Below the pieces are notes generated by a model. The model saw only the letters and a program-made list of their open reading frames with translations. It did not search any database and was not told the DNA's origin. The position numbers were made by a program, and so were the translations under genes. A stretch of DNA of 64,000 nucleotides from a virus. This document shows positions 1 through 64,000 of this stretch, one piece after another. Location: positions 1-64,000 of IMG/VR virus record IMGVR_UViG_3300001919_000028; one strand, given 5' to 3'. Numbering within the stretch: the stretch's first letter is position 1; every line of letters begins with the position of its first letter.

Positions 1-41
1 GGGGGTTGCCCCTTTGCGGTAAGGGTTGCAAGGGCAAGCCC
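1..41. repeat. 41-bp GC-rich direct repeat, copy 1 (identical copy at 104-144); contains internal palindromes ccctt..aaggg and ttgccc..gggcaa
   Basis: Exact 41-nt identity between 1-41 and 104-144, read directly; sub-repeats cgccgccccgccgc between the copies. Confidence 0.8.
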
Positions 42-103
42 ACGCCGCCCCGCCGCAAGCCGTCAGCCGCCGCCCCGCCGCCCTGTTTCCGGGCAAGGGG
101 GCC

Positions 104-144
104 GGGGGTTGCCCCTTTGCGGTAAGGGTTGCAAGGGCAAGCCC
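104..144. repeat. 41-bp GC-rich direct repeat, copy 2
   Basis: Identical to 1-41. Confidence 0.8.
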
Positions 145-639
145 CCTTGCAGTCGGCCACGAAAACGGCCTAAAAGTTTTCGAGTATCCCCGAACTAACG
201 GGGCGTCGCCGGTGCCGTGGAGTTAGGCCACGGGTTCGAGATTGTGAAAATCCCCGGAGGTTTGTGCCAATGAGCCTAAACGCGGCTTGCGGAACTGATG
301 GCTATATGGGAAAGTCCCCTGATGGCAAGTAGTGCTGTCTGTTGCCGACACCCAAGGGTGAGCGGCTTTATTATCGAGGCTCCGAGGAGTTGCGATAGCG
401 GACATTAAGGCGCGAAAACCGGACGAGGGCGAGTATCACGAAAACAAGAAAATTCCCCTGAGCGGGTGGTATCAGAAACGATACACATTCCAAGGAATAC
501 TGCAACGGCGTCCATGGGGCATATTGCGCCCATGCGCCGAAATGCAGGGCCCGGAACACCCGCCGGGTTTATCGTTGATTGAGCGCCGGGGCAATCGTCC
601 CGGCGTTCTCTTGAGCGATAAACCACCGCTCAAAAATAC

Positions 640-1533
640 ATGAAAGGGGCATTTCCAATGACCAGAGAAGAAAGCACCGCCAAATTGGCTGAGCTTCGGT
701 CCGCCGCCGAGAACCTGTGCAAGACCTACAATGAGGCCATCCAGAATGGCAAGTATGAGGAGGCGTCCAAGGCCGATGCCGCCATCACCGAAAAGGTGAA
801 TGAGTACACCGCCACCGTCCGCGATATGTGCTTTGCCGAGTGCAAGGCGGCCCCGGACCCCATGCTGAAAGCTGTCCAGATCCTGTCCTTCGTGACCATC
901 GGCGTCAAGGACGAGAAAAAGGGCGACGATAAGGTTCCCGTTCGGTCTATCGTGGAGAAAGAGCGGCAGATCGACCTGCTCAAGCTCCACAAATTCTGCG
1001 GCTCCATCGGGGCCAATGAGAACTGGGCCCATATCGCCATGAAGATGAATTTCCTGCTGACGGCTCAGAAGTGCGTGGATTTGGGTATCGACCCGAAAGC
1101 TGTCAATGACAGCTACTCTATGAGCGAGATCGCCCGCGACTTCGATATGGGCAAAAATCCCACCAGCAAGACCAACCTGCTCCGCACTCTCCAGACTGTC
1201 GTGACCGCAATGCTGGGCGAGGGCTATAAGGCCACCAGCCACGATGTCAACTATCTCATGAGCGTGTACAGCAAGAAGAACCGGGCGGCCCTGACCGTGA
1301 CCTGTGCCAATCACCGGTTTTTCCGGAACTATCTGGCTGAGGTCTGCCACCGTATCGTGACGCCCGGCGCCTGCTACGCGGTGGACTATCGCACGAAGCG
1401 CCAGACCGATGGGGTCGCCGACAAGAAGACCAATGCGCCCAAGGCGGAGAAGCCCGCCGAGAAAAAGGTCAATCAGGCTCCCAAGGCTAAGGCCAAGGCC
1501 GAGGCCAAGACCGAGGAACAGGCCGCCGCGTAA
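640..1533 (+). CDS. Hypothetical protein with Lys/Ala-rich C-terminal tail (KAEKPAEKKVNQAPKAKAKAEAK); possible nucleoid-associated or histone-H1-like DNA-binding protein
   Basis: 297-aa ORF with coding-like composition; the overlapping minus ORF (GLGLGL repeats) is the antisense artefact; basic low-complexity tail. Confidence 0.6.
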   Translation: MKGAFPMTREESTAKLAELRSAAENLCKTYNEAIQNGKYEEASKADAAITEKVNEYTATVRDMCFAECKAAPDPMLKAVQILSFVTIGVKDEKKGDDKVPVRSIVEKERQIDLLKLHKFCGSIGANENWAHIAMKMNFLLTAQKCVDLGIDPKAVNDSYSMSEIARDFDMGKNPTSKTNLLRTLQTVVTAMLGEGYKATSHDVNYLMSVYSKKNRAALTVTCANHRFFRNYLAEVCHRIVTPGACYAVDYRTKRQTDGVADKKTNAPKAEKPAEKKVNQAPKAKAKAEAKTEEQAAA

Positions 1534-1719
1534 TCGCGGCGGTTTCCCTCTCCCTAAAACCACCCTGACGAGTCTTTGAGAATTAAGACGAAACCGCCCT
1601 AAAGGGCGGTCGGTGGAGTGCCATACGATGGACGCGGTTTTTGCCTGTCGTCCGAGTACGGGATTGCTTTTGCCCTCGTTTTGATATGAGGGTTCTGGCC
1701 CCGTCAGGTATTGGTCAAA

Positions 1720-1982
1720 TGGAGTTTGATGAACAGCTCCACCTAAACGAGTTTGAAAGCGGTGATATTGTGACCAAGTTTGAGCAGGTCGGCGTGAGTT
1801 TCCAGAATGACGCCACGAACAAGCGCGAGGCCAACCGGAGTTTTCAGTATTCGTGCCGGGTCTGCTGTGAACGCGGCATAAGGATCGAGTGTGACCGTTG
1901 CGCTATCGCTGCTGTCCACGCCGCCAACATCGCCGCTTTCGATACCATGCAGTCCGGTTTCCCAAAAATGGATAGGAGGTAA
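1720..1982 (+). CDS. Hypothetical small protein (Cys-containing); weak start signal
   Basis: ORF-track frame, internal ATG (MEFDEQ..); no clear RBS. Confidence 0.3.
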
Positions 1983-1988
1983 ATAAGA

Positions 1989-2156
1989 ATGTCCGAACGT
2001 GAAATGAGGGCTGTCCTGTACAGCGAGAAATGCGCCCGCCGCAATCAGCGGAAGCGCCGCCGCCGCAACGCCAGGATTTCCAAGCTGATCGGGTACGGTC
2101 TGCCGTTCTCCATCGGTTGTCTGGTGATGGCCGGTTTCGTGGCGGTCTTGGTTTGA
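1989..2156 (+). CDS. Small protein (55 aa) with Arg-rich N-terminal segment and C-terminal transmembrane helix
   Basis: ATG preceded by AGGAGG RBS; hydrophobic C-terminus; below the ORF-track size cutoff. Confidence 0.45.
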   Translation: MSEREMRAVLYSEKCARRNQRKRRRRNARISKLIGYGLPFSIGCLVMAGFVAVLV

Positions 2157-2163
2157 CCGTAAT

Positions 2164-2238
2164 GGCCCGGTAGTCAAGCGGTTAAGACGCCGGCCTTTCA
2201 CGCCGGAGGCATGGGTTCGACTCCCATCCGGGTCACCA
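2164..2238 (+). tRNA. tRNA-Glu (anticodon TTC), CCA encoded
   Basis: Cloverleaf folded by eye: acceptor GGCCCGG/CCGGGTC, anticodon stem CCGGC/GCCGG, loop CTTTCAC, T-loop GGTTCGACTCC. Confidence 0.8.
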
Positions 2239-2274
2239 TCCCAAAAACTCAAATGATTTATGAGGAGGAGTATC

Positions 2275-2463
2275 ATGGAGTTTAATTCGTTCGCTGAGCT
2301 GGGGCGCTATATGAAGATCGCGCCGCCGGTTTCCGAGTCCGCGCCCCGTCCCCGTAAGTGCCGCAAGTGCGGCGCTGATATGGAGTTCATCGCCGGAACC
2401 AATGTTTTCGTCTGCACGGGCGAGAACTGCAACGCCACCGGTATCGCAACCGTTCATCGCTGA
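2275..2463 (+). CDS. Small zinc-ribbon protein (CxxC…C…C)
   Basis: GAGGAGG RBS then ATG; Cys pairs KCRKCG…CTGENC. Confidence 0.5.
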   Translation: MEFNSFAELGRYMKIAPPVSESAPRPRKCRKCGADMEFIAGTNVFVCTGENCNATGIATVHR

Positions 2464-2478
2464 GGGGGAGGTCTGCCG

Positions 2479-2628
2479 ATGTATCAGCACGAGTTCTACG
2501 AAAACGCCCGGACGGGCGAAAAGACGTTCAGCCGGTCTGTGGCTGAGCGCTGGGTTTCCCAGGGTTTCCGGGTATGGCACCATCACTCCGATGGCGGCAC
2601 CACCTACATGGGCGACTACTGGGGTTGA
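2479..2628 (+). CDS. Small hypothetical protein (49 aa)
   Basis: GGGGGAG RBS then ATG; short ORF. Confidence 0.3.
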   Translation: MYQHEFYENARTGEKTFSRSVAERWVSQGFRVWHHHSDGGTTYMGDYWG

Positions 2629-2632
2629 GCCT

Positions 2633-2791
2633 ATGGTCCGCAAGTTTCTGATGGCCGTTCTGTTCGCGGTCCTGTTCCCGTTCTATCTGTGTTCCTTTGG
2701 TATTGCGAGTCTGTTTCTTCCCCGGTATGCGGAAGATATGGAAACGCCCGGAGAAATGGTCGGCCTGTTATTCGAGGAATTGGCCGCATAA
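2633..2791 (+). CDS. Small hydrophobic membrane protein (52 aa)
   Basis: ATG directly after the upstream stop; transmembrane-like sequence. Confidence 0.3.
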   Translation: MVRKFLMAVLFAVLFPFYLCSFGIASLFLPRYAEDMETPGEMVGLLFEELAA

Positions 2792-2992
2792 AACCGCAGT
2801 TTGTTGAGCTGCGTATAACACTGTGTTTTCTTTCCTCCATTTTTCTTGCATATGGTTGGTGCGCCGTAACCTGGGGAGCGGCGGTAAACGAGGTGGGAGG
2901 CCAACCGCTCTAATGCAGCCGTCGGCGGTCACAAGCCCGCGTGAGAAATGCAGAGTGGGGTTTGGTATCAGCGGCCTTGTAAATCTACAACA

Positions 2993-3021
2993 TTGACACA
3001 AGGGTTTTGCCCGATTATACT
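2993..3021 (+). promoter_or_regulatory. Sigma-70-type consensus promoter TTGACA-N17-TATACT
   Basis: Perfect -35 (2993-2998), 17-nt spacer, TATACT (3016-3021) upstream of the 3080 gene. Confidence 0.6.
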
Positions 3022-3079
3022 GTAATAGGGTTTCACAAGCCACATATCAGACCGGTTCCTATCCACGGGAGGTGAGAGT

Positions 3080-3466
3080 TTGCGAGAGACTGAGGAGTTT
3101 GACGAGGAGCAGTTTGAGGATGAAGATTTCGCGGAAGTAGACGCTCTGATTGAGTATCTGCAATCGTTGCCGCGACATGAGGTTTCCATTCTCAATCCTG
3201 ACCGCGTCCAACAGTTGCGGTTTTCCGGTGCGATGATGAAGAAGATACTTCGCCAGACCGGGAGCAAAGCAAAGATCGAGTGCAGACAGCACGAGTTTGA
3301 GCCGAATGTCGGCGTGGTTCGGATCGAGGGTGTGGCTCTTGATATTGCCGACATGGACGGGTTCAATAAGGCGGCTCAGTTCGCCGATAACACGGAGATT
3401 TACCCGCTGAGGGAGAACAAAGTCAGAATGACATTCACATTCCACAATCTGCTGACTCCCCTCTGA
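3080..3466 (+). CDS. Hypothetical acidic protein (TTG start)
   Basis: GGGAGG RBS, own promoter upstream and intrinsic terminator downstream. Confidence 0.55.
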   Translation: MRETEEFDEEQFEDEDFAEVDALIEYLQSLPRHEVSILNPDRVQQLRFSGAMMKKILRQTGSKAKIECRQHEFEPNVGVVRIEGVALDIADMDGFNKAAQFADNTEIYPLRENKVRMTFTFHNLLTPL

Positions 3467-3490
3467 TACAATTTCATATCGTGATGAATG

Positions 3491-3517
3491 ACCACCGGTT
3501 TTCGCCGGTGGTTTTTT
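3491..3517 (+). terminator. Rho-independent terminator (ACCACCGG-ttttcg-CCGGTGGT + T6)
   Basis: GC stem followed by U-run immediately after the stop. Confidence 0.7.
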
Positions 3518-3821
3518 CATACTCAAAGCGAGGTTCGAGGCCGCGAGGCTGGCACGGTACGATTCCGTGGGGCGGGTTTCCGCCTAACGCTCAGACCCTA
3601 CACCGGCGAGGTAGGTAAGGAGGCATCCAAATCCAGAAGCTGATGTGGGGCGCAGCCGTCTGCGAGAGTGTGCGGAGCATGGGGCCTGGTTTTAGTGGTC
3701 AAGTGGAGGAAATGCTGTCTCTGCGTGGGGTTTTGGGAATGGAACGTGCATCCTTGGAAGCTGGAGTGGATATGACGCCGGGGTCATGGCCGGTGGACAT
3801 TGAGGTAAAACTTCCCCCCAT

Positions 3822-3897
3822 GCGCCAATAGCTCAGTTGGTAGAGCATCGCCCTTTTAAGGCGGGTGTCGCAGGTTCGAGCCTTGCTTGGCGCACCA
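3822..3897 (+). tRNA. tRNA-Lys (anticodon TTT), CCA encoded
   Basis: Acceptor GCGCCAA/TTGGCGC, anticodon loop CTTTTAA, T-loop GGTTCGAGCC. Confidence 0.85.
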
Positions 3898-3919
3898 ATT
3901 AAATTTCTGGAGGTGTGTA

Positions 3920-4047
3920 TGGATCGGTATGAGTTCAGATGGGTTCGCGGTCATGTGGAGGTATTTCTCGACGGTGAATTTCTGTTTTCCGCCGATACCA
4001 TCCACGAAGCGGAACAGGAGTTAGAGAGTGCCGGTGATGCCGCGTGA
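3920..4047 (+). CDS. Small hypothetical protein (42 aa)
   Basis: GGAGGTG RBS then ATG; the ORF-track upstream extension overlaps tRNA-Lys. Confidence 0.3.
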
Positions 4048-4197
4048 AAGAGTGCGCCACCGTCTCCGGTATCTGTCCGACCTGCGGGCTCGTTCTCCTG
4101 CTTTTTGGTGAGTTCGAGTTCGACCAAAACGGCAACACCGAAGTCTGCCAGTGTGATAACTGTGAAAGTGAGGTGCAGTTGCGGAGGGAGGAGCCGT

Positions 4198-4488
4198 ATG
4201 AATAAGTTTGAGTTGGTGAGCGGTATCGCCGAAAGAGCGGGCGTCTCCAAACGGCTTGCGGAAAAGTGTTTGGACGCCGCGCTGGAGACCGTTGCCGCCG
4301 CGCTGGAGTCCGGCGACCGTGTGCAGCTCGTCGGGTTCGGAACATTCGAGGCTAAGACTATGGCCGCAAAGGTTGGCCGCAATCCAAAGACCAACGAGGA
4401 AGTCCCCATCCCGGCCAGGAGGTCCCCGGTATTCAAGGCCGGGAAGTATCTCAAAGACCGGGTATCAAAACAGCAAGTCCAGGGCTGA
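4198..4488 (+). CDS. hup: HU/IHF-family histone-like DNA-binding protein
   Basis: MNKFELVSGIAE…GDRVQLVGFGTFE…GRNPKTNEEVPIPAR matches the bacterial HU fold signature; GGAGGG RBS. Confidence 0.9.
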   Translation: MNKFELVSGIAERAGVSKRLAEKCLDAALETVAAALESGDRVQLVGFGTFEAKTMAAKVGRNPKTNEEVPIPARRSPVFKAGKYLKDRVSKQQVQG

Positions 4489-4604
4489 GCCCTGTTTTTG
4501 CACCACATAGGGAAACGGCGCAGATGCAGTGCATTGGGGCGCCGGTCGCAGGCTGTTCGCCGAGGGTTTCTGCCTGCAATCTAAAAATTAAAGGAGCAAA
4601 GTTT

Positions 4605-5252
4605 ATGAGCACTACCGAGAAGATGACTGTCCATAAGGCTCTCGTCGAGTTGAAGACTCTGGACAGCCGCATTTCCAAGGCAACTACCGAGGTTCCCTTC
4701 GTCCTCGCCAATAAGCACGCCAACACCAAGATCTCCGGTATTCCGGTTTCGGAATACTGCGAGAACATGAAGTCCGCCTATCAGCGGGTGCGTGACCTCA
4801 TTGCCCGGCGCGACGCCATCAAGCGGGCTGTGGTCATGTCCAACGCCACCACCAAGGTCACCATCGGTTCCGACGAGTTCACCGTCGCCGAGGCCATCGA
4901 GATGAAGAACCACGGCATCGGGTACTACCAGTCCCTGCTGAACGTCATGAGCAACAGCTACCGGCGGGCGCAGCGCGACGCCGACGTGAACAACGGCGAT
5001 GCCCTGGAGGAGCGAGCGGACGAGTATATCAAGAGTATGTACGGCAACGCCACCGATCTCAAGAACCTGACCGAAGACATCAAGCGTGTCCGGGCCGACT
5101 TCATCGCCGCTCAGACCTACGAGCTGGTTGACCCCATCAAGGTCAAGGAGCAGATGGAGTCCTTGGAGAGCGACATCAGCACCTTCATGGTCGAGGTGGA
5201 CGCGGCCCTGTCCGTGTCCAACGCCATCACGGAGATCGAGATCGAGTATTAA
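4605..5252 (+). CDS. Hypothetical protein (215 aa)
   Basis: AAGGAG RBS then ATG; coding-like composition. Confidence 0.6.
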   Translation: MSTTEKMTVHKALVELKTLDSRISKATTEVPFVLANKHANTKISGIPVSEYCENMKSAYQRVRDLIARRDAIKRAVVMSNATTKVTIGSDEFTVAEAIEMKNHGIGYYQSLLNVMSNSYRRAQRDADVNNGDALEERADEYIKSMYGNATDLKNLTEDIKRVRADFIAAQTYELVDPIKVKEQMESLESDISTFMVEVDAALSVSNAITEIEIEY

Positions 5253-5380
5253 CCAGGCAAATCACCTCGCTGTCACCCGAAAACCCTGAACCATATTCCT
5301 TCTCTGTTTGAGCGCGATACAGATAAGTAAAGTAAAAAAGAACCGCGCAACTTTTGGACTGATTATCCAAAATCAAGATG

Positions 5381-5411
5381 AAAAACTTTTGCTTTGGGTG
5401 CAAAAAGTTTT
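5381..5411. repeat. Imperfect palindrome AAAAACTTTTGC-N7-GCAAAAAGTTTT in a 450-bp AT-rich intergenic region
   Basis: Inverted repeat seen directly; a related motif recurs at 20317-20350. Confidence 0.5.
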
Positions 5412-5709
5412 GTAACAACACTTTCCACCTGAATTGGGAGGTGCCTATTACAAATAGTTGTTTTGGCGGGCAGAGTGAGACCCGCCTCTCCGGCTGTAAA
5501 GCTCAAGGCTCAACACTCAATGCTGAAAGATAAAAGTTAAAAGCTCTTCTTTTTGGATCAAAGTTCAACAGTAAAAGCACAAAGTTCTAACGGTTTATCA
5601 AACCCAGGACGAATGGTTTATCGGGTGAATATGTGGCCGTAGGGATTACCACCTGGCTGGGTGGCAGCGAGTTGATTTTATATACGGCTGGGGAAACCCA
5701 GCCGATCAT

Positions 5710-5785
5710 GGGGATATAGCTCAGTTGGGAGAGCACCTGCTTTGCACGCAGGGGGTCGCCGGTTCAAGTCCGACTATCTCCACCA
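5710..5785 (+). tRNA. tRNA-Ala (anticodon TGC), CCA encoded
   Basis: GGGGATA acceptor with G3:U70, anticodon loop TTTGCAC, T-loop GGTTCAAGTCC. Confidence 0.85.
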
Positions 5786-5812
5786 TCCAAAATTGTATAA
5801 GGAGGAAATACA

Positions 5813-7852
5813 ATGGAGTTTAAGGAGTTCAAGGCAAAGTTCCAGAGACATTTCGCCCAAATGGTCTCCGACGGCCAGCGGCTGTTCGAGGTCGCCGTGG
5901 ACAAGGATGAACTCTGGAACCTGTATCTCGACAGCTTCCCGGCGGGAACGAACGAGATCTACCGCAAGCGCAGGGAGCATGACTGCTCCTGCTGCCGCCA
6001 GTTCATCCGGAATATCGGCAGTGCTGTCATCATCAAGGACAACAAAGTCCACACCCTGTGGGAGTTCGACACTGGCAGCCCTGCGTATCAGCCCGTGGTC
6101 GATGCTCTGGACGCCTACATCAAGGCGCACGCCGTCACCGGTCTGTATCTGACCAAGGTTGCCAAGATCGGCACCGACAAGAACTACGAAACCGCCGAAG
6201 ATGGCCGGGTCACCACATGGGATCACTTCTACCTGGAGCTTCCCCGTACCCTGGTGGAGCGCTCTGGCCGCTCTCTCGGTGACATCCAAAACGACTTCTG
6301 CACCAACAAGCAGGTGTTCAAGCGTTCTCTGGATGAAATCACCCAGGACGCCGTCGATACGGTCCTGGAGCTGATCGCTCAGAACTCCATCTATCGCGGC
6401 AGCGAGTGGAAAGTGGCACTGACCAACTTCCGCACGCTCCAGCGCAAGTATGCCGAGGTCCCTGATGAACTCAAGGACAACTTCGCCTGGGAGCAGTCCA
6501 TCAAGTCCGGTCCCGCCGTCACCCGTATCCGCAACCACAGCATGGGTACTCTGCTGGTCAACATCAGTTCCGGTATGGAACTGGACGAGGCGGTCCGCAA
6601 GTACGAGGCCATCGTCGCCCCGGAGAACTACAAGCGGCCCAAGGCCATCTATACCAAGCGGATGCTGGACGACGCCAAAAAGACCATCACCGACCTGGGC
6701 TATCTGCCCTCTCTGGAGAGGCGGTTCGCCACTCTGGACGACATCACCGTCAATAATATCCTGTTCTCCAACAAGGACGCCGCCAAGCGTATCGGCGGCA
6801 GTGTGTTCGACAAGATGGAGCAGGATGTGGCCGTCAATCCCAAGAAGTTCACCAAGGTGCAGGAGGTTCCGGCTGAGGAGTTCGTCAAGAACGTCCTGCC
6901 TACCGCAAACACCGTGGAGGTGCTTCTGGAGAACCGGCACATCACCAATCTCATGTCCCTTATCGCTCCTGTTCACCCCGACGCGCCTAGTATGTTCAAG
7001 TGGAACAACGGTTTTAGCTGGGCGTACACCGGAAACATGACTGACAGCTCCATGCGGGACAACGTCAAGGCTGCCGGCGGCAAGGTGGACGGAGTCCTCC
7101 GCTTCTCTATCCAGTGGAATGACGGCAGCGACTATGACCGCAACGACCTGGACGCCCACTGTGAAACGCCGAGAGACCACATCTACTTCGGCCACAAGCG
7201 GTGCCAGGCCACCGACGGCAGGCTGGATGTGGACATCATCGACCCGGCCAAGGGACACCCCGCCGTCGAGAATATCACATGGGCAAGCACGGATAAAATG
7301 TGCGCCGGAACGTACATATTCTTCGTCCACTGCTACTCCAACCGTGGAGGCAAGAGCGGGTTCCGGGCGGAAATCGAGTTCAACGGCACAATCTATGCCT
7401 ATGACTACAACAAGCCTCTCCGCCACGGTGAAAAGGTGGAGGTCGCTGTCGTTCAGTACGACGGTCACGGCGGCTTCACGATCCGGGAGCTTCTGCCGTC
7501 CACCACATCAAGCCGTGAGGTGTGGGGCCTGAACTCCAACCAGTTCGTTCCCGTTTCTGTCATTAGCTACTCTCCCAACTATTGGGACGAGCAGACCGGC
7601 ATCGGCAACCGGCACTACTTCTTCTTCCTCAAGGGGTGTGTGAACCCGGACAAGCCCAACGGCTTCTACAACGAGTTCATCAAGCCTGAGCTGGAGAAAC
7701 ACAAGCGGGTATTTGAGGCGTTGGGCAGCCAGATGGCAGTCCAGGACTCCCCCGACCAGCTCTCCGGCCTGGGCTTCTCGTCTACCAAGCGCAACGACCT
7801 GCTGGTGCGTGTCACCGGCGCTTCTGAGCGGATCATCCGCATCAAATTTTAA
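5813..7852 (+). CDS. Large hypothetical protein (679 aa) with N-terminal HDCSCC cysteine cluster; function unknown
   Basis: Long ORF with AGGAGG RBS; the opposing 564-aa minus ORF is the antisense artefact. Confidence 0.65.
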   Translation: MEFKEFKAKFQRHFAQMVSDGQRLFEVAVDKDELWNLYLDSFPAGTNEIYRKRREHDCSCCRQFIRNIGSAVIIKDNKVHTLWEFDTGSPAYQPVVDALDAYIKAHAVTGLYLTKVAKIGTDKNYETAEDGRVTTWDHFYLELPRTLVERSGRSLGDIQNDFCTNKQVFKRSLDEITQDAVDTVLELIAQNSIYRGSEWKVALTNFRTLQRKYAEVPDELKDNFAWEQSIKSGPAVTRIRNHSMGTLLVNISSGMELDEAVRKYEAIVAPENYKRPKAIYTKRMLDDAKKTITDLGYLPSLERRFATLDDITVNNILFSNKDAAKRIGGSVFDKMEQDVAVNPKKFTKVQEVPAEEFVKNVLPTANTVEVLLENRHITNLMSLIAPVHPDAPSMFKWNNGFSWAYTGNMTDSSMRDNVKAAGGKVDGVLRFSIQWNDGSDYDRNDLDAHCETPRDHIYFGHKRCQATDGRLDVDIIDPAKGHPAVENITWASTDKMCAGTYIFFVHCYSNRGGKSGFRAEIEFNGTIYAYDYNKPLRHGEKVEVAVVQYDGHGGFTIRELLPSTTSSREVWGLNSNQFVPVSVISYSPNYWDEQTGIGNRHYFFFLKGCVNPDKPNGFYNEFIKPELEKHKRVFEALGSQMAVQDSPDQLSGLGFSSTKRNDLLVRVTGASERIIRIKF

Positions 7853-7866
7853 CGGAGGTAACAACC

Positions 7867-8232
7867 ATGTTTGAAACTGCTGTTCGTAACAAGTATCGCT
7901 TCCCCTTCCGTGGTCAGGTTTCTGTGGAAGACCTGTGGGACCTGTCCCTCACCAATCTGGACAGCGTTTTCAAGACGCTGAACGCTCAGAAGAAGCAGGA
8001 GAGCGAGGAGAGCCTGCTGTCCGAGCGGTCCGCCGCCGACACCGAGCTGGAAACCAAGATCGCCATCGTCCGGCACATCGTCGCCGTGAAGCTGGCCGAG
8101 CGTGACGCGGCCAAGTCCGCCAAGGAGAAGCGTGAGCGCGACCAGCGCATCATGGAGATCATCGCGGCCAAGCAGGACGAAGCCCTCCAGGGCAAGTCCA
8201 TCGAGGAGCTCCAGGCGATGCTCGGTAAGTAA
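7867..8232 (+). CDS. Hypothetical coiled-coil protein
   Basis: RBS GGAGGTAACAACC then ATG; charged heptad-like sequence. Confidence 0.55.
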   Translation: MFETAVRNKYRFPFRGQVSVEDLWDLSLTNLDSVFKTLNAQKKQESEESLLSERSAADTELETKIAIVRHIVAVKLAERDAAKSAKEKRERDQRIMEIIAAKQDEALQGKSIEELQAMLGK

Positions 8233-8240
8233 CAAGGGTT

Positions 8241-8270
8241 GAGGGGCCGTCCATGCGGCCCCTCTTCTTA
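8241..8270 (+). terminator. Rho-independent terminator (GAGGGGCCG-loop-CGGCCCCTC + TTCTT)
   Basis: 9-bp GC stem after the stop. Confidence 0.6.
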
Positions 8271-8294
8271 AAGCAGCGAAAGGGTGATAACAAT

Positions 8295-8627
8295 ATGTGG
8301 TTCTTGAAAGTATTGCTCACGCTCGACATCATCGTTGCAGTGGCTTTCATCGCTTTGTTCATCACCTTTCTCTGCAAGGTGATATATTTGTTCTATGATA
8401 AGCACCCAGGTTTCAAGAGCGCGGACTGCCCCGGCAAAAAGAAACTTCTATGGCCCGATAAAGTCATCATGGCCGTAAAGATTTTGTTTGTTGCTTTCTG
8501 TCCAGTCATCAATGTCCTTGGATGCTATGTCGTGGTTTCAGACTTCGATGTTTTGTGCGACAATGTGCTTCATTCGACTGAGGAGGTTTTCGGTCTTATC
8601 TCTCAAGAGGTGACAGGCCATGATTGA
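8295..8627 (+). CDS. Membrane protein (lower-GC island)
   Basis: Transmembrane segments; GC visibly lower than the surroundings. Confidence 0.5.
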   Translation: MWFLKVLLTLDIIVAVAFIALFITFLCKVIYLFYDKHPGFKSADCPGKKKLLWPDKVIMAVKILFVAFCPVINVLGCYVVVSDFDVLCDNVLHSTEEVFGLISQEVTGHD

Positions 8628-8985
8628 TACAAAGGCTTTGCTCGACCGTGACATCTATGTGTACTGCGAAACAGAGGCACAGGCGGTAGAACTGCTGACA
8701 GCCATGGAAAAAGAGGGGTATCAGTGGAACTCCGGTGAACACATAGCTGGGAATTATATGTGGATGGGCTACGACGACTTTGTCGCCTATCATTTCCGCC
8801 CGAACAAAAAAGTAACCAGGTATGTGACAAGCAGAAGCTATGAGGATTTCCTCGAAGACACGTTCCTTTCTGCGAATTACCCGGATGCTGAACGTATCCA
8901 CGTCAGCGACGTCTGCGATACAGAGCTTGAGACGGCAAGCGACGAGGAACTTTTCTTGCTTCTCGGAATGGGGGTAATGCAATGA
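8620..8985 (+). CDS. Hypothetical protein (lower-GC island)
   Basis: ATG overlaps the upstream stop (ATGATTGA). Confidence 0.5.
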   Translation: MIDTKALLDRDIYVYCETEAQAVELLTAMEKEGYQWNSGEHIAGNYMWMGYDDFVAYHFRPNKKVTRYVTSRSYEDFLEDTFLSANYPDAERIHVSDVCDTELETASDEELFLLLGMGVMQ

Positions 8986-9263
8986 TAGGTGGGAGCGCGG
9001 AATATGATGTCGGCGACATCGTCCGTATCGTAGATAAGCCGTATAGGGAGTGCGTATTCTCCTGGGTAGGTAGCATGGACAAATACTGTTCCAGGACCGC
9101 GAAAATCACATGGACACACGGCACCTGGAAAGGCGAGACCGCCTACACTATCGACATAGACGACGGTGAGCACAGTTGGTGTGCCCACTGCTTCATGCCG
9201 AAAGCTGGTCCCGACTTTGAGCAGGCAGACGACAGTGAGCTGATGACGCTATTTGGTATGTGA
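8982..9263 (+). CDS. Hypothetical protein
   Basis: Overlapping start/stop coupling. Confidence 0.5.
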   Translation: MIGGSAEYDVGDIVRIVDKPYRECVFSWVGSMDKYCSRTAKITWTHGTWKGETAYTIDIDDGEHSWCAHCFMPKAGPDFEQADDSELMTLFGM

Positions 9264-9276
9264 GATATGAGATGTG

Positions 9277-9366
9277 GGGACGTGGCCGAGTGGTTGAAGG
9301 CAGCGGTCCTGAAAACCGCAGGTTGTGCTGAGCTTCCCGTGGGTTCGAATCCTACCGTCCCCGCCA
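9277..9366 (+). tRNA. tRNA-Ser (anticodon TGA), type II long variable arm, CCA encoded
   Basis: Acceptor GGGGACG/CGTCCCC, anticodon loop CCTGAAA, long variable arm, T-loop GGTTCGAATCC. Confidence 0.85.
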
Positions 9367-9447
9367 AAGTTTCCTGCTTTCTTCATATTTCCTCCAAAAG
9401 TCTCATTACCAGTACCCTACGGGTTGACTGAATAAAGCTGGCAATAA

Positions 9448-9523
9448 CCGGGCGTAGCTCAGCCGGGAGAGCGCGTGGTTTGGGACCATGAGGCCGGGAG
9501 TTCGAGCCTCCCCGCTCGGACCA
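9448..9523 (+). tRNA. tRNA-Pro (anticodon TGG), C1:G72 start, CCA encoded
   Basis: Acceptor CCGGGCG/CGCTCGG, anticodon loop TTTGGGA, T-loop GAGTTCGAGCC. Confidence 0.8.
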
Positions 9524-9554
9524 TACATATTCAAATAATAAGGAGGGTGACGGT

Positions 9555-10184
9555 ATGGGCGTCAACATCCATGTAAAGCCTACGGAGGTCTGGAAGTTCT
9601 TCGACCTCAACAAAAACCGCCTCGCCAACGAAATGGTGGCGATTGCGGAGAACGAAGAAACAGAACACGCCGTGTATCTGACGGAAGAAAAGGGTCTCCC
9701 GCTCCTCTCCGTCTACCGTGATAATCAGAAGTTGTATGAAGAGGGCGCGGTCTCCGAAGATGACTGTACGGAAACGGCAAAGAAACTGTATGTCAAGTAC
9801 CTGTTCCCCGTTGTCATCGACGCCTCCTCCAAAGCCGCTACTTTCGACAAGCCGAAGTACAACTATGGAATTGAAGAGGACAACGACTTCCCGGATGATA
9901 CCCGCCAGGAGCGGGAGGACGAGATGTATGAGCGGGAGGATGCGCTTCTCCAGGCGACCTACGATTTCCTCGAAGTCTTCCTGAGCACAGACCGCGACGA
10001 CATCGACGTGTTCTTTGGCGAGGATGTGATCCCGGATTTCATCGACAATATCTGTGAGATGCTGGCTACGGAGTACGGTGTCTCCGTCTACCGCCCCATG
10101 TTTATAACAGATCCGGAGACCGGGAGTGAGATTTACACCGAGTATCCGTATCTCGACATTGACGACGAGGACACGCTTGCGTAA
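9555..10184 (+). CDS. Hypothetical acidic protein
   Basis: AAGGAGGG RBS; D/E-rich. Confidence 0.6.
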   Translation: MGVNIHVKPTEVWKFFDLNKNRLANEMVAIAENEETEHAVYLTEEKGLPLLSVYRDNQKLYEEGAVSEDDCTETAKKLYVKYLFPVVIDASSKAATFDKPKYNYGIEEDNDFPDDTRQEREDEMYEREDALLQATYDFLEVFLSTDRDDIDVFFGEDVIPDFIDNICEMLATEYGVSVYRPMFITDPETGSEIYTEYPYLDIDDEDTLA

Positions 10185-10197
10185 GGAGGTGTGAAAT

Positions 10198-10857
10198 ATG
10201 CCTGATTGCCTGGACTCCTATCCGTGGAGGTCACTCAAGGGCTTCGGGACGATGGCCCCGAAAATTTTCCACATCGGAGACTTCAAGAACATCGAGATGA
10301 AAAACGGCGTGATCGTCCCCGTTCATATCATCGGTTTCAACCACGACAAGACGCCGGACGGCAGGCTCTGCCCCATTACCTGGGAGAGCATCAACTGCCT
10401 GAACGACCGCTACTCCATCAATCGGCGTGACACCAACCAGGGTAACTGGGGCGGTTCCGACCTGTTCAGGCAGATGAATGACGATGACGGCTCCATCTTC
10501 CGCCTGTTCCCCGACGATCTCATTGAGGTTGTTGAGCCGGTGGTAAAGCTGACAGCGGAGACCTATGACCGCAGTAACCATATCACGGAGTCCGTCAACA
10601 GGTTCTTTGTGCTGTCTGAAAAAGAAATCTTCGGTCGGTGTATCTTTTCTGCCCCTGGCGAGGGACATTGGTACGAGTGGTACAAGCAGGAGGATGTTCC
10701 GTACTTCAAGCTCCGCAACGGTGAGCTTGAATACAGAGCTACGCGTTCTCCTATTTCCAGCAGCAGCACTAATTTCTGTTGTGTCGGCGGCAGCGGCAAC
10801 GCCGGCTACAGCAGCGCCAGCTACACTATTGGCGTGTCCTTCGGCTTCAGCTTTTAA
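10198..10857 (+). CDS. Hypothetical protein
   Basis: AAGGAGG RBS then ATG. Confidence 0.55.
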   Translation: MPDCLDSYPWRSLKGFGTMAPKIFHIGDFKNIEMKNGVIVPVHIIGFNHDKTPDGRLCPITWESINCLNDRYSINRRDTNQGNWGGSDLFRQMNDDDGSIFRLFPDDLIEVVEPVVKLTAETYDRSNHITESVNRFFVLSEKEIFGRCIFSAPGEGHWYEWYKQEDVPYFKLRNGELEYRATRSPISSSSTNFCCVGGSGNAGYSSASYTIGVSFGFSF

Positions 10858-11067
10858 CCCCGTACCTAAAGCGGCAAGGCGGTTTCGCAACTCCGGTAAG
10901 GAGGGCAAACCGCCGATTGAGAATACCGTATTCTATGGGAGGCCGTCCGGCAAGGGCGGCCTTTCTCATGCCCACACGGCCCGGCCTCCTCGTGGCGTGG
11001 GTGGATAACCAACCAACGGGTACATAAAAAATTGGGCAAAGCCCAGAAAATGAAAGGACGTATCGTT

Positions 11068-11469
11068 ATGGCAAAGATCACTATCGCAGGGGACGCCGTC
11101 GTCATCACCTCCTCCCAGAAGCTGGACGACATCAAGATGCTGGAGAAGTATCGTCCCAACGCCCTGGTCCTGTACGAGACCAACGACAGCGGCAAGAAGG
11201 AGGCCGTGTTCAAGGTCGGTTCCACCACCGGCAAGGGTGAGATCGGTCGCTACGGCGCCAGCTTCGCCAGCACCACCCACGACGACGACAAGCTGGCCAC
11301 CATCACCATGGCCCTGCCCGCCGGCGTCACCGACGCCAAGAAGGCCGTGGCCGATATGGTGGGCGTCGCCATCCTGAACCTGAACAAGGTCGAGGAGCAG
11401 TTCGCCGCCGCCATCGCCGAGGTCGCCGCCGAGAAGGCCGCCATCGAGGCCAACATCACCGTCGCCTGA
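11068..11469 (+). CDS. Hypothetical protein (133 aa) with Ala-rich C-terminal helix; first gene of the Ubl cassette neighbourhood
   Basis: AAAGGA RBS then ATG; N-terminus shows faint similarity to the 11589 protein (M-K-T… / …ASF…). Confidence 0.55.
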   Translation: MAKITIAGDAVVITSSQKLDDIKMLEKYRPNALVLYETNDSGKKEAVFKVGSTTGKGEIGRYGASFASTTHDDDKLATITMALPAGVTDAKKAVADMVGVAILNLNKVEEQFAAAIAEVAAEKAAIEANITVA

Positions 11470-11486
11470 TTTCAGTCAGGCAAATC

Positions 11487-11509
11487 GGGGCGGGCGGGAT
11501 GCCCGCCCC
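11487..11509 (+). terminator. GC hairpin (GGGGCGGGC-gggat-GCCCGCCCC), weak U tract
   Basis: 9-bp perfect stem after the stop. Confidence 0.4.
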
Positions 11510-11588
11510 AGTCTTCAACCTGGGCGGAAGTCGCCCCTAAATATGTGGTTTCAAACCAAAAAATAAATGAATTAAAGGAGATATCACT

Positions 11589-11816
11589 ATGATCAAGGTT
11601 ACTGTCGGCAACAATGCCAAGCGCGAGTCCGTCATCATCGACGCCAACACCACCCTGCGGTCCTGCCTGGAGGCCAACGGTGTGGACTACACCCGTGGTA
11701 TGACCACCCTGGATGGTTCCACCCTGCAGCCCGGCGACCTGGACAAGACCTTCGCCAGCTTCGGGATCACCGAGAAGTGCTTCCTGTACAACATCGTCAA
11801 GGCGGACAACGCCTGA
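11589..11816 (+). CDS. Small beta-grasp ThiS/MoaD-like (ubiquitin-like) protein, 75 aa; C-terminus …KADNA (no terminal GG)
   Basis: Length and hydrophobic pattern MIKVTVG…TLDGSTLQPGDLD…FLYNIV resemble ThiS/MoaD sulfur carriers; AAGGAG RBS. Confidence 0.45.
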   Translation: MIKVTVGNNAKRESVIIDANTTLRSCLEANGVDYTRGMTTLDGSTLQPGDLDKTFASFGITEKCFLYNIVKADNA

Positions 11817-11830
11817 TCGCAGGATACATA

Positions 11831-11851
11831 GGGGCCGCCTTCGGGCGGCCC
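11831..11851 (+). terminator. GC hairpin GGGGCCGCC-ttcg-GGCGGCCC
   Basis: Stem-loop after the stop, modest T tract. Confidence 0.45.
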
Positions 11852-11858
11852 TTCCTAT

Positions 11859-11911
11859 GTCGGAGCGGTGGATTGGCGCCAACTCCGGTTCGAGTCCGGG
11901 CTCCGGCACCA
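11859..11911 (+). ncRNA. tRNA-like minihelix: 7-bp acceptor stem + T-arm (CCGGTTCGAGTCCGG) + discriminator A + CCA; no D or anticodon arms (possible attP core or tRNA 3' fragment)
   Basis: GTCGGAG…CTCCGGC pair as an acceptor helix around a canonical T-arm and a CCA end. Confidence 0.45.
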
Positions 11912-11936
11912 TCCAGAAAATAAGTGAGGTGTCTAT

Positions 11937-13433
11937 ATGTTCAAAACCACGATATCAGATACTCCATTCACAAGCGATATTGCGAGCTCGTATTTCAGCA
12001 ATATCACCGGCGACCCGATCCTGGGGGATGTGTCGTTTCTCGCAACGCTGAGAGCCCTGCTGGCACCTCGCATTAAGGCGGAGGACACCATCAGGCTCGT
12101 CTACACCACCAGCCGGTACAGCAAGAGCGAGATCAACGGAGCCTCCGTCAACCAGTGTGTGGATGCGATCACCAGCGACATGAGGCTGACCAGGGACGGT
12201 TCTCAGGGGCTGTTCGTCGTCCACAATTTCAGGAGCGACCAGGAGAGCAACCTTGCCAACATGAAGGCGATTGAGGCCGGATTCACCGACCGGTACTCCG
12301 GGTATAGCCGCCTGGAGAAGATGACCGCATTCTTCAAAAAGTCCTTCCCGGTCCTCTGCTATGTCAATCCGGAGCGCCGCAACGTCGTCATGTTCGTGGA
12401 GAGCCTGGACATCAAGAAGATGCACTATCTCCAGATGTCCGTCCTGCCCGCTCTGCCCTGGTACTTCAACCCGGAGGTCGGTATCTCCGAGGACGAGATG
12501 GCGTTGATCCAGTCCCTGCGTGAGACAACGTCAACGAAGTACCTTGAGTGCCTCGAAAAGCTCGCCAAGCAGTACGATTTCAGAACGGCCCGTATCCGTC
12601 AGATGTTGGCGGGGTTCGAGACCAGGTATGAGCAGCGCGAGTGTGAGCAGGTGAAGGGGAATATCCAGAACACCGACAATGAGATTGAGCGGTATAACAA
12701 CCAGATTGGGGTCTTGATCCGCAAGCGGAACGACCTGTGCATCCGGCTCCTCGGTCTGGAGCAGAAGATTGCGGAGGGCTGCGAAGACTCCGACATCATG
12801 GATTACTTCCTCTGCAACTCCAAGCTCTATCTGGAGGAAGTGAACGACTCGGATATGTACTTCTCCGTCAAGGACTATGTGTCCTACTTCGACAAGGACG
12901 CAGTCGAGCGTGTCCTCAACAACAAGACCAGCTACATCTACTGCAACGACCACGGGAACCCGTATACGTCCATCGACCCGGAACGGATGGTAAAACTTAT
13001 CAAGGCTGTGTTCATCGACGAGACCTTGAAGATTAAGTTCTGCGCGGCGTATCGGTTCAGCCTGAACGGCAGCGTGTCCGCGATGGGGGATCACAGCTTC
13101 CCGGCATCTGAGTTCAGCGAGTGTATGCCAAACCCGCACATCAACCAGTACCGCTGTATGGGCGGTTATCAGCAAATCATCAACGATCTCCTGCGGCAGA
13201 ACGACTACATCGGCGCTCTGGAGCAGTGCATCGCGTCTTGCAAGAGTCTGAACTTTTGTGACTCCGCCGTGATGCGCGCCTTCATGAGACAGATGTATGG
13301 CTCCAGCGGTACGAACAGCCGCTGTATCGAACTGCCAGACGGCAGTGTGGTCAAGCCGTTGGCGGCAATCAAGTGGCTTGAGGAACAGGAGGCGGCAGCA
13401 AATGGGACGAAGGAGGAAGAAGCGCATGAGTAA
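11937..13433 (+). CDS. 498-aa Cys-rich protein of the Ubl cassette; candidate E2/E3-like partner or target (unknown)
   Basis: Long ORF overlapping the JAB gene start; multiple Cys/His clusters in the C-terminal half; no recognisable family. Confidence 0.65.
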   Translation: MFKTTISDTPFTSDIASSYFSNITGDPILGDVSFLATLRALLAPRIKAEDTIRLVYTTSRYSKSEINGASVNQCVDAITSDMRLTRDGSQGLFVVHNFRSDQESNLANMKAIEAGFTDRYSGYSRLEKMTAFFKKSFPVLCYVNPERRNVVMFVESLDIKKMHYLQMSVLPALPWYFNPEVGISEDEMALIQSLRETTSTKYLECLEKLAKQYDFRTARIRQMLAGFETRYEQRECEQVKGNIQNTDNEIERYNNQIGVLIRKRNDLCIRLLGLEQKIAEGCEDSDIMDYFLCNSKLYLEEVNDSDMYFSVKDYVSYFDKDAVERVLNNKTSYIYCNDHGNPYTSIDPERMVKLIKAVFIDETLKIKFCAAYRFSLNGSVSAMGDHSFPASEFSECMPNPHINQYRCMGGYQQIINDLLRQNDYIGALEQCIASCKSLNFCDSAVMRAFMRQMYGSSGTNSRCIELPDGSVVKPLAAIKWLEEQEAAANGTKEEEAHE

Positions 13434-14379
13434 GGTTGTCAGAATCACTCCGGAAATGTATGAGGAGTGCAGGCAGGAGTTGGAGAAGTGCTGCCAGAAC
13501 GCGAAGCTCTCCGACGGCAAAATCACATTCACCAAGGTTTTCACCGCTGAGAAGCGGAAGGCGACCCTGTTCTTCACCGATGAAGCGTGGGCGAAGATGA
13601 CCATGCTTCTCCAGGAGTTCGACAAGGAGGTGGCGTGGCATGGCGTCGCCTACCGGCTGGACACCGAGGGGAAGGACGAGTACGTCATCACCGATATCCT
13701 GGTCTATCCCCAGGAGGTCTCCGCCGCGACAGTGGAGATGGACGTCGAGAAGTACGCCAAGTGGCTGATGGAAAACGACGAGGACGAGCGGTTCCAGAAT
13801 ATCCATATGCAGGGTCACAGCCATGTCCGTATGGCACCCAATCCGTCGGCGACCGACATCACACATCAGGAGGAGATCCTCGCCCAGCTCGACGATGATA
13901 ACTTCTACATCTTCATGATCTACAACAAGTCTTTCAGCCGGAACATCAAGATCTACGACATGAAGAAGAACATCCTGTTCGAGGATGGGGATGTCGAGGT
14001 CAAGCTCCAGAGTGCAGTCACTGGCTTTGACGAGTTCATCGCGGATGCCAAGGCAAAGGTCGTGTCCAAGACCTACACCTACAACCAGGGCAGCTACCAG
14101 AGGCCGTCCTATCAGACCCCGACGTATCAGCAGCCGGGGACCTACAAGGGGAACGTGCCGTACAATCCGCTCAGTCCGGCACCTGTCGCCCCTGTCACCC
14201 CGGCTTCCGGGGCGAACCCTCCCAAGCAGGAGAGCAAGAAGAAGGAAAAGGAAAAGAGAAAGGTTCAGATCGGGGCCGGTTGGCACGGTGTGAACGGATA
14301 TGAGCAGGAGTCGCTGTACGGCATGGGCGGCCAGCTCGACGATGACGATGACCCGTATTGGTCCGGATCAGGGAGGTAA
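13426..14379 (+). CDS. JAB/MPN+ (JAMM) metalloprotease (deubiquitinase-like) with Pro/Gln/Tyr-rich C-terminal tail
   Basis: JAMM motif E…HMQGHSHVRMAPNPSATD (HxHx7Sx2D). Confidence 0.8.
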   Translation: MSKVVRITPEMYEECRQELEKCCQNAKLSDGKITFTKVFTAEKRKATLFFTDEAWAKMTMLLQEFDKEVAWHGVAYRLDTEGKDEYVITDILVYPQEVSAATVEMDVEKYAKWLMENDEDERFQNIHMQGHSHVRMAPNPSATDITHQEEILAQLDDDNFYIFMIYNKSFSRNIKIYDMKKNILFEDGDVEVKLQSAVTGFDEFIADAKAKVVSKTYTYNQGSYQRPSYQTPTYQQPGTYKGNVPYNPLSPAPVAPVTPASGANPPKQESKKKEKEKRKVQIGAGWHGVNGYEQESLYGMGGQLDDDDDPYWSGSGR

Positions 14380-14383
14380 CAAG

Positions 14384-15055
14384 ATGGATCTTTCCAAGAG
14401 CTACGAATATTTCCAGCCTGAGAAAATCGACGCCCGCATCCACATCATCGGGTGCGGGTCCGTGGGGTCCACCGTGGCGGAGAATCTCGCCAGGAGCGGC
14501 GTGTCGAAGATGACGCTATGGGATTTCGATGTGGTGGAACCGAAGAACCTGGCAAACCAGATGTTCCGGCAGAAAGATGTCGGTCAGCGCAAGGTGGATG
14601 CTCTGCTGGATATCCTGACCGAGATCAATCCGGACATCGTCGATGATGTGAAGCTCCAGCCGGATGGCTGGAAAGGCCAGCAGCTCAACGGGTATGTGTT
14701 CCTGTGCGTGGACAACATCGAACTGCGGAAGCAGATCGTGGAGATGCACATGAACAATCCATACGTTAAGGCCATGTTCGACTTCCGCACCCGGCTGGAG
14801 GATGCCCAGCACTACGCGGCAGACTGGTCGAACTACAAGATGAAGAAGGATTTCCTGAACTCCATGAACTTCTCCCATGACGAGGCCAAGGAGGAGACGC
14901 CGGTCTCCGCCTGCAACGTGACCTTGTCCGTCTGCCCCACCGTCCGGGTCATCTGCGCCCTGGGTGTGGCCAACTTTATGAACTTCTGGAACGGGAAGGG
15001 CTTGAAGAAGCTGATTCTGGCCGACTCGTTCAACTTCTCGCTGGACGCCTTTTGA
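14384..15055 (+). CDS. ThiF/MoeB/E1-like adenylyltransferase (Ubl-activating enzyme)
   Basis: Rossmann motif IHIIGCGSVGSTVAENL; downstream Cys cluster C-x6-C-x6-C; E1-family size. Confidence 0.85.
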   Translation: MDLSKSYEYFQPEKIDARIHIIGCGSVGSTVAENLARSGVSKMTLWDFDVVEPKNLANQMFRQKDVGQRKVDALLDILTEINPDIVDDVKLQPDGWKGQQLNGYVFLCVDNIELRKQIVEMHMNNPYVKAMFDFRTRLEDAQHYAADWSNYKMKKDFLNSMNFSHDEAKEETPVSACNVTLSVCPTVRVICALGVANFMNFWNGKGLKKLILADSFNFSLDAF

Positions 15056-15081
15056 TGGCGTCCGGTGAGATATGAAAGGAG

Positions 15082-15390
15082 GTGGCTCGGTTGAGAAGAT
15101 TTAACGTCGGTGATATCGCCACAGTCAGAAGAGATATCGAAGCTGGTAAGTATTACAAAATGGACGACGGCCATGATGATGATGTTGTCACTGCGGACAT
15201 GGCTAAAATGGCCGGAAGACAAATCGAAATCCTTGCGATCAGCAGCGCTGGGACATACATCGCCAGAACAGACAAGCAGAGACGGTACTGGACCGATGAA
15301 ATGTTTGAGTCCTCGGATTTTGAGGAGAGCGACGTCCCAATCGAGTCATTCCTGTTCGGCGATCTTGATCTGAAAGGCGGTGAAGCGTAA
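15082..15390 (+). CDS. Small ubiquitin-like protein candidate with C-terminus …ESFLFGDLDLKGG-EA (diglycine plus 2-residue extension); alternative TTG start at 15091
   Basis: C-terminal match to the ubiquitin …ESTLHLVLRLRGG pattern; located immediately after the E1 gene. Confidence 0.5.
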   Translation: MARLRRFNVGDIATVRRDIEAGKYYKMDDGHDDDVVTADMAKMAGRQIEILAISSAGTYIARTDKQRRYWTDEMFESSDFEESDVPIESFLFGDLDLKGGEA

Positions 15391-16223
15391 TGCAGCCCAC
15401 GGTAAAAAGTCTGCGGCTTGGCAGCAAGCTGCTCTTTGGCAGGTATGGTGTGAAAGCGGACATGGAACCGCAGCCCATCACATGGTTGAAGGCCACGCCA
15501 AACTGTGATTTGGTCTCGGAGAGTGTGGTGGACTTTCTGTGCTTTGACGCAAAGGAACGCTATCCCGTCGAGAACCGGGCGTGGCCGGAGGTAAGGCCGA
15601 ACGACTGTTGGCATCTGTCCAACATCTTCCAGTATCTGAACAGCGAGGAGGACAACTGGTTCCACAAGCTGCACGAGCAGGATGTGGCACCGGCCAGAGG
15701 GTACTCCGATGTGGATTCCCCCGAAGCTGTCTACTCGGCACACTACGGGTTCCTGAGATACTTCGAGGACTTTGAGCTTGCCAATCTGCTGGATCAGACA
15801 TACATAATCAATGATTTGGAGTGTACCTCCAAGATGCGTCTCCTATCCGTCGCTGATGTGTCCGGAGATACGAGGTTCAACGTGTTCCGCAAGCGTGGTA
15901 TCCGTGCCCATCCGACAGTAGATATCCAGCGGTATAAGTATAACGCTCCAGGGTCTTCGACGGAACAGTTCATGGGTTTCTTCCTGATGGACAAGCCGAA
16001 CAGGGCGGGTTGGAGCAGTTATGTGCAGGCGGTTGGCCGTAACGGAAGCGTCTATGCCGAGTATGCCAGCCACGGGCTTGGTATCCGTCCGACTTGCCGG
16101 ATAAAGCCGGACACCAAGGTTGAGGAAGTAGAGGACGGCGTCTACACTGTCGTTCCTTACGATGTTCATCCGATTCCGGTTGGAACGGATGAAGAAATCA
16201 TGATGCTCTTAGGTCTGGTGTGA
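15390..16223 (+). CDS. Hypothetical protein (277 aa)
   Basis: TAATG stop/start overlap with the upstream gene. Confidence 0.55.
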   Translation: MQPTVKSLRLGSKLLFGRYGVKADMEPQPITWLKATPNCDLVSESVVDFLCFDAKERYPVENRAWPEVRPNDCWHLSNIFQYLNSEEDNWFHKLHEQDVAPARGYSDVDSPEAVYSAHYGFLRYFEDFELANLLDQTYIINDLECTSKMRLLSVADVSGDTRFNVFRKRGIRAHPTVDIQRYKYNAPGSSTEQFMGFFLMDKPNRAGWSSYVQAVGRNGSVYAEYASHGLGIRPTCRIKPDTKVEEVEDGVYTVVPYDVHPIPVGTDEEIMMLLGLV

Positions 16224-16571
16224 CCTCAACAGCACCATCTGTAACGCATTTACCTCGCAAGAGGAGCTTCACGCCGATGGTTGAAGTAACAAATAGCTGA
16301 GAAGAAAAAGAATGCCCCGAGATGCCTGGCGAAGGTGGACCGAGTCTGGGAACGAGGCCATCGCATCCACGAAGGTTAAGAACTCGCACGGGAGTAGAGA
16401 GAAATCCCCGAATCCCAAGGATTTCGTCTCCTGCACCTGGTGAGAGAACCGGCAGTCCGAAGACTCACAGAGCTGCAATGCGCTGCGGGCGCCTTCATCG
16501 CAGATCACGAGCCCAGTCGTCTTACTTATGTAGGTTACAGATATCTTATAATGAAAAGAGGTGCGGAGATA
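16224..16571 (+). ncRNA. Structured noncoding region upstream of the RT (candidate retron msr/msd or RT-associated ncRNA)
   Basis: 348 bp without a credible ORF; several hairpins (e.g. AAATCC…GGATTT, CTGCG…CGCAG). Confidence 0.35.
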
Positions 16572-17708
16572 ATGGTTTATATGACTGTCATGCAGTCTCC
16601 GATGTACCATCAGATGACGCTGGACGAGTTCCTGTTCAACACCTATAAGGAAAGTCCGGTCGTCAACTACAATGTCGGCAACACCAGGACTTACAAGTTC
16701 GACAATATCAGTCGTAGATTTTTGGACAGCATCGACGTCCCCAGTTTGATTTTGACTCTCCAGGCGTTCAACAACAGCACGGAAGCGCTCCGCCGGGTCA
16801 AGCGGTCGGACCTCTACATCACATTCTATATCCCCAAGAAGAGCGGAGGGCTCCGTAAGATTGACGAGCCGAAGCCGGAATTGATGGATGCGCTTCGCCG
16901 CCTCAAGACGATTTTCGAGCGGGACTTCCACACTCTGTATCACACCAGTGCATTTGCGTACATCCAAGGGCGGTGTACCGTTGATGCGATCAAGCGTCAT
17001 CAGGCCAACGAGAGCAAGTGGTTTGGCAAGTATGACCTCCACAACTTCTTCGGAAGCACGACGCTCGAGTTCGTCATGCAGCAACTCAGCATGATCTTCC
17101 CGTTCAGCGAAGTGGTGAAGCTGGAGTCCGGGCGTGCCGAGCTGGAGAAAGCGCTGGAACTTGCGTTCCTCAACGGCGGTTTGCCGCAGGGAACGCCGTT
17201 CTCTCCGACCATCACCAATGTGATGATGATCCCCGTTGACTACGAGCTGTCACACGGGTTCCGCAACCTCAACAACCAGAGCTTTGTCAACACCAGATAC
17301 GCGGATGACTTCACGATTTCCTCCAAGTATGAGTTCGACCCAAAGGAAATCGAGAAGTTCATCACGGATACGTTGGCTCAGTTCAATGCGCCGTTTACAT
17401 TGAACGAGTCAAAGACGAGATACGGCTCCAGTTCCGGACGCAACTGGAACCTTGGGCTGATGCTCAACAAGGACAACGTGATTACGGTCGGCCACAAGCG
17501 GAAGCGTCAGCTCCAGACGATGCTCCACAATTACATTCTTGACAAAAGGAATGGGATCAGGTGGGATCTGCACGATGTGCAGGTAATGGACGGGAACATC
17601 AACTACTGCCGGATGGTCGAAGAGGAGGCGACAAACAACATCATCAAGCATATCAATGAGAAAATGGGCGTCGATGTTTGCAGAATGATAAGAGAAGACC
17701 TGAGATAA
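16572..17708 (+). CDS. Reverse transcriptase, retron/UG (defence-associated) type
   Basis: RT motifs IPKKSGGLRKI, AF.YIQGR, YDLHNFFGS, LPQGTPFSP, YADD, NLGLMLNKDN…KRKRQLQTMLHN; QG..SP (not DGR-type). Confidence 0.85.
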   Translation: MVYMTVMQSPMYHQMTLDEFLFNTYKESPVVNYNVGNTRTYKFDNISRRFLDSIDVPSLILTLQAFNNSTEALRRVKRSDLYITFYIPKKSGGLRKIDEPKPELMDALRRLKTIFERDFHTLYHTSAFAYIQGRCTVDAIKRHQANESKWFGKYDLHNFFGSTTLEFVMQQLSMIFPFSEVVKLESGRAELEKALELAFLNGGLPQGTPFSPTITNVMMIPVDYELSHGFRNLNNQSFVNTRYADDFTISSKYEFDPKEIEKFITDTLAQFNAPFTLNESKTRYGSSSGRNWNLGLMLNKDNVITVGHKRKRQLQTMLHNYILDKRNGIRWDLHDVQVMDGNINYCRMVEEEATNNIIKHINEKMGVDVCRMIREDLR

Positions 17709-17815
17709 ACAAAAAACACTGTGATGTATAACCGCATTTATTTGTGGTGCTTACCGCCGATGGCGTAAGTGACGAATAGCCGAGAGAAAGAAGGAGTATC
17801 CCCTGAAGGGAGGAG

Positions 17816-17854
17816 ATGACGCGTGGCAGCAGGCATCGCCGACTGCCGCGTCAT
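17816..17854. repeat. 12-bp inverted repeat with 1-nt bulge (ATGACGCGtGGCAG…CTGCCGCGTCAT) in the 400-bp noncoding region downstream of the RT
   Basis: Read directly. Confidence 0.5.
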
Positions 17855-18113
17855 CCGACCCTCAACTGGCGAGACGACCCACCAGTTCAGACTGGCCAGG
17901 CGACCGAAGACACTCCGCATCTGGGTTCATCCCAAATCCTCTCGACAGATTCACAGAATCTGACCTGACAAATTTCCTTTTACAGGACATCAGATGACCA
18001 GAAACCATACCAGAGGAAGCGCGCACCGCCTCTTCGGATCTGTTTGATAGCTCCAGAAGGCACGCTATATTACTGTCAGATCACAGTGTACCCCCGTTCA
18101 AAGGAGTTTTGCC

Positions 18114-18788
18114 ATGATTTATTTGACTGGCGACACCCATGCCAATCTCGATATTGGCAAGTTAAACACGAAGAATTTTCCACAGCAGAAGGATTTGACC
18201 AAGAACGACTTCCTCATTATCTGCGGAGATTTCGGCCTTGTATGGGACGGCTCCGCGAGAGAAATCTACTGGCAGGACTGGCTGTCATCCAGAAATTACA
18301 CCACCCTGTTCGTAGATGGGAACCACGAAAACTTTGACATCCTCCGCAGAATGCCGCTGAGTGAGAAGTTCGGAGGACAGGTCAGGGAAATCGCGTCGGA
18401 CATCTACCACCTGGAGAGAGGTCAGGTTCTCACCATCGACGGGAAGAAAATATTTGTCATGGGCGGCGCTCGCTCCGTGGATAAGGACGGCCGCATCGAG
18501 CACCTCTCATGGTGGAAAGAAGAAATGCCGGCGATATGGGAGATGGACCGGGCGCTCAGCGCACTGGAGGCCGTCAACTGGGAGGTTGACTATGTGGTTA
18601 CGCACTGCGCCCCACGAAGCGTCCAGCAGATGATATCTCCCTGGTATGAGAACGACCCGATGGTCAGCTTTCTGGAGAGAGTCCGCCAGGACTTGAAGTT
18701 CAAGCGGTGGTACTTCGGCCATTACCACACAGACCGGCAGGTCAACGAACAGTTTATCGCATTATACAATAAGGTAGTCCCTGCGTAG
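18114..18788 (+). CDS. Calcineurin-like metallophosphoesterase
   Basis: GDTHAN…ICGDFG…DGNHEN…GHYH motifs. Confidence 0.8.
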   Translation: MIYLTGDTHANLDIGKLNTKNFPQQKDLTKNDFLIICGDFGLVWDGSAREIYWQDWLSSRNYTTLFVDGNHENFDILRRMPLSEKFGGQVREIASDIYHLERGQVLTIDGKKIFVMGGARSVDKDGRIEHLSWWKEEMPAIWEMDRALSALEAVNWEVDYVVTHCAPRSVQQMISPWYENDPMVSFLERVRQDLKFKRWYFGHYHTDRQVNEQFIALYNKVVPA

Positions 18789-18802
18789 GGGCTGCCTTTT
18801 AT

Positions 18803-18878
18803 GCTGGAGTAATTCAGTTGGTAGAATAGGGCTCTCGTACAGCCAATGTCCCCGGTTCAAGTCCGGGCTCCAGCTCCA
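18803..18878 (+). tRNA. tRNA-Thr (anticodon CGT), CCA encoded
   Basis: Acceptor GCTGGAG/CTCCAGC, anticodon loop CTCGTAC (G27·A43 mismatch), T-loop GGTTCAAGTCC. Confidence 0.7.
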
Positions 18879-18905
18879 CAAACCTCGCCGCCCAGGTTGC
18901 AAGCG

Positions 18906-18932
18906 AACGGTGCCTGCACCGTTGCTGTTTTT
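18906..18932 (+). terminator. Rho-independent terminator (AACGGTGC-ctg-CACCGTT + GCTGTTTTT)
   Basis: Stem-loop plus T-run after the tRNA. Confidence 0.6.
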
Positions 18933-19102
18933 GAGGGTGGCAAGAGTGTGCGGTGGCGAAATTAAAAACGCAGGGAAATGTTAGGAAAGCCCCGTAGTTA
19001 AAGACTGATTGGAAGTAAGGGGCACAGCGGTTCGAAACCCACTAACCTGGGCAGACGTCGGCCCTTGCATGGGTGAAAGTCCCATGCCCGCACACTTGAT
19101 AT

Positions 19103-19170
19103 GCTCTCATAGCTCAAATGGCAGAGCTGGCCTGTAAGGCTGAGTGCAGGTTCAAATCCTGCTGAGAGCG
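19103..19170 (+). ncRNA. Atypical or truncated tRNA-like element (68 nt): good acceptor, D and T arms but shortened anticodon region, no CCA
   Basis: GCTCTCA/TGAGAGC acceptor, T-loop GGTTCAAATCC; anticodon arm does not fold canonically. Confidence 0.35.
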
Positions 19171-19298
19171 AATGCCGGGGGACGCCCCGTCTGTGAAAGC
19201 CGGACGGATCAAAACCGAAAGAGCCGCTCAATTTTGTGAGTGAGGCACAAGCGTGGGTAAGCGGCAATTTGTGAGGCCCACGACCTCACACTTTATTT

Positions 19299-19374
19299 GC
19301 TGGTATAGCTCAGTTGGTAGAGCTGCTGTTTTGTAAGCAGCGGGTCGCGGGTTCGAGTCCTGCTACCAGCTCCA
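19299..19374 (+). tRNA. tRNA-Thr (anticodon TGT), CCA encoded
   Basis: Acceptor GCTGGTA/TACCAGC, anticodon loop TTTGTAA, T-loop GGTTCGAGTCC; preceded by a hairpin plus T-run. Confidence 0.85.
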
Positions 19375-19477
19375 CCGCAGGTTTTGTTCATTTTCCTGCG
19401 GTCACTTCCTTTCTTTGACATATTCCCGCTCGCTTTGTTCATCCGTCAAGCATTGAGGAGTTGATGCTTTCGGTGAA

Positions 19478-19502
19478 ACCGGTTCGAGTCCGGTGTCGGC
19501 TG
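19478..19502 (+). ncRNA. tRNA 3'-fragment (T-arm CCGGTTCGAGTCCGG + acceptor 3' strand), no CCA, no 5' partner
   Basis: Shares a 15-mer with the 11859-11911 minihelix. Confidence 0.35.
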
Positions 19503-19535
19503 AACGTGTGGCGATAACGGGGAACCGACCGCCTA

Positions 19536-19610
19536 TTGGGGCGTAGCCAAGTGGTAAGGCACGGGACTTTGACTCCCGCATCCGCTGGTTCGAGTCCAGC
19601 CGCCCCAGCC
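19536..19610 (+). tRNA. tRNA-Gln (anticodon TTG), U1:A72, CCA encoded
   Basis: Acceptor TGGGGCG/CGCCCCA, anticodon loop CTTTGAC, T-loop GGTTCGAGTCC. Confidence 0.8.
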
Positions 19611-19637
19611 AACCATCTCAATAAGGAGGCAACATCT

Positions 19638-20171
19638 ATGACAAGATCTTATTTTCTGGACCAAGTCAATTCGTGGTCAGAGCTGATTGACCTGTGTTCC
19701 GACGAAGGTTGTGATATCTGCTCAGATATTTACAGCAACGATGACATCGACAGCATGATTGATGACGATGTTGCCGAGGCGATCCGGAGCGAGTCATGGC
19801 GCTACATCCGCGACAACCTCGCCGACATCGACACCGACTATGACTACTACCGCTGCGACGGTATGTTCGACTATGTCGGCATGGATGACACTGACTTCGA
19901 CACCTATAAGGACGACGTCCTCGACTGGATGGACGACTGTGACCGCTGGGAGCCGGAGGAGGACGAGGAAGAGGAAGAAGAGGAGTATGTCGAGGAGGAG
20001 CCGCAGGAAGCGCCGCCTCCGCAGGAGGATTTCTCCGTCGGTGATCTGATCTCCATGTGCCTCGTGGATATGGCGAATGCCAAGGTGGCCGAGGAGAACC
20101 GCCGCGCTTCCGACGAAGAGAGTATCAGGAAGTTCCTGAGCGTAGAAGAGATCGACTTTTTGCCATTCTGA
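19638..20171 (+). CDS. Hypothetical highly acidic protein (D/E-rich, EEEEEE tract)
   Basis: AAGGAGG RBS then ATG at 19638; the ORF-track extension to 19536 overlaps tRNA-Gln. Confidence 0.55.
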   Translation: MTRSYFLDQVNSWSELIDLCSDEGCDICSDIYSNDDIDSMIDDDVAEAIRSESWRYIRDNLADIDTDYDYYRCDGMFDYVGMDDTDFDTYKDDVLDWMDDCDRWEPEEDEEEEEEEYVEEEPQEAPPPQEDFSVGDLISMCLVDMANAKVAEENRRASDEESIRKFLSVEEIDFLPF

Positions 20172-20316
20172 AATCAAAACCGGTGACGCGGTTTTAGATT
20201 ACCCAGGCGTTGTGCAGATTGATTGTGATACATAAACACCTTCGGGTGGAAAAATGCACAATATCTTCTCGCAGATTGTGGAAGAATGAGCCCGCTGGCT
20301 TCGCGCTTTTTGAGAT

Positions 20317-20350
20317 CACAAAAAGTTTTAACGGGGTTAAAACTTTTTGT
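20317..20350. repeat. Perfect 15-bp inverted repeat CACAAAAAGTTTTAAC-ggg-GTTAAAACTTTTTGT in the structured leader upstream of the NAD gene cluster
   Basis: Read directly; related to the 5381-5411 palindrome (shared CAAAAAGTTTT core). Confidence 0.55.
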
Positions 20351-20500
20351 CGATCCAAAAAGACGCGTCGCTTTGTGCATATGCCGCCCTGACAATCGAC
20401 GGGCGGCATACGGACAACGTCTGGGGAGCCGGGAATGGGGGAGCGGGAGGAGCCCGCTCCCCGCCCGGTGTTTTATTATGAAGAAACAGGGGTAAGGAAA

Positions 20501-21049
20501 ATGAAAGTTCTCGTTGTTGTCGATATGCAAAAAGATTTCGTCGATGGTTCGCTCGGAACGAAAGAGGCCGTCGCCATCGTCCCGAATGTCGTGGATAAGA
20601 TCCTCAAGTTTGACGGCGACGTCATCGCCGTGACCCAGGACACCCACCACGACAACTACCTGGAGACCCAGGAGGGCAAGAAGCTCCCGGTGAAGCACTG
20701 CATCAAAGGTTCCGAGGGGTGGATGCTGGCACCGGCTATCACCGCTGCACTCTCAACGCAGACCGGTATGGTGGTCATGGACTTCTTCCATAAGGAGACC
20801 TTCGGTTCTGTTGAGATGTGCGAGTGGCTGTCTGAACTCAATGCCGAGGAGGAGAGCATCGACGAAATCGAAGTGGTCGGCCTGTGTACTGACATCTGTG
20901 TGGTATCCAACGTGCTGATGATGAAGGCATATATGCCGGAAGTTCCCATCACAGTGGACGCCTCCTGCTGTGCCGGTGTCACGCCGGAGAGCCATGCTGC
21001 GGCCATCACGACCATGAAAGCCTGCCAGATCAATGTGATTGGCGAGTAA
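20501..21049 (+). CDS. Isochorismatase-family cysteine hydrolase, nicotinamidase (PncA)-like
   Basis: VVDMQKDF…, catalytic Cys in GLCTDICV; RBS AAGGAAA. Confidence 0.75.
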   Translation: MKVLVVVDMQKDFVDGSLGTKEAVAIVPNVVDKILKFDGDVIAVTQDTHHDNYLETQEGKKLPVKHCIKGSEGWMLAPAITAALSTQTGMVVMDFFHKETFGSVEMCEWLSELNAEEESIDEIEVVGLCTDICVVSNVLMMKAYMPEVPITVDASCCAGVTPESHAAAITTMKACQINVIGE

Positions 21050-21338
21050 CTTTGCAGTGTATGCGGTGGCGGAATAGACACTATCCTCATTGTGGTAAAG
21101 CCTACGGAGCCATATCGTGACCAAATAATCGGGGCGTCTGAGGCGCTTCTAAGCAGCCCGCCCGGTGGCGCACGGTACAGTCAGTCTCCCAAACGGCAAT
21201 AGTAGACGCAAACTAAGGGGTTGCGGGTGGAGTCGTCGCTGAAATAGAGCTGGCACTTCCGAGACACCCGTATGCGTGGTGCAAATCCACGCCCGCATAT
21301 GAATTTCAAGTTTTAAGGCATGAAAGGAGTGCCTGACC

Positions 21339-22130
21339 ATGATAGAAATCAACAAGAACAAGGTGGAGCTGAACCGGTTCCCGGACGGGACACTGGCTCT
21401 GCGGTACTACGACAACTCTCCCGTGCAGAATATCCGGTGGCGCTACGACGGGGACGAGGAGTGCATGGCCATCTGGTATCTCGTCCACCATATCCGTGAG
21501 TCGTATCCGCTGACGGAGATCAACCTCTATCTTCCATACCTCCCCAACGCGAGGATGGACCGGGTGAAGAACGAGGACGAGGTGTTCACGCTCAAGTGGT
21601 TCGCCAAGTTCATCAACGGTCTTCGCTTCGACCGGGTGTGGGTGACAGATCCGCACTCCAATGTCGGTATCGCCCTTCTGGATAGAGTATCGCAGGAGGA
21701 CATCAAGCCGAACGTCTACGGCTGGGTGCTCAATGATATTGAACGCGGAACGCATGATACCGTCCTATGTTTCCCCGACGAGGGAGCGTCCAAGAAGTAC
21801 GCCAGCATGTTCCCCGATTATCCCCATGTGTTCGGCATCAAGCACAGGGATTGGCGGACCGGCAAGATCCTCGGCCTGTCCATCACCAATGAAGAGCTGG
21901 TGAGCGGCCATCAGGTTCTGATCGTGGACGACATCTGCTCTCGCGGCGGGACGTTCATGCACACTGCCGCCGCACTGAAAGAGGCCGGCGCAACCAAGGT
22001 CTACCTGTATGTCACCCACTGTGAGAACAACATCTTCAACGGCGACGTGCTGTCCTCCGACCTCATTGAGCACGTCTACACGACGGACAGCATTTTCCGG
22101 GGCAGCCACCCGAAAATCACGGTTTTATAA
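21339..22130 (+). CDS. Ribose-phosphate pyrophosphokinase (PRPP synthetase)-like protein; possible ADPR-PP synthetase of a phage NAD+ reconstitution pathway
   Basis: Type I PRTase PRPP-binding motif VLIVDDICSRGGTF; two-domain Prs-like length; adjacent to the NAMPT-family gene. Confidence 0.7.
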   Translation: MIEINKNKVELNRFPDGTLALRYYDNSPVQNIRWRYDGDEECMAIWYLVHHIRESYPLTEINLYLPYLPNARMDRVKNEDEVFTLKWFAKFINGLRFDRVWVTDPHSNVGIALLDRVSQEDIKPNVYGWVLNDIERGTHDTVLCFPDEGASKKYASMFPDYPHVFGIKHRDWRTGKILGLSITNEELVSGHQVLIVDDICSRGGTFMHTAAALKEAGATKVYLYVTHCENNIFNGDVLSSDLIEHVYTTDSIFRGSHPKITVL

Positions 22131-22187
22131 ACCAATCATTTCCCATAACCAGCGGAAATGATATATTTCAAAAAGGAGTGTATAGCG

Positions 22188-23711
22188 ATGATTTCCTACA
22201 ATCCTCTGCTGTGCCTTGACTTCTATAAGACAGCCCACGTGGCGCAGTATCCGGCAGGTCTCACCAAGATGGTGTCCTACTACACGCCCCGCATGAGCCG
22301 TCTTGGCGATACGGATAAGGTCACACTGTTCGGGCTCCAGGCTTTCATTCAGGACTACCTGGTTGACGCCTTCAATCAGGACTTCTTCAACCGGGACATT
22401 GAGGAAGTGGTTGCGGAGTATAAGCGAGTTCTCAACGCCACCATCGGAACCGACGGTGTTGGCGAGGCCCGTGTCCGTGAGCTCCACGATCTCGGCTTTC
22501 TGCCTCTGGAGATCCGGGCTGTCCCGGAGGGCGTGAGAACCGACATCAAGGTTCCGCAAATCGAGATCACCAACACCCATCCCGACTTCGTGTGGTTGGT
22601 CAACACCATCGAGACCATGCTCTCCGCCACCATGTGGCACACCCAGGTCTCGGCGGAGGTCGGCTACCGCTATCGCCAGATCGTCGAGGAGTTTGCAGAG
22701 CGCACCTGTGATGACAGCGTGGTTCGCTCCAGGCTTCTCGGCGATTTCTCTATGCGCGGGCAGGAGAGTGTGGAGAGCGCCACCAAGAGTTCCGCCGCCT
22801 TCCTCCTGAGCTTCCTGAACACCGCCACCGTTCCGGCTATCCTATGGCTGGAGGAGCACTATGACTGCGACATCGGCGTGAATCAGGTCGGGTACGGCGC
22901 ACTCTCCACCGAGCACAGTGTGATGTGCTCCAACTACGCCGTGGACGGCGACGAGGAGACGCAGATCCGCCGCTTGCTCACCGAGATCTATCCCCATCAG
23001 AGTTTCTCCATGGTCAGCGACAGCTATGACTACTGGAACTTGGTCAACGACATCCTCCCCAAGTTGAAGGACGAGATCCTTGCCCACGACGGCTGCCTCT
23101 CCGTTCGCGGTGACAGCGGCGACCCCGTGGAAATCGTGACGAAGACCGTGTTCGCCCTCTGGGACATCTTCGGCGGGACCGTGAACAGCAAGGGCTTCAA
23201 AGTCCTTGACCCCCATGTCAAGGCGCTCTATGGGGACAGCATCACGCCGCAGCGGTGCCGTGAGGTCTACACCATTCTGGAGCAGAACGGGTTCGCCATC
23301 AACAACGTGTCCCTCGGCGTCGGTTCCTTCTCCATGCAGTGTCTGGAAACGCTGGAGCTGGACGGGTATCAGTTGTCACACCCGTGCGCTCCACGCCCCA
23401 TGACATACAAGCCCTACACCCGTGACACCTTCGGCATCGCCGTCAAGGCCACCTATGCCGAGGACAAGGACGGCAATCCCATCATGATTTTCAAGAACCC
23501 AAAGACAGACAACGGGCACTTCAAGAAGTCCCAGCGCGGCTGCTGCCGTGTGTTCAAGACCAAGTACGGTTACGACTATGTGGACGGTCTGACCTGGAAA
23601 CAGGCCAACACTGGTGAGAACGAGCTCTACCCGGTGTTCGTGAACGGCCTCTTCATCAAGCGGTACACTCTGGACGAGGTGCGGCAGAACCTGCACAACG
23701 GAAAGTTCTGA
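22188..23711 (+). CDS. Nicotinamide phosphoribosyltransferase family protein (NadV/NAMPT-like; could be Namat of NARP1)
   Basis: N-terminal YNPLLCLDFYKTAHV signature and about 500 aa length typical of NAMPT/NadV; AAGGAG RBS. Confidence 0.75.
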   Translation: MISYNPLLCLDFYKTAHVAQYPAGLTKMVSYYTPRMSRLGDTDKVTLFGLQAFIQDYLVDAFNQDFFNRDIEEVVAEYKRVLNATIGTDGVGEARVRELHDLGFLPLEIRAVPEGVRTDIKVPQIEITNTHPDFVWLVNTIETMLSATMWHTQVSAEVGYRYRQIVEEFAERTCDDSVVRSRLLGDFSMRGQESVESATKSSAAFLLSFLNTATVPAILWLEEHYDCDIGVNQVGYGALSTEHSVMCSNYAVDGDEETQIRRLLTEIYPHQSFSMVSDSYDYWNLVNDILPKLKDEILAHDGCLSVRGDSGDPVEIVTKTVFALWDIFGGTVNSKGFKVLDPHVKALYGDSITPQRCREVYTILEQNGFAINNVSLGVGSFSMQCLETLELDGYQLSHPCAPRPMTYKPYTRDTFGIAVKATYAEDKDGNPIMIFKNPKTDNGHFKKSQRGCCRVFKTKYGYDYVDGLTWKQANTGENELYPVFVNGLFIKRYTLDEVRQNLHNGKF

Positions 23712-23723
23712 GGAGGGTTTTCT

Positions 23724-24476
23724 ATGCTCTGTGATGTCAAGAGAACGAAGAACGAAATCGTACAGTGGATTCGGAACTACTTTGCCCGCAACGGCCAGAC
23801 GTGTTTTGCCGTTGTCGGTATCTCCGGCGGCAAGGACTCCAGCGTGGTCGCCGCCCTGTGTGTCGAGGCGCTGGGGAGAGATCAGGTCATGGGTGTCCTG
23901 ATGCCCAACGGGGTGCAGGACGATATTGAGTGCAGCTATCAGCTCGTGAAGCACCTCGGTATCCCACACAAGGTGGTCAACATCGCCGAGCCGTTCAACG
24001 CCATGGTCGCCCAGCTCAACGAGGCACTCCCGGTCAGCCGTCAGGCCATCGTAAATCTGCCGGCACGTCTCCGCATGGCCACGCTGTATGCGGTGGCTCA
24101 GTCCCTGCCCTACGGCGGGAGAGTCGCCAACACCTGCAACAGGTCTGAGGACTATGTCGGTTACGCCACCAAGTTTGGCGACGCCGCCGGGGATTTCAGT
24201 CCCTTGCCCCATCTGATGGTGCATGAGGTCAAGCAGCTCGGCTACGAGCTCGGCCTACCGAAGAACCTTATTGAAAAGGTCCCTACCGACGGCCTGTGTG
24301 GTTCCACTGACGAGGATAACCTGGGCTTTACATACGAAACGCTGGACAACTTCATCATGACCGGTAACTGCGAAGACCCTGAGATCCGGGCGAAGATCAT
24401 GGACCTGCACGCCAGGAACCTCCATAAGCTCCGCCCCATGCCGGCGTATGGCGACCCGTACACGACGTATGTATGA
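23724..24476 (+). CDS. nadE: NH3-dependent NAD+ synthetase
   Basis: PP-loop GISGGKDSS, ARLRMATLYAVA, KFGDAAGDFSPL, PTDGL…DE matches NadE. Confidence 0.85.
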   Translation: MLCDVKRTKNEIVQWIRNYFARNGQTCFAVVGISGGKDSSVVAALCVEALGRDQVMGVLMPNGVQDDIECSYQLVKHLGIPHKVVNIAEPFNAMVAQLNEALPVSRQAIVNLPARLRMATLYAVAQSLPYGGRVANTCNRSEDYVGYATKFGDAAGDFSPLPHLMVHEVKQLGYELGLPKNLIEKVPTDGLCGSTDEDNLGFTYETLDNFIMTGNCEDPEIRAKIMDLHARNLHKLRPMPAYGDPYTTYV

Positions 24477-24547
24477 GCCATATCTGGCGCTGGTCATCGT
24501 ACTGATTCTCATTGTCTTAACTCACGACGAGGGTGGTGGAAATAATC

Positions 24548-25825
24548 ATGGAGGATTTGCGTAACGCACTGGATGCTGTTCGGCTTTTGCAAAATACGAC
24601 CGGCTCAAAGGCGAAGCAGGAAGTGCTCGCCAGGAATGCCGGCAACGAGTATTTCCGGCAGCTTATCTACTACGCCTGCCACCCTCGCCTTACTTACAAG
24701 GTATCAGAGACGACGCTGAACCAGCGGTGCAGGCCGAACTCGGCCATCACACAGACCTTCACCACGATTTTCGATATCTGTTCAAGCCTGTCTCACAGAA
24801 AGGCAATCGACGATGTGACACTCTATCAAGTCCTCACCTTTCTGGAGCTGCAGACGCCGGAGGACAGAGTCCTGTATCAGAAGCTGTTGGCGAAAACGCT
24901 CCGGCTTGGAGTCACCGCCAAGAGTATCAACAAAGCGATCCCCGGCCTGATTCCTGAGTGGGAAGTCCAGCAGGCATATCCCATCGAGAAGTACCCGCTG
25001 AAAGATGGCGTGTGGTTTTCCGTTTCGCAGAAGCTGAACGGTGTCCGTGCTACCTTTTATGACGGGAAGATGATTGCCCGGAGCGGAGCGATCATGCCTG
25101 GGCTCGACCACATCGTAAATGAGCTGGAAAAGTACCCGGACTTCGTTTATGACGGGGAAATCACCTTGAAAGACAAAGGTGAGCTGTCCGACAACGAAGC
25201 ATTTCGCATAACCACGGGAATTTTGAACGGTGAAAATGGTGATAAAACGAGGGTTTGCTTCACAATTTTCGATATGCTCCCGGAAATGGACTTCGACCGG
25301 GGTTACAGCACCGCAACCTACCGGACACGCCGCCGGTGGATGGACGAGCTCACCAAGTTCCATCCGGGGAACGAGAATGTGTCCATTCTCCCGTCGCTCT
25401 ACTCCGGCACAGACCAGTCGGTTATCGCCCCGCTGCTGGACCGTATGGTCGCCGAGGATAAAGAGGGGCTCATGGTCAACCTTGATGTTCCTTACCAGTG
25501 CAGGAGGCACAGCGGTATCTTAAAGGTCAAGCGGTTCTACACGGTTGACCTCCCCATCGTCCGGGTCGAACCGGGAACCGGCAGATGCTCCGATGTGATG
25601 GGGTCCATCGTGGTGGACTTCATCGGTGCTGAGGTCGGCGTCGGGTCCGGGTTCACTGACGAGCAGCGCAAGTGGTTCTGGGAGCACCGCGAGGATGTCA
25701 TCGGAACACTTGCCGAAATCAAGTACAAGGAGATCTCGTTCGACAAGGATACGTCCAAACGCAGCTTGCAGTTTCCCGTTTTTGTTGCTCTGCGGACGGA
25801 CAAGGATGATGTGAGTTTCGGATGA
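24548..25825 (+). CDS. ATP-dependent DNA ligase (nucleotidyltransferase motif I variant KLNGVR)
   Basis: Motifs KLNGVR (I), FVYDGEI (III), EGLMVN (IV), LKVKR (V), FPVFVALRTDKD (VI). Confidence 0.7.
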   Translation: MEDLRNALDAVRLLQNTTGSKAKQEVLARNAGNEYFRQLIYYACHPRLTYKVSETTLNQRCRPNSAITQTFTTIFDICSSLSHRKAIDDVTLYQVLTFLELQTPEDRVLYQKLLAKTLRLGVTAKSINKAIPGLIPEWEVQQAYPIEKYPLKDGVWFSVSQKLNGVRATFYDGKMIARSGAIMPGLDHIVNELEKYPDFVYDGEITLKDKGELSDNEAFRITTGILNGENGDKTRVCFTIFDMLPEMDFDRGYSTATYRTRRRWMDELTKFHPGNENVSILPSLYSGTDQSVIAPLLDRMVAEDKEGLMVNLDVPYQCRRHSGILKVKRFYTVDLPIVRVEPGTGRCSDVMGSIVVDFIGAEVGVGSGFTDEQRKWFWEHREDVIGTLAEIKYKEISFDKDTSKRSLQFPVFVALRTDKDDVSFG

Positions 25826-25841
25826 AAGGAGGGCGTCGCCT

Positions 25842-26120
25842 ATGGTCAGCTTAGATCGTTTGCAGGTCGGCATGAAAATCAAAATCGTTGACGAGTGGAA
25901 CGAAAACTCCGGCGAAAACAAAGAGGGTCTCATGGACCAGTGGCTCGGCCAAATCGTCACAGTATCGGAGGTCTACCCCAATTACTGCGTTCTGGTCGAA
26001 GAGGACAACAGAAGATGGGCGTGGTATCCGAGCGCCATCGACTGCATCGTAGATGGAACCGAGTCTGACTTTGACGCCGCCAGCGAGGACGAGTTATCCG
26101 ATTTCATCTTCGGGAGGTGA
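25842..26120 (+). CDS. Hypothetical protein (paralogue of the next gene; shared C-terminal …DFDAASEDELSDFIFGR)
   Basis: Tandem paralogy visible in translation. Confidence 0.5.
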   Translation: MVSLDRLQVGMKIKIVDEWNENSGENKEGLMDQWLGQIVTVSEVYPNYCVLVEEDNRRWAWYPSAIDCIVDGTESDFDAASEDELSDFIFGR

Positions 26121-26126
26121 CCGGCT

Positions 26127-26399
26127 GTGAATTTTGCCTCACTTCGCTACGGTATGCCGGTGACCATTTCTGACGGCGAGACCACCAAGCAGTATATCGT
26201 CCACCATGTCGATGAATGCGGTATCTATTTCGTCGGCGTCGCAGACAAGTATATCCGCATCGACCCGGAAACCAACAAGTGCGGTTGGGCGCCGATTCCA
26301 TTCACGCTGGATTTTGAGGATGTGGCAGAGTCAAACTTCGACGCAGCGACAGATGACGAAATCAACAATCTGATTTTTGGAGGGCGAGCCTATGTCTAA
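26127..26399 (+). CDS. Hypothetical protein (paralogue; …NFDAATDDEINNLIFGGR)
   Basis: Tandem paralogy. Confidence 0.5.
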   Translation: MNFASLRYGMPVTISDGETTKQYIVHHVDECGIYFVGVADKYIRIDPETNKCGWAPIPFTLDFEDVAESNFDAATDDEINNLIFGGRAYV

Positions 26400-26796
26400 G
26401 AAGAAGCCTACGATCCCTCCGTTTTCTCAAAACATCAGCGCGGTCTGTGAGCTGATGGATACCGCTGTCAAGGACTACGCATGGAGCAGCGAACAGGTTC
26501 ACCGCATGGATGGGCTCACGCAGGACTACCTCCATAAGCTAGAGCTGGACGGGCTTGACTACGGCGAGCGTGCAAAGGTCGCCACTCAGATCCAGCGGTG
26601 CCGCCAGCTTCGCAGGGCTCATAAGGACACCTGCGAGATACTGGAACCGCTGGTGATGTTCCTCAACAGCGACAAGGGCCGCAACATGATGAATCTTCTG
26701 CGGGAGGCGCTCGGCAAGACCAGGAAGGCGGAAAGCCGAATGGGCAGCCGGACGTATTTCCCACGGGTTTTAGGGCAGGGTGATTCAAATGACTAA
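26392..26796 (+). CDS. Hypothetical protein
   Basis: GGAGGG RBS then ATG. Confidence 0.5.
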   Translation: MSKKKPTIPPFSQNISAVCELMDTAVKDYAWSSEQVHRMDGLTQDYLHKLELDGLDYGERAKVATQIQRCRQLRRAHKDTCEILEPLVMFLNSDKGRNMMNLLREALGKTRKAESRMGSRTYFPRVLGQGDSND

Positions 26797-27019
26797 TCTG
26801 GACGCCTTGAAATCCAATATCGAAAAGCTCGCCGCGATGCTGATCCATTCCGAAGTCCACCGGGATTATGACGAGAACCTGGATGGAGAGTGGGAGTGCT
26901 GCGGCGAGTTTCCGTATTACATTACCAGCGACGACGAGAGGTTCTGGGATTTTGTGGACGCTCTGGAACATGAAATCAGTTGGCTGATGTCGGAGGTGCA
27001 GGATGATACGAATCGTTGA
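26780..27019 (+). CDS. Hypothetical protein
   Basis: ORF with overlapping coupling. Confidence 0.45.
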   Translation: MIQMTNLDALKSNIEKLAAMLIHSEVHRDYDENLDGEWECCGEFPYYITSDDERFWDFVDALEHEISWLMSEVQDDTNR

Positions 27020-27467
27020 GGGAGACCTGCTGAGGTCCGGCGCAAGATACATATGCCATCAGGTGAATTGCCAGGGCGTGATGGGAAGCGGTGTAGCCAA
27101 GCAGATCCGGGAGAAGTGGCCGGATGTCTACGACCGGTACAAGGTGCTGTGCGACCGGTACAGCGACAACAGGGAGCAGCTTCTCGGCAGGGCGCAGGGT
27201 GTCCGCGTTACGGGTTACTCTGTGGTCGTCAATCTGTTTGGCCAGAACCAGTATGGCAGAGACGGCAGCCAGTACACAGACATAAACGCTCTGCGCCGTG
27301 GCTGTGAAACGCTCGCCGTTCATGTGAATCTCGGAGATACCATCGCCATGCCGTACCGGATCGGCTGTGGTCTTGGCGGCGGAGACTGGGGAAAGGTTAT
27401 GGATATGCTCACGGGAGTTTTCCGTGAGCACTACCTTACCTTATATATCAAATGTAAAGGAGGATAG
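27003..27467 (+). CDS. Macro-domain protein (ADP-ribose binding/hydrolase)
   Basis: IVEGDLL…ICHQVNCQGVMGSGVAKQI…GCGLGGGDW macrodomain signature. Confidence 0.75.
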   Translation: MIRIVEGDLLRSGARYICHQVNCQGVMGSGVAKQIREKWPDVYDRYKVLCDRYSDNREQLLGRAQGVRVTGYSVVVNLFGQNQYGRDGSQYTDINALRRGCETLAVHVNLGDTIAMPYRIGCGLGGGDWGKVMDMLTGVFREHYLTLYIKCKGG

Positions 27468-27470
27468 CAG

Positions 27471-27638
27471 ATGCCCGTATTCGTGATCCTGGTGTTCCTC
27501 GCTGCTGGTCTTCTGTGGCTGTTGCTCTCCTTCGCATTTATCCCGTTCGGCAGATTCGTGAGCCGCCTGTGGAAAGATGCGAAGGACGCGATGGAGGAAG
27601 AGGACCCGGAGCCCGGAGAGGAAAAAGACAAAGAATAA
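27471..27638 (+). CDS. Small membrane protein (55 aa) with acidic tail, upstream partner of the SPFH gene
   Basis: AGGAGG RBS; transmembrane helix then EEEDPEPGEEKDKE. Confidence 0.4.
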   Translation: MPVFVILVFLAAGLLWLLLSFAFIPFGRFVSRLWKDAKDAMEEEDPEPGEEKDKE

Positions 27639-27656
27639 AAGGAGTAAAGCAGACAG

Positions 27657-28556
27657 ATGCGTAAGAAAGGACTCATTGGGGCGATTGTGCTCGCCCTGCT
27701 GATTTTCGGAGGCGTGACTTTCGCCTTCGTCTGTACGGAGCGTATCCCCGCCGGTTACGTCGGCGTCGTGTACAACATGAACGGCGGCGTGGATGGGGAG
27801 GTTCTCACGCAGGGCTGGCACATCGTCGCACCCACCAAAAAGGTGACCACCTATTCCATCGGCATTGAGCAGTCCTATCTGACAGCCGCCGACAAGGGTG
27901 ACTCACCGAACGACGAGAGCTTTAGTATTCCCACATCGGACGGCAAGACGGTCCGGGTGAACCTGGAGTTCTCCTACTACTTCGATGTTGACCGCGTGGC
28001 AGAGACGTTCACCCGGTTCAAGGGGCGCTCCGGCGAGGCCATCAAAGACACCTTCATCAAGCCCAAGGTCATCGCCTGGACACAGGAGGTTTCCGCCAAC
28101 TACCCCGTCACAGACATCTTTGGCGACCAGCGTACCGCTATCAACGCGGAGCTGGATACATACCTGCGGGAGAAGTTCAGCACCTACGGTATCATCATTG
28201 ATACGGTGAACTTCACCGACATCTCCGTGGACGAGGAGACCGCCGCTGCTATCCAGAAGAAAGTGACGGCACAGCAGGAACTGGAGCTGGCGAATATTGA
28301 AGCGCAGACCGCCAAAGTCCAGGCCGAAAAGGATAAAGAGGTCGCCAGCATCGCGGCGGAGACCGCTGTTGTAAAGGCTGAGGCGGAAGCTGAGGCGCTG
28401 CGTATCGCGGCAGAGGCCGAGGCAGACGCCAACCGCGTGATTGCGGCTTCCCTGACCCCTGAGCTGATTGAAAAGATCAAGTACGAACAGTGGGACGGCA
28501 AGATGCCGACCGTCTCCGGTTCCAGCGCCATCATCGGCATTGACGGCGTTAATTAA
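27657..28556 (+). CDS. SPFH/Band-7 (stomatin/prohibitin/HflKC-like) membrane protein
   Basis: N-terminal transmembrane segment, SPFH core, Ala/Glu-rich coiled coil (AEAEAEALRIAAEAEADANR). Confidence 0.85.
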   Translation: MRKKGLIGAIVLALLIFGGVTFAFVCTERIPAGYVGVVYNMNGGVDGEVLTQGWHIVAPTKKVTTYSIGIEQSYLTAADKGDSPNDESFSIPTSDGKTVRVNLEFSYYFDVDRVAETFTRFKGRSGEAIKDTFIKPKVIAWTQEVSANYPVTDIFGDQRTAINAELDTYLREKFSTYGIIIDTVNFTDISVDEETAAAIQKKVTAQQELELANIEAQTAKVQAEKDKEVASIAAETAVVKAEAEAEALRIAAEAEADANRVIAASLTPELIEKIKYEQWDGKMPTVSGSSAIIGIDGVN

Positions 28557-28570
28557 ATAGAGCGGAGCGA

Positions 28571-28602
28571 AGCCCACGGAGTCACATCCGTGGGCTTTTC
28601 CG
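28571..28602 (+). terminator. Rho-independent terminator (AAGCCCACGG-loop-CCGTGGGCTT + TTCC)
   Basis: 10-bp stem after the stop. Confidence 0.65.
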
Positions 28603-28614
28603 CGTATCGCGCAG

Positions 28615-28929
28615 GTGCGTATGAAAGAAGAAGTTTTCGGTTTCATCAGCCGCTTTACGAACAACGGCAAATTCCAGCAGGTCATAACAGCATTTACTTG
28701 TGGCTGCTGTTATTGGTTCGCTCAGATTTTGTGTGAGAGGTTCGCTCAATACTCCCCCGTTTTAGTCTATGACGAGGTAATGAACCACTTCGCCACAGAA
28801 ATATGTGGCCGGGTATACGACATTTCAGGAGATGTCACCGACCAGTTTGATTGGTCTCCGTGGGAAGATTTGAACGACAGTTCTTTAAGGAAACGAATCA
28901 TACGGGATTGTGTGATGTTTAAGAAATAA
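28615..28929 (+). CDS. Hypothetical protein (Cys-rich)
   Basis: ORF. Confidence 0.45.
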   Translation: MRMKEEVFGFISRFTNNGKFQQVITAFTCGCCYWFAQILCERFAQYSPVLVYDEVMNHFATEICGRVYDISGDVTDQFDWSPWEDLNDSSLRKRIIRDCVMFKK

Positions 28930-28953
28930 GGCAGAGAACGGAGGTGCTGTGGG

Positions 28954-29541
28954 ATGTCTTCGTGGACTCATATCAAAGGTGCGATCATTGTTCGACCGGC
29001 TGGCCGTTCCCAGCCGGAAATAGAGTATGTTCTCCGCACGGTTCTCGACCACCTTCCAATGGTCACCGGTTCTGAGGGGCCGATGCACGTCTATGTGCAG
29101 AAGTGCGAAGGCTTCAACAGCTCAAGCAGCCATGACGAGTTCGGGCAACCCAGCAATCTCGGTTCCGGCCACTTCAAGACGCAGAGAGAATACATCATCG
29201 CCGTTGACGGACGCCTGCGTGACCGCGAGTTCTCCAGAACATACCGAGAGTTTCAAAGGTGGCTCTGCCGTCTTGCCAAAAGAGTGCGGGTCGAAGATGT
29301 CCTGGTTCGTGTGTCAGGCTATGACAGGTCCGCAGTGATTGATGACCCAGGAGAGCGTTACCATTCCATGTATGAGCTTCCGAGCTGGTGTAACGGCAGC
29401 AAAGAGCCTGCGTGGTATGAGTTCATGCTGTGGGACAGATCTCTTTCAAGCGATCTCCCCTTGATGCTGCAATATAAGTATTACACCGAGCCAAAGGATG
29501 ATGAAGAAGCAGAACGGCGGCTTTCCTATACGAAACAGTAG
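28954..29541 (+). CDS. Hypothetical protein
   Basis: ORF. Confidence 0.5.
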   Translation: MSSWTHIKGAIIVRPAGRSQPEIEYVLRTVLDHLPMVTGSEGPMHVYVQKCEGFNSSSSHDEFGQPSNLGSGHFKTQREYIIAVDGRLRDREFSRTYREFQRWLCRLAKRVRVEDVLVRVSGYDRSAVIDDPGERYHSMYELPSWCNGSKEPAWYEFMLWDRSLSSDLPLMLQYKYYTEPKDDEEAERRLSYTKQ

Positions 29542-29553
29542 GGCGGTGATACG

Positions 29554-30054
29554 GTGATAGACTTCGGCGATTGTTACATGATGTGCGACGAGTGCCCGAT
29601 TGGCGAGGCAGAGCTTCGCTGGCGTCGTGAGCGGCTGACCAAGTACGGTTTTGAGGATTGGCAGCCAGAGTATTGCTGCTGTGACAAAATCGGAGAGGAG
29701 CATTTTTGGATGGGCGGATATTGTGAAGATGCGTTTGTCGAAAAGGAGCCGGTGCGCCGCAAAGGTGAACGGCGCGGAGGCAGGGCTTATCGCCGTTACA
29801 TGAACCGTAAGAAGGACGCCGCGCTGCGGCGCATCATCAACTGCAAGTATGTCCCGTGGGCCGGATATGTCAAGTGGGATTGGGTCGATGGGGTTTGGTC
29901 CCCGGTTGGCGACCACATCAAGTACCCCAAGAACTCCAATATCCTTCGCTACTACAAGCGGCTTTCCAACCGGACGGTACGCCGCTATAAAGATACCTTT
30001 CCAAAAGGGAACCATTACAGAAAATGCTTCGAGTATGTGTACTCGATTTTTTAA
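29554..30054 (+). CDS. Hypothetical Cys-rich, basic protein
   Basis: Multiple CxxC/CCC clusters. Confidence 0.5.
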   Translation: MIDFGDCYMMCDECPIGEAELRWRRERLTKYGFEDWQPEYCCCDKIGEEHFWMGGYCEDAFVEKEPVRRKGERRGGRAYRRYMNRKKDAALRRIINCKYVPWAGYVKWDWVDGVWSPVGDHIKYPKNSNILRYYKRLSNRTVRRYKDTFPKGNHYRKCFEYVYSIF

Positions 30055-30066
30055 GGAGGTGCGACA

Positions 30067-30633
30067 ATGGGTCAGCGGTTGAACATTGAAATCACAAACA
30101 GAAACGGCTGTATCGCCAACTGCTACTACCACTGGTCTGCCTACACCTTTTCCTCTATCGCTATGACCAGACAAATCCTGGCCGCTATCGACGAAGACGA
30201 CGAGGAGTTCGGAACCGAGTACGCGGTCATGCTGTTGGAGCGTACAGGCGGCGGTGTTAATGAAGAGGAGCGGGAGCGGATCAAAGCGGACGCAAGGTAT
30301 TCCGGTATGCACTTCAATGAGTGCAGCGACCGGAACAGAGGTCTGATCGCCGTGACCAAGGAGGGAATCCGGGACACCAGGAATTGGGAAGAGGGCCGTG
30401 TGACGGTCAATCTGGACACCAGGACGGTGGACTTCGACGTGTTCTGGAGGTACAACTCCGTAGAGGAATACGAAGAAGAGAACGAAACTGATGCCCCGGA
30501 TGGTATCTATAAAACGGCCATGGACTTTTCCAACATCCCGTTCGATTCGTTCGATGAATTTGCGGCAGTGGTAGCAGAACACCCCGACGGTGTGGTGGAT
30601 GACAACGGAACTTACTACCGTTGGATTGAATAA
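30067..30633 (+). CDS. Hypothetical protein
   Basis: ORF with RBS. Confidence 0.5.
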   Translation: MGQRLNIEITNRNGCIANCYYHWSAYTFSSIAMTRQILAAIDEDDEEFGTEYAVMLLERTGGGVNEEERERIKADARYSGMHFNECSDRNRGLIAVTKEGIRDTRNWEEGRVTVNLDTRTVDFDVFWRYNSVEEYEEENETDAPDGIYKTAMDFSNIPFDSFDEFAAVVAEHPDGVVDDNGTYYRWIE

Positions 30634-30643
30634 GGAGGCCGAC

Positions 30644-31144
30644 ATGAATAAAAGATTAAAGATGCTTTGTATCACCGCGATGGGTATCGCGCTTTATGTC
30701 GCGCTGAGTATGACGATCAAAATCCCAATCGTCGGGCATATCGCCCTGGACCTTGGTTATATCGTTCTCGGCGTGTACTGCTACCTGTTCGGAGGCGCAG
30801 CCGGTGCTGTGGTCGGCGGTGCCGGCTGTGTGTTTGTCAGTCTGTTGACCTCCGGTTGGTTCCCTCCCGGCTGGCTGCTTGGCAACCTGTTCATTGGTGC
30901 AGTGTGCGGGAGAGGCTATGTGAGAGAAGACAACAGGCGGGCGCACCGTATGAACTACTGTCTCACTTACGCCGCTGTGTTCGTCGGAATTGCGGTCATC
31001 AAGCCTGTCGTAGAGTGCATTTTATACCAGCTCCCGCTTTGGGCCAAGGTTTCCACCAGCTCAATCGGGGCAATTATGGACGCTCTTGTGATGTTCGTTG
31101 GCCTTGCCATTGCGCCGCGCCTTTCACGGATGGTAAGCAGGTGA
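30644..31144 (+). CDS. Polytopic membrane protein, ECF-transporter S-component-like (possible vitamin/precursor uptake)
   Basis: 4-5 transmembrane helices, Gly-rich motifs; AAGGAGG RBS. Confidence 0.5.
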   Translation: MNKRLKMLCITAMGIALYVALSMTIKIPIVGHIALDLGYIVLGVYCYLFGGAAGAVVGGAGCVFVSLLTSGWFPPGWLLGNLFIGAVCGRGYVREDNRRAHRMNYCLTYAAVFVGIAVIKPVVECILYQLPLWAKVSTSSIGAIMDALVMFVGLAIAPRLSRMVSR

Positions 31145-31324
31145 TTTCATGCGGTGGATTGTCAACTACATACGTTCACTCTTTTGCGAGCACGACTTTG
31201 AACATCTGATTTCTATTGATGTCTACGAGTCCCCGTCAGACACGATGCCGTGTGGGCACAAATATGTCTACCGCTGCAAAAAGTGTGGATACACGCAGAA
31301 AATAAGGGTGTAAGGAGGTGCGAC

Positions 31325-31681
31325 ATGGAAATAGATATTGAGAGGCTGGTCGATGATTTTCGAAACCATCGTGTCACTATTTTGTGTACCACCCTCGGAG
31401 AGCGCTATCAGGCGACCATCCTGTTGCTTGAAAGCGGCGTGAATCATGGGACTTCCGGTGCCTCCGAAATTATTGCCAACAGGAACAGAGAATATGGGGC
31501 CATATGGAAGGTGCTGTTTTGTTCGAGTGATGGGATTGAGTATTGCACAGCCGATGCAGGACAAGCGAAAAACGCGGTTCGTTTCCAGGATTTGCCCGAC
31601 CTCTATCCTTTTTCATGGACACCATTTGAGACAGACGAGAAGCTCTTCGGTGAGTTTTTCCATGTAGCCCCAAAGGCATAG
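31325..31681 (+). CDS. Hypothetical protein (paralogue of next; shared …FGEFFHVAP / …FQSFFHVGG)
   Basis: AAGGAGG RBS; tandem paralogy. Confidence 0.5.
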   Translation: MEIDIERLVDDFRNHRVTILCTTLGERYQATILLLESGVNHGTSGASEIIANRNREYGAIWKVLFCSSDGIEYCTADAGQAKNAVRFQDLPDLYPFSWTPFETDEKLFGEFFHVAPKA

Positions 31682-31691
31682 GAGGTCTACC

Positions 31692-32042
31692 ATGAATTTA
31701 GCGATGGAATATCTCGCCAGCGACTTCATGGATGGGAAGTTCTCCATCTACTGTAAGGACTGGAGAGAGCGGAAAGAAGCGACGCAGCTTCTTGTGGATG
31801 CCGGAGTTCCGCACGGTGGTTCCGGTTACTCAAGGATGTTCCTCAAACTTGATGAAACATATTCAGACAGGTTCCATGTTGTTGTGATAGGGACTATCGA
31901 ACGCGGAATCGAATACAAGGGATCGCGGGATGAAAACACAATTCCCTTGCAGGAAGTTTACAGGCGGTACAGCAACGACCCGCTTGAGGTTGACGAGGAC
32001 ATCTTCCAGTCGTTCTTCCATGTAGGCGGTGCCCAGTCATGA
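31692..32042 (+). CDS. Hypothetical protein (paralogue of previous)
   Basis: Tandem paralogy. Confidence 0.5.
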   Translation: MNLAMEYLASDFMDGKFSIYCKDWRERKEATQLLVDAGVPHGGSGYSRMFLKLDETYSDRFHVVVIGTIERGIEYKGSRDENTIPLQEVYRRYSNDPLEVDEDIFQSFFHVGGAQS

Positions 32043-32353
32043 GCAAGTTCTCCGGTAAGTGCGATTTCTACGACGAGATTGAGATCTGCGGCCTCGATCA
32101 TGTTCTGAACTGCGAGGTGTATGTAGGCGACAGTGTGGAGCCGCTTCACCTCACCTGCCGTGAAGATTGTATCCCATACTATCCGTATGTGGTGACTACG
32201 GCGGCCCACGACAACGTGAAGAAGCGCGGTTATATCCGGCTCACCAGCAAGTCCTGGATAGACATCGAGGAGGAGCGGTACGGGCACCATGAGGCATACG
32301 ATTTCTACCGCGAGCAACTGGCAGAGGAGCTCAGGAAAGCTGGTGTTGTATGA
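32039..32353 (+). CDS. Hypothetical Cys-rich protein
   Basis: ORF. Confidence 0.5.
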   Translation: MSKFSGKCDFYDEIEICGLDHVLNCEVYVGDSVEPLHLTCREDCIPYYPYVVTTAAHDNVKKRGYIRLTSKSWIDIEEERYGHHEAYDFYREQLAEELRKAGVV

Positions 32354-32658
32354 GTAAACCAACGATTGACTTGCAGAGCGACAAGTTCGGGTGTATTCTG
32401 AATTGTGCGGTCCGGTATGCCGTTGGCCGCCAGACATATATGCCTGGGCTTGTGATCGACTTCATCACACCGTTGATTCCCTATCTGGATAACAGGACGC
32501 TGTGGTGTTTTGACCAGGATCTTACCGAGCAAAAGTACCTTGGCGGTTACGGCGACCCCCAAATCGACGAGCCGGGTTGGCTTCGGTTCCACGATGCGGT
32601 CCGGGCGGAGCGGTCCAAGCGCGGCCAGAATTTGTATGTAAGTCACAGACAGAGTTAA
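32350..32658 (+). CDS. Hypothetical protein
   Basis: ORF. Confidence 0.5.
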   Translation: MSKPTIDLQSDKFGCILNCAVRYAVGRQTYMPGLVIDFITPLIPYLDNRTLWCFDQDLTEQKYLGGYGDPQIDEPGWLRFHDAVRAERSKRGQNLYVSHRQS

Positions 32659-33069
32659 AGCGTGGAATGTTGGCTTAGAGGCAGCCATCATCTAAGGAGT
32701 AAATCGTGGCCATCGTAGGAGTTATGCCGGAGGAATCCCGGACGCGACCTACGGGATGCAGATGAACATCCTGCTTTGCAGACAGCCTATGTCAGCGCTG
32801 GACTTAGTGGCTGATATCTGCATTCGGCGACTGGGCGGGAGTGTGACCCGCAAGGCGTATGTGAGTAGCAGAGTGTGGAACTCATGCGCTTGCCATAGGC
32901 AACTCTGCCATGGATTTTTTGGCGTGACAGCACACCATGTTTTTTCGCTGTTTTAATTTAGGATTTTGCCGCAGGCTTTGTCCCTCAATGCCTGCCGGAG
33001 CGTTTGAACTACGCATTATATTGCTTATTCAATGCTTCGCCGCAACATTATAAAACTGGGGTGAGCTAT

Positions 33070-34092
33070 ATGACGATTGAACAAATCAAAGAAATGATTG
33101 CCGGGGAGCAGTATGATTTCCTGTGGACGAACCCGCATCTGTCGTACAAAATCATGTTCCTGACCATGGGAGGCAGCTACGCCTACGGAACCAACGTGGA
33201 GACATCTGATGTGGATGTGCGCGGTTGTACGCTCAACAGCAGAAGCGACATCCTTGGCCTGACGAGTTTCGAGCAGGTGGTCCACACGCAGACGGACACC
33301 GTCATCTACTCATTCAACAAGCTGGTCAGCCTCCTGCTGAACTGCAATCCAAACACGATTGAACTTCTCGGCTGCAAGCCGGAGCATTACTTCTTCGTTT
33401 CTCCCATTGGACAGGAGATGATCGACAACAAGAAGATTTTCCTGTCCCGCCGGGCGGCTGAGTCCTTCGGCGGATATGCCACACAGCAGCTTCGCAGGTT
33501 GAAGAACGCCCTCGCCAGGGACAAGATGTCCCAGGCCGACAACGAGGAACATATCCTCGACGCCATGAAGCGGGCGGTCAAGTCTTTCAGGGATAAGTAC
33601 AGCCACTTCGACAAGGGAAGTGTCAGACTGTACACCGCAGACAGTGAGCGGGACGATCTCGACCGCGAGGTTTTCGCTGACATCCACTTGGACAAGTATC
33701 CGGTGCGTGATTTCAGCATTATGATGAACTCCCTCTCCAACGTGATCGGGAACTACGAGAAGCTGAACCACAGGAACCATAAGAAGGACGACGCCCACCT
33801 CAACAAGCACGCCATGCACCTTATCCGGCTGTACCTGATGTGCCTGGATATTTTGGAGAAGGGCGAAATCAACACCTACCGTGCAAACGACAGGGATTTT
33901 CTGCTCAGTATCCGCCACGGATATTTCCAAAAGGAAGACGGTATGTTCCGGCAGGAGTTCTTCGATATTGTGGAGGACTATGAGAAGCGCCTGCAATATG
34001 CAAAGGCGAACACCTCCCTCCCGGACCAGCCGGACATGAAAGTGGTCGGAGAGTTTGTGGAAAGCGTGAACAGGAGGGCGATTGATGAATAG
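33070..34092 (+). CDS. Pol-beta-superfamily nucleotidyltransferase with GS-x3-G-x5-SDxD motif (cGAS/SMODS/MNT-like)
   Basis: GGSYAYGTNVETSDVDVRG motif near the N-terminus; directly upstream of the CCA-adding enzyme. Confidence 0.65.
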   Translation: MTIEQIKEMIAGEQYDFLWTNPHLSYKIMFLTMGGSYAYGTNVETSDVDVRGCTLNSRSDILGLTSFEQVVHTQTDTVIYSFNKLVSLLLNCNPNTIELLGCKPEHYFFVSPIGQEMIDNKKIFLSRRAAESFGGYATQQLRRLKNALARDKMSQADNEEHILDAMKRAVKSFRDKYSHFDKGSVRLYTADSERDDLDREVFADIHLDKYPVRDFSIMMNSLSNVIGNYEKLNHRNHKKDDAHLNKHAMHLIRLYLMCLDILEKGEINTYRANDRDFLLSIRHGYFQKEDGMFRQEFFDIVEDYEKRLQYAKANTSLPDQPDMKVVGEFVESVNRRAIDE

Positions 34093-35422
34093 GTATTCTC
34101 TCCCGCTTGGTGCGGCGTTTATCATTGACCCGCTCCAGGAGAACGGGTTTGAAGCCTATGTGGTCGGCGGCTGTGTGAGAGACAGGCTGCTTGGTCGTGT
34201 CCCGAAGGATTGGGACATCTGCACGTCCGCCTCCCCACAGCAGGTCAAGGAGATCTTTGGCGACAAGCGGGTCATTGAGACCGGTCTCCAGCACGGGACC
34301 GTCACCATCGTGATGCCGGACGGCTTATACGAGGTGACCACCTTCCGAGTAGATGGGACGTACTCCGATAACCGGCACCCGGATGAAGTGAAGTTCGTCA
34401 AAAGCCTGGAGGAAGACCTCGCCCGCCGTGACTTCACTATCAACGCCATGGCCTACAATGACCGGCGCGGTTTGGTAGACCCGTTCGGCGGCGAGAAGGA
34501 CTTGGCCGACGGTGTGATCCGCTGTGTCGGCGATGCAGCCGCCCGCTTCCACGAAGATGGGCTGCGTCTGATGCGGGCTTTGCGGTTTGCCTCCAAGTAT
34601 GGGTTCCGCATCGAAGACGGAACGGCGGAGGCGATCCACAAATGCTCTCACCTGCTCCGGAACATCGCCGTGGAGCGCATCAACACAGAGCTTTGCAGGC
34701 TGTTGTGCGGTAAGAATGTTCTCCAGGTTCTGCTGGACTACCCTGACGTTATCACCGAAATCATCCCGGAGATGAAGCCGTGTGTCGGGTTTCGTCAGAA
34801 CAATAAGTACCACGAGTACAACGTATATGACCACATCGCCCATGCGGTTTCCAACTACACAGGCGAGGACACCGTAGTCAATGTCACGCTTCTGCTCCAC
34901 GACATTGGCAAGCCCAACTGTTACACGGAGGACGAGCGTGGCGGTCACTTCTACGGCCACGGTGTGGTCAGCAGGGACATCGCGGAGGGCGTCCTTACCA
35001 AACTCAGGTTTGATAATCAAACCAAGGCCGATGTACTGGAGCTGGTTCTGTTCCACGACTCAGTCATTGAGCCTACGCCGAAGACGGTACGCAGATGGCT
35101 GAACAAGATTGGCCCGGAGCAGTTCTACCGTCTGCTGGAGGTCAGAATGGCGGACATCCTCGCCCACTCAAAGGATACGCAGGCCAGCAGGATCGAGCGT
35201 TGCAACGCGCTTCGCACCATTGTCGGCGACATCCTTGAACAGCAGCAGTGCTACACCGTCAAGGATCTGGCCGTCAACGGATACGATGTCATGCAGTCCG
35301 GTGTTCCGGAGGGGAAAGAGGTTGGCGCGGCGCTGAACGAAATCCTGGATAAGGTCATCGGCGGCGAGCTTGAAAACGAGCGGTCTGCGCTGCTCGAATA
35401 TCTGTCAAAGCGCAAAGCATGA
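34082..35422 (+). CDS. cca: CCA-adding tRNA nucleotidyltransferase with HD domain
   Basis: Class II NTase head GGCVRDRLLG…DWD, RRDFTINAMA, HD motif LLHDIGKP. Confidence 0.85.
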   Translation: MMNRYSLPLGAAFIIDPLQENGFEAYVVGGCVRDRLLGRVPKDWDICTSASPQQVKEIFGDKRVIETGLQHGTVTIVMPDGLYEVTTFRVDGTYSDNRHPDEVKFVKSLEEDLARRDFTINAMAYNDRRGLVDPFGGEKDLADGVIRCVGDAAARFHEDGLRLMRALRFASKYGFRIEDGTAEAIHKCSHLLRNIAVERINTELCRLLCGKNVLQVLLDYPDVITEIIPEMKPCVGFRQNNKYHEYNVYDHIAHAVSNYTGEDTVVNVTLLLHDIGKPNCYTEDERGGHFYGHGVVSRDIAEGVLTKLRFDNQTKADVLELVLFHDSVIEPTPKTVRRWLNKIGPEQFYRLLEVRMADILAHSKDTQASRIERCNALRTIVGDILEQQQCYTVKDLAVNGYDVMQSGVPEGKEVGAALNEILDKVIGGELENERSALLEYLSKRKA

Positions 35423-35497
35423 CAACCTAAGTTGTCTCCGCGCATTACATACCCACGGTCGCTCAGGCCGTGGGAATTTTCATAAGGAGACGATTTT

Positions 35498-36187
35498 ATG
35501 GCATACACAGAAAAAGACATCAAGTGGTTCACAGAGCATGAGTTGAAGCCGGATGACACTTTCCAGTTCGAGTGTGTCATGTGCGGCAACTGCTGCCGCA
35601 ACCGGAGAGAGCCGATCCTCCTCACAGGAGCCGATGTATTCCGCATCGGAAGGGCGCTGAATACTCCGGTCATCGAGGTCATCCGCAAGAATACGAGGGG
35701 AAACATCGGCGAGCAGTCCCATATTCCGGTCATCACACTCGCCGAGAGGATGGACGGAAGCTGCCGGATGATGCGTAAAGGTAAGTGCATGGTACACAAG
35801 GACAAACCGTCCGCCTGTGCCCTGTTTCCTCTGGGTAGATACTTCGATACACGCGACAACACCTACCATTACTTTGCCAACGAGCATTTCTGCGGCAACG
35901 GCACAAAGTCCGGCAAGACCTGGACGCTCCGTGAGTGGCTCGACGAGTTTCATGTCGATGAATCTATTGATATGACAGCGGCGTGGCACAAGCTCATGCT
36001 TGGTATCACCAATGTGACCTGCCGCATGAAAGAGGATAAGATCCGTGGGGATTTCCTCGCCGAGCTGATGGCGGTTCTGTACCTCAACTACGACATCACC
36101 AAGCCGTACATCCCACAGGTCGAGCAAAACATGAATTTTGCAAAAGCTATTTTCAAAAAGCGGTTCCATAAAGAATTAAAATTCTGA
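35498..36187 (+). CDS. YkgJ-family Cys-cluster (CxxCxxCC) Fe-S/zinc protein
   Basis: CVMCGNCC motif. Confidence 0.55.
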   Translation: MAYTEKDIKWFTEHELKPDDTFQFECVMCGNCCRNRREPILLTGADVFRIGRALNTPVIEVIRKNTRGNIGEQSHIPVITLAERMDGSCRMMRKGKCMVHKDKPSACALFPLGRYFDTRDNTYHYFANEHFCGNGTKSGKTWTLREWLDEFHVDESIDMTAAWHKLMLGITNVTCRMKEDKIRGDFLAELMAVLYLNYDITKPYIPQVEQNMNFAKAIFKKRFHKELKF

Positions 36188-36193
36188 GCGAGA

Positions 36194-36224
36194 AGCCACG
36201 CACCAACCCCGCGTGGCTTTTCTT
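36194..36224 (+). terminator. Rho-independent terminator (AGCCACGC-loop-GCGTGGCT + TTTCTT)
   Basis: Stem-loop plus T tract. Confidence 0.6.
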
Positions 36225-36300
36225 ATCTCTAAATCCGACGGAAAGAACATCAATTCAAAAGAGTTTTTCAGAGCAATCAATGAGGGGTGAGGTGGTTCGT

Positions 36301-36492
36301 ATGGACGACGAGATGGAGCGTGAGATCTATATTGATATCTCTTCAAACGCTCCGATCAGCATTGCACGACTTCGCTCTATTTTGCTGTACTGCGAAACAC
36401 TTGCCAGAAACCTTGGGGATGGCGGAGAACATCTTGCCTATATCTTAAATGGTGTCGCGCTTCTCCCTTATACAGACGACGGATCATTTTAG
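36301..36492 (+). CDS. Hypothetical protein
   Basis: ORF. Confidence 0.4.
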   Translation: MDDEMEREIYIDISSNAPISIARLRSILLYCETLARNLGDGGEHLAYILNGVALLPYTDDGSF

Positions 36493-36503
36493 GAGGTGGG
36501 TCT

Positions 36504-36944
36504 ATGAGCGCAGACTACTGGATTATTACAGGTGTCGGAATCGACACAGATGGACTTTACCCGTTCATTGATAAAGCAAAGGTCGCAAAGCTGCTGCTGG
36601 AGCAATTCACAGACGATGAAGAGCTCGTCCAAATGGTTGCTGACGGTGACTACGATGGCCTGGATGTCGATAATTTTGTGGACGGCGAGCCGTTCAACTG
36701 TCTCGCAGATATGTTTACCTTCTGCGATGACACGGACTCCCTCACTTATGGGGATGACGGCGCGGGGAAATCGTTCCTCTATTACCCGCCGTCATTGCCG
36801 TGGCAAAGGGCAGACAACGAACCGGAAACTCTCCAGGAAGTTCACAAGCGACTCATTGATGCGGTGAAAAAGCTCACGACCCTGGCAGACTCAGAAATCG
36901 AGTCCATGATCGACGATGATTTATACGTCGTCGGATACGATTAA
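36504..36944 (+). CDS. Hypothetical acidic protein
   Basis: GGAGGTGGG RBS. Confidence 0.5.
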   Translation: MSADYWIITGVGIDTDGLYPFIDKAKVAKLLLEQFTDDEELVQMVADGDYDGLDVDNFVDGEPFNCLADMFTFCDDTDSLTYGDDGAGKSFLYYPPSLPWQRADNEPETLQEVHKRLIDAVKKLTTLADSEIESMIDDDLYVVGYD

Positions 36945-36956
36945 GGCGGTGGTTTT

Positions 36957-37508
36957 ATGCTGCGAATTGCAAACGCATATGAGGCAGAATTGCGGCAGTT
37001 GCTTGCCGAGGCGAGCATTGACCCGAAGTATATGTACTACTTCACCCAGCCGGGCGGCGGCTACTTCGACATGGAACTCAACAACAACACCGTGTGGGGC
37101 CACCACTTCGTGAGCCTTGATAAGGACGGCAAGGTCATCGGGTATCTCTCATACCGGGTAGACGCCTTTGCACGGAGCGTGAGCAGCTTTGGGCTTATCA
37201 GCTTCGACATCGGCAATCAGACCTTCATCCGTGATACATACAATGCCATCGCCGATATCTTCGAGAAGTACCACATGAACCGCATGGAATGGTACGCCGT
37301 CGTGGACAACCCGGTCACAAAATCTTACAGGAGAGTCTGTAAAAAGATGGGCGGCAGAGAGTGCGCCTACGAACGGCAGGCGGTGCAGCTTCTTGACGGG
37401 AAGCTCCACGACTCGGTAGCCTTCGAGGTTCTGGCTGAGGAGTATTTCCAGTCTGAGTTCTATAAGCAGCACCTAAAGCGGATGGCAAAGCAAGCAGACA
37501 AGGAGTAA
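36957..37508 (+). CDS. Hypothetical protein, possibly GNAT-like acetyltransferase fold
   Basis: Weak resemblance only. Confidence 0.4.
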   Translation: MLRIANAYEAELRQLLAEASIDPKYMYYFTQPGGGYFDMELNNNTVWGHHFVSLDKDGKVIGYLSYRVDAFARSVSSFGLISFDIGNQTFIRDTYNAIADIFEKYHMNRMEWYAVVDNPVTKSYRRVCKKMGGRECAYERQAVQLLDGKLHDSVAFEVLAEEYFQSEFYKQHLKRMAKQADKE

Positions 37509-37512
37509 ACCT

Positions 37513-37740
37513 ATGACACTCAGAAACATCCTCCCTGATCGGAGAGTGGACATCATGGTCCGCACAAATCTGCCGCCTGCGTTCCATGGCGGCGATACGC
37601 TGTTCGGTTACTGCCGGTGGCACGGCAACAGCCTTGAATCTCTCGACGGCGATTCTTATGACATCGACTGGGAGATCACAAAGTTTGAGTGGGAGAGCGA
37701 GAACTCCCTTGTAGTTTGGATTGAAAGTGAATGGTGGTGA
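37513..37740 (+). CDS. Hypothetical protein
   Basis: ORF. Confidence 0.4.
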   Translation: MTLRNILPDRRVDIMVRTNLPPAFHGGDTLFGYCRWHGNSLESLDGDSYDIDWEITKFEWESENSLVVWIESEWW

Positions 37741-37744
37741 ACGT

Positions 37745-37954
37745 ATGAACCAACAGATAGGATTGCCTCCTATGATTTGCAACGGTCTGCGTAGGAAGTA
37801 TTTCGTGTGCCCGATCTGCGACTGGGAAGTCGGCGGATATGTCATCACCGGCCCAGGTGACGATGACTGGGATACGCATATGGATAAGTTCTGCTGCCAG
37901 TGCGGTCAGAAAATCGACTGGAGCCATATAAATTTCCAAGACATCAACCATTAG
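37745..37954 (+). CDS. Small zinc-finger protein
   Basis: CPICDW…CCQCG. Confidence 0.45.
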   Translation: MNQQIGLPPMICNGLRRKYFVCPICDWEVGGYVITGPGDDDWDTHMDKFCCQCGQKIDWSHINFQDINH

Positions 37955-37966
37955 GGGTGACGCCTT

Positions 37967-38170
37967 ATGAACCGGTACATCAAAGGTAAGGGGATTTTGG
38001 TCGGCACATTCTCGATGGCTGACCTGAACGCCGGAAAGGATACAGAGGCTGTGATGGCCGCCGAGGAGGAGACAGGTCTGCGTTACACAAACACAGAACT
38101 GGTGTGCTCAAAAGGCAACATTGTAGGCTTGCGTGTCTATGTTTGCACGCTGGACGATATGAAAATTTAG
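37967..38170 (+). CDS. Hypothetical protein
   Basis: ORF. Confidence 0.4.
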   Translation: MNRYIKGKGILVGTFSMADLNAGKDTEAVMAAEEETGLRYTNTELVCSKGNIVGLRVYVCTLDDMKI

Positions 38171-38181
38171 GAGGTAGCCAC

Positions 38182-38553
38182 ATGAAGTTTGAAGAGTACC
38201 CTGTGACCACGGATGACCAGGGTTTTCGCTGGGTAAAGAACGGGGTCATGGTTGGTGATACCGAGTGTGGGTGCCTGACCTGCGGTAAGCCAACAAAGTA
38301 CATCGAGGTCTGCTCGGAGAGCCACTTCTGCAGCGACGAGTGCGTGGACGAGTTTTACCGCCAGCACGACCGCATCGTAGAGCAGGACGAAATCCTCTGG
38401 AACCTGTTGGCGAAACACAGAGGGCACAATGTTTCCATCGTGTCCTACGGAGACCCTGACAACCCCGCAGATATCTGCCTCGAATGTGAGGACTGCTGCG
38501 AAGTAATCCTTGACGCTGAGATCTACACCATCTGTGCGAGAGAGGATGTGTGA
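38182..38553 (+). CDS. Cys-rich hypothetical protein
   Basis: AGGAGG RBS; CGC…CxxC…CxxC clusters. Confidence 0.5.
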   Translation: MKFEEYPVTTDDQGFRWVKNGVMVGDTECGCLTCGKPTKYIEVCSESHFCSDECVDEFYRQHDRIVEQDEILWNLLAKHRGHNVSIVSYGDPDNPADICLECEDCCEVILDAEIYTICAREDV

Positions 38554-38557
38554 CAAC

Positions 38558-38833
38558 ATGAATGCAGAATTGATACGGCTCGCCAATAAAGCCGCCGATT
38601 CCTGGCAGGGAACGGACGCATATCATCAGGCTTCCGAAATCATCAAGATGCTTATCAATGAGTGTAAGAACCAGGATAAGCAGTACCGCGAGGCCAAAGA
38701 GACGATTGAGTTCATCATGGGTTCGCAGAAATTCTGCGCTCTGTGCAGCAACCTTGCCTGCAAAAACAGCACCACGGGAGAGGTTGGGTGCGAACCAATG
38801 TGGTCTGGCCGTGCGCCGTGGAGGTTGGTTTAG
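38558..38833 (+). CDS. Hypothetical protein
   Basis: ORF. Confidence 0.45.
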   Translation: MNAELIRLANKAADSWQGTDAYHQASEIIKMLINECKNQDKQYREAKETIEFIMGSQKFCALCSNLACKNSTTGEVGCEPMWSGRAPWRLV

Positions 38834-38834
38834 A

Positions 38835-39098
38835 ATGAAATTCTTAAAAGAGCTTGACAGCCGTATGACCGATAGCGAGCTCAAGCCATCCGATATCCTG
38901 GTGATGGCGGCCATGATATTTCTGGCGATACTGGTTATTTTCGCGCTCATTGGATCGCTGATTGGAGCTATCTTCGTTTTAATTTTCGCGCTTTATACCA
39001 GTAATCTGGCCAATCTCCTCATGCTCATACCCTGTGCGATCATCTTTTCTATCTTGCTTGCGATTGCGCTATATGCTGGGATAAACTCAGGTTTTTAA
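38835..39098 (+). CDS. Small two-transmembrane-helix membrane protein (low GC)
   Basis: Hydrophobic; lower GC. Confidence 0.5.
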   Translation: MKFLKELDSRMTDSELKPSDILVMAAMIFLAILVIFALIGSLIGAIFVLIFALYTSNLANLLMLIPCAIIFSILLAIALYAGINSGF

Positions 39099-39112
39099 GG
39101 AGGTGTTGCGAC

Positions 39113-39361
39113 ATGGTGCTGATTGACGTAGAGCATATCCCATATGAAAACGGATTTGACAGAGTCAACGGCGACGAGAACTTCATCATGGGTATCGAAT
39201 CAATGCAAGAATGGATTCGACAGCAACCTGTTGTCGATGCGGTCCATGTTGTTCGGTGCAAGGATTGTAAGTTTAGAGATGGTACTCCAGGCCAACCGAA
39301 TATCTTGTGTTACCAGATGCGCGATGATGATTTTTGCAGTTATGGTGAACGGAAAGAATGA
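39113..39361 (+). CDS. Hypothetical protein
   Basis: AAGGAGG RBS. Confidence 0.45.
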   Translation: MVLIDVEHIPYENGFDRVNGDENFIMGIESMQEWIRQQPVVDAVHVVRCKDCKFRDGTPGQPNILCYQMRDDDFCSYGERKE

Positions 39362-39373
39362 AAGCTGGAACTT

Positions 39374-39817
39374 ATGAAAGGTACAATAACGCCACCAACA
39401 GAGAAACAGGTTAAGGCTGCTGAAATCATAGCAAAGAAACTTCATTTGAACCTGCCGGAAGAGAAGTCAAAGGCCGCTTATTGGGAGTTTATCTCGAAGA
39501 ATATGGCGGCCTCAAAATGTGTCAAACGCCATAACAGGTATAGCTGCACAGCGAAATACGCCAGCAGAAGTACCACATATACTCAGCGCGAGACGGACTG
39601 GGAAGCTATCCATTTATCTCCCGACACATGGGCGGAGAGAATTATGGATGGGAAAACAATCCCGCCAAGCTGGGCCAACGAGTCTCTCCAACAGGCGCAG
39701 AGGCGACTGCGATCTCTCGGATATAAGAGCAGTCTTGAAAAAGAGAACGAGCAGCTCAGGGAGAGATTATCAGGGTGTTATGGTCTTGAGGGCGCCATGG
39801 ATATGTGGGGTTACTAA
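39374..39817 (+). CDS. Hypothetical protein
   Basis: ORF. Confidence 0.5.
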   Translation: MKGTITPPTEKQVKAAEIIAKKLHLNLPEEKSKAAYWEFISKNMAASKCVKRHNRYSCTAKYASRSTTYTQRETDWEAIHLSPDTWAERIMDGKTIPPSWANESLQQAQRRLRSLGYKSSLEKENEQLRERLSGCYGLEGAMDMWGY

Positions 39818-39842
39818 AGCTGGGATAGTTTGGAGGTAAATC

Positions 39843-40217
39843 ATGATGGAGCGCACCATAAACCAATATATGGAAAGAGTAACCGCAACAGAAAACTGCG
39901 GAAATAAGCGCCTTTACTATATTGGAGATAGATTCCTCGTGATCGTATCCACTTACGCCCCTGACCCTAAAATTATGGGGTGTTTTAAGCGACATGGATA
40001 TATCAAAGAGATACCAAGCATGGCTTTTGCGGTACACACATACTACACAGACGAAAGTGGTAAATGCTGGGAGCGATACAATATCACCCTCAATCCCAGC
40101 GACGACGGTAAGCATCAAGTTATCAACCCCTATTTTCTGCGGGAGGCGACACCGGAAAACGAACGCGAGCTTGTGGCTGGGTGCATCCGCCTGGCCGTTG
40201 AAGCTGGAGCAATATAA
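39843..40217 (+). CDS. Hypothetical protein
   Basis: GGAGG RBS. Confidence 0.5.
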   Translation: MMERTINQYMERVTATENCGNKRLYYIGDRFLVIVSTYAPDPKIMGCFKRHGYIKEIPSMAFAVHTYYTDESGKCWERYNITLNPSDDGKHQVINPYFLREATPENERELVAGCIRLAVEAGAI

Positions 40218-40229
40218 AAGCAAAGGTCT

Positions 40230-40460
40230 ATGGAGGTAATTTTGGATAAGGAAATCGAAGAGCTCTTTGTAGTCGAGGCGGATATCATACCGACAGAATT
40301 GTTTTTACACCTTGTAGAAAAGGGTTCCATCAATGGCTATGATGGCATCGGTTACTTCCACGACGGGACTAAAGAGACTAATGTTGAGGTGTATTGCTAT
40401 CCGGATTATGTTAGTCGATATGTCGATATCTATCCATATGTCTGCTGGTATGGGAAATGA
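40230..40460 (+). CDS. Hypothetical protein
   Basis: ORF. Confidence 0.4.
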   Translation: MEVILDKEIEELFVVEADIIPTELFLHLVEKGSINGYDGIGYFHDGTKETNVEVYCYPDYVSRYVDIYPYVCWYGK

Positions 40461-40492
40461 AAGTTTAGTTTCAAGCGGGATGGGGGTAGGCA

Positions 40493-40888
40493 ATGAAGAT
40501 AGAGGAAGCAATCGAGGTTCTGGAAAATGGAGAGTGGTTTGAAGCATATTGTACCTTGCCATCGAAAGATGTCCCAGATAACGAGGAATTTTGCGAGGCG
40601 CTTGATATGGCGGTTGTCGCCCTCCGCGCCCAGCAGGAGACTGGAAAGAACGAACCACTGACAGAGACAGAGCTGATGCAAATGGTGGGACATCCCATCT
40701 GGATTATGCCTACGGCAAATGCACCAGATCGTCTCGATTGGGACCCTGCGTGGGTTATCATGCGTGAGGACTATGTGTTTGTCGATTCAAAGTCGCATGA
40801 AAGCAGGGCGTATATACGTTTTGTGAAGGATTACGGGAAAACGTGGATTGCCTACCGCAACCCACCCGAAGGAGATGATAGCTTATGA
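40493..40888 (+). CDS. Hypothetical protein
   Basis: ORF. Confidence 0.5.
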   Translation: MKIEEAIEVLENGEWFEAYCTLPSKDVPDNEEFCEALDMAVVALRAQQETGKNEPLTETELMQMVGHPIWIMPTANAPDRLDWDPAWVIMREDYVFVDSKSHESRAYIRFVKDYGKTWIAYRNPPEGDDSL

Positions 40889-41265
40889 GATACAAAGTCT
40901 TTGACACCGTCGCCAAACAGTACATCACCGACGACCGCTTGATTCTCAAGCCAGATGGCCGCCTCGCTTTGAATGACTACGGTGATGAAATCGGGCTCCC
41001 TAATTGTATCGCCATGTTCTATCCAACTGACGCGGATGATAACTGGATAGATGAAGTCGGTGGGACGCATGACTCAGGAACGGGGTGGGACCCGGACGGG
41101 AATTTTTGCGGCGAGTGTTACGGTGCCAGTTGCAGAACCTGTGGTGTATGGAAGCCAAACAGTTCCACACTGGCCGCACTAATCGACAAATTTGCGAATA
41201 CAGCCACCGGGTATCCTGTGACACCAGAGGAATTGCGGCACGCTCTCAACGACGAGAAAGTGTGA
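40885..41265 (+). CDS. Hypothetical Cys-containing protein
   Basis: ORF. Confidence 0.5.
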   Translation: MRYKVFDTVAKQYITDDRLILKPDGRLALNDYGDEIGLPNCIAMFYPTDADDNWIDEVGGTHDSGTGWDPDGNFCGECYGASCRTCGVWKPNSSTLAALIDKFANTATGYPVTPEELRHALNDEKV

Positions 41266-41269
41266 GTTT

Positions 41270-41452
41270 ATGAAAGCAAAAAGCAATATATTGCCGACCT
41301 TTATTTATTGCCTATGCGTGTCCAGTTTTGCTGTTATGATGGCAGATTCCGGATACAGCATCAAAACCTTGGAGTTTTGGTTTGGCCTCTTGTGTATTAT
41401 CGTTGCTCGTGAGTGCGGTGAGAAAATCCAAAAGGACAGAATGAAAGGCTGA
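41270..41452 (+). CDS. Small membrane protein
   Basis: Hydrophobic. Confidence 0.4.
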   Translation: MKAKSNILPTFIYCLCVSSFAVMMADSGYSIKTLEFWFGLLCIIVARECGEKIQKDRMKG

Positions 41453-41457
41453 TTCGT

Positions 41458-41709
41458 ATGGTAGACAAGAAAACATGGGACGAGTTCCGGCAAAGCGGTC
41501 TGCTGTGGTTCATCAATACGATCCTCCATGCGTTCGGTTGGGCAATCTGCGTCGAGCTGGACGACAACGGCTCAACCGTGAGCGCATTTCCGGCGAGAGT
41601 GAAATATCGTGGGTTCTCCCTGGACTGCAACGAGGCCGGTTACAGGAAGGTTTCGCAATACCTCAAGGACAATATAGACAGCATCTACTCAGACGCTATG
41701 GAAGAGTAA
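41458..41709 (+). CDS. Hypothetical protein
   Basis: ORF. Confidence 0.45.
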   Translation: MVDKKTWDEFRQSGLLWFINTILHAFGWAICVELDDNGSTVSAFPARVKYRGFSLDCNEAGYRKVSQYLKDNIDSIYSDAMEE

Positions 41710-41725
41710 ACCGGGAGGGCTGCCA

Positions 41726-42217
41726 ATGTACAAGTACATCGCTACATACAAGGAAGACCTATCCGCCATCGGTTTTGGCGACGAGCTGCAGTTCGACTAC
41801 GACCCAAGCGATGGGTGCCTGCGGGTATCTGTTTTCAAGGATAACCATTGGCAGGATGAAACCGTGATACGTCTGCCGGAGCTGTTTATCGGAGAGGACA
41901 GCCGTTCCGGTGTGCCGGCAAATAAGCCCAAACACCCTGCTGCCAACCGTGTTTCTGTTGGGAGCATCGTTATGACGAAGAACTGCCTCGATGTAGGCAT
42001 CGTCGGTGCCGTTTCCAATGGCAGACCAACCAAGGTCTATGCGAGATACAATCCCTACTCCGCCAATGAGAGCGGCTTTCCGCAGTATGGCGGAGCGGAC
42101 ACTACGGATTGGTACGACACGGGGTACAAGATGACGATGGAACAGTGGAAGCTCCTTGCGATAGAGAAGAAGGACGCGATGGGCTTCTATCAGTATTGGA
42201 GGAATAGGCTGCTGTGA
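41726..42217 (+). CDS. Hypothetical protein
   Basis: ORF. Confidence 0.5.
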   Translation: MYKYIATYKEDLSAIGFGDELQFDYDPSDGCLRVSVFKDNHWQDETVIRLPELFIGEDSRSGVPANKPKHPAANRVSVGSIVMTKNCLDVGIVGAVSNGRPTKVYARYNPYSANESGFPQYGGADTTDWYDTGYKMTMEQWKLLAIEKKDAMGFYQYWRNRLL

Positions 42218-42417
42218 GAGATCCGGACAGGCTGTATTCGTTCTACGAAAAACTCAGGGACATTCACATCAAGTGTTTCCCGGACTGGCGCTTCGGTCAG
42301 TTCTGCTACAACTTCTTCTGCTGGCTGGTTTCAGAGAAGGGACTTGACCCGTTCTTCCCGGAGGAAGATGAAATCCTCAAATACATCGGAGAGTTTTCCG
42401 GAAATAAGGTGGTGTAG
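42214..42417 (+). CDS. Hypothetical protein
   Basis: ORF. Confidence 0.4.
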   Translation: MRDPDRLYSFYEKLRDIHIKCFPDWRFGQFCYNFFCWLVSEKGLDPFFPEEDEILKYIGEFSGNKVV

Positions 42418-42420
42418 CCT

Positions 42421-42966
42421 ATGATTGTCGTTAATCTCTACGGCGCTCCCGGAGCCGGTAAGTCAACCGGGGCGGCCTACGTCTTCTCGCAGTTGAAGAT
42501 GCGCGGCGTCAACGCCGAGCTCGTCACAGAGTTCGCCAAAGACAAGGTGTGGGAGGAGAGCAAGGCCGCGTTCCAGAACCAGGCATATATCTTCGGGAAA
42601 CAGTATTTCAGAATCAGCAGACTGCAGGATAAGGTGGACGTGGTTGTCACGGACTCACCTATCCTGCTTTCGTGTTTCTATGGCAAAGATGACCCCAGGC
42701 TTGGGGAGGAGTTCGACGCCCTTGTCAGGAAAGTGTCCGGCTACTACACCTCCCTCAATGCCTTCATTGACAGGGTGAAGCCCTACAACCCGGCAGGCCG
42801 CTTCCAGACAGAGCAGGAGAGCGACGAGGTCGCCAAGAGCCTTGCCAAGCTGCTGGACGAATACGGTGTTACGGTCAAGCACTATCCGGGAAATATGCAG
42901 GGGTACGGCGACCTGATCGAAGACGTTCTCAAAATGCTGGAAGGACAGGAACATGGAAAATACTGA
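42421..42966 (+). CDS. P-loop NTPase, putative (poly)nucleotide kinase
   Basis: Walker A GAPGAGKST at the N-terminus, about 180 aa kinase-like; adjacent to the RNA ligase. Confidence 0.55.
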   Translation: MIVVNLYGAPGAGKSTGAAYVFSQLKMRGVNAELVTEFAKDKVWEESKAAFQNQAYIFGKQYFRISRLQDKVDVVVTDSPILLSCFYGKDDPRLGEEFDALVRKVSGYYTSLNAFIDRVKPYNPAGRFQTEQESDEVAKSLAKLLDEYGVTVKHYPGNMQGYGDLIEDVLKMLEGQEHGKY

Positions 42967-43149
42967 TAGGTTTTGTCCGCTGCTCAAGACGCAGTGCCTC
43001 AAAAGGGAGTGCGCCTGGTTTGAGCCGGTGATGGAGTGCTGCTGGGCGATCAGGAACGAGGTTTTGAGAGAGCGGGAAAGCACTGTCCTGAGACAACTCC
43101 AGCAAACAGTGCTTATGCCAATCAACTTTGGAGAAAAGGAGAATGACCA

Positions 43150-43785
43150 ATGATTGAGTACACAAAAATCAGTACCATCTACAATCGCAGTACGGAGGGT
43201 CGGAAGAAGCTGATCGAAGGTTCGTTCTGCGACGAGACCGTGGAGTTCCTCAAGGACAATCAGTGGGTCTGTACCGAGAAAATCGACGGCACAAACGTCG
43301 GCATCGTGTGGGACGGCCACCGCGTGACCTACCAGGGCCGCACTGAGACCTCTCAGATCCCCGCCCCCCTGCTTAACAAGCTCATTGAGATGTTCGGTGG
43401 TGACGCCAACGAGGAGCTGTTCGAGCAGAAGTTCGGAGATATGCCCGTCGTCCTGTTTGGCGAGGGGTACGGCCCCAAGATCCAGAGCGGTCACCACTAC
43501 CGCAGCGACCCGTCTTTCATCCTGTTCGATGTGTACCTTCCCAACAGCCACCTGTGGCTCAAGCGGGACGCCATCGAGGACATCGCTAAGACCTTCGGCA
43601 TTGATGCGGTTCCTGTTATCATGGTTGGCACACTGGATGAAGCGGTCGCCTATGTGAAGAGCAAGCCCAAATCCACCATTGGTACGGCCAATATGGAGGG
43701 CTTGGTCTGTAAGCCGCTTGTCGATATGCTTGACCGCCGTGGCCGCCGCGTTATCGTCAAGGTCAAAGTCAAGGACTTCGAGTGA
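43150..43785 (+). CDS. ATP-dependent RNA ligase (Rnl2-like)
   Basis: Motif I KIDGTN (compare T4 Rnl2 KIHGTN), EGLVCK (IV), KVKVK (V). Confidence 0.75.
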   Translation: MIEYTKISTIYNRSTEGRKKLIEGSFCDETVEFLKDNQWVCTEKIDGTNVGIVWDGHRVTYQGRTETSQIPAPLLNKLIEMFGGDANEELFEQKFGDMPVVLFGEGYGPKIQSGHHYRSDPSFILFDVYLPNSHLWLKRDAIEDIAKTFGIDAVPVIMVGTLDEAVAYVKSKPKSTIGTANMEGLVCKPLVDMLDRRGRRVIVKVKVKDFE

Positions 43786-43795
43786 GGTGTGCGGT

Positions 43796-44002
43796 ATGGA
43801 TAGATCTATGTTTATTGATGGAATCTGCCCTTGCTGCGGCAAGGAAATCGAGTATGTCGGATGCTGGGAGCATGACGACGACGGAGCTACGATTGATTGG
43901 GAGTGTCCGAACTGCGGCGTGTCCGGTAAGGCCGGATACAATTATGTGTTCGAAAACTACTACTGCCTGCAGGACAAGGACGGGAATCCGGTAGAACTGT
44001 GA
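43796..44002 (+). CDS. Zinc-ribbon protein (CPCCG…CPNCG)
   Basis: Two CxxC pairs. Confidence 0.45.
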   Translation: MDRSMFIDGICPCCGKEIEYVGCWEHDDDGATIDWECPNCGVSGKAGYNYVFENYYCLQDKDGNPVEL

Positions 44003-44012
44003 GGTGGACTAA

Positions 44013-44384
44013 ATGGGCTACTACACCAGCTATGAGCTGTCGGTAAGTAATGTGAACCCTCTTCTCGCGTCGAAGCTGGAAGAGGAAGTTGAGAAGATGC
44101 AGGTTTTTGAGTCCGGCAACAGCAAGGACGGATGGTATGGGTATGACAAGTGGTACGACCACGATGAAGACATGATGCTCCTTTCAAAGCGGTTCCCCGA
44201 TGCGCTCTTCGAGCTGTACGGGGACGGCGAGGAAAGCGACGATATGTGGAGAGCGTACTTCAAAAACGGTCGTATGCAGTTTTGTCCGGCAATCATCACA
44301 TTTGACCCGTTCGACGAGAAGAAGCTCACCGAAAGCGATAAAATCACGGACTGGGATATGAAGTACAGTTATCAAAGCGCATAG
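44013..44384 (+). CDS. Hypothetical protein
   Basis: ORF. Confidence 0.5.
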   Translation: MGYYTSYELSVSNVNPLLASKLEEEVEKMQVFESGNSKDGWYGYDKWYDHDEDMMLLSKRFPDALFELYGDGEESDDMWRAYFKNGRMQFCPAIITFDPFDEKKLTESDKITDWDMKYSYQSA

Positions 44385-44398
44385 ATAGGTGGTGTACG

Positions 44399-45001
44399 AT
44401 GGCCTATTTGAGTATTTCAAAGGGTAACTCCAAGCTCGGAGCAATCCCCAGTGTGTCTCTGCCGGCGGTTTTGACGTGCCGGCACTGCGCCTGTCAGAGC
44501 AAGTGCTACGCAAGAAAGCTGGAGCGGATTCGCCCGTCTGTGGCGAACGCTTACCGGAACAACCTGAAAGTTCTGCAGGAAGATCCTGATACATACTGGC
44601 GGGAGGTCGAGGCAGCGATCATGATGTCTCGGTTCTTCCGCTTCCATGTTTCTGGCGACATTCCGGACGAGACGTACTTCATCAGGATGGTGGAGGTCGC
44701 CAAGCGGAATCCGCACTGCCAGATTTTGTGCTTCACCAAGAAATATGAAATCGTCAATGACGCCGTGGCAGGCGGGTGCGAGATTCCCGACAATCTACAT
44801 ATCATTTTCAGCGCTTGGGTTGGCCTGCAGATGGTCAATCCTTTTTCATTCCCAGAAGCACACGTCCGTTACCGTGACGGATCTACGACAGCGGCTCCTG
44901 ACGCCCTCGCCTGCGGTGGAAACTGCACAGAGTGCGCCATCACAGATGGTGGATGCTGGACGCTGCAGGAGGGTGGGCAGGTGGTATTCGATGAACACTG
45001 A
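44399..45001 (+). CDS. Hypothetical Cys-rich protein
   Basis: ORF. Confidence 0.5.
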   Translation: MAYLSISKGNSKLGAIPSVSLPAVLTCRHCACQSKCYARKLERIRPSVANAYRNNLKVLQEDPDTYWREVEAAIMMSRFFRFHVSGDIPDETYFIRMVEVAKRNPHCQILCFTKKYEIVNDAVAGGCEIPDNLHIIFSAWVGLQMVNPFSFPEAHVRYRDGSTTAAPDALACGGNCTECAITDGGCWTLQEGGQVVFDEH

Positions 45002-45377
45002 TAAAGACGTATCCATCTCCATCAAGCGGCTGAAACGTGGTAAGTTTCCTGACCTTATCACCGGCCTGCAGGAGGAATACGATTATGTCTGCGAAGAGCG
45101 CGACAGGCTGGTCGAGAGATTGAAAGCCTGGAACAGGGACGAGGAAATCCAGAAGGCGCACGAGAAGGCGGACTATTACAGAGACCACAGTCTCGAAATG
45201 CTGACCGATAAGGAGCTTGAGGAATGTAAAGCCTTCCGGTACAGCCACTATGAGTCCTGCAAAAACAACGGCTCTTTCCTCTATGAGCTCACCGGGACCG
45301 GTATCGGGACGATCATCAAAATCATTTGCCCGGTTTGCGGTGAGTCAAAGGATGTCACAGACATTGACGCTTGGTGA
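44991..45377 (+). CDS. Hypothetical protein with C-terminal CPVCG zinc-ribbon half-site
   Basis: ORF. Confidence 0.45.
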   Translation: MNTDKDVSISIKRLKRGKFPDLITGLQEEYDYVCEERDRLVERLKAWNRDEEIQKAHEKADYYRDHSLEMLTDKELEECKAFRYSHYESCKNNGSFLYELTGTGIGTIIKIICPVCGESKDVTDIDAW

Positions 45378-45667
45378 TTGCCATGGATATGTGCCAGATC
45401 AGATACGGCCAGTATTTGGGAGAAGAAATCATCGCAGGCGGTATCCTGCTTGAAGTCCCATTCCAATGGCGTGGCGGAGAACTGTGCAGCGCAAAGGTTG
45501 TCAAGCTCTATTTCAAGAAAGTGGAACAGCCTACGGTTATGAAGGCGGTCGTCACCATGTTGAGCAACAATACGAGTACGAATGTGACGTCTGTGCATAT
45601 TTCAGCAAACACCGAGGAGGCGTTTGTAAACGAAGGAGAGTGGCGCATCCATGTTGGAATCACCTAA
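45371..45667 (+). CDS. Hypothetical protein
   Basis: ORF. Confidence 0.4.
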   Translation: MVIAMDMCQIRYGQYLGEEIIAGGILLEVPFQWRGGELCSAKVVKLYFKKVEQPTVMKAVVTMLSNNTSTNVTSVHISANTEEAFVNEGEWRIHVGIT

Positions 45668-46070
45668 ATATGGTTGGAGCAAACTCAGCATCGGCGACAA
45701 GTGGTCCGAGCGTGTCAGTTATCTTGACGATGTCCCGTATATGCTGATTGACGCGGTGGAGTCTGTCGTCCGGGTCAAGCGGCCATACGCCGTAAAGTTC
45801 GACGCGGAGGGCTTTGACTACATCGTGGTTTTTGATGTGTTCGAGACACACATCATCACGGAGAGTTCATACGACGACGGGTTCACATACTTCACCTTTG
45901 CAACCGACATCGACAGGCTCGCTCTGGAGTTGGTCGAAGACATCCGCAGGGATATTGAGGCGTGGAGCGTGTGGACGGACTACGGAGGTATGCCGGAGGA
46001 AGAGAGGTTGGAACGTCGCGCCGATCTGCTGGCGGCCTGCGACATCCTGGAGAAACGAGCAAAGAGGTGA
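45651..46070 (+). CDS. Hypothetical protein
   Basis: ORF. Confidence 0.5.
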   Translation: MLESPKYGWSKLSIGDKWSERVSYLDDVPYMLIDAVESVVRVKRPYAVKFDAEGFDYIVVFDVFETHIITESSYDDGFTYFTFATDIDRLALELVEDIRRDIEAWSVWTDYGGMPEEERLERRADLLAACDILEKRAKR

Positions 46071-46075
46071 GAACA

Positions 46076-46354
46076 ATGGATACATATGTAGTAAAATCAG
46101 TGGAGCCGAGAGAGGGTAAATGCCTGCGGTATCTCCACCAGGAGGTGCTTGACCGCGAGTGCTACATCAAGGAGCTGGAGCCGGGCCAGCGGGCAACCAT
46201 CATGGTCAAGTTTGATTATGACCCGCAGCGTTTCCACCGCCTGCACACGTCCTCTGTCGAGTCGGTCAACGACCTGGAGAACGGCGGAAAGGAAATCGTT
46301 ACCCTGAATACGGTCTACACGCTGTGGCCTATCCAGGAGGCCGGCCATGAGTAA
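46076..46354 (+). CDS. Hypothetical protein
   Basis: ORF. Confidence 0.45.
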   Translation: MDTYVVKSVEPREGKCLRYLHQEVLDRECYIKELEPGQRATIMVKFDYDPQRFHRLHTSSVESVNDLENGGKEIVTLNTVYTLWPIQEAGHE

Positions 46355-46913
46355 GTTCTACATCGCAGACTGGCATTACGGCCACAAGAATGTCCTCGCG
46401 TTCGACAACAGGCCGTTCACGACTGTGGAGGAAATGAACGAAGCCCTCGTGAAGAACTGGAACGACGCGGTAAAGCCTGACGACATCGTGTATGTTCTTG
46501 GCGATATGTTCTGGTGCAAGTCAACGGAAGCGGTTCCTGTTCTTGATAAGCTGAACGGCGTCAAATTCCTGATTCGCGGGAACCACGACAGAAGCAACGA
46601 CAGCCGCTTCATCAAGAAATTCGCCAAAGTCACCGATTATCTTGAGGTCGAAGACAATAGCCGCCATGTGGTTCTCTGCCACTACCCCATCCCGTGCTAT
46701 AAGAACCACTTCTACGGGTGGTATCATCTCTACGGCCATGTCCACACGTCGTTCGAGTACAACATGATGGAGCACGACAAGGTTCTCATGAGTGCGCTGT
46801 ACAGCAGGCAGTGCCGGATGTTCAATGTCGGCGCGATGATTCCCTATATGGGTTATACACCGAGGACGCTGGACGAGATCCTCGCGGCAAATCAGGAGGA
46901 GGGAACGACATGA
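46347..46913 (+). CDS. Calcineurin-like metallophosphoesterase (second copy)
   Basis: DWHYGH…GDMF…GNHD…GHVH motifs. Confidence 0.8.
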   Translation: MSKFYIADWHYGHKNVLAFDNRPFTTVEEMNEALVKNWNDAVKPDDIVYVLGDMFWCKSTEAVPVLDKLNGVKFLIRGNHDRSNDSRFIKKFAKVTDYLEVEDNSRHVVLCHYPIPCYKNHFYGWYHLYGHVHTSFEYNMMEHDKVLMSALYSRQCRMFNVGAMIPYMGYTPRTLDEILAANQEEGTT

Positions 46914-48088
46914 TTTATCTTGACAACGCTGCCACCACGAAAGTGGCACCGGAAGTCCTGGATACGATGCTCCCCTATTTCAGCGAGCAGTACGGCAACG
47001 CCGGAACGATATACGGGTTTGGCCTCAGCGCAAGAGCGGCGATGGATAAAGCCCGCGAGCAAACAGCCAGACTTTTCTCGTGCCAGCCGACGAATGTGAT
47101 TTTCACGTCCGGCGGCAGCGAGGGGAACAACATGATCATCAAGGGTCTGCGCCGCCATCTTCTGGAGAGCGGCAAGACTCACATCATTCTGTCCGCGACG
47201 GAGCATGACTCCGTGCTCCATGCCGCCCAGACGCTTACCAAAGACGGGTTTTATCTCACATTGGTAAAGCCGGGTCAGGACGGCAGCATTTCTGCGGAAA
47301 TCGTGGAGAAAGAGATCCGCCCGGATACGGGCCTCGTCTCCATCATGTACGCCAACAACGAGACCGGCGCTGTCAACGACATCGAAGCCATCGGCCTGCT
47401 GTGTGAGCGCCGCTCAATTCTGTTCCATTCCGATTGTGTACAGGCCGCCGGGCAGTTTTCCATCGACGTGGACAAGCTCAACCTGGACTTTGCAACGGTA
47501 TCCTCTCATAAAATACATGGTCCGAAGGGAGTCGGTGCGGTTTTCGTAAGAACCCCCGGCCTGCTGGAGCCGCTGATCAACGGAGGTTCGGAGCAGGAGT
47601 TCGGGCTTCGCGGCGGAACGGAGAATGTGCCGGGAGTCGTAGGCTTTGGTAAGGCTTGCGAGCTCGCGGTTGACAACATGAAAGAGAATATGATTGCGGT
47701 CACTTCGAACAAGCAGTTTTTCGTCCGGTCTCTGCTTGACGACCTGCCGTATGACAGCCTGCAGGAAGCGGGCATCCACTACAACGGATATACATATATC
47801 GACCCAGGTAAAGTCGTGAACCTGCGTATTGACAATGTGTCCGGCGACACACTGGTTTTGATGATGGGCGCGTTTGGCGTCTGCATCTCTGCCGGTTCCG
47901 CCTGCCGGTCGCATGAAGCCGAACCGAGCCACGTTTTGCTCGCCAATGGCCTGACGCCGGATGAAGCGAGGAGCAGCGTGCGGATTTCGTTCTCGAAGTA
48001 TGATACGCAGGAGGAACTTCGGGAGGCGGCCAGGATCATGGCCAACTGTATCGAGACCTTACGGGCGTCCACTCCGCCGGAGGATTGA
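46910..48088 (+). CDS. Cysteine desulfurase (class V aminotransferase, IscS/NifS-like)
   Basis: PLP-lysine region SSHKIHGPKG and catalytic Cys loop SAGSACRS; GGAGGG RBS. Confidence 0.85.
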   Translation: MIYLDNAATTKVAPEVLDTMLPYFSEQYGNAGTIYGFGLSARAAMDKAREQTARLFSCQPTNVIFTSGGSEGNNMIIKGLRRHLLESGKTHIILSATEHDSVLHAAQTLTKDGFYLTLVKPGQDGSISAEIVEKEIRPDTGLVSIMYANNETGAVNDIEAIGLLCERRSILFHSDCVQAAGQFSIDVDKLNLDFATVSSHKIHGPKGVGAVFVRTPGLLEPLINGGSEQEFGLRGGTENVPGVVGFGKACELAVDNMKENMIAVTSNKQFFVRSLLDDLPYDSLQEAGIHYNGYTYIDPGKVVNLRIDNVSGDTLVLMMGAFGVCISAGSACRSHEAEPSHVLLANGLTPDEARSSVRISFSKYDTQEELREAARIMANCIETLRASTPPED

Positions 48089-48312
48089 TGGGAAAGTTAA
48101 AGTACCCGCGAGGTGAACGTGTCTGGGTAGGATATTATGATATCGAAGGCGTGCTGCGGTTTATTATGACGAGCAAGGAAAACAACCGGGACTACTACTA
48201 TTTATATGAATGCGTAGACGGTGAGTTTCGGAAGCTCGGTCGTTCCCGCTCCCCAAAAGACCTGGAAGAGAAGTTCGATGTTGACTCCAAGGTTAGAAAG
48301 GGGTTGGGCTGA
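48085..48312 (+). CDS. Hypothetical protein
   Basis: ORF. Confidence 0.45.
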   Translation: MMGKLKYPRGERVWVGYYDIEGVLRFIMTSKENNRDYYYLYECVDGEFRKLGRSRSPKDLEEKFDVDSKVRKGLG

Positions 48313-48924
48313 TTGACTGACTTTGAGTTTGACTGTTTCCAGAAGAAGCAGCTCGCACGAATGGCCAGACACCGCAAGCGCGGCAGTAACAGCAAGAAGT
48401 GTCGTATGTCAACAGACTACATGACCGAAAAACAATGGAAAGAGAGGAATGGGAAGTTGTACACTTGCAACCTGAATGAGCCTGTGTCGTGGGCGGGTTT
48501 CAAAGACCTGCCTCGTAATATCCAGGAGGAGTACATCAGGCATATGATCGAGCTCTACAACGTCAATGCCTCCAGTCTGGCGCAGATGTTCGGAGTTCGC
48601 CCGCTTACCGTTCGCCGTCTGATAGAGGCGAACAAACTCGGCATCTCATTTAAGGTCGGCAACAGCATGAACGCAGCGCAGAGAGAAAGATGGAACGAGT
48701 TTCTCGCTGGCGGCAGAGCTGTGCCGGCACCCGACCCGGAGCCTGCGGCAGACGTCGATATGGCCGAGGAACCGGAGGAGCAATTCCGCCCCGGTTCCAT
48801 GTCGATGAAGCAGTTTTCCCTTGTATTCCAGGGGAGGCTTGACCCGACGATGATTGCAAACTCGATTCTCAGTATTGCCGGCCAAAACGCAGAGGGCAAA
48901 ATCGAAATCATCTGCACGCTGTAA
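48313..48924 (+). CDS. HTH-containing protein (non-ATG start uncertain)
   Basis: Helix-turn-helix-like LAQMFGVRPLTVRRLIEANKLG. Confidence 0.45.
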   Translation: MTDFEFDCFQKKQLARMARHRKRGSNSKKCRMSTDYMTEKQWKERNGKLYTCNLNEPVSWAGFKDLPRNIQEEYIRHMIELYNVNASSLAQMFGVRPLTVRRLIEANKLGISFKVGNSMNAAQRERWNEFLAGGRAVPAPDPEPAADVDMAEEPEEQFRPGSMSMKQFSLVFQGRLDPTMIANSILSIAGQNAEGKIEIICTL

Positions 48925-48981
48925 CTCGCACTTCCAAAAGTGTGTGGGTTGTGGTAATATAAGAACGACCGAGGTGATGTT

Positions 48982-49335
48982 ATGCCAGAGACAAGCGTAA
49001 AAGCTGTTGCACAGGATGTGCTCGGCCAATTCTCAAATTTCGTGGCTGGGAAATATGAGCTGGTTGAACCAGCGAAGACAAGGTTTCTCAGTCTTTGCGA
49101 CCTCGCGGATATGATGGACGAGGAATTTGGTTCCGACGATATCAGCATTGAAGTGGAGCCAACCGGACTATCCGGAACGATCTGCTTTGACACGGACGAG
49201 GTCACGTTTGAGTACGGCCAATCCCACCCATTCTTCCAGTATATCAAGTGCGCGGATTTGGTCAGGTTCTCAAAGTCAGAGGATGGTATGCTCCGAATCC
49301 AATTCATCGTGAAAGATTTGTGGGTGAAAAAGTGA
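48982..49335 (+). CDS. Hypothetical protein
   Basis: ORF. Confidence 0.5.
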   Translation: MPETSVKAVAQDVLGQFSNFVAGKYELVEPAKTRFLSLCDLADMMDEEFGSDDISIEVEPTGLSGTICFDTDEVTFEYGQSHPFFQYIKCADLVRFSKSEDGMLRIQFIVKDLWVKK

Positions 49336-49587
49336 ATGAAAGGAAAAGAAAATCGCTGAGAGAAGCGATTCAGTTTTTGAACCGGGCGATTTTCATTGTC
49401 GATGGGGTGTGCGACCAGGAACAGGACGCCATTGACAATCTGCCCGAAGGTCTCCAAGCCTCCGAACGGTGCGAGGCGATGGAGCTTGCAGTCGATAGTC
49501 TCAATGATGCAACAGAAAAAATCGAAGAGGCGAAAGAATATATAGAGTCCGCCATAGGATAGATAGAAAGCAAGAGGGTGAGTCTGT

Positions 49588-50667
49588 TTGAGTTCAGAAT
49601 GGTTGATGTTTGGAGCTTGTGCTGCGATTGACGAGATGGGGTATCGCGTCCGCAGCAACTCAGCAAAGCGAGACTATGAATCACAGATGTCCGTCGCCAA
49701 AATGCTGCGGTGCAGCAAAGAGTTGGAAAGCGAACTTTGGAGTATGGTCGGCGACCCGTCCAAGTATGACGAGGTGTGGGATCGGATCGAGCTTTTTAAG
49801 AGGAAGAACCCGCATCTCTGTCTGGCGAAGGAGTGGGAAATCGTTGGAACGCGCAGGTTTCCTTTGCACACGGCAAAAAGCAGTGCAAGGTCTGCCATTC
49901 TCAGCTTGAAGACCGCAACAGTCAGGCTTTTGTGCCGGACCTACGGCAAGCTGACGCCGGACCACGCCTCCGAGCTGGCGCTGGAGAACAACTTTTATAA
50001 GATATGGTTGTCTTCCGGCGACAATGATTCAGTCCAGCCGGTTTGGACAAGCTCAAGTCAATCTTCATTTGAATCCATGCAGCGATCTTTCAGAGACGGT
50101 CTGGCGGAGAAGAAAGATAAGCTCCGCCAGGAGATCCGCAGCGCAACAGAGGAACAACACGACGCCATTGTCTATATGTCCTCGCTTGAGTACGACCCAA
50201 GCGTGGAATCTGCGGTCGATTATGTGACCGACACAATCCTCAATCTGGCGGTTCCGGCGTTTGATGCTCCGCAAGGCGTGCCGGACGGTGTTTGTCAGGC
50301 CATCACTCCGGAAGACTACGAAAAGTATGTGGCGGATGGCGGTGTGGACAGCCCATTCATTCGCCAGTCAATCGAGTCTCGCAGACGCAGGGAGGAAACG
50401 GTCAGGAGCGAGCGGTTGATGAACTATGTGCCGCAGAATGAGCAGTTCTCCAGTCTGCTGGGGGACATCATGTGGTCAAACAAGATCGCAAACCTCCCGT
50501 CGTCCACCGCCCCGACAATGGCGGCGATGTTCGGGAGCGCAGTCAAGGACGACTTTATAAGCAGTTGCTTCAACGGGTCGTTCAGTGGCATACTGTATTT
50601 TGTTTTGATAATTGTTGTTGTGCTGGTGGCGCTTGCTTCTATCGTATCGTTTATGGCAGAGTTCTAA
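49588..50667 (+). CDS. Hypothetical protein with C-terminal transmembrane anchor (TTG start)
   Basis: AGAGGGTGAG RBS; hydrophobic C-terminus. Confidence 0.5.
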   Translation: MSSEWLMFGACAAIDEMGYRVRSNSAKRDYESQMSVAKMLRCSKELESELWSMVGDPSKYDEVWDRIELFKRKNPHLCLAKEWEIVGTRRFPLHTAKSSARSAILSLKTATVRLLCRTYGKLTPDHASELALENNFYKIWLSSGDNDSVQPVWTSSSQSSFESMQRSFRDGLAEKKDKLRQEIRSATEEQHDAIVYMSSLEYDPSVESAVDYVTDTILNLAVPAFDAPQGVPDGVCQAITPEDYEKYVADGGVDSPFIRQSIESRRRREETVRSERLMNYVPQNEQFSSLLGDIMWSNKIANLPSSTAPTMAAMFGSAVKDDFISSCFNGSFSGILYFVLIIVVVLVALASIVSFMAEF

Positions 50668-50698
50668 AAAGAACGACGGGGAAAACTCCCCGTCGTTT

Positions 50699-51514
50699 TC
50701 AAATATCGAAGTAGTCTGGGAGGGGGATCGCTTGCCCAAGGATCACCTTCCCGCTTGCCCTGAAAGTGGAACCGCTGTCGGCGCTCAGGTAAACATTAGA
50801 GCTTTTGCGGTCCGGGTTCGCAGATAACAGGTAGACATTCCCCGCCCTGTCGCGGTAATACTGCTTGCAGTACATCGCTCCGTCAACGGAGAAAATCCCA
50901 ACGTCACCATTATTGATCTCGGCGTCCTTGTTCACGAACACCATTTCGCCGTCCTCAATATATGGGTACATACTGTCCCCCTGAATCCATACGGCAAAGT
51001 CGGCGTCCTCCGGGACAGATTTGTCGGCCAGTATCATCTCGAACTCATTCCCCTCCAGTGGGACCGCGATACCGGCGGCAGACGGGCTCGTATAGGCAGG
51101 GATATAGCGCTCCCGCTCTCTCCTCTCTGGGAGTACGACAACTTTGCTTTCCGAACGTGCGCTGCTTGCCCTGTTTTTCGCGGTAAACCTCGCATATTCT
51201 ATGTTGCAGAGCATTTCCACAGCTTGTTTCCCGTATTTATCAAGCTGCCGGAACTTTTCCAGGAGCGATGTCTCGGTTATATCGGAAGGGGTTGCCCCTT
51301 TGCGGTTGTCTGACGAGGGCTGAAAGCCGGTCAGAACGTCAATGGAGACATCCAGCGCTTCCCCAAGTGCCAGGACGGCCCGCAAACCTGGGAGTTTTAC
51401 GCCTCTCTCCCAGTTCCCGATAGTAACCTCTGTGACACCGATCTTCGCGCCGAGTTCTTTCTGTGTGATTCCATTTTTCAGGCGCAGGTCTCTCAGTCTC
51501 TTGCCAAAATCCAT
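50699..51514 (-). CDS. LexA/CI-like transcriptional repressor: XRE-type HTH + S24 peptidase domain
   Basis: HTH LKNGITQKELGAKIGVTEVTIGNWERG; S24 catalytic region GDSMYP…K; minus-strand RBS GGAGG 7 nt before the ATG at 51514. Confidence 0.85.
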   Translation of the reverse strand: MDFGKRLRDLRLKNGITQKELGAKIGVTEVTIGNWERGVKLPGLRAVLALGEALDVSIDVLTGFQPSSDNRKGATPSDITETSLLEKFRQLDKYGKQAVEMLCNIEYARFTAKNRASSARSESKVVVLPERRERERYIPAYTSPSAAGIAVPLEGNEFEMILADKSVPEDADFAVWIQGDSMYPYIEDGEMVFVNKDAEINNGDVGIFSVDGAMYCKQYYRDRAGNVYLLSANPDRKSSNVYLSADSGSTFRASGKVILGQAIPLPDYFDI

Positions 51515-51548
51515 AGGCGCAGCCTCCGATTTTTCTACACGATAGGTT

Positions 51549-51577
51549 CTTGACATCCATTCGTCGCTGTGTTACTA
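51549..51577 (+). promoter_or_regulatory. Consensus-like promoter TTGACA-N17-TACTAT (rightward, divergent from repressor)
   Basis: Hexamers read directly. Confidence 0.5.
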
Positions 51578-51607
51578 TAACAAGCACAAACTTTCTTTTG
51601 CTTCTCC

Positions 51608-51636
51608 ATGGTATCACAAACTTTTGTTGTTGTCAA
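51608..51636 (-). promoter_or_regulatory. Candidate leftward promoter (TTGACA-N17-TACCAT on the minus strand) for the repressor gene
   Basis: Reverse complement of 51608-51636. Confidence 0.4.
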
Positions 51637-51649
51637 GCACTTAAAAAGA

Positions 51650-51673
51650 GCAGTCCAACACCACTTGGACTGC
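51650..51673. promoter_or_regulatory. Perfect palindrome GCAGTCCAA-caccac-TTGGACTGC, candidate repressor operator
   Basis: 9-bp perfect inverted repeat in the divergent promoter region. Confidence 0.5.
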
Positions 51674-51843
51674 CCAGCGATTCCGGTATTGGTCAACCAA
51701 ACCTTTAAGAAAGGACTACTTCACCATAAAGTAGGGCAATACCGTACAGCCCGCAGATTTACAGGCGCACTCGCTCGCCACCGAATGCACCTGTAGTATA
51801 CCACAAAGAATTTGGTAATGCAATCGGAGGTTTACTGCAGAAC

Positions 51844-52158
51844 ATGAGCAAAATCAGGGAATTTAAGGACTTCATTGCCAAAAGAAACCCCAAGTCGTTT
51901 GTATTCTGGTCGGAGAACCAGGACTCCTACCGTGCCGCAGATCCGTGTAAACTCCAACTCACTTTTACAAATATGTTGATAAGCGAAAACCCGAGTGTGA
52001 TTTACCTGACCTGTGGAGAGAACTCCATGCGGTTGGACAGGGTCAAAAATGTTGAATACAGCGACAATATCACCCCTTTGGGGACCATAATCCGCATTTA
52101 TTGCGGGAACTCCGTGGTTGGACGGCAGGAGTTTTGTTACAGTTTGATTGCAATTTGA
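51844..52158 (+). CDS. Hypothetical protein (low-GC)
   Basis: ORF. Confidence 0.45.
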   Translation: MSKIREFKDFIAKRNPKSFVFWSENQDSYRAADPCKLQLTFTNMLISENPSVIYLTCGENSMRLDRVKNVEYSDNITPLGTIIRIYCGNSVVGRQEFCYSLIAI

Positions 52159-52177
52159 AAAAATTTATTTAATTATG

Positions 52178-52206
52178 TTGACAAATCACGCGAAGTGTGC
52201 TATACT
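52178..52206 (+). promoter_or_regulatory. Consensus promoter TTGACA-N17-TATACT upstream of the MazF-like gene
   Basis: Perfect -35 and near-perfect -10. Confidence 0.6.
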
Positions 52207-52246
52207 CCCCACTATCAACATATTTGTAGTGAGAGGAGAATCACCT

Positions 52247-52683
52247 TGCGTCGTCAAACCATGGAGCGTACCCCACTGATTGGGGAAGTGTATATGATGG
52301 AGTTCGAAGGGAGCGGGAGCGAGCAAAGCGGGTTCCGTCCTGGCCTTGTGTTCCAGAACAACGTCGGAAACGCATACAGTCCGAATATCATCGCCCTTCC
52401 GCTTACCAGTTCCATCAAGAAAATGGGTCAGCCAACCCATGTCCTGCTCAAAGCGAGCGAAACCGGCCTCCTCAGAGACAGCGTAGTCCTCTGCGAGAAT
52501 CCGCAGCGGATGTCCAAAGAGCGTATCGGTCGGTTTATCACCAAACTGTCCAACGAAGACATGAAGCGGGTCACAGAGGGCAACCTACTGGCGACATCAG
52601 CAATCGCGTTCCTCGATATCGAAACGCTGTACCGGGTTTGGAAGGCAGCGTCGGCTCTCAATGCAGCGAAGGTTCCTACATAA
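52247..52683 (+). CDS. mazF: MazF/PemK-family endoribonuclease toxin homologue (no adjacent antitoxin recognised)
   Basis: PLIGEVYMMEFEGSGSEQSGFRPGLVF…IIALPLTSS…VLCENPQRMSKERI matches the MazF/PemK fold signature; GAGGAG RBS then TTG. Confidence 0.7.
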
Positions 52684-52702
52684 ACGATAGGAGGTAATCG
52701 CT

Positions 52703-53656
52703 ATGTATAACGAGGAGCGAAAGCGGGCGTTTATCCAGAGCTATACCAAGAGCCTGAATACCGCCGATATCGCCGTCAATACCTTTGACGCGCTCCAGCC
52801 CTATGAAGAGACCTACGAGAAGGATATGGCCTGCTTTACCGTAGAGGAACTGCAGCCTGCCATCAACACCATTCTCGGTATCAGGTCGAGAAGCAAGTGG
52901 ATACGCATGACGATTCTGCGGGAGTATGTCCGGTGGTGCCAGATCAACCGGGTCCCGGACGCACAGGACAGCATCATGCACATCGACCTGCTGGGGCTCG
53001 ACAAGTTGCGGGAGCAGATGGTATCCGGTCCGCTTCATCTCCAGAACTACTTCAATCAGGTTTTCGACCCGGAGAGCGAAGAGACGCTGGACAATATCTA
53101 TCGCTGCTGGCTGTGGCTTGGGTATTCCGGTATCCAGGAGGAGGATACGCTGGAGATAGAGGATAAGGATATCGACTTCTCCAATCTGGTGATCCACTTT
53201 CGCGGCGACGAGTATCCGCTCTATAAGGAGGCGATCCCAGCCTTCCGTAACGCAGTTGGGCTGACGGACTTCCGCTACCTTCACCCGAACTACGGGGACA
53301 AAATCGTAAGACGCAGCCGGGTCGATGGGCACCTTCTCCTGCGCGGCATCAAGGCGACGACCAAGATCCTGACCATACGCTCCACCCTGTCCAAGCATCT
53401 CACCGAGTGCCAAAAGAAAGGAAAGACCACGCAGAAGCTGAGTTTTTACCGCGTTTCCATGTCCGGTCTTTTCTACCGGATGTACGAGCTCGAACGTGCC
53501 GGAATCCCACCGGATTTTGGCGGGTTTGCCGTCCGGGATATGGAGGGCAAGGAGTATTCGCAGAACAGCGGCGTAAAGCTGGAATGGCTGCAGAACAGGC
53601 GGGCAAGAGACTACATGGAAGATTACCAAAGGTGGAAGCTCGCGTTTTCATTCTGA
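52703..53656 (+). CDS. Hypothetical protein; possible tyrosine-recombinase/integrase-like or replication-initiator role (low confidence)
   Basis: 317 aa directly downstream of the repressor region and upstream of the replication module; no clean R-H-R-Y signature. Confidence 0.35.
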   Translation: MYNEERKRAFIQSYTKSLNTADIAVNTFDALQPYEETYEKDMACFTVEELQPAINTILGIRSRSKWIRMTILREYVRWCQINRVPDAQDSIMHIDLLGLDKLREQMVSGPLHLQNYFNQVFDPESEETLDNIYRCWLWLGYSGIQEEDTLEIEDKDIDFSNLVIHFRGDEYPLYKEAIPAFRNAVGLTDFRYLHPNYGDKIVRRSRVDGHLLLRGIKATTKILTIRSTLSKHLTECQKKGKTTQKLSFYRVSMSGLFYRMYELERAGIPPDFGGFAVRDMEGKEYSQNSGVKLEWLQNRRARDYMEDYQRWKLAFSF

Positions 53657-53731
53657 TAAGAGGAGCGCCAGTAGGCGCTTCTTTTATAGCCTATCAACAT
53701 AATTAAATAATTTGTAAAGGAGGTGAGTCCG

Positions 53732-54307
53732 TTGGACAATGTTTCTGGAAAAATGGAAGAGTTCCTCTCTCTGTATCAAACCAACATCACCAGAGAGGGA
53801 GCCGACAAGCTGCTGGATTGGTTGAAGCAGTCTGATTTCTTCAAAGCGCCGGCCTCAACGCGGTTTCATGGCAATTTCGATGGCGGTCTGCTGGTGCATT
53901 CGCTGAATGTCTACCACTGCTTGAAGTCTCTGCTTTCCCATCTGGATTTGGCGGACAAGTACAGCGACGAGACCGTCGCCATTGTGTCCCTGCTCCACGA
54001 TGTTTGCAAGGTGAATTTCTACAAGAAAGGAACGCGCAACGTGAAGGAGAACGGACAGTGGGTGACCAAGGAAGTGTTCGAGATTGACGAGAAATTCCCA
54101 TGCGGTCACGGAGAAAAGTCCGTCATCATTCTGCAGAACTTCATCAGCCTGTCGTCAGACGAGATTTTCGCCATTCGTGCCCACATGGGAGGGTTTGATA
54201 CCTCGGTAAAGGGCGGCGACCGTTTTATCGGGCAGATCTTCGAGCGCAGTTCTCTCGCACTACTCACACACATGGCCGATATGGAGGCCACCTACCTCTA
54301 TGAATGA
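53732..54307 (+). CDS. HD-domain phosphohydrolase
   Basis: H…LLHD motif; common in phage replication modules. Confidence 0.7.
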   Translation: MDNVSGKMEEFLSLYQTNITREGADKLLDWLKQSDFFKAPASTRFHGNFDGGLLVHSLNVYHCLKSLLSHLDLADKYSDETVAIVSLLHDVCKVNFYKKGTRNVKENGQWVTKEVFEIDEKFPCGHGEKSVIILQNFISLSSDEIFAIRAHMGGFDTSVKGGDRFIGQIFERSSLALLTHMADMEATYLYE

Positions 54308-54321
54308 AAAGGAGAATACAT

Positions 54322-54588
54322 ATGCCTTACTTCTGGAACAAAGAGGACATCCTGCAGCAAAAGCAGCGTGAACTCGACAACTACATGGGGCAGTTCAATG
54401 GTGCGGTTTCTCTGATTACGAACACCATCGACAGTCTCAGCGACATCAACCAGGCGATCAACGACAAGGTCAGCGAGATCGAAGCGTATCAGGCTGATCT
54501 GGAGGACACGAAGAACGGTCTCTTGAACGCGCAGAGCAAGAACGCCAAGGTCATCGCCAACTTCCGCGCTCTGCTCGGCGAAGACTGA
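54322..54588 (+). CDS. Hypothetical protein
   Basis: AAAGGAG RBS. Confidence 0.5.
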   Translation: MPYFWNKEDILQQKQRELDNYMGQFNGAVSLITNTIDSLSDINQAINDKVSEIEAYQADLEDTKNGLLNAQSKNAKVIANFRALLGED

Positions 54589-54600
54589 TAGGTGATGTCT

Positions 54601-55305
54601 ATGGCAGAACAAGATCTGAACATCTATCAGAAGCTCGCCAAAATCCGCAAGCAAGTCGAGGTCATGAAGCGCGACACCAAGGCTTACGGGTACAGCTACA
54701 CCAAGGAAGAGAGCATCCTGGCCAAGATCACGGTTTTCATGGAGAAGTTCAACCTCTCCCTTATCCCCGGCATCGTTCCCGGCACCACGGTCGTGACGCC
54801 GTACAACTACAAGAAGACCAAGACCACGCAGAAAGGCGATATCTACGAGGAGAACGTCAACGAGGTTCTGGTCAACGCCGACACCACCTGGACGTGGGTG
54901 AACAACGACAATCCGGAGGAGTGCATCGTGGTTCCCTGGGCCATGGTCGGCCAGCAGAGCGATGCGTCCCAGAGTTTCGGGTCCGGCCTCACCTACTCCT
55001 CCCGGTATTTCCTGTTGAAGTATTTCAACATCTCTACGTCGAACGACGACCCGGACAAGTTCCGCAGCAAGCAGCGTGAGGCCGAGGCGGAAGAGGAACG
55101 GGTGGTCACTCAGCAGATCATCGAGAGCATCGACAAGATCATCAAGGATTATCTGACTGCTCACCCCGAACGTGCGGCTGACGTGAAGAAGCTGGTCAGC
55201 AAGTACGTCAAGAACAGCGACTACTTCGCCATCAAGGAGTCTGCTCTCGCGGCGAAGTTGCTGCAGGATATCCGCGACACCTTCACCAACGGTCTGCCGG
55301 TATAA
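54601..55305 (+). CDS. ssDNA annealing protein (Erf-family-like)
   Basis: N-terminal LNIYQKLAKIRKQV…YGYSY pattern typical of ERF; context with SSB and exonuclease. Confidence 0.55.
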   Translation: MAEQDLNIYQKLAKIRKQVEVMKRDTKAYGYSYTKEESILAKITVFMEKFNLSLIPGIVPGTTVVTPYNYKKTKTTQKGDIYEENVNEVLVNADTTWTWVNNDNPEECIVVPWAMVGQQSDASQSFGSGLTYSSRYFLLKYFNISTSNDDPDKFRSKQREAEAEEERVVTQQIIESIDKIIKDYLTAHPERAADVKKLVSKYVKNSDYFAIKESALAAKLLQDIRDTFTNGLPV

Positions 55306-55326
55306 TCAGGATTGGAGGAATAACAC

Positions 55327-55698
55327 ATGGGTTTCAGGAATGGCGCATACGCCAAGGTCTGGGAAGTTACTCCCATGAGTGACACCAGCACCAAGCTCCG
55401 CATTTCGGTCAGCCGCAAGAACAAGCAGAGCGGCCAATACGAGCAGGACTTCTCCGGCTTCGTGCTCTGCATCGGTACGGCGGCGGCCAAGAAGGCTTCC
55501 CTTCTGCATGAGGGGTCCCGCATCAAGATCGGAGACTGCGACGTGACAACGAAGTATGACTCCGGCAAGAAAGTCACCTACACCAACTACAAAATCTTCT
55601 CTTTTGAAGATGCAGGCGGCGACAGCAGTTCTTCCCACGATGACCCGCAGCCCTCTGTTGACGACGGAGAACTGGACGACAGCAGGCTCCCGTTCTAA
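55327..55698 (+). CDS. ssb: Single-stranded DNA-binding protein
   Basis: OB-fold-size protein with acidic tail ending DDSRLPF (SSB C-terminal D-x-I/L-P-F motif). Confidence 0.7.
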   Translation: MGFRNGAYAKVWEVTPMSDTSTKLRISVSRKNKQSGQYEQDFSGFVLCIGTAAAKKASLLHEGSRIKIGDCDVTTKYDSGKKVTYTNYKIFSFEDAGGDSSSSHDDPQPSVDDGELDDSRLPF

Positions 55699-55713
55699 CG
55701 AGGCTGACTGCCT

Positions 55714-56505
55714 ATGGGAGAAATAAGCTACGAACCACTTATCCGAGATATGGTCTGGAGTTATTCCAGAATCAAAGCGTTTGAGGCTTGCCCATACAGG
55801 TGGTACTTGAAATACATACGCTTCCCCAAAAAGCACGGCAAGGATTTGTTCTTTGCAGACTACGGCAAGTTTGTCCACGAACTGATCGCTGATTTTTACT
55901 CCGGCAGGAAGTCCAGGCAGGAGGTAGAGCTGGAGTATTTACAGCGTTTCAGAGAAAAGGTCAAGTCGTTCGCTCCGAACAAAAAGATTTTCACGAATTA
56001 CTTCAAGGATGGCCTCTCCTACCTCAGAAGTTTGGAGCCGTCGGCCAATCAGGTCTTGGCGATTGAGGAAGAGACGAAGTTTTCCGTCGGCGATATCCCA
56101 TTCATCGGTTACATAGACCGTGTGGACAGGAATAAGGCCGGCGAGATCTCCATCATCGACAACAAGTCGAGGAAATTAAAGCCGCGCAGTGGGAGAAAGA
56201 CTCCGACAAAGGCGGACGAAGAGTTAGACGACTATCTCAGGCAGCTCTACCTGTACTCTATCCCGGTGAAGGATATGTACGGCTGTTTCCCAAGTAAGCT
56301 GTGCTTCAACTGCTTCCGGGACAAGCTGACAATAGAGGAACCGTTCCAGAAAGAGGTGTTCAACAACACGCTCCAATGGGCGGCGGACAGGGTTGACGAG
56401 ATAGCGGTCGAGACAGACTTCAAGCCGATTGTCGAGTATTTCAAATGCAGGTATTTATGTGAGATGCAGGATTACTGCGAATATTACGAACTGTCAAGGA
56501 GGTAA
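55714..56505 (+). CDS. PD-(D/E)XK Cas4/RecB-like exonuclease with C-terminal Cys cluster
   Basis: Nuclease core …IDRVD…E.K… and C…CxxxxxC Fe-S-like cluster. Confidence 0.7.
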   Translation: MGEISYEPLIRDMVWSYSRIKAFEACPYRWYLKYIRFPKKHGKDLFFADYGKFVHELIADFYSGRKSRQEVELEYLQRFREKVKSFAPNKKIFTNYFKDGLSYLRSLEPSANQVLAIEEETKFSVGDIPFIGYIDRVDRNKAGEISIIDNKSRKLKPRSGRKTPTKADEELDDYLRQLYLYSIPVKDMYGCFPSKLCFNCFRDKLTIEEPFQKEVFNNTLQWAADRVDEIAVETDFKPIVEYFKCRYLCEMQDYCEYYELSRR

Positions 56506-57839
56506 TGACCATGAAACCAGGTGAAATCAGCAACATCACGGCAGAATCTGGCGTCATCGCCTCTTTGGTACACCACCCGGAGTTTGTTTTCTACTCCGAG
56601 AACCTTCTGCCAAACCACTTTTCCAACAAACAGAACGCCTATATGTACCTTGCCATCAGCGTACTCGCCCAGCAGGGCATCAAGACGGTCGATGCGTACA
56701 ACATCATCAGTGCCTTGGAGTCCTCTGAGAACACAAAGCGGTATGCTGACGCTCTTCCCATCGACGAGCTCCAGGAGTTCCTTGACAACAGCGAAGACAT
56801 CGCCAGACACACGGTCGAAGATTATAAGCTGGTTGTCGGGAACGTCATGGACGCCGCTCTACGGCGTGATGTGATGAAGCGGCTCAAAGACTGCGAGGAA
56901 CTCTGTCTCCGCGAGGGACAGGGCGACCTGGAGCAGAAGATATATTCCGCTCTTGACGAGGTTATGCTGGAGTTTTCTGCGGCAAACGAAGTCCCTCCCT
57001 ACTCAGAGGTCGTTGACGAATACTGGGAGGAAATCAAGACGAGACAGGGCAGCGGATATGCTGGCATACCGTTCAAGTTTCCGACTTTGAACGAGTACGC
57101 GACCATCGAACCGGGAGAGCTGTTCATCTTTGCGGCGGAGGCAAAGCAGGGCAAGAGCATGATGCTCCTCAACTGCGCCGTAGACCTGCTCAAGCGGGAT
57201 CTGTCCGTCCTGTACCTCGACAGCGAGCTGAACACAAGGTTGTTTACGGCCCGTCTGCTCGCCCACCTGACCGGGATAGAGTTCAAGAGGCTGACATCCG
57301 GTCGTTACACCGAGGAAGAGGGAGAGCGCATCATCCAGGCGAAAGAGTGGTTGAAGACCAGGAAGTTCACACACGTCTATATCCCCATGTTTGACCAGCA
57401 GAGCATTTACACGGCAGTAAAAAAGGTATGGCACACGCAGGGGATCGACGTCCTTGTGGTTGACTATTTCAAGGGCTCCGGTTCTGGCGATGCGTTTGAC
57501 AGCTACCAGGAGCTTGGCCGTTTTGTAGACATGGTCAAGAACAAGCTGTGCGGAGACATGGGCTTTGCAGGGCTTGGCGCCGCACAGGCCACAGCGACAG
57601 GTAAGGTCGCGGACAGCGCGAAGATAGGGCGCAACGCCTCGACCATAGCCATTATCACGGATAAGACACCGGAAGAAATCGAAGCCGACGGACCGGAATG
57701 CGGCAACAAGAAGCTGTTCGTGAAGATGAACCGCAACGGAATGCAGATGGCCGACGGAGAATACATAGACCTGCTGTTTGACGGGAACCACATCTTATAT
57801 TCCGAGGCCAAACAGCACATCCCGCAGACCCCATACTAA
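56505..57839 (+). CDS. dnaB: DnaB-like replicative helicase
   Basis: N-terminal DnaB domain (AESGVIASLV…), RecA-like core with Walker A AAEAKQGKS. Confidence 0.85.
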   Translation: MTMKPGEISNITAESGVIASLVHHPEFVFYSENLLPNHFSNKQNAYMYLAISVLAQQGIKTVDAYNIISALESSENTKRYADALPIDELQEFLDNSEDIARHTVEDYKLVVGNVMDAALRRDVMKRLKDCEELCLREGQGDLEQKIYSALDEVMLEFSAANEVPPYSEVVDEYWEEIKTRQGSGYAGIPFKFPTLNEYATIEPGELFIFAAEAKQGKSMMLLNCAVDLLKRDLSVLYLDSELNTRLFTARLLAHLTGIEFKRLTSGRYTEEEGERIIQAKEWLKTRKFTHVYIPMFDQQSIYTAVKKVWHTQGIDVLVVDYFKGSGSGDAFDSYQELGRFVDMVKNKLCGDMGFAGLGAAQATATGKVADSAKIGRNASTIAIITDKTPEEIEADGPECGNKKLFVKMNRNGMQMADGEYIDLLFDGNHILYSEAKQHIPQTPY

Positions 57840-57855
57840 GTTTGGAGGCAATGTT

Positions 57856-58044
57856 TTGAAAAAAGCGCTTATCGTTATCGCGGTGTTAGCCATCGCGCTT
57901 GGGATTAGCTGGGTAATCACGGTTGGAATCCTCAAATTGATTTCCATCTGCTTCGGGGTGGGGTTCTCCCTCCCCGTCGCAACCGGTATCTGGCTCATTC
58001 TCTGCTTGGTACAGTCGATTTTCAGCAAATCGAGCAAGGATTGA
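57856..58044 (+). CDS. Small membrane protein
   Basis: Hydrophobic 62 aa. Confidence 0.4.
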   Translation: MKKALIVIAVLAIALGISWVITVGILKLISICFGVGFSLPVATGIWLILCLVQSIFSKSSKD

Positions 58045-58070
58045 CACGAGAGTAAAGGAGGGGTGACAGA

Positions 58071-59051
58071 ATGACGCTGTCAGAGTTGATAGAGTCCGTC
58101 GATATTCTCGAATACATATCTCAGTTCACTGAATTTGAGGAGAAGAACGGAGAATATTGGGCGCTGTCACCCCTCAAAGAGGAAGAGACGCCCTCTTTCT
58201 CCGTCAACAAGGAGATGAACCGCTTTTATGACTTCTCGTCAGGCAAAGGCGGCAACATCATGTCCTTCATCAAGTACCATAACCACTGCGGCGACTCAGA
58301 AGCGGCAGATATCCTGCGAAAATACGCCGGAGACAAGGGTTGTGATAAGGTGCGGCACAAAATGGAGGCTTACAAGGTCGCAAAACGGTTCGCACCGAAG
58401 AAAAAACAGCAAAAATCGTCCAAAGCCTCTATTTTGCCGGACGATTACATGAAACGGTATGAAAAACGTGCCGATAAGCTGGCCATCTGGCGCTCGGAAG
58501 GCATTTCAGACCGCTCCATGGAGCGTTTCAGTGTGTTTTACGACGATTTTTCGGACCGGATCGTCTATCCGATACGGAACATGGACGGAAAAATCATCAA
58601 TGTGTCCGGCAGAACGGTCGATGAACACTGGAAAGAGAAAAAACTGCGAAAATACACCTATTTTAAGCCCCTCGGAGTGCTCGACACCATCTATGGAGCG
58701 TCCGAAAACATGGATTTCATCAAAGAAAAGGGCGAAATCATCCTTTTTGAGGGCGCGAAGTCGGTTATGATCGCCGACACATGGGGTTACAAGAACACGG
58801 GGGCAATCCTGACATCGCACTTGAACCCATTTCAGCTCAAAATCCTCATTAAACTCGGCTGTACCGTGGTTTTTGCCTTGGACAAGGAGATAAACATCAA
58901 GGAAGATGACAACATCAAGAGGCTAAAGCGGTATGTGAGGGTCGAATATGTCTGGGATAAGGATAATTTGCTGGATGAAAAAATGAGTCCGGTGGACGCC
59001 GGGCTTGAAGTCTGGAAAAAACTATATGAGGGGAGGTTATATTATCGCTAA
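58071..59051 (+). CDS. DnaG-like primase with degenerate zinc-binding N-terminus and TOPRIM domain
   Basis: …TPSFSVN…FYDFSSGKGGNIMSFI resembles the DnaG CHC2 finger with Cys/His replaced; TOPRIM …EGAKSVM…ALDKE. Confidence 0.7.
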   Translation: MTLSELIESVDILEYISQFTEFEEKNGEYWALSPLKEEETPSFSVNKEMNRFYDFSSGKGGNIMSFIKYHNHCGDSEAADILRKYAGDKGCDKVRHKMEAYKVAKRFAPKKKQQKSSKASILPDDYMKRYEKRADKLAIWRSEGISDRSMERFSVFYDDFSDRIVYPIRNMDGKIINVSGRTVDEHWKEKKLRKYTYFKPLGVLDTIYGASENMDFIKEKGEIILFEGAKSVMIADTWGYKNTGAILTSHLNPFQLKILIKLGCTVVFALDKEINIKEDDNIKRLKRYVRVEYVWDKDNLLDEKMSPVDAGLEVWKKLYEGRLYYR

Positions 59052-62000
59052 CGAGCTGGTTATCTACCATTTGCACTCCGATTTGAGCAATGGCGTTACG
59101 AACATAGACAGCGTAACGAAGTTCGGAGAGTACATAGAGGCCGCCAAAGCGTGCGGGATGAAAGCCCTTGGGTTTTCCGAGCACGGTTCTATCTTCGAGT
59201 GGTATCACAAGAAAAGCGCGATAGAGGCGGCGGGCCTCAAATACATCCATGCGGTCGAGGCTTATCTGACGGCGGACCTGACCGAGAAAGTCCGCGACAG
59301 CTACCACTGCGTTCTGATCGCCAAAAACTACGACGGTTTTCTGGAACTGAACCAGTTGGTGTCCGACAGCTTCAACCGCAAAGACAACCACTTCTACTAT
59401 GTCCCTCGTATCTCATTCCAGGAGCTGTTCGGCACATCGGATAACATCATCATCACGACGGCCTGTATCGGTGGCGTCTTGGCAAAGGGCGACGACAACA
59501 CGCAGCGTGTGTTCCTCTCATTCCTGGAGCGGAATAAGCACCGCTGTTTCCTCGAAATCGGCCACCACCTTGACGAGAAACAGGTGTCGTACAACCAAAA
59601 GCTGTACGACCTGTCGCTAAACACAGGGATACCCCTCATTGCCGGGACAGACACACACGTTTTGAACGCCAAGCATGAACGTGGGCGGTCCATTCTCCAA
59701 AAGGCGAAGAACATTCGGTTCGATGAAGAGGATAAATGGGACTTAAAGTTCAAGAACTACGACGAGTTGGTCGAGGCATACCGTTTGCAGGGCGCTCTGC
59801 CGCCAGAGGTGTATCTGGAAGCCATCGACAACACCGTGAAGATGGCTGACATGGTCGAGCCGTTCACGCTTGACAAGGGCACGAAGTACCCGCACATCTA
59901 CGAGAATCCGGAGGAGACATTCGAGAAGAAGATCGCCGACGCCGTCAACTCTCACAAAATCGCAATCGAGCGGCACGGCAAAGAGAAAATCGAGCAGGTC
60001 GTAAAGGACGAGTTGGAGGTCTACAAGGCCACAAAGTCCATCGACTTCATGCTCCTGCAGACCTACCTGCGGGAGTGGGAGCGGAGCAAGGGAATCCAGT
60101 GCGGATACGGGCGCGGTTCTGTGTCAGGCAGTATGATTGCCTATCTGCTCGGCATCACAGAGATGGACAGCATCCGGTTCGATCTGAACTTCTTCCGCTT
60201 TATGAACCCCTCCCGTGTCACGAACGCCGATATTGATACGGATTACAGCGGCAAGGACAGGGACAGGGTCAAGGAGTTCCTCTTGAAAGATAAGATGAAT
60301 CTGCCGAACATACAGTCGGCGGAGATCATCACATTCAACACCATCGAGGAAAAGGGCGCCATCCGCGACGTTGCGAGAGCCCTGCAGATTCCTCTTGACG
60401 AGGTGGCCTCCATCACAAAAGCGTCTGACAGCAAGAACGAATCGGAGCGGCTGGCCGTCAGGAAGAAGTACAAAGAGTTGTTCTCCTATGTGGATATTGT
60501 GCGTGGCACCATCGTGTCAATCGGCACACACCCCAGCGGCGTTCTGATAAGCGACCTGCCGATTGCTCAGACGGTCGGGCTTTGCAGCGTGTCCACGTCA
60601 GATTATCCGGTCTCCATGATAAACATGAAAGAGCTGGACGAGCTGATGTATGTGAAGCTGGATATCCTCGGCCTGGACAACATCGGCGTTATCAATGAGA
60701 CGTGCAAAAAGCTGGGCATCGAGCGGCTGACGCCGGACAACGTAGACCTGGAGGACATGAACGTGTGGAAGAGCATCCGTGATGACACCACGCTGATCTT
60801 CCAATGGGAGTCCGACTCGGCGCAGGCATATCTAAAGAAGTTCCTGTCAGACAGGACCATTGATATTGCGAAGTCGAGAATCCCCAACTTCTCCATGCTG
60901 AAATGGCTGTCCTTCGGCAACGGCCTGATACGACCGGCCTGTGCCAGTTTCCGAAACAGCGTGGCAAACGGCGAGTTCTACGACAACGGCTTCAAAGAGT
61001 TGAACGATATGCTCGCCATGGAGGCCGGCAGGATCGCCATGCAGGAGACCATCATGCGGTTCCTCGTCACGTTCTGCGGCTACTCCAACGCGGAGTCGGA
61101 TAACGTGCGCCGCGCCATCGCCAAAAAGAAAGGGACCGAGAAGCTCCTGCCGGAGATTGAAGAGCGGTTCATCAAGTATTCCTCCGAGCACTACGACATC
61201 ACAAAAGAGCGGTGCGAGGAAGTCATCAAGCCGTTCCTGCAAATCATCCTGGACGCATCCGCCTACGGTTTTTCCTGGAACCACTCTGACGCATACTCAG
61301 CCGTCGGGTATATCTGCGGGTATCTCAGGTACTATTACCCGCTTGAGTTCCTGACGGCGGCGCTGAACATCTTTGGCGACAACAAGGATAAGACGGCGGC
61401 CATCACAAAATATGCCACAAGAGTCGGCATCAAAATCACACTTCCTAAATGGGGGCTGTCAAAGGGCGACTACTTCTTTGACCGGGAACGCAACGTCATC
61501 GCAAAGGGGTTGGCATCTGTAAAGTTCATGAGTGCCGGCCTTGCGGAAGAGCTCTACAACCTCGCCAAAGAAAAGCCGTACATCAACTTTATGGATGTGC
61601 TCTACGACCTCGACCACAAAACCAGCATCAACTCAAGACAGCTTGAGATTTTGATACAGCTCGACTTCTTCTCTGACTTCGGCAACCAGCGTGAGCTTCT
61701 CCGCATGGTAGACCTGTTCAATATGTTCAAGAAAGGCGAGGCAAAGCAGATCAAGAAGTCCGCCGTTGACGGCACACCGCTGGAACCAATCGTCGAGAGG
61801 TACGCCGTCGGCGTGACAAAGTCCGGCGGGGTCGCCAAGAGCTACACCCTGCTCGATGTCATGTCCATTCTGCGTGAGGCAGAGGCCGCTGTCAAGGCCA
61901 TGGGCATGGACGACCTGAGCGACATCATCAAGGTCAGGAACTTCTATGATGTCATGGGCTATATCGGCTATGTGTCCGGCAAGGACGCGGACAGGCCGAA

Positions 62001-62226
62001 GCTATACATAACCAAAACCGCACCGCTCTATCGGAAGAAAGACAACGTGCAGTTTGGATATAGTGTCTTCACAAAATCAATAGGCAACGGCAAGGAAAGC
62101 AGGTTCACCGTGGTCAACCAAATCTACAATAAGGAGCCGGTCAAGGAGGGCGACATTATTTATTGCAGAGGTTACGAGCGAAATGGACAATATTTCAAAA
62201 TGACGGCCTATGAAAAAATTTATTAG
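59026..62226 (+). CDS. dnaE: DNA polymerase III alpha subunit (DnaE-type, PHP domain); start uncertain (59005-59040)
   Basis: PHP motif HLHSDLSNG…HGS, polymerase core and C-terminal OB region; about 1070 aa. Confidence 0.85.
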   Translation: MRGGYIIANELVIYHLHSDLSNGVTNIDSVTKFGEYIEAAKACGMKALGFSEHGSIFEWYHKKSAIEAAGLKYIHAVEAYLTADLTEKVRDSYHCVLIAKNYDGFLELNQLVSDSFNRKDNHFYYVPRISFQELFGTSDNIIITTACIGGVLAKGDDNTQRVFLSFLERNKHRCFLEIGHHLDEKQVSYNQKLYDLSLNTGIPLIAGTDTHVLNAKHERGRSILQKAKNIRFDEEDKWDLKFKNYDELVEAYRLQGALPPEVYLEAIDNTVKMADMVEPFTLDKGTKYPHIYENPEETFEKKIADAVNSHKIAIERHGKEKIEQVVKDELEVYKATKSIDFMLLQTYLREWERSKGIQCGYGRGSVSGSMIAYLLGITEMDSIRFDLNFFRFMNPSRVTNADIDTDYSGKDRDRVKEFLLKDKMNLPNIQSAEIITFNTIEEKGAIRDVARALQIPLDEVASITKASDSKNESERLAVRKKYKELFSYVDIVRGTIVSIGTHPSGVLISDLPIAQTVGLCSVSTSDYPVSMINMKELDELMYVKLDILGLDNIGVINETCKKLGIERLTPDNVDLEDMNVWKSIRDDTTLIFQWESDSAQAYLKKFLSDRTIDIAKSRIPNFSMLKWLSFGNGLIRPACASFRNSVANGEFYDNGFKELNDMLAMEAGRIAMQETIMRFLVTFCGYSNAESDNVRRAIAKKKGTEKLLPEIEERFIKYSSEHYDITKERCEEVIKPFLQIILDASAYGFSWNHSDAYSAVGYICGYLRYYYPLEFLTAALNIFGDNKDKTAAITKYATRVGIKITLPKWGLSKGDYFFDRERNVIAKGLASVKFMSAGLAEELYNLAKEKPYINFMDVLYDLDHKTSINSRQLEILIQLDFFSDFGNQRELLRMVDLFNMFKKGEAKQIKKSAVDGTPLEPIVERYAVGVTKSGGVAKSYTLLDVMSILREAEAAVKAMGMDDLSDIIKVRNFYDVMGYIGYVSGKDADRPKLYITKTAPLYRKKDNVQFGYSVFTKSIGNGKESRFTVVNQIYNKEPVKEGDIIYCRGYERNGQYFKMTAYEKIY

Positions 62227-62242
62227 AAAGAAGGAGTCCACT

Positions 62243-62461
62243 ATGAAGTGCATCATCTGTGACAAGTGCAAGAAGACCATCGAAGACCCCCGGCAGGTGC
62301 GTACCATCACCTGCTCCCGCCCTCTCCGCCGCCGGCATGACGAGGACGAGTCCTGCAGGAACCGGTGCGACGACCCACGCATGAACGACATCATCTGGGA
62401 GAAGGATCTCTGCCAGGAGTGCGTCGCGGAGGTCGAGGCTTTGATCGAGGGCGGAGAGTAA
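62243..62461 (+). CDS. Zinc-finger protein (CIICDKC…CQEC)
   Basis: AAGGAG RBS. Confidence 0.45.
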   Translation: MKCIICDKCKKTIEDPRQVRTITCSRPLRRRHDEDESCRNRCDDPRMNDIIWEKDLCQECVAEVEALIEGGE

Positions 62462-62471
62462 GGAGCGGCGT

Positions 62472-62666
62472 ATGACGAAGCGTAAGATTACAGAGACCGT
62501 CTATGAGTATGACAAGGACGGGAAAGTCACCAAGAAAACCGTGACCGAGACAGAGGAGGAAGACGACACCATTTACGTCCCGTCATGGACCCAAACACCC
62601 TATTCTCCGCTTAACAGCGGCCCATACTACGTCACAAGCACCAATCAAGAGGAAAAGCCCATCTGA
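62472..62666 (+). CDS. Hypothetical protein
   Basis: ORF. Confidence 0.4.
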   Translation: MTKRKITETVYEYDKDGKVTKKTVTETEEEDDTIYVPSWTQTPYSPLNSGPYYVTSTNQEEKPI

Positions 62667-62731
62667 AAACGGCTTGGTTAAGCCACTTAAAATGATATAA
62701 AACTACGCTTTTATGCACAGGAGGTGTGAGT

Positions 62732-62980
62732 TTGTCCGACGTGAAGCGTTGTAACCACTGCGGGAAGCCGCTCGACGAGTGGGACTTGCAGGAGGACTTC
62801 AAAATACATAAAGCGGTCGGCTACGGGAGCAAGTATGACCTCAGCAAAGTAGAATTGCAGCTTTGCTGTGACTGCTTCGACAGGCTCGTAGACGAGTGCG
62901 TCATATCTCCGGTTGTTGGGGAGGTGCGTCTTGTTGGAGAGCATCAGTTACAGGATGTGTGCCCCTTCCAACCACAATGA
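62732..62980 (+). CDS. Zinc-ribbon protein (CNHCG…CCDC)
   Basis: AGGAGG RBS then TTG. Confidence 0.45.
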   Translation: MSDVKRCNHCGKPLDEWDLQEDFKIHKAVGYGSKYDLSKVELQLCCDCFDRLVDECVISPVVGEVRLVGEHQLQDVCPFQPQ

Positions 62981-62999
62981 AATACATAACGGTGACATC

Positions 63000-63773
63000 A
63001 TGTTTAACGAAGGAAAGTTGTATGCTTTTGCTGGCGGTGAATGGACAGAGATTGGTAATGTGACGCAGCCAACAGCCTTTGAGTTTGAGTACGAAGCTAT
63101 GGCCGCCAGGGCGATGGAACGTGCGAACAACCTTGTGGCGCAGGGTGCGTCCATCAACAATCTTTGTATGGTCTTATCGAAGGACGTTGCATCCCATCTG
63201 GTGAGGTTATCTCACGGGTCCGACCTGACAGTCGCATTTCGTGACGGGAACGAACTCGGTTGGAACGGACTCGTCGGAAGATACTGCGGGCTGAACATCG
63301 TTGTGATCCGAAATGATGACGTCCAGGGGTTCTGTGAAGTCGCACACATTGGCGTCCCCATTGATTCCGGCGGCTACACAGCCCACTATGGAGACTACGC
63401 CATAGAAGATGAAAGGTTGTTGAGGGTCTGCGAAGTAACAGCGTCACCACAAGCCACTGCAGTTAAAGTGGAGGAGACTGGCTATATGATATCGACCGAG
63501 CTTTATAAATACTTGGAGGCACACGCGACCGCCGATTTGGGTACAATGGCGGATTCCGGTTCTGCCGGAGGGGAGGGCTGGTGGCTCAGAACTCCCACCA
63601 CTTATTACGGAGTTCCGTGGAATTATTCGTGGGACAACACACCGTGGTTCAGCATCACTGACAACAGCAAGCCAAGGTTTACGGCAAAGAAAGCGAGGCA
63701 GGAGGAGTTCCAGCCATCTCCAGAACTTGACGAGTACCTGAACAGCTACCGTGTGCTCAAAAGCGCAACATAG
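63000..63773 (+). CDS. Hypothetical protein
   Basis: ORF. Confidence 0.5.
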   Translation: MFNEGKLYAFAGGEWTEIGNVTQPTAFEFEYEAMAARAMERANNLVAQGASINNLCMVLSKDVASHLVRLSHGSDLTVAFRDGNELGWNGLVGRYCGLNIVVIRNDDVQGFCEVAHIGVPIDSGGYTAHYGDYAIEDERLLRVCEVTASPQATAVKVEETGYMISTELYKYLEAHATADLGTMADSGSAGGEGWWLRTPTTYYGVPWNYSWDNTPWFSITDNSKPRFTAKKARQEEFQPSPELDEYLNSYRVLKSAT

Positions 63774-63850
63774 GAATATCTGAGCGGTAAAAAGGGCGGT
63801 GTTTCACACCGTTCCTTTTTATTGCCCGGAACAGTTTGGAGGTATCCACA

Positions 63851-64000
63851 ATGAAACGGACTTTAATTTTAGGCCCTCTGCTCTGCTTGGTCATTATCCT
63901 GTCGTCTTTCGTTCTTGTTGTTGACGGGACAGTGATCGACAGCGAGCAGGAGTTGGTCGATGCGGTGGCGGTCACGCTTCCTTATGAGGCAACACACGCC
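63851..64000 (+). CDS. Partial CDS (N-terminal signal/transmembrane segment), runs off the window end
   Basis: GGAGG RBS then ATG. Confidence 0.4.
   Translation, partial: MKRTLILGPLLCLVIILSSFVLVVDGTVIDSEQELVDAVAVTLPYEATHA

Follow-up and report, generated by a model that had tools for sequence, protein, structure and literature searches.

Organization and conservation of the cassette

The 64,000-nucleotide window analyzed here belongs to a large uncultured gut phage and carries a genuine cassette of five genes, A-B-C-D-E. With moderate confidence, we interpret it as a self-contained module for the conjugation of a ubiquitin-like protein (Ubl), arranged in the gene order of the bacterial BilABCD operons and complemented by an extra partner, A, each biochemical step being inferred from sequence and fold assignments. 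All five core genes lie on the + strand, co-oriented and with the boundaries proposed by a first-pass annotation of this DNA, which had already recognized a phage-borne E1, JAB and beta-grasp Ubl set; its list of members, however, left out A, a conserved component of the block lying within the same interval, and included a protein encoded further downstream, F. Profile searches place E and D in the ThiF and JAB/JAMM families, and B has a beta-grasp fold, but none of the tests applied to F identified it as a Ubl. Translational coupling, also proposed at first, holds for C/D, where the start of D lies over the stop of C in an 8-nt overlap, and for D/E, separated by 4 nt, but not for A/B and B/C, each pair being ~120 nt apart, with GC-rich hairpins and a tRNA remnant in these gaps.

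The order of the five genes is kept in all (~85/~85) of the related loci with sufficiently long flanks, and related loci are found on phage or MAG contigs and nowhere else. This synteny, together with the 1716 clusters at 50% identity that form the gene C family, establishes that the cassette genes are real. The block occupies a fixed position in each related locus examined, even where C is only 24% identical; it is surrounded by phage genes for replication, tRNAs and NAD salvage, and is followed by a retron-type RT in most loci. The cassette is present in 17 of 185,579 species-representative genomes, all 17 being MAGs. The block is core to the whole phage clade and not a variable island, and its synteny within a single clade may reflect shared ancestry instead of functional linkage.

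The ubiquitin-like protein and its partner

Gene B (11589..11816, + strand, 75 aa) codes for a beta-grasp protein closest in fold to ubiquitin, SUMO and BilA; it was initially described as a ThiS/MoaD-like beta-grasp protein, but has no Gly-Gly end. It is much more conserved than its neighbors, with 63-88% identity between related loci versus 37-68% for C. Its terminal motif K71-A-D-N-A75 (11799-11813), a non-Gly terminus, is found in 164 of 179 distinct B sequences. Nothing follows the final Asn-Ala in 77 of the 179, 1-8 non-conserved residues follow it in 33, and in 69 it leads into a fused A domain, the next residue being always Ala. Such B-A fusions make up ~70 protein clusters, and at one locus (L090) B is encoded solely in this form. 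The junction falls exactly at the Ubl C-terminus, which implies processing by a dedicated peptidase, and the variable ends resemble a precursor signature by analogy with BilA and BubAB. Duplications, arrays and fusions of the A-B pair are common in relatives. Gene A, the widespread Ubl-A fusions and the KADNA terminus had all been overlooked previously.

Gene A (11068..11469, + strand, 133 aa) lies just 5' of B, and its AF2 model consists of an alpha/beta domain followed by a C-terminal helical hairpin. It shows neither a recognizable fold nor catalytic residues, with no Ser, His or Cys invariant among relatives; a search for UBC/E2 similarity detected none, and there is no invariant Ser/His pair at a site comparable to that of Bub. 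Co-amplified with B, A is the leading candidate for a first substrate or adaptor.

Both gaps around B contain structured elements on the + strand. A GC-rich hairpin with a 9-bp stem (GGGGCGGGC/GCCCGCCCC, 11487..11509), read from the sequence 18 nt past the A stop, escapes a simple terminator scan because it has no T-run, and may represent an attenuator or RNA-stability element. A second GC-rich hairpin (GGGCCGCC-TTCG-GGCGGCCC, 11832..11851) follows the B stop codon, a position where relatives also keep a hairpin. Between B and C, the element first reported as a tRNA-like minihelix does exist (11859..11911), but is an internally deleted tRNA-Leu(UAA) that retains the 5' acceptor and D-arm start, the T arm, the 3' acceptor and an encoded CCA. 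ARAGORN and Rfam make no call on this remnant; in five relatives (L005, L006, L007, L042 and L067), alignment shows this site to be occupied by a complete tRNA-Leu(taa) of 86-87 nt.

An E2-like protein

Gene C (11937..13433, + strand, 498 aa) codes for an N-terminal alpha/beta domain (aa 1-226, nt 12614 being its last position from 11937), a long helix of ~54 residues (aa 227-280, nt 12615-12776) and a UBC/RWD-like, E2-like domain (aa 283-472, nt 12783-13352) followed by a C-terminal helix. A predicted E2 active-site loop, P398-N399-P-H401-I-N-Q-Y-R-C407-M-G409 (13128..13163), comes after the final beta strand of the C-terminal domain and before its next helix. Among 278 family members, H401 is present in all, N399 and C407 in 277 each, G409 in 274 and P398 in 270. 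The protein had been called Cys-rich, a misleading label given that C407 is its only universally conserved cysteine. The motif P-N-x-H-x5-C-x-G sets Asn and Cys 8 residues apart, the canonical E2 spacing, as between N77 and C85 in UBE2D2. The best local alignment by hhalign puts PNxH..C over HPN..C and is not significant (P=0.35), and low-rmsd matches of the C-terminal domain recurrently include kinetochore 'coiled coil + RWD' proteins and E2s such as BilB. These data are moderate evidence that the cassette probably includes an E2, encoded by gene C. The earlier statement that no E2 is recognizable appears too pessimistic, while the accompanying guess that the 498-aa protein is a non-canonical E2 gains support from its invariant PNxH-x5-C within a UBC/RWD-like domain.

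The JAMM peptidase, the E1 and protein F

Gene D (13426..14379, + strand, 317 aa) codes for a JAB/JAMM (MPN+) metallopeptidase, with a JAMM domain at ~aa 45-200 and a low-complexity, Lys-rich/acidic C-terminal tail. Its zinc-site motif H131-S-H133-x7-S141-x2-D144 (13816-13857), together with E68, is invariant in 34 relatives. It matches PADLOC JAB (E=4.9e-5), and its sole PDB profile matches are to Rpn11, aligned on the JAMM motif, in full accordance with the protease first proposed.

Gene E (14384..15055, + strand, 223 aa) encodes a minimal, single-domain ThiF/E1 adenylyltransferase, as also recognized at first. It scores 87.5 bits against Pfam ThiF (cutoff 28.1, E=1e-24, domain aa 16-206), and its nucleotide loop G23-C-G-S-V-G28 (14450-14467), D47, D49, N58-Q59, K70 and D110 are invariant. 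The crossover-loop region contains a conserved E-T-P-V-S-A-C177 (14894-14914), Cys177 being kept in 50 of 51 relatives, and the sequence has neither CxxC zinc motifs nor a separate Cys domain. Matches to NCBIfam and PADLOC E1 models are confined to the Rossmann part: the best NCBIfam ones are ThiF/MoeB models, all far under cutoff (86 bits vs 159 for the ThiF equivalog), and the best PADLOC ones are Cap2 'E1-E2' models (4e-21, aa 16-86). The closest PDB relatives are Uba1 (1e-12), MoeB (1e-11) and UBA5 (3e-10), with TcdA, Cap2, MccB, ThiF and PaaA also among the relatives. Against PRTRC_ThiF, from the ParB-related, ThiF-related cassette known on mobile elements, E reaches only 29.8 bits (cutoff 144.75), and A to D match no other PRTRC model.

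Protein F (15082-15390, + strand, 102 aa), which ends in LKGGEA, had been taken for a second Ubl. The F family matches the SH3-repeat domain of Mind bomb (PDB 4tse_A, E=0.0039; Pfam SH3_15 in 4/10 members), the LKGG is present in none of nine aligned homologs, and among the related loci F-like genes lie 3' of the E1 in two only (L071 and L072). No test applied supported a Ubl assignment, and F looks like an accessory protein of the Mind-bomb SH3-like type.

Comparison with known systems

Ubl conjugation has only lately been demonstrated in prokaryotes, in Bil, Bub and CBASS Cap2/Cap3, each time as a bacterial anti-phage weapon, and all these studies stress the C-terminal Gly of the conjugated protein. 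BilABCD (Type I and Type II/'6C-CEHH') are ubiquitination-like anti-phage operons of bacteria (Hor et al., bioRxiv 10.1101/2023.09.04.556158; Chambers et al., bioRxiv 10.1101/2023.09.26.559546) with the order Ubl, E2, JAB peptidase, E1, in which BilA can extend up to 9 residues past its Gly, the extra residues being trimmed by BilC (Chambers et al., bioRxiv 10.1101/2023.09.26.559546). The phage cassette shares these four components in identical order, C being the probable E2, as well as a Ubl with a short non-conserved C-terminal extension and the lack of a separate E3. However, BilABCD resides in bacterial defence islands whereas the cassette is carried only by phage and MAG contigs, and the universally conserved Gly is replaced by an Asp-Asn-Ala end. 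BilD is an IAD-AAD-CYS multidomain protein whereas E is a single adenylation domain, and BilB has a C...H arrangement in contrast to the PNxH-x5-C of C, whose E2-like domain is embedded with an N-terminal domain and a long helix. Partner A, often in fusion with the Ubl, is an addition of the cassette, and beyond generic E1 and JAB models no significant sequence similarity to Bil was found.

In Type I Bub ('6E/DUF6527'), as in the fused forms of the cassette, the Ubl carries a ~130-aa operon protein at its C-terminus, and the E1 is a minimal ThiF/UBA5-like domain, homodimeric there and probably in the cassette as well. The Ubl and E2 parts of the BubAB fusion are separated by the BubCD JAB domain (Ye et al., PMC11601596), release of the partner by the operon's own JAB having been demonstrated experimentally in that system. 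The fused Bub partner is, however, an E2 with invariant Ser/His/Asp that forms oxyesters, whereas E and C of the cassette keep their Cys; Bub fuses JAB to an E1 lacking the crossover-loop Cys, whereas D and E are separate and Cys177 is kept; and cleavage is after Gly, compared with a predicted site after Ala in the cassette. No cassette protein matches DUF6527/BubE. Type II CBASS shares the best-scoring PADLOC models (Cap2 for the Rossmann part of E, JAB for D), the ThiF-like homodimeric E1 logic and a JAB (Cap3) that trims or reverses, as proposed for D, but its E1 and E2 are fused, whereas the cassette encodes them separately, with a dedicated beta-grasp Ubl and no CD-NTase substrate.

Sulfur-carrier systems of the ThiS/MoaD-ThiF/MoeB type, including CysO/QbsE, likewise combine a small beta-grasp protein, a minimal ThiF-family adenylyltransferase and, in some cases, a JAMM peptidase exposing the carrier's C-terminus, whereas the cassette has no Gly-Gly and no acceptor enzyme such as ThiG, MoaE, CysM or TtuA, includes an E2-like protein and has a Ubl nearer Ub/SUMO. 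Tandem Ubl arrays and N-terminal Ubl fusions also recall eukaryotic polyubiquitin and ubiquitin-ribosomal protein fusions, but by analogy only, the partners not being homologous and the junction being DNA|A instead of GG|X. A phage-borne Ubl and JAB pair is known from lambdoid/T1 tails, TAPI (Ubl) and TAPK (JAB-NlpC/P60) (Iyer et al. 2006, PMC1779556); it differs from the cassette as a tail module without E1 or E2, with a conserved C-terminal Gly in the Ubl and a JAB fused to NlpC/P60. No earlier phage-borne Ubl and JAB pairing was found in the literature besides this one, nor any report of a phage encoding the whole toolkit, in a search partly swamped by unrelated matches.

Proposed mechanism and alternative explanations

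The conjugation module is supported by the component assignments, the Bil-like order, the tight packing of C/D/E, the precursor signature and high conservation of B, and the amplification of A-B. Against it, no Ubl conjugation system is known to end in a residue other than Gly, unlike B; E does not have the several domains of BilD; A offers no recognizable fold or catalytic residues; and shared ancestry could account for the synteny. In such a module, A and B, each with its own ribosome-binding site and a hairpin after it, would be made in excess, in a context where relatives have a tRNA gene before C and a multiplied or fused A-B pair. The peptidase D would cut directly after V-K-A-D-N-A of B, removing the 1-8 extra residues or, from fusions, freeing an A whose first residue is the Ala that also begins free A once its Met is removed. 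E, probably a homodimer as in ThiF/MoeB/UBA5, would then adenylate the carboxylate at the new C-terminus of B and take B onto Cys177, a candidate thioester site by its position alone. B would be handed to Cys407 in the E2-like domain of C, and C, acting as an E2/E3 hybrid, would join it to target lysines, its N-terminal domain and long helix providing dimerization and substrate choice. D may also reverse the conjugation.

The same chemistry could instead serve superinfection exclusion, with Bil-like tagging of the virion proteins of rival phages. Phages often carry defence systems, the characterized Ubl-E2-JAB-E1 operons are all antiviral, and most loci have a retron-type RT after the cassette; we nevertheless regard this accessory role as unlikely, given the fixed position of the block across such divergent loci, its restriction to phage and MAG contigs and its replication, tRNA and NAD-salvage neighbors. 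We favor a role in the phage's own infection program, because the block is core to the whole clade and not a variable island; host or phage proteins would be modified, possibly countering host defences.

It is equally improbable that there is no conjugation cascade, and that B is a cis-chaperone or solubility tag of A in a polyprotein-like precursor matured by D. E would then perform another ThiF-family reaction on KADN(A), such as MccB-like Asn adenylation/succinimide formation or cyclization, and C would be a scaffold whose conserved Cys, His and Asn bind metal or serve otherwise. MccB acts on a C-terminal Asn; it and PaaA are among the PDB relatives of E, the invariant B tail is non-Gly with an Asn, A and B are co-amplified and fused, and the E2 evidence is just moderate. 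However, E has no counterpart of the peptide-clamp domain found at the N-terminus of MccB/PaaA, its homology being confined to the Rossmann core, and it conserves a crossover-loop Cys needless for adenylation-only chemistry; the E2 spacing of PNxH-x5-C within a UBC/RWD-like domain and the gene order shared with Bil also argue against this explanation.

Finally, B could be a ThiS/MoaD/TtuB-like sulfur carrier, as the first-pass annotation suggested. D would expose its C-terminus, E would adenylate it, and the thiocarboxylate formed there would serve to thiolate tRNAs or cofactors, with sulfur from a phage class-V aminotransferase/cysteine desulfurase-like gene. The window does encode such an aminotransferase (46718-48088, Pfam 2e-71) and tRNA-Glu(UUC), Lys(UUU) and Gln(UUG), the tRNAs in which bacteria have s2U34, the best NCBIfam matches of E are ThiF/MoeB models, if far under cutoff, and sulfur systems with JAB, Ubl and E1 are known, for example CysO/Mec+ (Iyer 2006). 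This reading is very improbable, because B is Ub/SUMO/BilA-like, ends in KADNA without Gly-Gly and neighbors an E2-like protein with an invariant Cys; in addition, the aminotransferase is ~32 kb distant, Ubl-A fusion and pair amplification are foreign to sulfur carriers, and a scan of the cassette and of ORFs beside the aminotransferase turned up no domain of the thiouridylase/PP-loop, ThiG, MoaE or rhodanese type.

Implications

More tentatively, it is quite possible that this phage clade has a complete Ubl conjugation pathway as a core function, with an Asp-Asn-Ala terminus and an E2/E3 hybrid. The Ubl would derive from polyubiquitin-like arrays and Ubl-partner fusions, and the ~500-residue hybrid would aim it at host or virion proteins, for example to reprogram the host or to blunt host Ubl-based immunity. 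If true, this would be the first E1/E2/DUB/Ubl cascade of a bacterial virus and the first with a non-glycine C-terminus. The predicted diagnostic tryptic remnant is Lys + ADNA (+371.14 Da), and the five genes are all short. If the cassette conjugates proteins, its small E1 (223 aa) and Ubl (75 aa), along with a peptidase recognizing a defined KADNA site, could be useful for orthogonal protein ligation and tag removal. A function could be assigned to four to five large families (A, B, C, D) that Pfam does not yet annotate, the accepted rule of the Gly-ended Ubl would be challenged, and phage and host would share the same chemistry in their arms race.

Gene organization and occurrence of the cassette

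The ORFs of the region 11068-15390 are all co-oriented on the + strand. They code, in order, for a partner protein (A, 11068-11469, 133 aa), a Ubl (B, 11589-11816, 75 aa), an E2-like candidate (C, 11937-13433, 498 aa), a JAMM peptidase (D, 13426-14379, 317 aa, with the chosen ATG being the one that overlaps the stop codon of C by 8 nt), a ThiF-type E1 (E, 14384-15055, 223 aa) and a 102-aa protein (F, 15082-15390). Gene G (15390-16223) lies downstream of F and is followed by a retron-type reverse transcriptase (RT, 16440-17708). Tight packing is limited to C, D and E, while A and B, and B and C, are separated by gaps of about 120 nt each that contain GC-rich hairpins. Scans for sigma-70 promoters and terminators gave nothing informative, and Rfam gave no meaningful match in the intergenic regions.

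The window is the non-structural portion of a large phage genome, with genes for eight tRNAs, NAMPT, DNA ligase, CCA-adding enzyme, RNA ligase, DnaB, primase and Pol III alpha. C has over 715 close homologues, and its family falls into 1716 clusters at 50% identity; it is carried by 65 IMG/VR loci, 17 GTDB loci and several ENA/NCBI contigs (100-220 kb). All 17 GTDB loci are MAG contigs, mostly from Clostridia bins, and the family was not found in cultured phages in GenBank or in isolate genomes in GTDB. Only one GenBank record showed nucleotide similarity, the unannotated, uncultured MT835544.1 from human faeces, which likewise carries C. The order A-B-C-D-E is kept in every locus with sufficient flanks, even where identity of C falls to 24%, and the RT usually comes next. 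Identity among loci is much higher for B (63-88%) and E (56-87%) than for C (24-68%) and A (32-77%).

The E1 and the JAMM peptidase

The first-pass annotation had proposed a ThiF/E1 enzyme and a JAMM protease, and both calls are borne out. E matches Pfam ThiF (E=1e-24), and its adenylation residues G23-C-G-S-V-G28, D47, D49, N58-Q59, K70 and D110 are invariant in 51 sequences, 50 of which also keep Cys177 (motif ETPVSAC). The closest solved structures are scattered among Uba1, MoeB, UBA5, TcdA, Cap2, MccB and ThiF, and every score as a PRTRC, 6A-MBL, Cap2 or ThiF/MoeB equivalog was far under cutoff. At 223 aa, E is a minimal, single-domain ThiF/E1 adenylyltransferase outside any named equivalog. 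D is a JAMM peptidase, in which the zinc-site residues E68 and H131-S-H133-x7-S141-x2-D144 are invariant. The PADLOC JAB profile is matched at E=4.9e-5, Prok-JAB weakly by 9 of 34 members, and the sole match in a PDB profile search was Rpn11, aligned over the JAMM motif.

In roughly half of the relatives, for example L039 (10547-11023), L089 (10229-10651) and L067 (10521-11063), D and E are separated by an additional gene for a very acidic protein of 140-200 aa, which is missing from the window. Its conserved N-terminus (MTRxEF...W.DL..FC....C..C.DVY...DIPTGYDYY) holds a small Cys motif that is perhaps zinc-binding, and the protein may be an optional subunit.

The E2-like candidate

C has no match in Pfam (68 members searched), NCBIfam, PADLOC or PHROG. 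Its AF2 model (pLDDT 92) consists of an alpha/beta N-domain (aa 1-226), a long helix of about 54 residues (aa 227-280) and an alpha+beta C-domain (aa 283-472) followed by a terminal helix. The C-domain runs helix, two strands, helical insert, two strands, long loop, three helices. Structural matches of C include Spc24/Spc25, the RWD domains of GCN2 and listerin, RWDD3, RNF25, FANCL, Ubc12 and a Plasmodium E2, and the "coiled coil then RWD" layout of the kinetochore matches fits the helix 227-280 plus the C-domain. The loop behind the last strand reads P398-N-P-H401-I-N-Q-Y-R-C407-M-G409. Among 278 full-length members, H401 is kept in all and N399 and C407 in 277 each, and C407 is the sole universally conserved cysteine, so that the earlier description of C as Cys-rich is misleading. 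The Asn-to-Cys spacing of 8 residues equals that of HPN...C in UBE2D2. Comparison by hhalign with five canonical E2s placed PNxH..C over HPN..C at a non-significant score; an HMM of C gave nothing significant against PDB, and Foldseek found no PDB match for the model.

The evidence for an E2 is of moderate strength, and C probably contains a divergent E2-like domain. The PNxH-x5-C motif at E2 spacing and the RWD/E2-like structural matches call for revision of the statement that no E2 is recognisable, and they favour the accompanying guess that the 498-aa protein is a non-canonical E2.

The Ubl, its terminus and the partner protein

Pfam DUF2604 is matched by 11 of 33 B members, and TUG-UBL1 or Cobl-Ubl by others. 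Structure was modelled by AF2 on a natural B-A fusion, P0390, which shares 63% identity with B and 47% with A of the window (pLDDT 90.3); its B part is arranged b-b-a-b-b-3(10)-b and then runs into a tail of lower confidence. B is accordingly predicted to be a ubiquitin-like beta-grasp protein, as had been read from the sequence. It does not end in Gly: 164 of 179 distinct B-type sequences have K-A-D-N-A (KADNA). Of the 179, 77 have no residues beyond N-A, 33 have 1-8 non-conserved residues (among them A, AA, R, GQ, LAA and HPLSAVKA) and 69 have directly an A domain. In the fusions the residue right after D-N-A is Ala in all cases, so that cleavage at this point would give the N-terminus of free A minus its Met. 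An invariant end with either a variable extension or a second protein fused behind it is the signature of Ubl precursors that the peptidase of their own operon trims. Such trimming has been demonstrated for BilA/BilC (bioRxiv 10.1101/2023.09.26.559546), and the BubAB precursor is cut by BubCD (PMC11601596).

At 90% identity, the B-A fusions group into about 70 clusters. In L090 the fusion is the sole form of B, L089 has two tandem fusion genes (6262-7624), and L064 has a tandem array A, B-A, B-A, B (5399-7811). A second, 100% identical A-B copy lies 8 kb downstream in L001 (17269-17980), L002 (13255-13966) and L003 (10995-11706), recurring in three independent assemblies. This amplification resembles gene dosage of the polyubiquitin type. 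A and B appear to be required in bulk, given that they have expression signals of their own, come with hairpins, and occur duplicated, in arrays and fused. This makes A the leading candidate for a substrate or adaptor. The idea that A is itself an E2, resembles MoaE or is paralogous to one or the other domain of C found no support.

Neighbouring genes

The "tRNA-like minihelix" described earlier lies between B and C and turned out to be an internally deleted tRNA gene. Alignment with relatives shows that the window copy (11859-11911) retains the 5' acceptor/D start, the T arm, the 3' acceptor and CCA, with the interior deleted. At the same site inside the operon, an intact tRNA-Leu(UAA) with encoded CCA is found in L005 (9890-9975), L006 (3733-3818), L007 (7889-7975), L042 (7891-7976) and L067 (7889-7975). 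Placed between the gene for the Ubl and those for the enzymes, a tRNA could provide an RNase P/Z processing site uncoupling expression of A-B from that of C-D-E. In the related contig L059, ARAGORN called a tmRNA (1194-1603) with the tag peptide ANNNTEIVMVHPALIAALEGAAA.

The RT scores 162 bits against the NCBIfam retron St85 family, under the cutoff of 235, and matches PADLOC RT_II-A (5e-44). Nearly all relatives have it behind the ThiF gene (for example L005 14322-15461, L088 6954-8291 and L090 10541-11695), with or without G in between, even at about 25% identity of C.

The 102-aa F had been taken for a second Ubl ending in LKGG, a reading we reject. F homologues share a domain G-D-x-V-x-V-R-x-D-L...W-T-D-E-M-F, whose profile matches the SH3-repeat domain of Mind bomb (4tse_A, E=0.0039), and 4 of 10 family members match Pfam SH3_15. 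LKGG is present in none of nine aligned homologues, and an F-like gene follows the E1 only in the window, L071 and L072, lying elsewhere or in tandem repeats in other loci. Because of the SH3-like match, the unconserved LKGG and the erratic placement, F most likely lies outside the system. Its annotated GTG start (15082) abuts a Shine-Dalgarno-like AAAGGAGG (15075-15084) with zero spacer and is therefore provisional.

The end of F aligns with a short acidic-hydrophobic tail, D-x-x-[IV]-x-[SA]-[LF]-[LF]-G, that also terminates F-like proteins of other phages. A similar tail ends four otherwise unrelated small window proteins (8620-8985, 8982-9263, F at 15082-15390 and G at 15390-16223), with the sequences SDEELFLLLGMGVMQ, DDSELMTLFGM, DVPIESFLFGDL... 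and TDEEIMMLLGLV. The tail has the look of a modular peptide by which these proteins would dock onto a shared partner, perhaps by binding a clamp or hub.

The genes on either side of the cassette, up1 (10198-10857) and G, show weak likeness to DUF6273 (E=8e-4 and 4e-3), and G matches a PHROG with the annotation "Hoc-like head decoration" (2.5e-12). Both may be surface or virion proteins and possible conjugation targets. The window also holds a NAD+ salvage set (isochorismatase/nicotinamidase-like, PRPP-synthetase-like and NAMPT) and genes for RNA repair and tRNA maintenance (RlaP-like nucleotidyltransferase, CCA-adding enzyme and RNA ligase), located at 20435-23711, 33004-35422 and 43150-43785; RtcB is carried by relatives L004 and L005. 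These sets resemble known modules of phage counter-defence against NAD-depleting and tRNA-cleaving systems.

Proposed mechanism and comparison with known systems

The best reading of A-E is a Bil-like conjugation cascade, each chemical step of which we infer from folds, motifs, conservation and synteny. D would trim B at KADNA, and E would adenylate B and then bind it as a thioester on Cys177. B would next move to Cys407 of C, which would join it to target lysines, with the N-domain and helix of C providing substrate choice and dimerisation. The main objections are the moderate E2 evidence and the non-Gly terminus of B, for which there is no precedent among the published conjugation systems compared (Bil, Bub and CBASS). 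A system serving maturation only, with MccB-like chemistry, seems unlikely, and we consider a phage-borne exclusion system just as improbable. That B is a sulfur carrier, as suggested by the first-pass annotation, is very doubtful, since no sulfur-transfer partner was present among the ORFs scanned around the class-V aminotransferase.

The phage cassette has the gene order of BilABCD and would share its working principle, but it lacks three Bil features, namely a Gly at the C-terminus of the Ubl, an E1 of several domains and a setting in bacterial defence. With Type I Bub it shares the principle of a Ubl-partner fusion, whereas the Ser/oxyester features and DUF6527 have no counterpart. It is also distinct from PRTRC, CBASS and ThiS/MoaD systems. 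No phage-encoded E1/E2/JAB/Ubl system was found in the literature searched, the sole phage precedent found being the Ubl+JAB pair of the TAPI/TAPK tail module, which is devoid of E1 or E2 (PMC1779556). The cassette is notable for its location in phages, its abundance and the unusual terminus of its Ubl.

Follow-up and report, generated by a model that had tools for sequence, protein, structure and literature searches.

Retrons are understood as bacterial anti-phage systems that consist of one reverse transcriptase (RT), one non-coding RNA (ncRNA) and one effector, and the known lengths of their msDNAs, which are branched RNA-DNA molecules, are about 48–163 nt. The msr part of a retron ncRNA carries one to three hairpins. 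The retron RTs carry the motifs NAxxH in region X and VTG in region Y, of which the H and the G are the most conserved residues, and a single long msd stem-loop is typical of the ncRNA (Mestre et al. 2020, PMC7736814). Besides the classic msr-msd-ret operon, stand-alone (msr-msd)-RT cassettes of RT clades 2 and 11 have been described as bacterial, single-ncRNA elements with a retron RT and no dedicated effector gene (Mestre et al. 2020). Retrons are common in prophages (review PMC8867640). Ec67, Ec73 and Ec86 are borne by P2/186/P4-like prophages, that is by small temperate coliphages, where each is a one-ncRNA host defence cargo with a fused or adjacent effector. In the type VI system Retron-Vpa2, reverse transcription of a hybrid RNA frees a sequestered ribosome-binding site, and detectable msDNA is not constitutive (10.1101/2025.10.22.683967). 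DRT2 and DRT9 also combine an RT with a dedicated structured ncRNA and a product that is independent of target sequence.

The locus analysed here lies in a window of 64,000 nucleotides, the whole stretch of viral DNA that was available, and all features are given on the plus strand unless stated otherwise. Its RT gene occupies 16572–17708 (378 aa; ATG at 16572, stop at 17708) and is preceded by a GAGGTG ribosome-binding site 8 nt upstream of the ATG; the in-frame GTG at position 16440 is excluded as the RT start, because the homologues begin with the same M(V/Y)Y(I/M)TVMQ as the protein read from ATG 16572. The translation has an N-terminal extension of ~75 aa and contains the motifs that the original prediction named, DLHNFFGS, LPQGTPFSP and RYADDF (FFxS, QGxxxSP and YADD), with a Pfam RVT_1 match at 1.5e-16. 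In searches against retron, UG and DRT model sets the retron models scored best. PADLOC returned RT_II-A (3.6e-44) ahead of RT_I-A (5.6e-37), the best 25 matches listed being retron RT models throughout with no DRT model among them, and the leading NCBIfam model was retron_St85_RT at 162.6 bits, under its curated cut-off of 235. The closest PDB sequences were the Ec83 and Ec78 RTs, and the top 13 Foldseek matches of an AlphaFold2 model (pLDDT 67) were retron RTs; at profile, sequence and fold level the protein is most similar to the RTs of Ec86/Eco1 (type II-A) and of Ec78/Eco7 and Ec83 (type I-A). In the alignment with the Ec83 RT, NAKIH corresponds to AIKRH in region X and VTG to NLG in region Y, with the H and the G alone kept, so that the VTG-like C-terminal region described earlier was only loosely right. 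By these profile, sequence and fold matches, the RT belongs to the retron or retron-like clade, which agrees with the prediction of a retron-type RT in a phage.

The RT gene is flanked by two regions, 16224–16571 and 17709–18113, which had been thought to lack credible ORFs and to encode a templating ncRNA in an unusual arrangement. Neither flank was found to hold an ORF with database or comparative support, and public gene callers place no genes in the corresponding flanks of relatives. Two features that had escaped the first reading were observed: a 48-nt direct repeat (16263–16310 and 17746–17793) joins the flanks and makes them mutually homologous, and long-range perfect inverted repeats close each of them (16237–16245 with 16534–16542, and 17716–17725 with 18080–18089). 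Judged by their RNA architecture and covariation, the flanks are two predicted paralogous retron-type msr-msd RNA genes, and the idea of templating ncRNAs in an unusual arrangement is borne out by the closing a1/a2 stems, the G after a1, the msr hairpins and the covariation seen in relatives.

The unit upstream of the RT, unit 1 (16237–16542; 306 nt; covariance-model match 76.3 bits, E 8e-15), opens with a1 at 16237–16245 (ATCTGTAAC), directly followed by the predicted branching G at 16246, msr hairpin 1 at 16253–16264 (CCTC/GAGG), msr hairpin 2 at 16266–16287 and a conserved single strand with a purine run at 16288–16312. A variable, template-like (msd) region spans 16313–16530, and UAG at 16531–16533 stands directly before a2 (16534–16542; GTTACAGAT), which forms a perfect 9-bp stem with a1. 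The same order recurs in unit 2, downstream of the RT (17716–18089; 374 nt; covariance-model match 76.8 bits): a1 at 17716–17725 (ACACTGTGAT), the predicted branching G directly after it at 17726, hairpin 1 at 17731–17748 (ACCGCA/TGTGGT), hairpin 2 at 17749–17770, the conserved single strand with its purine run at 17771–17795, the variable region at 17796–18076, CAG at 18077–18079 directly before a2, and a2 at 18080–18089 (ATCACAGTGT), which pairs perfectly with a1 over 10 bp. The 5′ modules of the two units are paralogous and differ by compensatory changes, and a covariance model of this module, termed R1, finds two copies only in the 64-kb window, namely units 1 and 2.

Folding of the flanks was significant on one side only, the downstream flank giving a folding energy z of −4.09 (0 of 100 shuffles fold as well) and the upstream flank a z of −1.80, which is not significant. 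The variable region of unit 2 contains a stable hairpin at 17815–17855, with perfect 9-bp arms (17815–17823/17847–17855) extended by GGCAG/CTGCC to a 14-bp bulged stem; this is the inverted repeat previously given as 12 bp, bulged, at 17816–17854, real as a hairpin and corrected in position. An Rfam scan of the flanks returned nothing credible (the best match, gabT on the minus strand, reached 29 bits against a cut-off of 45), the Rfam msr family RF00170 gave a non-credible match outside the flanks at 20.5 bits (E 6), and a scan for promoters and terminators yielded nothing beyond shuffled sequence.

The R1 model was further applied to more than 50 related loci with RT identity down to 40%, all of which belong to a single phage lineage and have a conserved gene order, and 1–4 copies per locus were detected, all on the strand of the RT. 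Most units border the RT gene immediately, a small number are as far as ~8 kb from it, and one clade has a distal unit 6.5–8 kb away. An exact-pattern scan of IMG/VR for the units gave matches only in contigs carrying this RT. Copy number differs among contigs with an identical RT protein, via recombination inside the hairpin-2 loop, and one locus (L024) combines the RT with three units. The layout extends to remote relatives, since a locus with an RT 41% identical (L020) shows the same a1-G-hairpin order and the UAG abutting a2, and another with an RT at 40% (L032) has an R1 match directly upstream of its RT. Recognisable types of the 5′ module are shared between phages even at an RT identity of only about 60%.

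Covariation, which the original prediction had named as a check in related phages, was found in the a1/a2 stem and in both hairpins. In 36 of 59 units a1 and a2 form a perfect stem of at least 9 bp whose last pair abuts the G, 17 nt into the model match, and stems average 8.9 bp in the units as compared with 5.4 bp in shuffles. Pairing of the inner 8 positions is seen in 33/33 units, a percentage that is partly circular as a2 was located by complementarity search, the circularity being offset by the shuffle control and by the fixed register at the G. All 12 pairs have changed on both sides, with a covariation score of 0.66 as compared with 0.21 in shuffles and at most 0.17 when the partner is slid. 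The G after a1 shows no variation in the spliced a1/a2 alignment and stands next to the stem in every case; a G is also the base directly before a2 in ~90% of units, where (U)AG is conserved. Hairpin 1 has a stem of at least 5 bp in 35/40 units with 32 distinct arm sequences, and shows no greater likeness within a locus than between loci. Hairpin 2 has compensatory changes in 7 of its 9 pairs, its loop differs between lineages (CGCCGATGG as against GCGTTTCGC in L014), and its similarity is higher within a locus than between loci (0.80 vs 0.73, p = 7e-4), as is expected of an RT-recognition element.

The units therefore resemble those of canonical retrons in that an a1/a2 duplex closes the ncRNA, a G stands right after a1 and msr hairpins precede the template, and, as in the classic msr-msd-ret operon (Mestre 2020, PMC7736814), the RT start codon follows shortly after the end of the upstream unit. 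In contrast to canonical retrons, two to four units are found per RT, some of them downstream and in one clade distal, the RT is extended by ~75 aa at its N terminus and its NAxxH and VTG motifs are degenerate, effectors of the ATPase/HNH or NDT kind are absent, and the carrier is a phage of ~115–130 kb and not a bacterial defence island. The stand-alone cassettes of RT clades 2 and 11, to which the locus is likened by description, share the retron RT and ncRNA without a dedicated effector gene; the present locus differs from them in its several paralogous units, its carriage by a phage and the constant presence of an E2-like/JAB/E1 block beside it. Carriage by a phage genome is likewise shared with Ec67, Ec73 and Ec86, although the carriers here are large Clostridia phages.

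The variable region also departs from the described systems. Its length across units is 130–290 nt (~220 nt in unit 1 and ~280 nt in unit 2), and unlike in canonical retrons no single long stem was seen: minimum-free-energy folds of 19 units gave several short hairpins without a common long stem, and in some units the region is A-rich and poorly structured. Among four strains with 99%-identical RT, 2.4% of columns vary in the 5′ module of unit 1, 0% in its a2 and spacer and 9.9% in its variable region; the corresponding values for unit 2 in the same close strains are 1.1% for the 5′ module and 7.3% for the variable region. As fourfold-degenerate RT sites vary at 11.8% among strains with 99%-identical RT, as compared with 7–10% in the variable regions, the template sequence drifts at nearly the neutral rate. 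Sharing of 7-mers among the variable regions of 32 units was no higher than in shuffles, and a BLAST search for guide-like targets in 50,697 phage genomes, a set almost without gut Clostridia phages, gave chance matches of 26–39 nt only at E up to 10.

Coding capacity of the variable region was considered on either strand. The p-values of the longest open frames were only mildly skewed, no frame standing out against shuffles, and stop trinucleotides were modestly depleted on both strands (219 vs 287 expected, and 260 vs 303). ORFs of 43 aa and 50 aa inside the units are intact in the four close strains, with substitutions that are almost all non-synonymous by eye, and in the unit-2 ORF 8 of 8 substitutions among close strains, again counted by eye, change the amino acid. 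A de novo gene in the manner of DRT2, or a small toxin, was rejected on this lack of protein-level constraint in the internal ORFs.

Taken together, the locus can be read as a phage-borne retron in which one RT would serve several template RNAs and make several different msDNAs, a reading to which we assign a probability of roughly 0.7. What was observed is the class of the RT, the architecture and covariation of the RNA, and the restriction of the units to contigs that carry this RT; from these we infer reverse transcription, a branch and the length of the product along the following lines. The locus is probably transcribed as a single RNA, in which the a1 and a2 ends of each unit would pair, with the invariant G then placed at the base of the paired stretch. 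The RT (16572–17708) would recognise both msr hairpins of each unit and prime DNA synthesis from the 2′-OH of the G after a1. Synthesis may begin on the conserved (U)AG directly 5′ of a2 and then copy the long variable region, whereby the window phage would produce two different branched msDNAs from templates of about 220 and 280 nt, and its relatives up to four.

An extremely improbable alternative is that the system is no retron at all and that a diversity-generating retroelement (DGR), a degenerate group II intron or a DRT/UG-type RT is flanked by unrelated structured RNA. The score of the RT does lie under the curated retron threshold, and both of its retron signature motifs are kept in degenerate form only, but the stem of a1 and a2, the G and the pair of hairpins make up a retron-specific architecture that covaries. 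For a DGR, both template regions are single-copy in the 64-kb window, where the best matches of 12–13 nt are at chance level, so that a TR/VR pair is missing there; for a group II intron, no Rfam intron family appears at gathering or E-value thresholds, the maturase model TIGR04416 reaches 73.8 bits against a cut-off of 300, and the flanking units measure 306 and 374 nt. The earlier dismissal of both classes thus stands. The UG/DRT option that the original prediction had kept beside the retron falls away, with Drt2 at 32.4 bits (cut-off 390) and Drt3a at 22.7 bits (cut-off 200); unlike in DRT2 and DRT9, the RT is of another clade, the geometry is that of the retron a1/a2 and G, and no sign of a rolling-circle junction was seen. 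It is also very unlikely that the units act as leaders or regulatory RNAs and govern translation of whichever gene follows each a2, in the way of the type VI hybrid RNA. A long structured transcript that joins an RT template to downstream coding or regulatory sequence would indeed be common to this locus and Retron-Vpa2, and every terminal unit ends 20–35 nt before the next start codon with a ribosome-binding site in between. The GAGGTG of the RT can pair with GCACC just 5′ of a1 in the window, with a compensatory change in the related locus L001, and 17966–17980 is complementary (15 nt, 80%) to the ribosome-binding site of the downstream metallophosphoesterase gene. However, predicted pairing of ribosome-binding site and template beats shuffles in only 2/15 units, the GCACC/GGTGC pairing is lineage-specific and not seen in other lineages, the small ORFs within units are unconstrained and the stop-codon depletion is weak on both strands. 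Unlike in Retron-Vpa2, there is no conserved small toxin ORF, no HTH gene and no general sequestration of ribosome-binding sites.

The remaining alternatives concern the neighbouring genes. The original prediction had proposed as possible effectors a 277-aa protein (15390–16223; DUF6273 at E 0.004, below the Pfam cut-off) and a metallophosphoesterase (18114–18788; Pfam Metallophos 1.7e-12) whose start lies 24 nt beyond the a2 repeat of unit 2. A classical tripartite defence retron on a temperate phage, with one of these proteins as a toxic effector checked by msDNA, is unlikely. It would accord with the position of both genes, which abut ncRNA units, with a weak PADLOC match of the metallophosphoesterase to PDC-S10 (2.7e-8) and its place directly behind the array of units, seen in the window, L001 and the P0103 lineage, which is very abundant, and with carrying contigs of 219–687 kb and a tyrosine-recombinase-like protein at 52703–53656 of the window, both compatible with a prophage or plasmid state. 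Yet the metallophosphoesterase is present in 8/36 RT-anchored and 10/28 ThiF-anchored loci, its association being limited to a single subclade, and the 277-aa protein occurs in 13/36 and 15/28, respectively, with 27–48% identity outside the closest strains. RT and units persist without either gene, and neither protein is in a known retron effector family, no member of which lies adjacent to the RT. The two genes are variable and not conserved partners, and the proposal of either as effector was rejected. The conserved neighbour is instead an upstream block at 11937–15055, tied to the retron by adjacency, which encodes c1 (498 aa; 11937–13433; weak RWD/E2-like fold match), a JAB-like protein (about 13411–14379) and a ThiF/E1-like protein (14300–15055), and a ThiF/E1 gene lies upstream of the RT in 35/36 RT-anchored loci. 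Enzymes of E1, E2 and JAB type are used by CBASS and Bil systems, and a new retron type in which RT and msDNA sense or regulate and the c1, JAB and ThiF/E1 enzymes execute may be considered, albeit as a rather unlikely case. All loci come from one phage family, in which adjacency may be inherited gene order, and L024 has the RT and three units with no ThiF within 4 kb of the RT. Further, no Ubl substrate was identified, the fold matches of c1 are weak and its Foldseek search found nothing, and a full-text literature search gave no paper that links retrons with E1 or JAB.

As for the role of the msDNAs made by such a multi-template phage retron, any single reading must be regarded as doubtful. 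The near-neutral drift of the templates and the variable copy number of the units suggest that the msDNA acts independently of its sequence; therefore a sequence-independent action, in phage–host or phage–phage conflict, is probable. Abundant msDNA could act as a decoy that draws off host sensors or nucleases, or it could serve as the sensing part of a system that involves the E2-like/JAB/E1 block, which is always adjacent. In its full form, the account which we hold tentatively, with the odds somewhat against it, is that the retron is a stable module, always beside E2-like/JAB/E1, in an abundant family of large phages of gut Clostridia, with one RT and 2–4 interchangeable, fast-diverging templates. 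Its msDNA would then work on the phage side, either as a decoy or sponge that blunts host immunity irrespective of sequence or as the sensing arm of a new Ubl-conjugation-linked retron type, and not as part of a host abortive-infection toxin–antitoxin system.

The carrier is a ~115–130 kb phage of gut Clostridia, and the retron lies among its tRNA, NAD-salvage and RNA-repair genes, which are typical of counter-defence. No nucleotide match was found among deposited phage genomes, and by protein the closest among them is the unannotated human-faecal contig MT835544 only, at 40% identity. The carrier lineage is highly abundant in the gut, one RT sequence being indexed in 2402 blocks of the assembly collection, and the retron looks like a stable feature of the whole family of large Clostridia phages.

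Overall, we could not find a description of a multi-template arrangement that flanks one RT, and the full-text literature search gave no paper on retrons with multiple ncRNAs or on retrons of lytic or large phages; the constant pairing of E1/JAB/E2-like genes with a retron is equally unmentioned in the literature so found. An RT beside a family of distinct templates constitutes a natural experiment on how retron RTs recognise RNA, and several templates per RT offer a natural precedent for multiplexed retron editors. If the templates of 130–290 nt are fully copied, the resulting msDNAs would be longer than any known to us. The arrangement, as far as it can be read from the genomes, suggests that phages themselves make retron DNA, and with a phage carrier and a gene setting of the counter-defence type, the offensive use of retron DNA by phages becomes a testable question.

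The reverse transcriptase (RT) at 16572-17708 (+ strand, 378 aa) carries the motif set claimed in the original prediction, DLHNFFGS, LPQGTPFSP and RYADDF being present in the translation. The ATG is preceded at 8 nt by a GAGGTG ribosome-binding site, and since the homologues begin at the same MVY.TVMQ, the start was placed at 16572 and not at the in-frame GTG at 16440. Pfam returned the generic RVT_1 model only, while 25 of 25 among the PADLOC matches listed were retron RT models (RT_II-A, 3.6e-44; RT_I-A, 5.6e-37). The top NCBIfam match was the retron St85 family with 162.6 bits, which is below the curated cut-off of 235, and the runners-up were far behind (group II maturase, 73.8; Drt2, 32.4; Drt3a, 22.7 bits). 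Ec83 and Ec78 RTs were the nearest solved relatives by sequence, and the top 13 Foldseek matches of a moderately confident AlphaFold2 model (pLDDT 67) are retron RTs. At its N-terminus the RT is extended by about 75 aa, which were poorly modelled. Two signature motifs of retron RTs, NAxxH and VTG, were defined by Mestre et al. 2020 (PMC7736814); they read AIKRH and NLG here, with just the most conserved residue of each kept. Because retron matches at profile, sequence and fold level are combined with degenerate signature motifs, the RT is placed as a divergent member of the retron clade. Of the "retron/UG-type" designation, the retron part was upheld and the UG/DRT part was not, the Drt2 and Drt3a scores also setting aside a DRT/UG system. 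In four related loci (L017, L018, L019 and L028) the RT bears an in-frame insert of about 77 aa after the PKKSGG motif, between motifs 0 and 1; these RTs are 456 aa long and otherwise 63% identical across the aligned 284-aa core.

Both flanks of the RT are non-coding as proposed, with no supported ORFs, and in relatives no gene is called there in public annotations. The inverted repeat predicted at 17816-17854 exists, though at 17815-17855, and the expected structure was borne out against shuffles in the downstream flank (z = -4.09) but not in the upstream flank, which is not outstanding on energy alone (z = -1.80). A 48-nt direct repeat is common to the two flanks, and compensatory hairpin changes separate the two copies (CTTCA/TGAAG vs CTTAC/GTAAG). 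Judged from sequence, the flanks are two paralogous retron ncRNAs, unit 1 (16237-16542; a1 16237-16245, G 16246, a2 16534-16542) and unit 2 (17716-18089; a1 17716-17725, G 17726, a2 18080-18089), both on the + strand. Each unit opens with a1, the 5' arm of a closing duplex, abutted on its 3' side by an invariant G, and continues through a spacer of about 5 nt, two msr hairpins, the second with a triloop-like tip, the single-stranded AACAAYUUGA and then a purine run, a variable region of 130-290 nt and a (U)AG that abuts the 5' side of a2, the 3' arm of the duplex. The a1/a2, G and msr-hairpin architecture is the defining layout of retron msr-msd RNAs (Mestre et al. 2020, PMC7736814), unlike which the variable part of the phage units forms no single long stem-loop.

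A covariation search in related phages, which had been suggested as a check, found the a1/a2 stem and both hairpins to covary. A perfect Watson-Crick a1/a2 stem of at least 9 bp, ending exactly at the G, 17 nt into the match of a covariance model of the 5' module (built from 14 copies), was present in 36/59 units, and mean stem length was 8.9 bp as against 5.4 bp with shuffled downstream sequence. When 33 distinct units were aligned in a fixed register, the eight inner pairs were formed in 33/33, a percentage that is partly circular as a2 sites were found by complementarity, and two-sided changes occurred in 12/12 pairs; the covariation score was 0.66, compared with 0.21 in shuffles and at most 0.17 with the partner slid. 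Three observations argue that the stem is real: its register is fixed, a2 directly precedes the next unit or gene, and stems are shorter in shuffles. Hairpin 1 had a stem of at least 5 bp in 35/40 units with 32 different arm sequences, and hairpin 2 showed compensatory changes at 7/9 pairs.

Within the 64-kb window, the covariance model found two copies alone, both beside the RT, at 76 bits each. Each related locus examined with it has between one and four copies, without exception oriented like the RT. Typically a single copy precedes the RT start by about 300 nt, and one to three follow the gene in tandem; no upstream copy was found by the model in one locus, L010. A scan of 2.9 million IMG/VR contigs for exact matches to the module consensus gave matches confined to contigs carrying an RT of this type. 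Among the more distant loci, L032 (RT 40% identical) has a covariance-model match directly 5' of the RT, and in L020 (RT 41% identical) the a1-G-hairpin...UAG|a2 layout is visible, its units being recognisable only by eye. One clade (L040, 10148-10413; also L037, L038, L047 and L039) has a fourth, solitary unit 6.5-8 kb downstream of the RT, with an intact a1-G-hairpins...UAG|a2 layout and directly 5' of another gene.

The 5' modules can be grouped by type, and the same types reappear from locus to locus, with one upstream type and at least two downstream types. Copies of hairpin 2 from one locus tend to resemble each other more than copies from different loci do (0.80 vs 0.73, p = 7e-4, the compared pairs not being independent), and hairpin 1 shows no such tendency. 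This likeness fits, as supportive evidence, hairpin 2 being the element recognised by the cognate RT; gene conversion would give the same pattern. Among four strains with 99%-identical RT, variable columns amounted to 1-2% in the 5' modules, 0% in a2 plus spacer, 7-10% in the variable regions and 11.8% at fourfold-degenerate sites of the RT. As the variable regions come near the fourfold-degenerate sites, template sequence is almost free to drift, with presence and rough length kept; no shared motif was found in the variable regions of the units compared. Copy number is dynamic, since L033 and L036 encode an identical RT protein and carry three versus two units, one having been lost by crossover inside the hairpin-2 loop (L036 11162-11473 vs L033 11162-11760). 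The resulting L036 unit is a chimaera in which the 5' part of the first downstream unit is joined to the rest of the second within that loop (CGCCAAAGGC), and its a1/a2 stem is down to about 6 bp, one G-U pair included.

A retron mechanism is our main reading, at a probability of roughly 0.7. The RT would bind the msr hairpins of each unit, be primed from the invariant G at the base of the a1/a2 duplex, through its 2'-OH, begin synthesis opposite the conserved (U)AG and copy the variable region, so that two distinct branched msDNAs would arise from this phage and up to four from its relatives. A diversity-generating retroelement was rejected, as the original prediction had it, there being no variable-repeat copy of the template regions in the 64-kb window; a group II intron, likewise dismissed beforehand, lacks ribozyme domains (Rfam) and a maturase-level score. 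A de novo gene or small toxin inside the template was discarded because internal ORFs are without protein-level constraint and stop-codon depletion is weak, and a type VI-like translational switch because template/ribosome-binding-site pairing exceeded shuffles in just 2/15 units. Guide-like targeting by the templates gave no matches in phage genomes, a weak test given a collection poor in gut Clostridia phages.

The two proposed effectors are not conserved neighbours: the metallophosphoesterase (18114-18788) occurs in 8/36 RT-anchored and 10/28 ThiF-anchored loci, and the 277-aa protein (15390-16223) in 13/36 and 15/28. The constant upstream neighbours are c1 (498 aa), a JAB-like and a ThiF/E1-like protein. 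A functional link of the retron to this block, as a rival to or extension of the retron reading, draws on ThiF being present in 35/36 RT-anchored loci (in L024 there is none within 4 kb upstream) and on the RT following ThiF in 28/28 ThiF-anchored loci, of which 15 lie on newly sampled contigs. All of these loci belong to a single phage lineage, so that a shared gene order may have been inherited, and we consider the link improbable. The block at 11937-15055, with a weak RWD/E2-like fold in c1, resembles a minimal phage-encoded ubiquitin-like conjugation module, and the c1 family is apparently restricted to the carrier phage group (715 matches, the best 120 of 715 all at 50% identity or more). 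Between the E1-like and 277-aa genes, a 102-aa ORF (15082-15390), confined to the closest strains (3/36 loci), ends in ...DLDLKGGEA, its Gly-Gly two residues before the C-terminus recalling the ubiquitin-like precursors that JAB proteases trim. The 277-aa gene and 10198-10857 have weak, sub-threshold DUF6273 matches (E 4e-3 and 8e-4, respectively) and may be distant paralogues.

The window is part of a large phage, with DNA polymerase, DnaB-type helicase, primase and ligase genes as well as a CCA-adding enzyme and eight or nine tRNAs. A complete run of NAD-salvage genes, comprising an isochorismatase/PncA-like protein (20435-21049), a PRPP-synthetase-like protein (21339-22130), NAMPT (22158-23711) and NAD synthase NadE (23724-24476), is similar to the pathways with which phages reconstitute NAD+ against defences that deplete it. 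An ATP-dependent ligase, a nucleotidyltransferase and the CCA-adding enzyme (24533-25825 and 33004-35422), joined in relatives by RtcB and an RNA ligase (L033 14666-20549), make up an RNA or tRNA repair toolkit beside the tRNA genes. Rfam matches above gathering score, RAGATH-16 (188-259, 85 bits) and RAGATH-36 (3550-3677, 103 bits), lie in the tRNA-rich early window; both are structured orphan RNAs, originally detected close to genes associated with twister and hammerhead ribozymes. A tRNA-like sequence by the Rfam tRNA model (19103-19170, 49 bits), absent from the ARAGORN calls, adjoins a sub-threshold twister-sister match (19161-19240, 17 bits, E 5.5). Related contigs cluster at 114-131 kb, and binning groups them with Oscillospiraceae, Ruminococcus, Acutalibacteraceae and other Clostridia. 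As some RT-carrying contigs are 219-687 kb long and a 317-aa tyrosine-recombinase-like protein is encoded at 52703-53656 (MrpR-type core-binding domain, 6.7e-13), the carrier may have a prophage or plasmid-like state. Phages of this family are highly abundant: a single one of the RT sequences is found in 2402 indexed blocks of the assembly collection; no similar genome was found among deposited phage genomes.

Stand-alone msr-msd-RT cassettes (Mestre et al. 2020, PMC7736814) and prophage-borne retrons (PMC8867640) are already known, and the element is therefore rated a variant of known retrons. A literature search found none with more than one ncRNA per RT, with units downstream of the RT, as stable modules of large phages or beside E1/JAB genes. 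Overall, near-neutral drift of the templates, varying copy number and surroundings rich in counter-defence genes point to a sequence-independent function of the predicted msDNAs in conflict, each particular role being tentative at best: they could serve as decoy or sponge, or as a sensor working with the E1/JAB/E2-like block.

Follow-up and report, generated by a model that had tools for sequence, protein, structure and literature searches.

Gene content of the locus

We analysed a 64-kb window of a gut-metagenome phage contig. A preliminary description of this DNA had claimed a cluster of four NAD+ genes, and an ORF check of the window bore this out: all four ORFs lie on the + strand where they had been placed, and their families were matched in Pfam and PHROG. 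The features of the region are as follows.

20172-20500, + strand: 329-nt structured leader between an acidic-protein gene and PncA
20501-21049, + strand: PncA-like nicotinamidase, 182 aa (Isochorismatase PF00857, E 8e-23)
21339-22130, + strand: Adps-like ADP-ribose pyrophosphokinase, 263 aa, PRPS fold (phrog_619 'ribose-phosphate pyrophosphokinase', E 7e-71)
22188-23711 (alternative start 22158), + strand: Namat-like transferase, 507 aa (phrog_448, E 7e-157; NAMPT_N and NAPRTase)
23724-24476, + strand: NH3-dependent NAD+ synthetase NadE, 250 aa (NAD_synthase PF02540, E 3e-53)
24548-25825, + strand: ATP-dependent DNA ligase (phrog_114, E 1e-71; PF14743, PF01068)
27003-27467, + strand: macro-domain protein, 154 aa (PF01661; phrog_335 'phosphatase', E 3e-39)

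The NAMPT-like gene was described correctly as a gene, but we revised its start to 22188. This is the most likely start, and the resulting 507 aa agree with a database relative of 99% identity and with the source contig's gene call, both of this length.

The Prs-like and NAMPT-like proteins group with Adps and Namat

NAD+-depleting defence enzymes convert NAD+ to ADP-ribose and nicotinamide. The NARP1 system, Adps plus Namat, is known from phages SPbetaL1, Bas63 and ICP1 (Osterman et al., bioRxiv 10.1101/2024.02.11.579819; PMC12774641; PMC13586617), and both SPbetaL1 enzymes have been characterised biochemically. The Prs-like protein of the window is 37% identical to SPbetaL1 Adps (E 3e-53), while its best match to a canonical PRPS structure reached only E 1e-11. 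In the profile comparison that the preliminary description had proposed, it stayed under every NCBIfam PRPS cut-off. Its K168 aligns with the catalytic K185 of ICP1 Adps, and F18, R87, H121, D161, K185, D212, D213 and F221 of ICP1 Adps (residue list from PMC13586617), which comprise the catalytic Lys and residues in contact with ADPR, are all kept. SPbetaL1 Adps gave product from ADPR and ATP only, a result that its authors read as speaking against a Prs (bioRxiv 10.1101/2024.02.11.579819). The NAMPT-like protein is 43% identical to SPbetaL1 Namat (E 4e-139), and its top PDB matches by sequence and by fold are the Namat crystal structures 9w5w/9w5x. Judged by sequence, the pair is of the NARP1 family and not classical Prs/NadV, as had been proposed.

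The alternative named in the preliminary description, classical NadV + Prs salvage, would make NMN from PRPP and nicotinamide and leave NAD+ formation to a host adenylyltransferase. The Pfam and PHROG family names agree with it, yet we consider it highly improbable. The nearest relatives of the two proteins are Namat and Adps rather than NadV and PRPS, and the nicotinamide-binding Asp is missing (see below). A crude single-motif scan of the 64-kb window found no NMN/NaMN adenylyltransferase signature, hence no NMNAT partner, and PncA and NadE would be left without a role.

The nicotinamide pocket is altered and the donor site is largely kept

We compared the transferase with canonical Namat and found the pocket substitutions G213N, D215A and A242S (SPbetaL1 numbering). 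The sites concerned are listed here with an insertion near the donor site.

22818-22826, + strand: codons N211-T212-A213, in place of SPbetaL1 Namat G213-T214-D215 in the alignments
22905-22907, + strand: codon S240, in place of SPbetaL1 Namat A242, a nicotinamide-pocket residue
22914-22916, + strand: codon of the catalytic His H243, just after S240
23331-23402, + strand: 24-aa insertion (aa 382-405) that divides the Namat 'selectivity clamp helix' motif (GSF / insertion / TYKPYTRD)

D215 of SPbetaL1 Namat hydrogen-bonds the nicotinamide amide, and D215A has ~8-fold less activity (PMC12774641). In human NAMPT, D219 sets nicotinamide specificity; the equivalent residue of human NAPRT is Ser (PMC7096376, PMC4442680). 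With Ala at 215, a repulsive carboxylate is gone, but this alone creates no nicotinate specificity; NAPRT needs further determinants for it (PMC4442680). Exactly two of the seven reported Namat nicotinamide-pocket residues (list from PMC12774641) are changed in altered-pocket sequences, D215 to A or S and A242 to S, and G213 is changed besides to N, K or R. The catalytic residues of Namat are invariant in the alignments of these sequences. In the main altered-pocket clade, A242 is Ser in every aligned sequence (122/122), as it is in a second group, Phass-1. All 35 D/E-type sequences of the same alignment have Ala there (35/35), and a later tblastn count added one D-type locus (L129) with Ser. 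From its pocket, we predict that the Namat-like enzyme is a nicotinate:ADPR-PP transferase.

At the donor site, the enzyme keeps the clamp aromatic (GSF versus GGG in NadV/NAMPT) and the long SCL loop with its stacking Arg and T398, R399 and D400. Among close homologues, 17-35 aa lie between GSF and TRD. With this variable insertion in the clamp helix and Pro in place of Y396, continued use of ADPR-PP by the window enzyme is not assured. Phass-1 sequences lack the insertion and read GAYTYQYVTRD, the canonical motif. An AF2 model had low confidence in the insertion, and its pocket loops were unreliable.

The broken helix and the Y396 to Pro change would also suit a PRPP-based booster of the Preiss-Handler pathway, in which nicotinate from PncA and PRPP from the Prs-like protein would yield NaMN, to be finished by host NadD and phage NadE. 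The pocket changes point towards nicotinate here too, and Namat keeps PRPP activity in vitro (PMC12774641; bioRxiv 10.1101/2024.02.11.579819). The enzyme also passes NCBIfam PRK09198 'nicotinate phosphoribosyltransferase' with 455 bits (cut-off 405). Host NadD is, to our knowledge, universal, which counts in the same direction. We nevertheless regard such a booster as distinctly unlikely. The Prs-like protein sides with Adps and not with PRPS in E-values and cut-offs alike, and the SPbetaL1 enzyme is productive only with ADPR and ATP. Moreover, the clamp Phe and stacking Arg are retained where NadV has GGG, the Phass-1 group combines the same pocket and partners with a fully canonical Namat clamp, and the module is recurrently tied to a macro gene resembling ADPR-1''-P phosphatases.

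PncA and NadE accompany the altered pocket

The PncA-like protein has the catalytic residues D8, K98 and C133 and the metal ligands D47, H49 and H66, and its best solved relatives are the nicotinamidases 1ILW/1IM5 and 3PL1. Five of these six residues are invariant in 136/136 homologues from related loci, and K98 is found in 133/136. NadE scores 182.7 bits against TIGR00552 (cut-off 63.65), and its best PDB matches are the NH3-dependent NAD synthetases 2E18 and 3FIU. Its PP-loop, S34-G-G-K-D-S39, is kept in 145 homologues with G35 to S as the single exception. Thus, catalytic residues are intact in all four enzymes of the cluster. Only 44 INPHARED records have a NadE homologue; two of them, from marine phages, were inspected and sit within glycan clusters.

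We scored pocket type in 189 related loci and counted gene neighbours in those with full flanks. The pocket was altered in 151/189 loci, with the signatures N-A-S (130), R-A-S (12), K-S-S (8) and L-A-S (1) at positions 213-215-242; the D/E-type signatures were G-D-A (36), G-D-S (1) and G-E-A (1). Among the 116 full-flank altered-pocket loci, Adps was present in 116/116, and PncA and NadE each adjoined Adps-Namat in 114/116. In full-flank D/E-type loci, both counts were 0/27. The linkage holds through at least four gene orders and recurs in 12/12 loci of the Phass-1 group, a deep lineage that a crude NJ tree places separately, perhaps through long-branch attraction. Since the main A and S clades are sisters, the covariation mostly goes back to one or two evolutionary events rather than to ~150 independent ones.

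These counts bear on whether the module is an ordinary NARP1 with helpers. If it were, the Namat-like enzyme would still make NAD+ directly from nicotinamide and ADPR-PP, and PncA and NadE would be accessory genes that raise NAD+ separately, by driving the Preiss-Handler route through the host's own PncB and NadD. Homology to Adps and Namat is clear, and the Preiss-Handler route is common in gut Clostridia. The SPbetaL1 D215A enzyme retains some activity in spite of its ~8-fold loss (PMC12774641), and accessory genes such as Adpp are known in NARP1 operons (bioRxiv 10.64898/2026.01.28.702374). However, the joint change of three pocket positions, only where PncA and NadE occur, is left unexplained, and both partners count 0/27 in full-flank D-type loci. 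A co-expressed nicotinamidase would compete for the nicotinamide of a nicotinamide-dependent Namat, and unchanged specificity would hardly be expected where a whole clade consistently lacks the amide-binding Asp. We consider this explanation unlikely, if plausible.

A predicted route to NAD+ through nicotinate

Because the pocket is altered and PncA and NadE are tied to the variant, the cluster is best read as a single four-enzyme nicotinate pathway. PncA would hydrolyse nicotinamide to nicotinate, and Adps would convert ADP-ribose and ATP to ADPR-PP. The Namat-like enzyme, lacking the amide-binding Asp, would then join nicotinate and ADPR-PP to form NaAD and PPi, and NadE would amidate NaAD to NAD+ at the expense of ATP and ammonia. 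The route as proposed is linear, with no step missing and no orphan gene. We infer these enzymatic steps, the substrate switch and a counter-defence role, and hold this reading with moderate confidence. The remodelled pocket and the PncA/NadE linkage suggest a so far undescribed NAD+ route via nicotinic acid; we found no report of the nicotinate + ADPR-PP reaction in the literature searched. The nicotinate route spends a second ATP, and its selective advantage is unexplained.

As in NARP1, the Adps- and Namat-family genes of the window are adjacent and co-oriented with intact catalytic residues, the transferase has the Namat-type clamp aromatic and stacking Arg, and by analogy the module is expected to rebuild a dinucleotide from ADP-ribose. 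Unlike NARP1, it combines the three pocket changes with the 24-aa clamp-helix insertion and Pro at 396, it comes with a nicotinamidase and NadE, both missing from every sampled D-type locus, and its predicted product is NaAD rather than NAD+, hence the second ATP. With the Preiss-Handler pathway (PncA, PncB, NadD, NadE) it would share nicotinamide deamidation as the first step, nicotinate as the predicted pyridine substrate and NadE amidation of NaAD as the last step. However, PncB and NadD are absent, and a single transfer of nicotinate onto ADPR-PP would replace the two middle steps.

NARP2 of Vibrio phage KVP40 (NadV + Nmnat) and NARP3 (PnuC + NadR; PMC13464706) likewise restore NAD+ with phage-encoded enzymes, and NadV is homologous to the window transferase (~28% identity). 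Unlike the window enzyme, NadV has GGG where Namat has GSF and keeps a G-D-A pocket. In those window ORFs that were examined, we identified neither Nmnat nor PnuC nor NadR. The NAD 'biosynthetic gene clusters' of jumbo phages (PMC11662467) also place clustered NAD genes, including pncA and nadE, in gut phages. That survey described pncB-nadD-nadE and nadR-nadM clusters and took NAMPT as classical, without the Adps/Namat pocket variant or its tie to PncA and NadE.

Taken as a whole, the earlier interpretation is partly supported, and the pocket change and the tie of PncA and NadE to the variant are points beyond it.

The macro protein and the DNA ligase

The preliminary description had seen an ADP-ribose/NAD theme in two neighbours. 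The macro protein fits it because it resembles the Adpp phosphatase of NARP1-AP; the ligase does not, since it is ATP-dependent and therefore no NAD consumer. The macro protein is 41% identical to the 'Poa1p-like Appr-1''-p processing protein' of Bacillus phage Izhevsk and 29-35% identical to Vibrio phage macro genes adjoining Adps, and also weakly matches the DarG macro domain in NCBIfam. Adpp is an ADPR-1''-phosphate phosphatase and, with Adps and Namat, makes up NARP1-AP of Vibrio phage Gary (bioRxiv 10.64898/2026.01.28.702374). The macro protein is thus a candidate for the same activity, which would turn ADPR-1''-phosphate into ADPR for Adps and so widen the substrate supply.

Many related loci carry a macro homologue inside the module, with Namat on one side and NadE on the other, and a HAD-like protein occupies this slot in the Phass-1 group. 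The association of a Poa1p-like macro protein with the module is shared with NARP1-AP. In the window, unlike NARP1-AP, the macro gene stands apart, 2.5 kb downstream of the module, with the ligase and three small ORFs between; the published system is without PncA and NadE. The ligase follows NadE in the window and ~20 relatives, as context and not as a pathway step.

The structured leader

The leader had been described as densely structured, and our folding agrees. Its MFE is -149 kcal/mol, compared with -101 +/- 6 for shuffles (z = -7.9), and 0/100 shuffles folded equally well.

20172-20200, 20288-20301 (with T-run), 20306-20362, 20373-20417 and 20428-20468, + strand: at least five hairpins (inverted repeats)
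20306-20362, + strand: A/T-rich long hairpin or DNA palindrome with 27-nt arms (inverted-repeat search)
20428-20479, + strand: G+C-rich hairpin and trailing TGTTTTATTAT (sequence and fold)

Nothing ties the leader functionally to NAD, because its sequence is not conserved in relatives and it matches no Rfam family at E <= 1. Upstream of PncA, some relatives have other long structured leaders and many have none. Within the G+C-rich hairpin, an outer stem continues a perfect 10-bp inner stem (20438-20447 / 20453-20462), and the element ends 22 nt upstream of the PncA ATG, before the RBS. It looks like a terminator or attenuator; a simple terminator scan left it unflagged, and no equivalent was seen in relatives. 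The core of the A/T-rich hairpin is a perfect 15-bp stem, ACAAAAAGTTTTAAC / GTTAAAACTTTTTGT (20319-20333 / 20337-20351), with a 3-nt loop. At seed 10 and loop <= 15, the 64-kb window yielded just two close-armed inverted-repeat pairs, namely this hairpin and an 80% palindrome at 24575-24604.

An Adps/Namat-type gene pair flanked by PncA and NadE

The preliminary description had placed four co-oriented NAD genes at 20501-24476. These open reading frames are present and have matching families in Pfam, PHROG and NCBIfam:

20501-21049, + strand: PncA-like protein, isochorismatase fold (PF00857, E 8e-23)
21339-22130, + strand: Adps-like protein (phrog_619 'ribose-phosphate pyrophosphokinase', E 7e-71)
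22158/22188-23711, + strand: Namat-like transferase (phrog_448, E 7e-157; NAMPT_N; NAPRTase)
23724-24476, + strand: NadE (PF02540, E 3e-53; TIGR00552)

The most likely start of the transferase is 22188 (507 aa); it fits both a database relative of 99% identity and the way the gene was called on the source contig (ENA ERZ964370, 85 kb, from a gut metagenome). A gap of 57 nt separates it from the Adps-like gene, also on the + strand, and the adjacency of the two is kept in all related loci. On the + strand, a simple scan for terminators came up empty from 20302 to 24600. When the module was compared by megablast with 50,697 phage records, nothing matched; nearest to it are unannotated contigs from human faeces and Phage Phass-1, a member of a deep lineage of related gut phages.

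The pair had been described as either Adps and Namat, the two enzymes of the phage NAD+-rebuilding pathway NARP1, or a classical NadV and Prs salvage route. We compared it with the founding NARP1 operon of SPbetaL1. The Adps-like protein is 37% identical to its SPbetaL1 counterpart (E 3e-53), and the best canonical PRPS structure matches it at E 1e-11 only. All 11 NCBIfam PRPS models fall below cut-off, the PRPS equivalogs far below; TIGR01251 scores 85 bits (cut-off 113) and Pfam Pribosyl_synth 26.0 bits (cut-off 27). The PP-loop has the SPbetaL1 form. ICP1 Adps is the structural reference for the catalytic Lys and the ADPR and ATP contacts (PMC13586617), and its F18, R87, H121, D161, catalytic K185, D212, D213 and F221 are conserved, a permissive test since several of these residues are common to PRPS.

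The transferase is 43% identical to SPbetaL1 Namat (E 4e-139). Its nearest PDB entries are 9w5w/9w5x (E 1e-121), versus E 1e-43 to 1e-54 for true NAMPTs. The same entries came top in Foldseek with its AF2 model, as 'Namat in complex with NAD / nicotinamide' (TM 0.81-0.85). The model has a mean pLDDT of 72.5, and its confidence falls under 50 precisely at the loops of the pocket and the clamp, so we used it for fold matches only and drew nothing from it about the pocket. The Namat core (H245, R306, D308, F189, R192, D13', Y15', G360, D361, R399') is invariant in the window and in 122 clade members.

We then considered the entrance and clamp features defined for Namat (PMC12774641). The window transferase has the Namat-type GSF at the active-site entrance, a long clamp loop and Ala at position 215, whereas the NadV/NAMPT type of NARP2 has GGG at 390-392, a short loop and Asp, and is paired with an Nmnat. 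The loop, PRMSRLGD, is of Namat-like length, and its stacking Arg aligns with R40, where Arg, Lys or Tyr was accepted. In the clamp helix we sought GS-x-Phi-x-Phi-x-Phi-TRD, in which positions 3 and 7 are aromatic: GSF, T398, R399 and D400 are kept, a 24-aa insertion follows the F, position 7 is Pro, and a Tyr lies one residue further on. Homologues in two related loci (L025:1779-3575 and L027:5980-7737) carry a second, Cys- and aromatic-rich insertion of ~80-90 aa after RGDSGDPVE, which is absent from the window transferase.

By these profile and residue matches the window pair belongs with Adps and Namat. Salvage by classical Prs and NadV is thus left without support and is disfavoured on all counts: the PRPS cut-offs are failed, the entrance is GSF and not GGG, and the closest structures are Namat.

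The pyridine pocket of the transferase is altered

In SPbetaL1 Namat, seven nicotinamide-pocket residues have been reported; D215 hydrogen-bonds the nicotinamide amide, and a D215A mutation lowers NAD+ synthesis ~8-fold (PMC12774641). The equivalent D219 of human NAMPT is described as the residue that determines nicotinamide specificity (PMC7096376, PMC12143786), and at the structurally matching site human nicotinate phosphoribosyltransferase carries Ser (PMC4442680). The window transferase reads NTAT where Namat has GTDT, Ala replacing D215; its A213, S240 and N211 stand where SPbetaL1 Namat has D215, A242 and G213. Ala at the D215 position is common to all 120 closest database homologues.

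We aligned 157 homologues from the fetched loci. The catalytic residues are all invariant. Exactly two of the seven pocket residues switch together, D215 to Ala (114) or Ser (8) and A242 to Ser (122/122). G213, close by, is the third position to change, to N, K or R. NadV outgroups have G-D-A at the three positions.

Residues at positions 213/215/242 (SPbetaL1 numbering) in 189 loci
N-A-S: 130
R-A-S: 12
K-S-S: 8
L-A-S: 1
G-D-A: 36
G-D-S: 1
G-E-A: 1

PncA and NadE accompany the altered pocket

The nearest solved relatives of the window PncA are nicotinamidases, those of P. horikoshii (1ILW) and M. tuberculosis (PncA, 3PL1). The triad D8, K98, C133 and the metal site D47, H49, H66 align with the P. 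horikoshii enzyme and are conserved in 133-136 of 136 homologues. It is a divergent member, reaching 32 bits with the NCBIfam equivalog NF008623, whose cut-off is 174. NadE passes TIGR00552 (182.7 bits, cut-off 63.65), its closest PDB entries are NH3-dependent NadE structures, and it carries a PP-loop, SGGKDS, at residues 34-39; this loop and the PncA sites are conserved across 133-145 homologues.

We scored the neighbourhoods of loci from IMG/VR, GTDB genomes and INPHARED by tblastn and counted linkage in loci flanked by 4 kb or more on each side. Where Namat lacks D215 (Ala or Ser in its place), PncA was found in 114/116 loci, NadE in 114/116 and Adps in 116/116. Where Asp or Glu is kept, the counts were 0/27, 0/27 and 27/27. 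PncA/NadE linkage is still seen at 43% transferase identity and is kept across several gene orders, in which insertions of unrelated genes occur:

PncA-Adps-Namat-NadE
PncA-Adps-Namat-Macro-NadE
Adps-Namat-Macro-NadE-PncA

The gut phage Phass-1 (code 15) and 11 of its relatives have the order nicotinamidase-Adps-transferase-(HAD-like)-NadE. Their transferase combines the A/S pocket with a fully canonical Namat clamp, GAYTYQYVTRD, from which the insertion is absent. When neighbour-joining trees are rooted on NadV, bootstrap support for the main A/S clade is 100% and the Phass-1 group branches apart, a single origin appearing in only 12/100 bootstraps (the trees are crude and open to long-branch effects). 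This hints that pocket and linkage may have changed together more than once.

NadE homologues occur in only 44 INPHARED records. We set aside the NadE-like genes of cyanophages and pelagiphages as NAD salvage: the two inspected examples sit in glycan-modification clusters.

A predicted route through nicotinate

The simplest scheme uses every gene and lacks no enzyme. PncA would convert nicotinamide to nicotinate, and Adps would make ADPR-PP from ADPR and ATP. The pocket-variant transferase would then join nicotinate to ADPR-PP, giving NaAD and PPi, and NadE would turn NaAD, ATP and NH3 into NAD+; the macro protein encoded downstream could feed these four steps. We infer the enzymatic steps, and a counter-defence role, from family membership, residue patterns and gene linkage. 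As a prediction, the nicotinate route is well supported by comparative genomics.

The window shares with NARP1 the Adps/Namat adjacency and the catalytic core, and differs from it at D215, A242 and G213. The module might be read as ordinary NARP1 plus Preiss-Handler helpers, but this would leave the concerted pocket change unexplained, and the nicotinamidase would compete with Namat. Set against the Preiss-Handler pathway, the window module has PncA and NadE, and our queries found no PncB or NadD homologue in the module or within 6 kb on either side at 189 loci. A single motif scan, a weak test, found no (H/T)xGH motif of an NMN/NaMN adenylyltransferase in the 64-kb window. A PRPP-based phage Preiss-Handler route, which would need host NadD, is disfavoured because the first enzyme is Adps, the transferase keeps adenine-clamp features and the Phass-1 clamp is canonical.

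We give an even chance to the following joint reading. The transferase would have a new activity, nicotinate:ADPR-PP transferase, making NaAD directly and bypassing NaMN and NadD. It would complete a self-contained 'deamidated NARP1' (PncA, Adps, transferase, NadE, often an ADPR-1''-P phosphatase), which would be abundant among the phages and prophages of gut Clostridia, both human and animal, and among code-15 gut phages such as Phass-1. The signature N/K/R-x-A/S ... S-T-E-H, replacing G-x-D ... A-T-E-H, would identify the module.

NAD+ depletion is among the commonest bacterial anti-phage strategies, and three phage pathways that rebuild NAD+, NARP1-3, have been described since 2024. The literature we searched describes NARP1, NARP1-AP, NARP2, NARP3 and jumbo-phage NAD clusters; it mentions no PncA/NadE-linked or nicotinate-using NARP1, no Namat clade without D215 and no reaction of nicotinate with ADPR-PP. 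If true, the scheme would bring these routes to four, the new one having a chemistry of its own (NaAD straight from ADPR-PP), and would mean that few pocket changes suffice for phages to re-wire the pyridine specificity of Namat. The signature would annotate hundreds of gut-virome contigs now called 'NAMPT' or 'Prs', and the swapped residues would be a ready handle for engineering NAMPT-family specificity. It would also raise the question of why phages of gut Clostridia pay an extra ATP to pass via nicotinate; possible reasons are host nicotinamidase, gut niacin availability, an irreversible pull on the pathway, and evasion of defences acting on nicotinamide or NAD+.

The macro protein and other neighbours

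The macro-domain protein previously noted at 27003-27467 is confirmed (PF01661; phrog_335 'phosphatase', E 3e-39). Its identity is 41% with a Poa1p-like protein of Bacillus phage Izhevsk and 29-35% with the products of Vibrio-phage macro genes that adjoin Adps. NARP1-AP extends NARP1 with an ADPR-1''-phosphate phosphatase, Adpp (bioRxiv 10.64898/2026.01.28.702374), recognised by a Poa1p-like macro phosphatase inside the NARP1 operon, within two genes. The macro gene lies five ORFs downstream in the window; in many relatives, Namat and NadE flank it directly. This slot and the Poa1p-like homology fit a candidate Adpp. In the Phass-1 group (L178:6555-6974, in Phage Phass-1 itself, and L179-L183), a small protein, HAD-like and bearing a DxDxT motif, is encoded between transferase and NadE, the macro-domain slot of other lineages, and could be an analogous phosphatase.

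An ATP-dependent DNA ligase gene (24548-25825) directly follows NadE here and in ~20 relatives; such an enzyme might let the phage seal nicks independently of the NAD+-dependent host ligase. By sequence motifs only, a putative gene for an RtcB-like RNA ligase separates Adps from the transferase in 16 loci (L004:4160-5410 and 15 others), and a putative KptA/Tpt1-like RNA 2'-phosphotransferase is encoded inside the module in 4 (L151:5042-5581 and 3 others). Tpt1 uses up NAD+ and releases ADP-ribose 1'',2''-cyclic phosphate, a product that would tie tRNA repair to a Poa1p-like macro phosphatase. In the window, a gene for RlaP, an RNA-repair pathway Pol-beta family protein, adjoins a CCA-adding tRNA nucleotidyltransferase gene (33070-35422), and RlaP homologues lie at most 6 kb from the NAD module in 22 related loci.

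A retron-like reverse-transcriptase ORF (16551-17708, PF00078) best matches the retron St85 family RT in NCBIfam (162 bits, below the cut-off of 235) and has homologues near the NAD module in 7 related loci. An ECF-transporter S component (30599-31144, PF07155 and PF12822) is encoded 6 kb downstream of NadE. We did not retain this component as a niacin importer, since its substrate is not assignable, though an importer of that type would suit a nicotinate route. The window also encodes a ThiF/E1-like adenylyltransferase and a NifS/IscS-like cysteine desulfurase (14300-15055 and 46910-48088).

Relatives were found in assemblies of Dysosmobacter segnis, Hominicoprocola fusiformis and Lachnotalea glycerini and in many Oscillospiraceae and Lachnospiraceae MAGs; the hosts are thus probably gut Clostridia.

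The leader and upstream region

The leader (20172-20500) had been described as densely structured, with four hairpins, one of them a perfect 15-bp palindrome. It folds at -149 kcal/mol (shuffles -101 +/- 6, z = -7.9) into at least five hairpins, among them:

20319-20333 / 20337-20351: perfect 15-bp stem

This hairpin lies in one of the two close-armed inverted-repeat pairs of the 64-kb window, the other, at 24575-24604, being an 80% palindrome. Another hairpin, rich in G+C and followed by TGTTTTATTAT, stops 22 nt short of the PncA start codon and looks like an attenuator. The 289-nt PncA-Adps spacer is no more structured than its shuffles (z = +0.8).

Nothing supports reading the leader as a riboswitch. 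An Rfam search (E <= 1) returned tRNAs only and no family for the leader, its sequence is not conserved in relatives, and these have no equivalent terminator ahead of PncA; they carry other structured leaders, or none. We therefore do not count the leader as part of the module and regard it as a local regulatory or terminator region.

A tRNA array immediately precedes the NAD module:

18803-19611: Thr-CGT, Thr-TGT and Gln-TTG tRNAs (ARAGORN)

Rfam adds a fourth tRNA at 19103-19170 (49 bits), missed by ARAGORN. The ORF of an acidic protein, listed at 19536-20171, overlaps tRNA-Gln, which makes a start at 19638 more likely.
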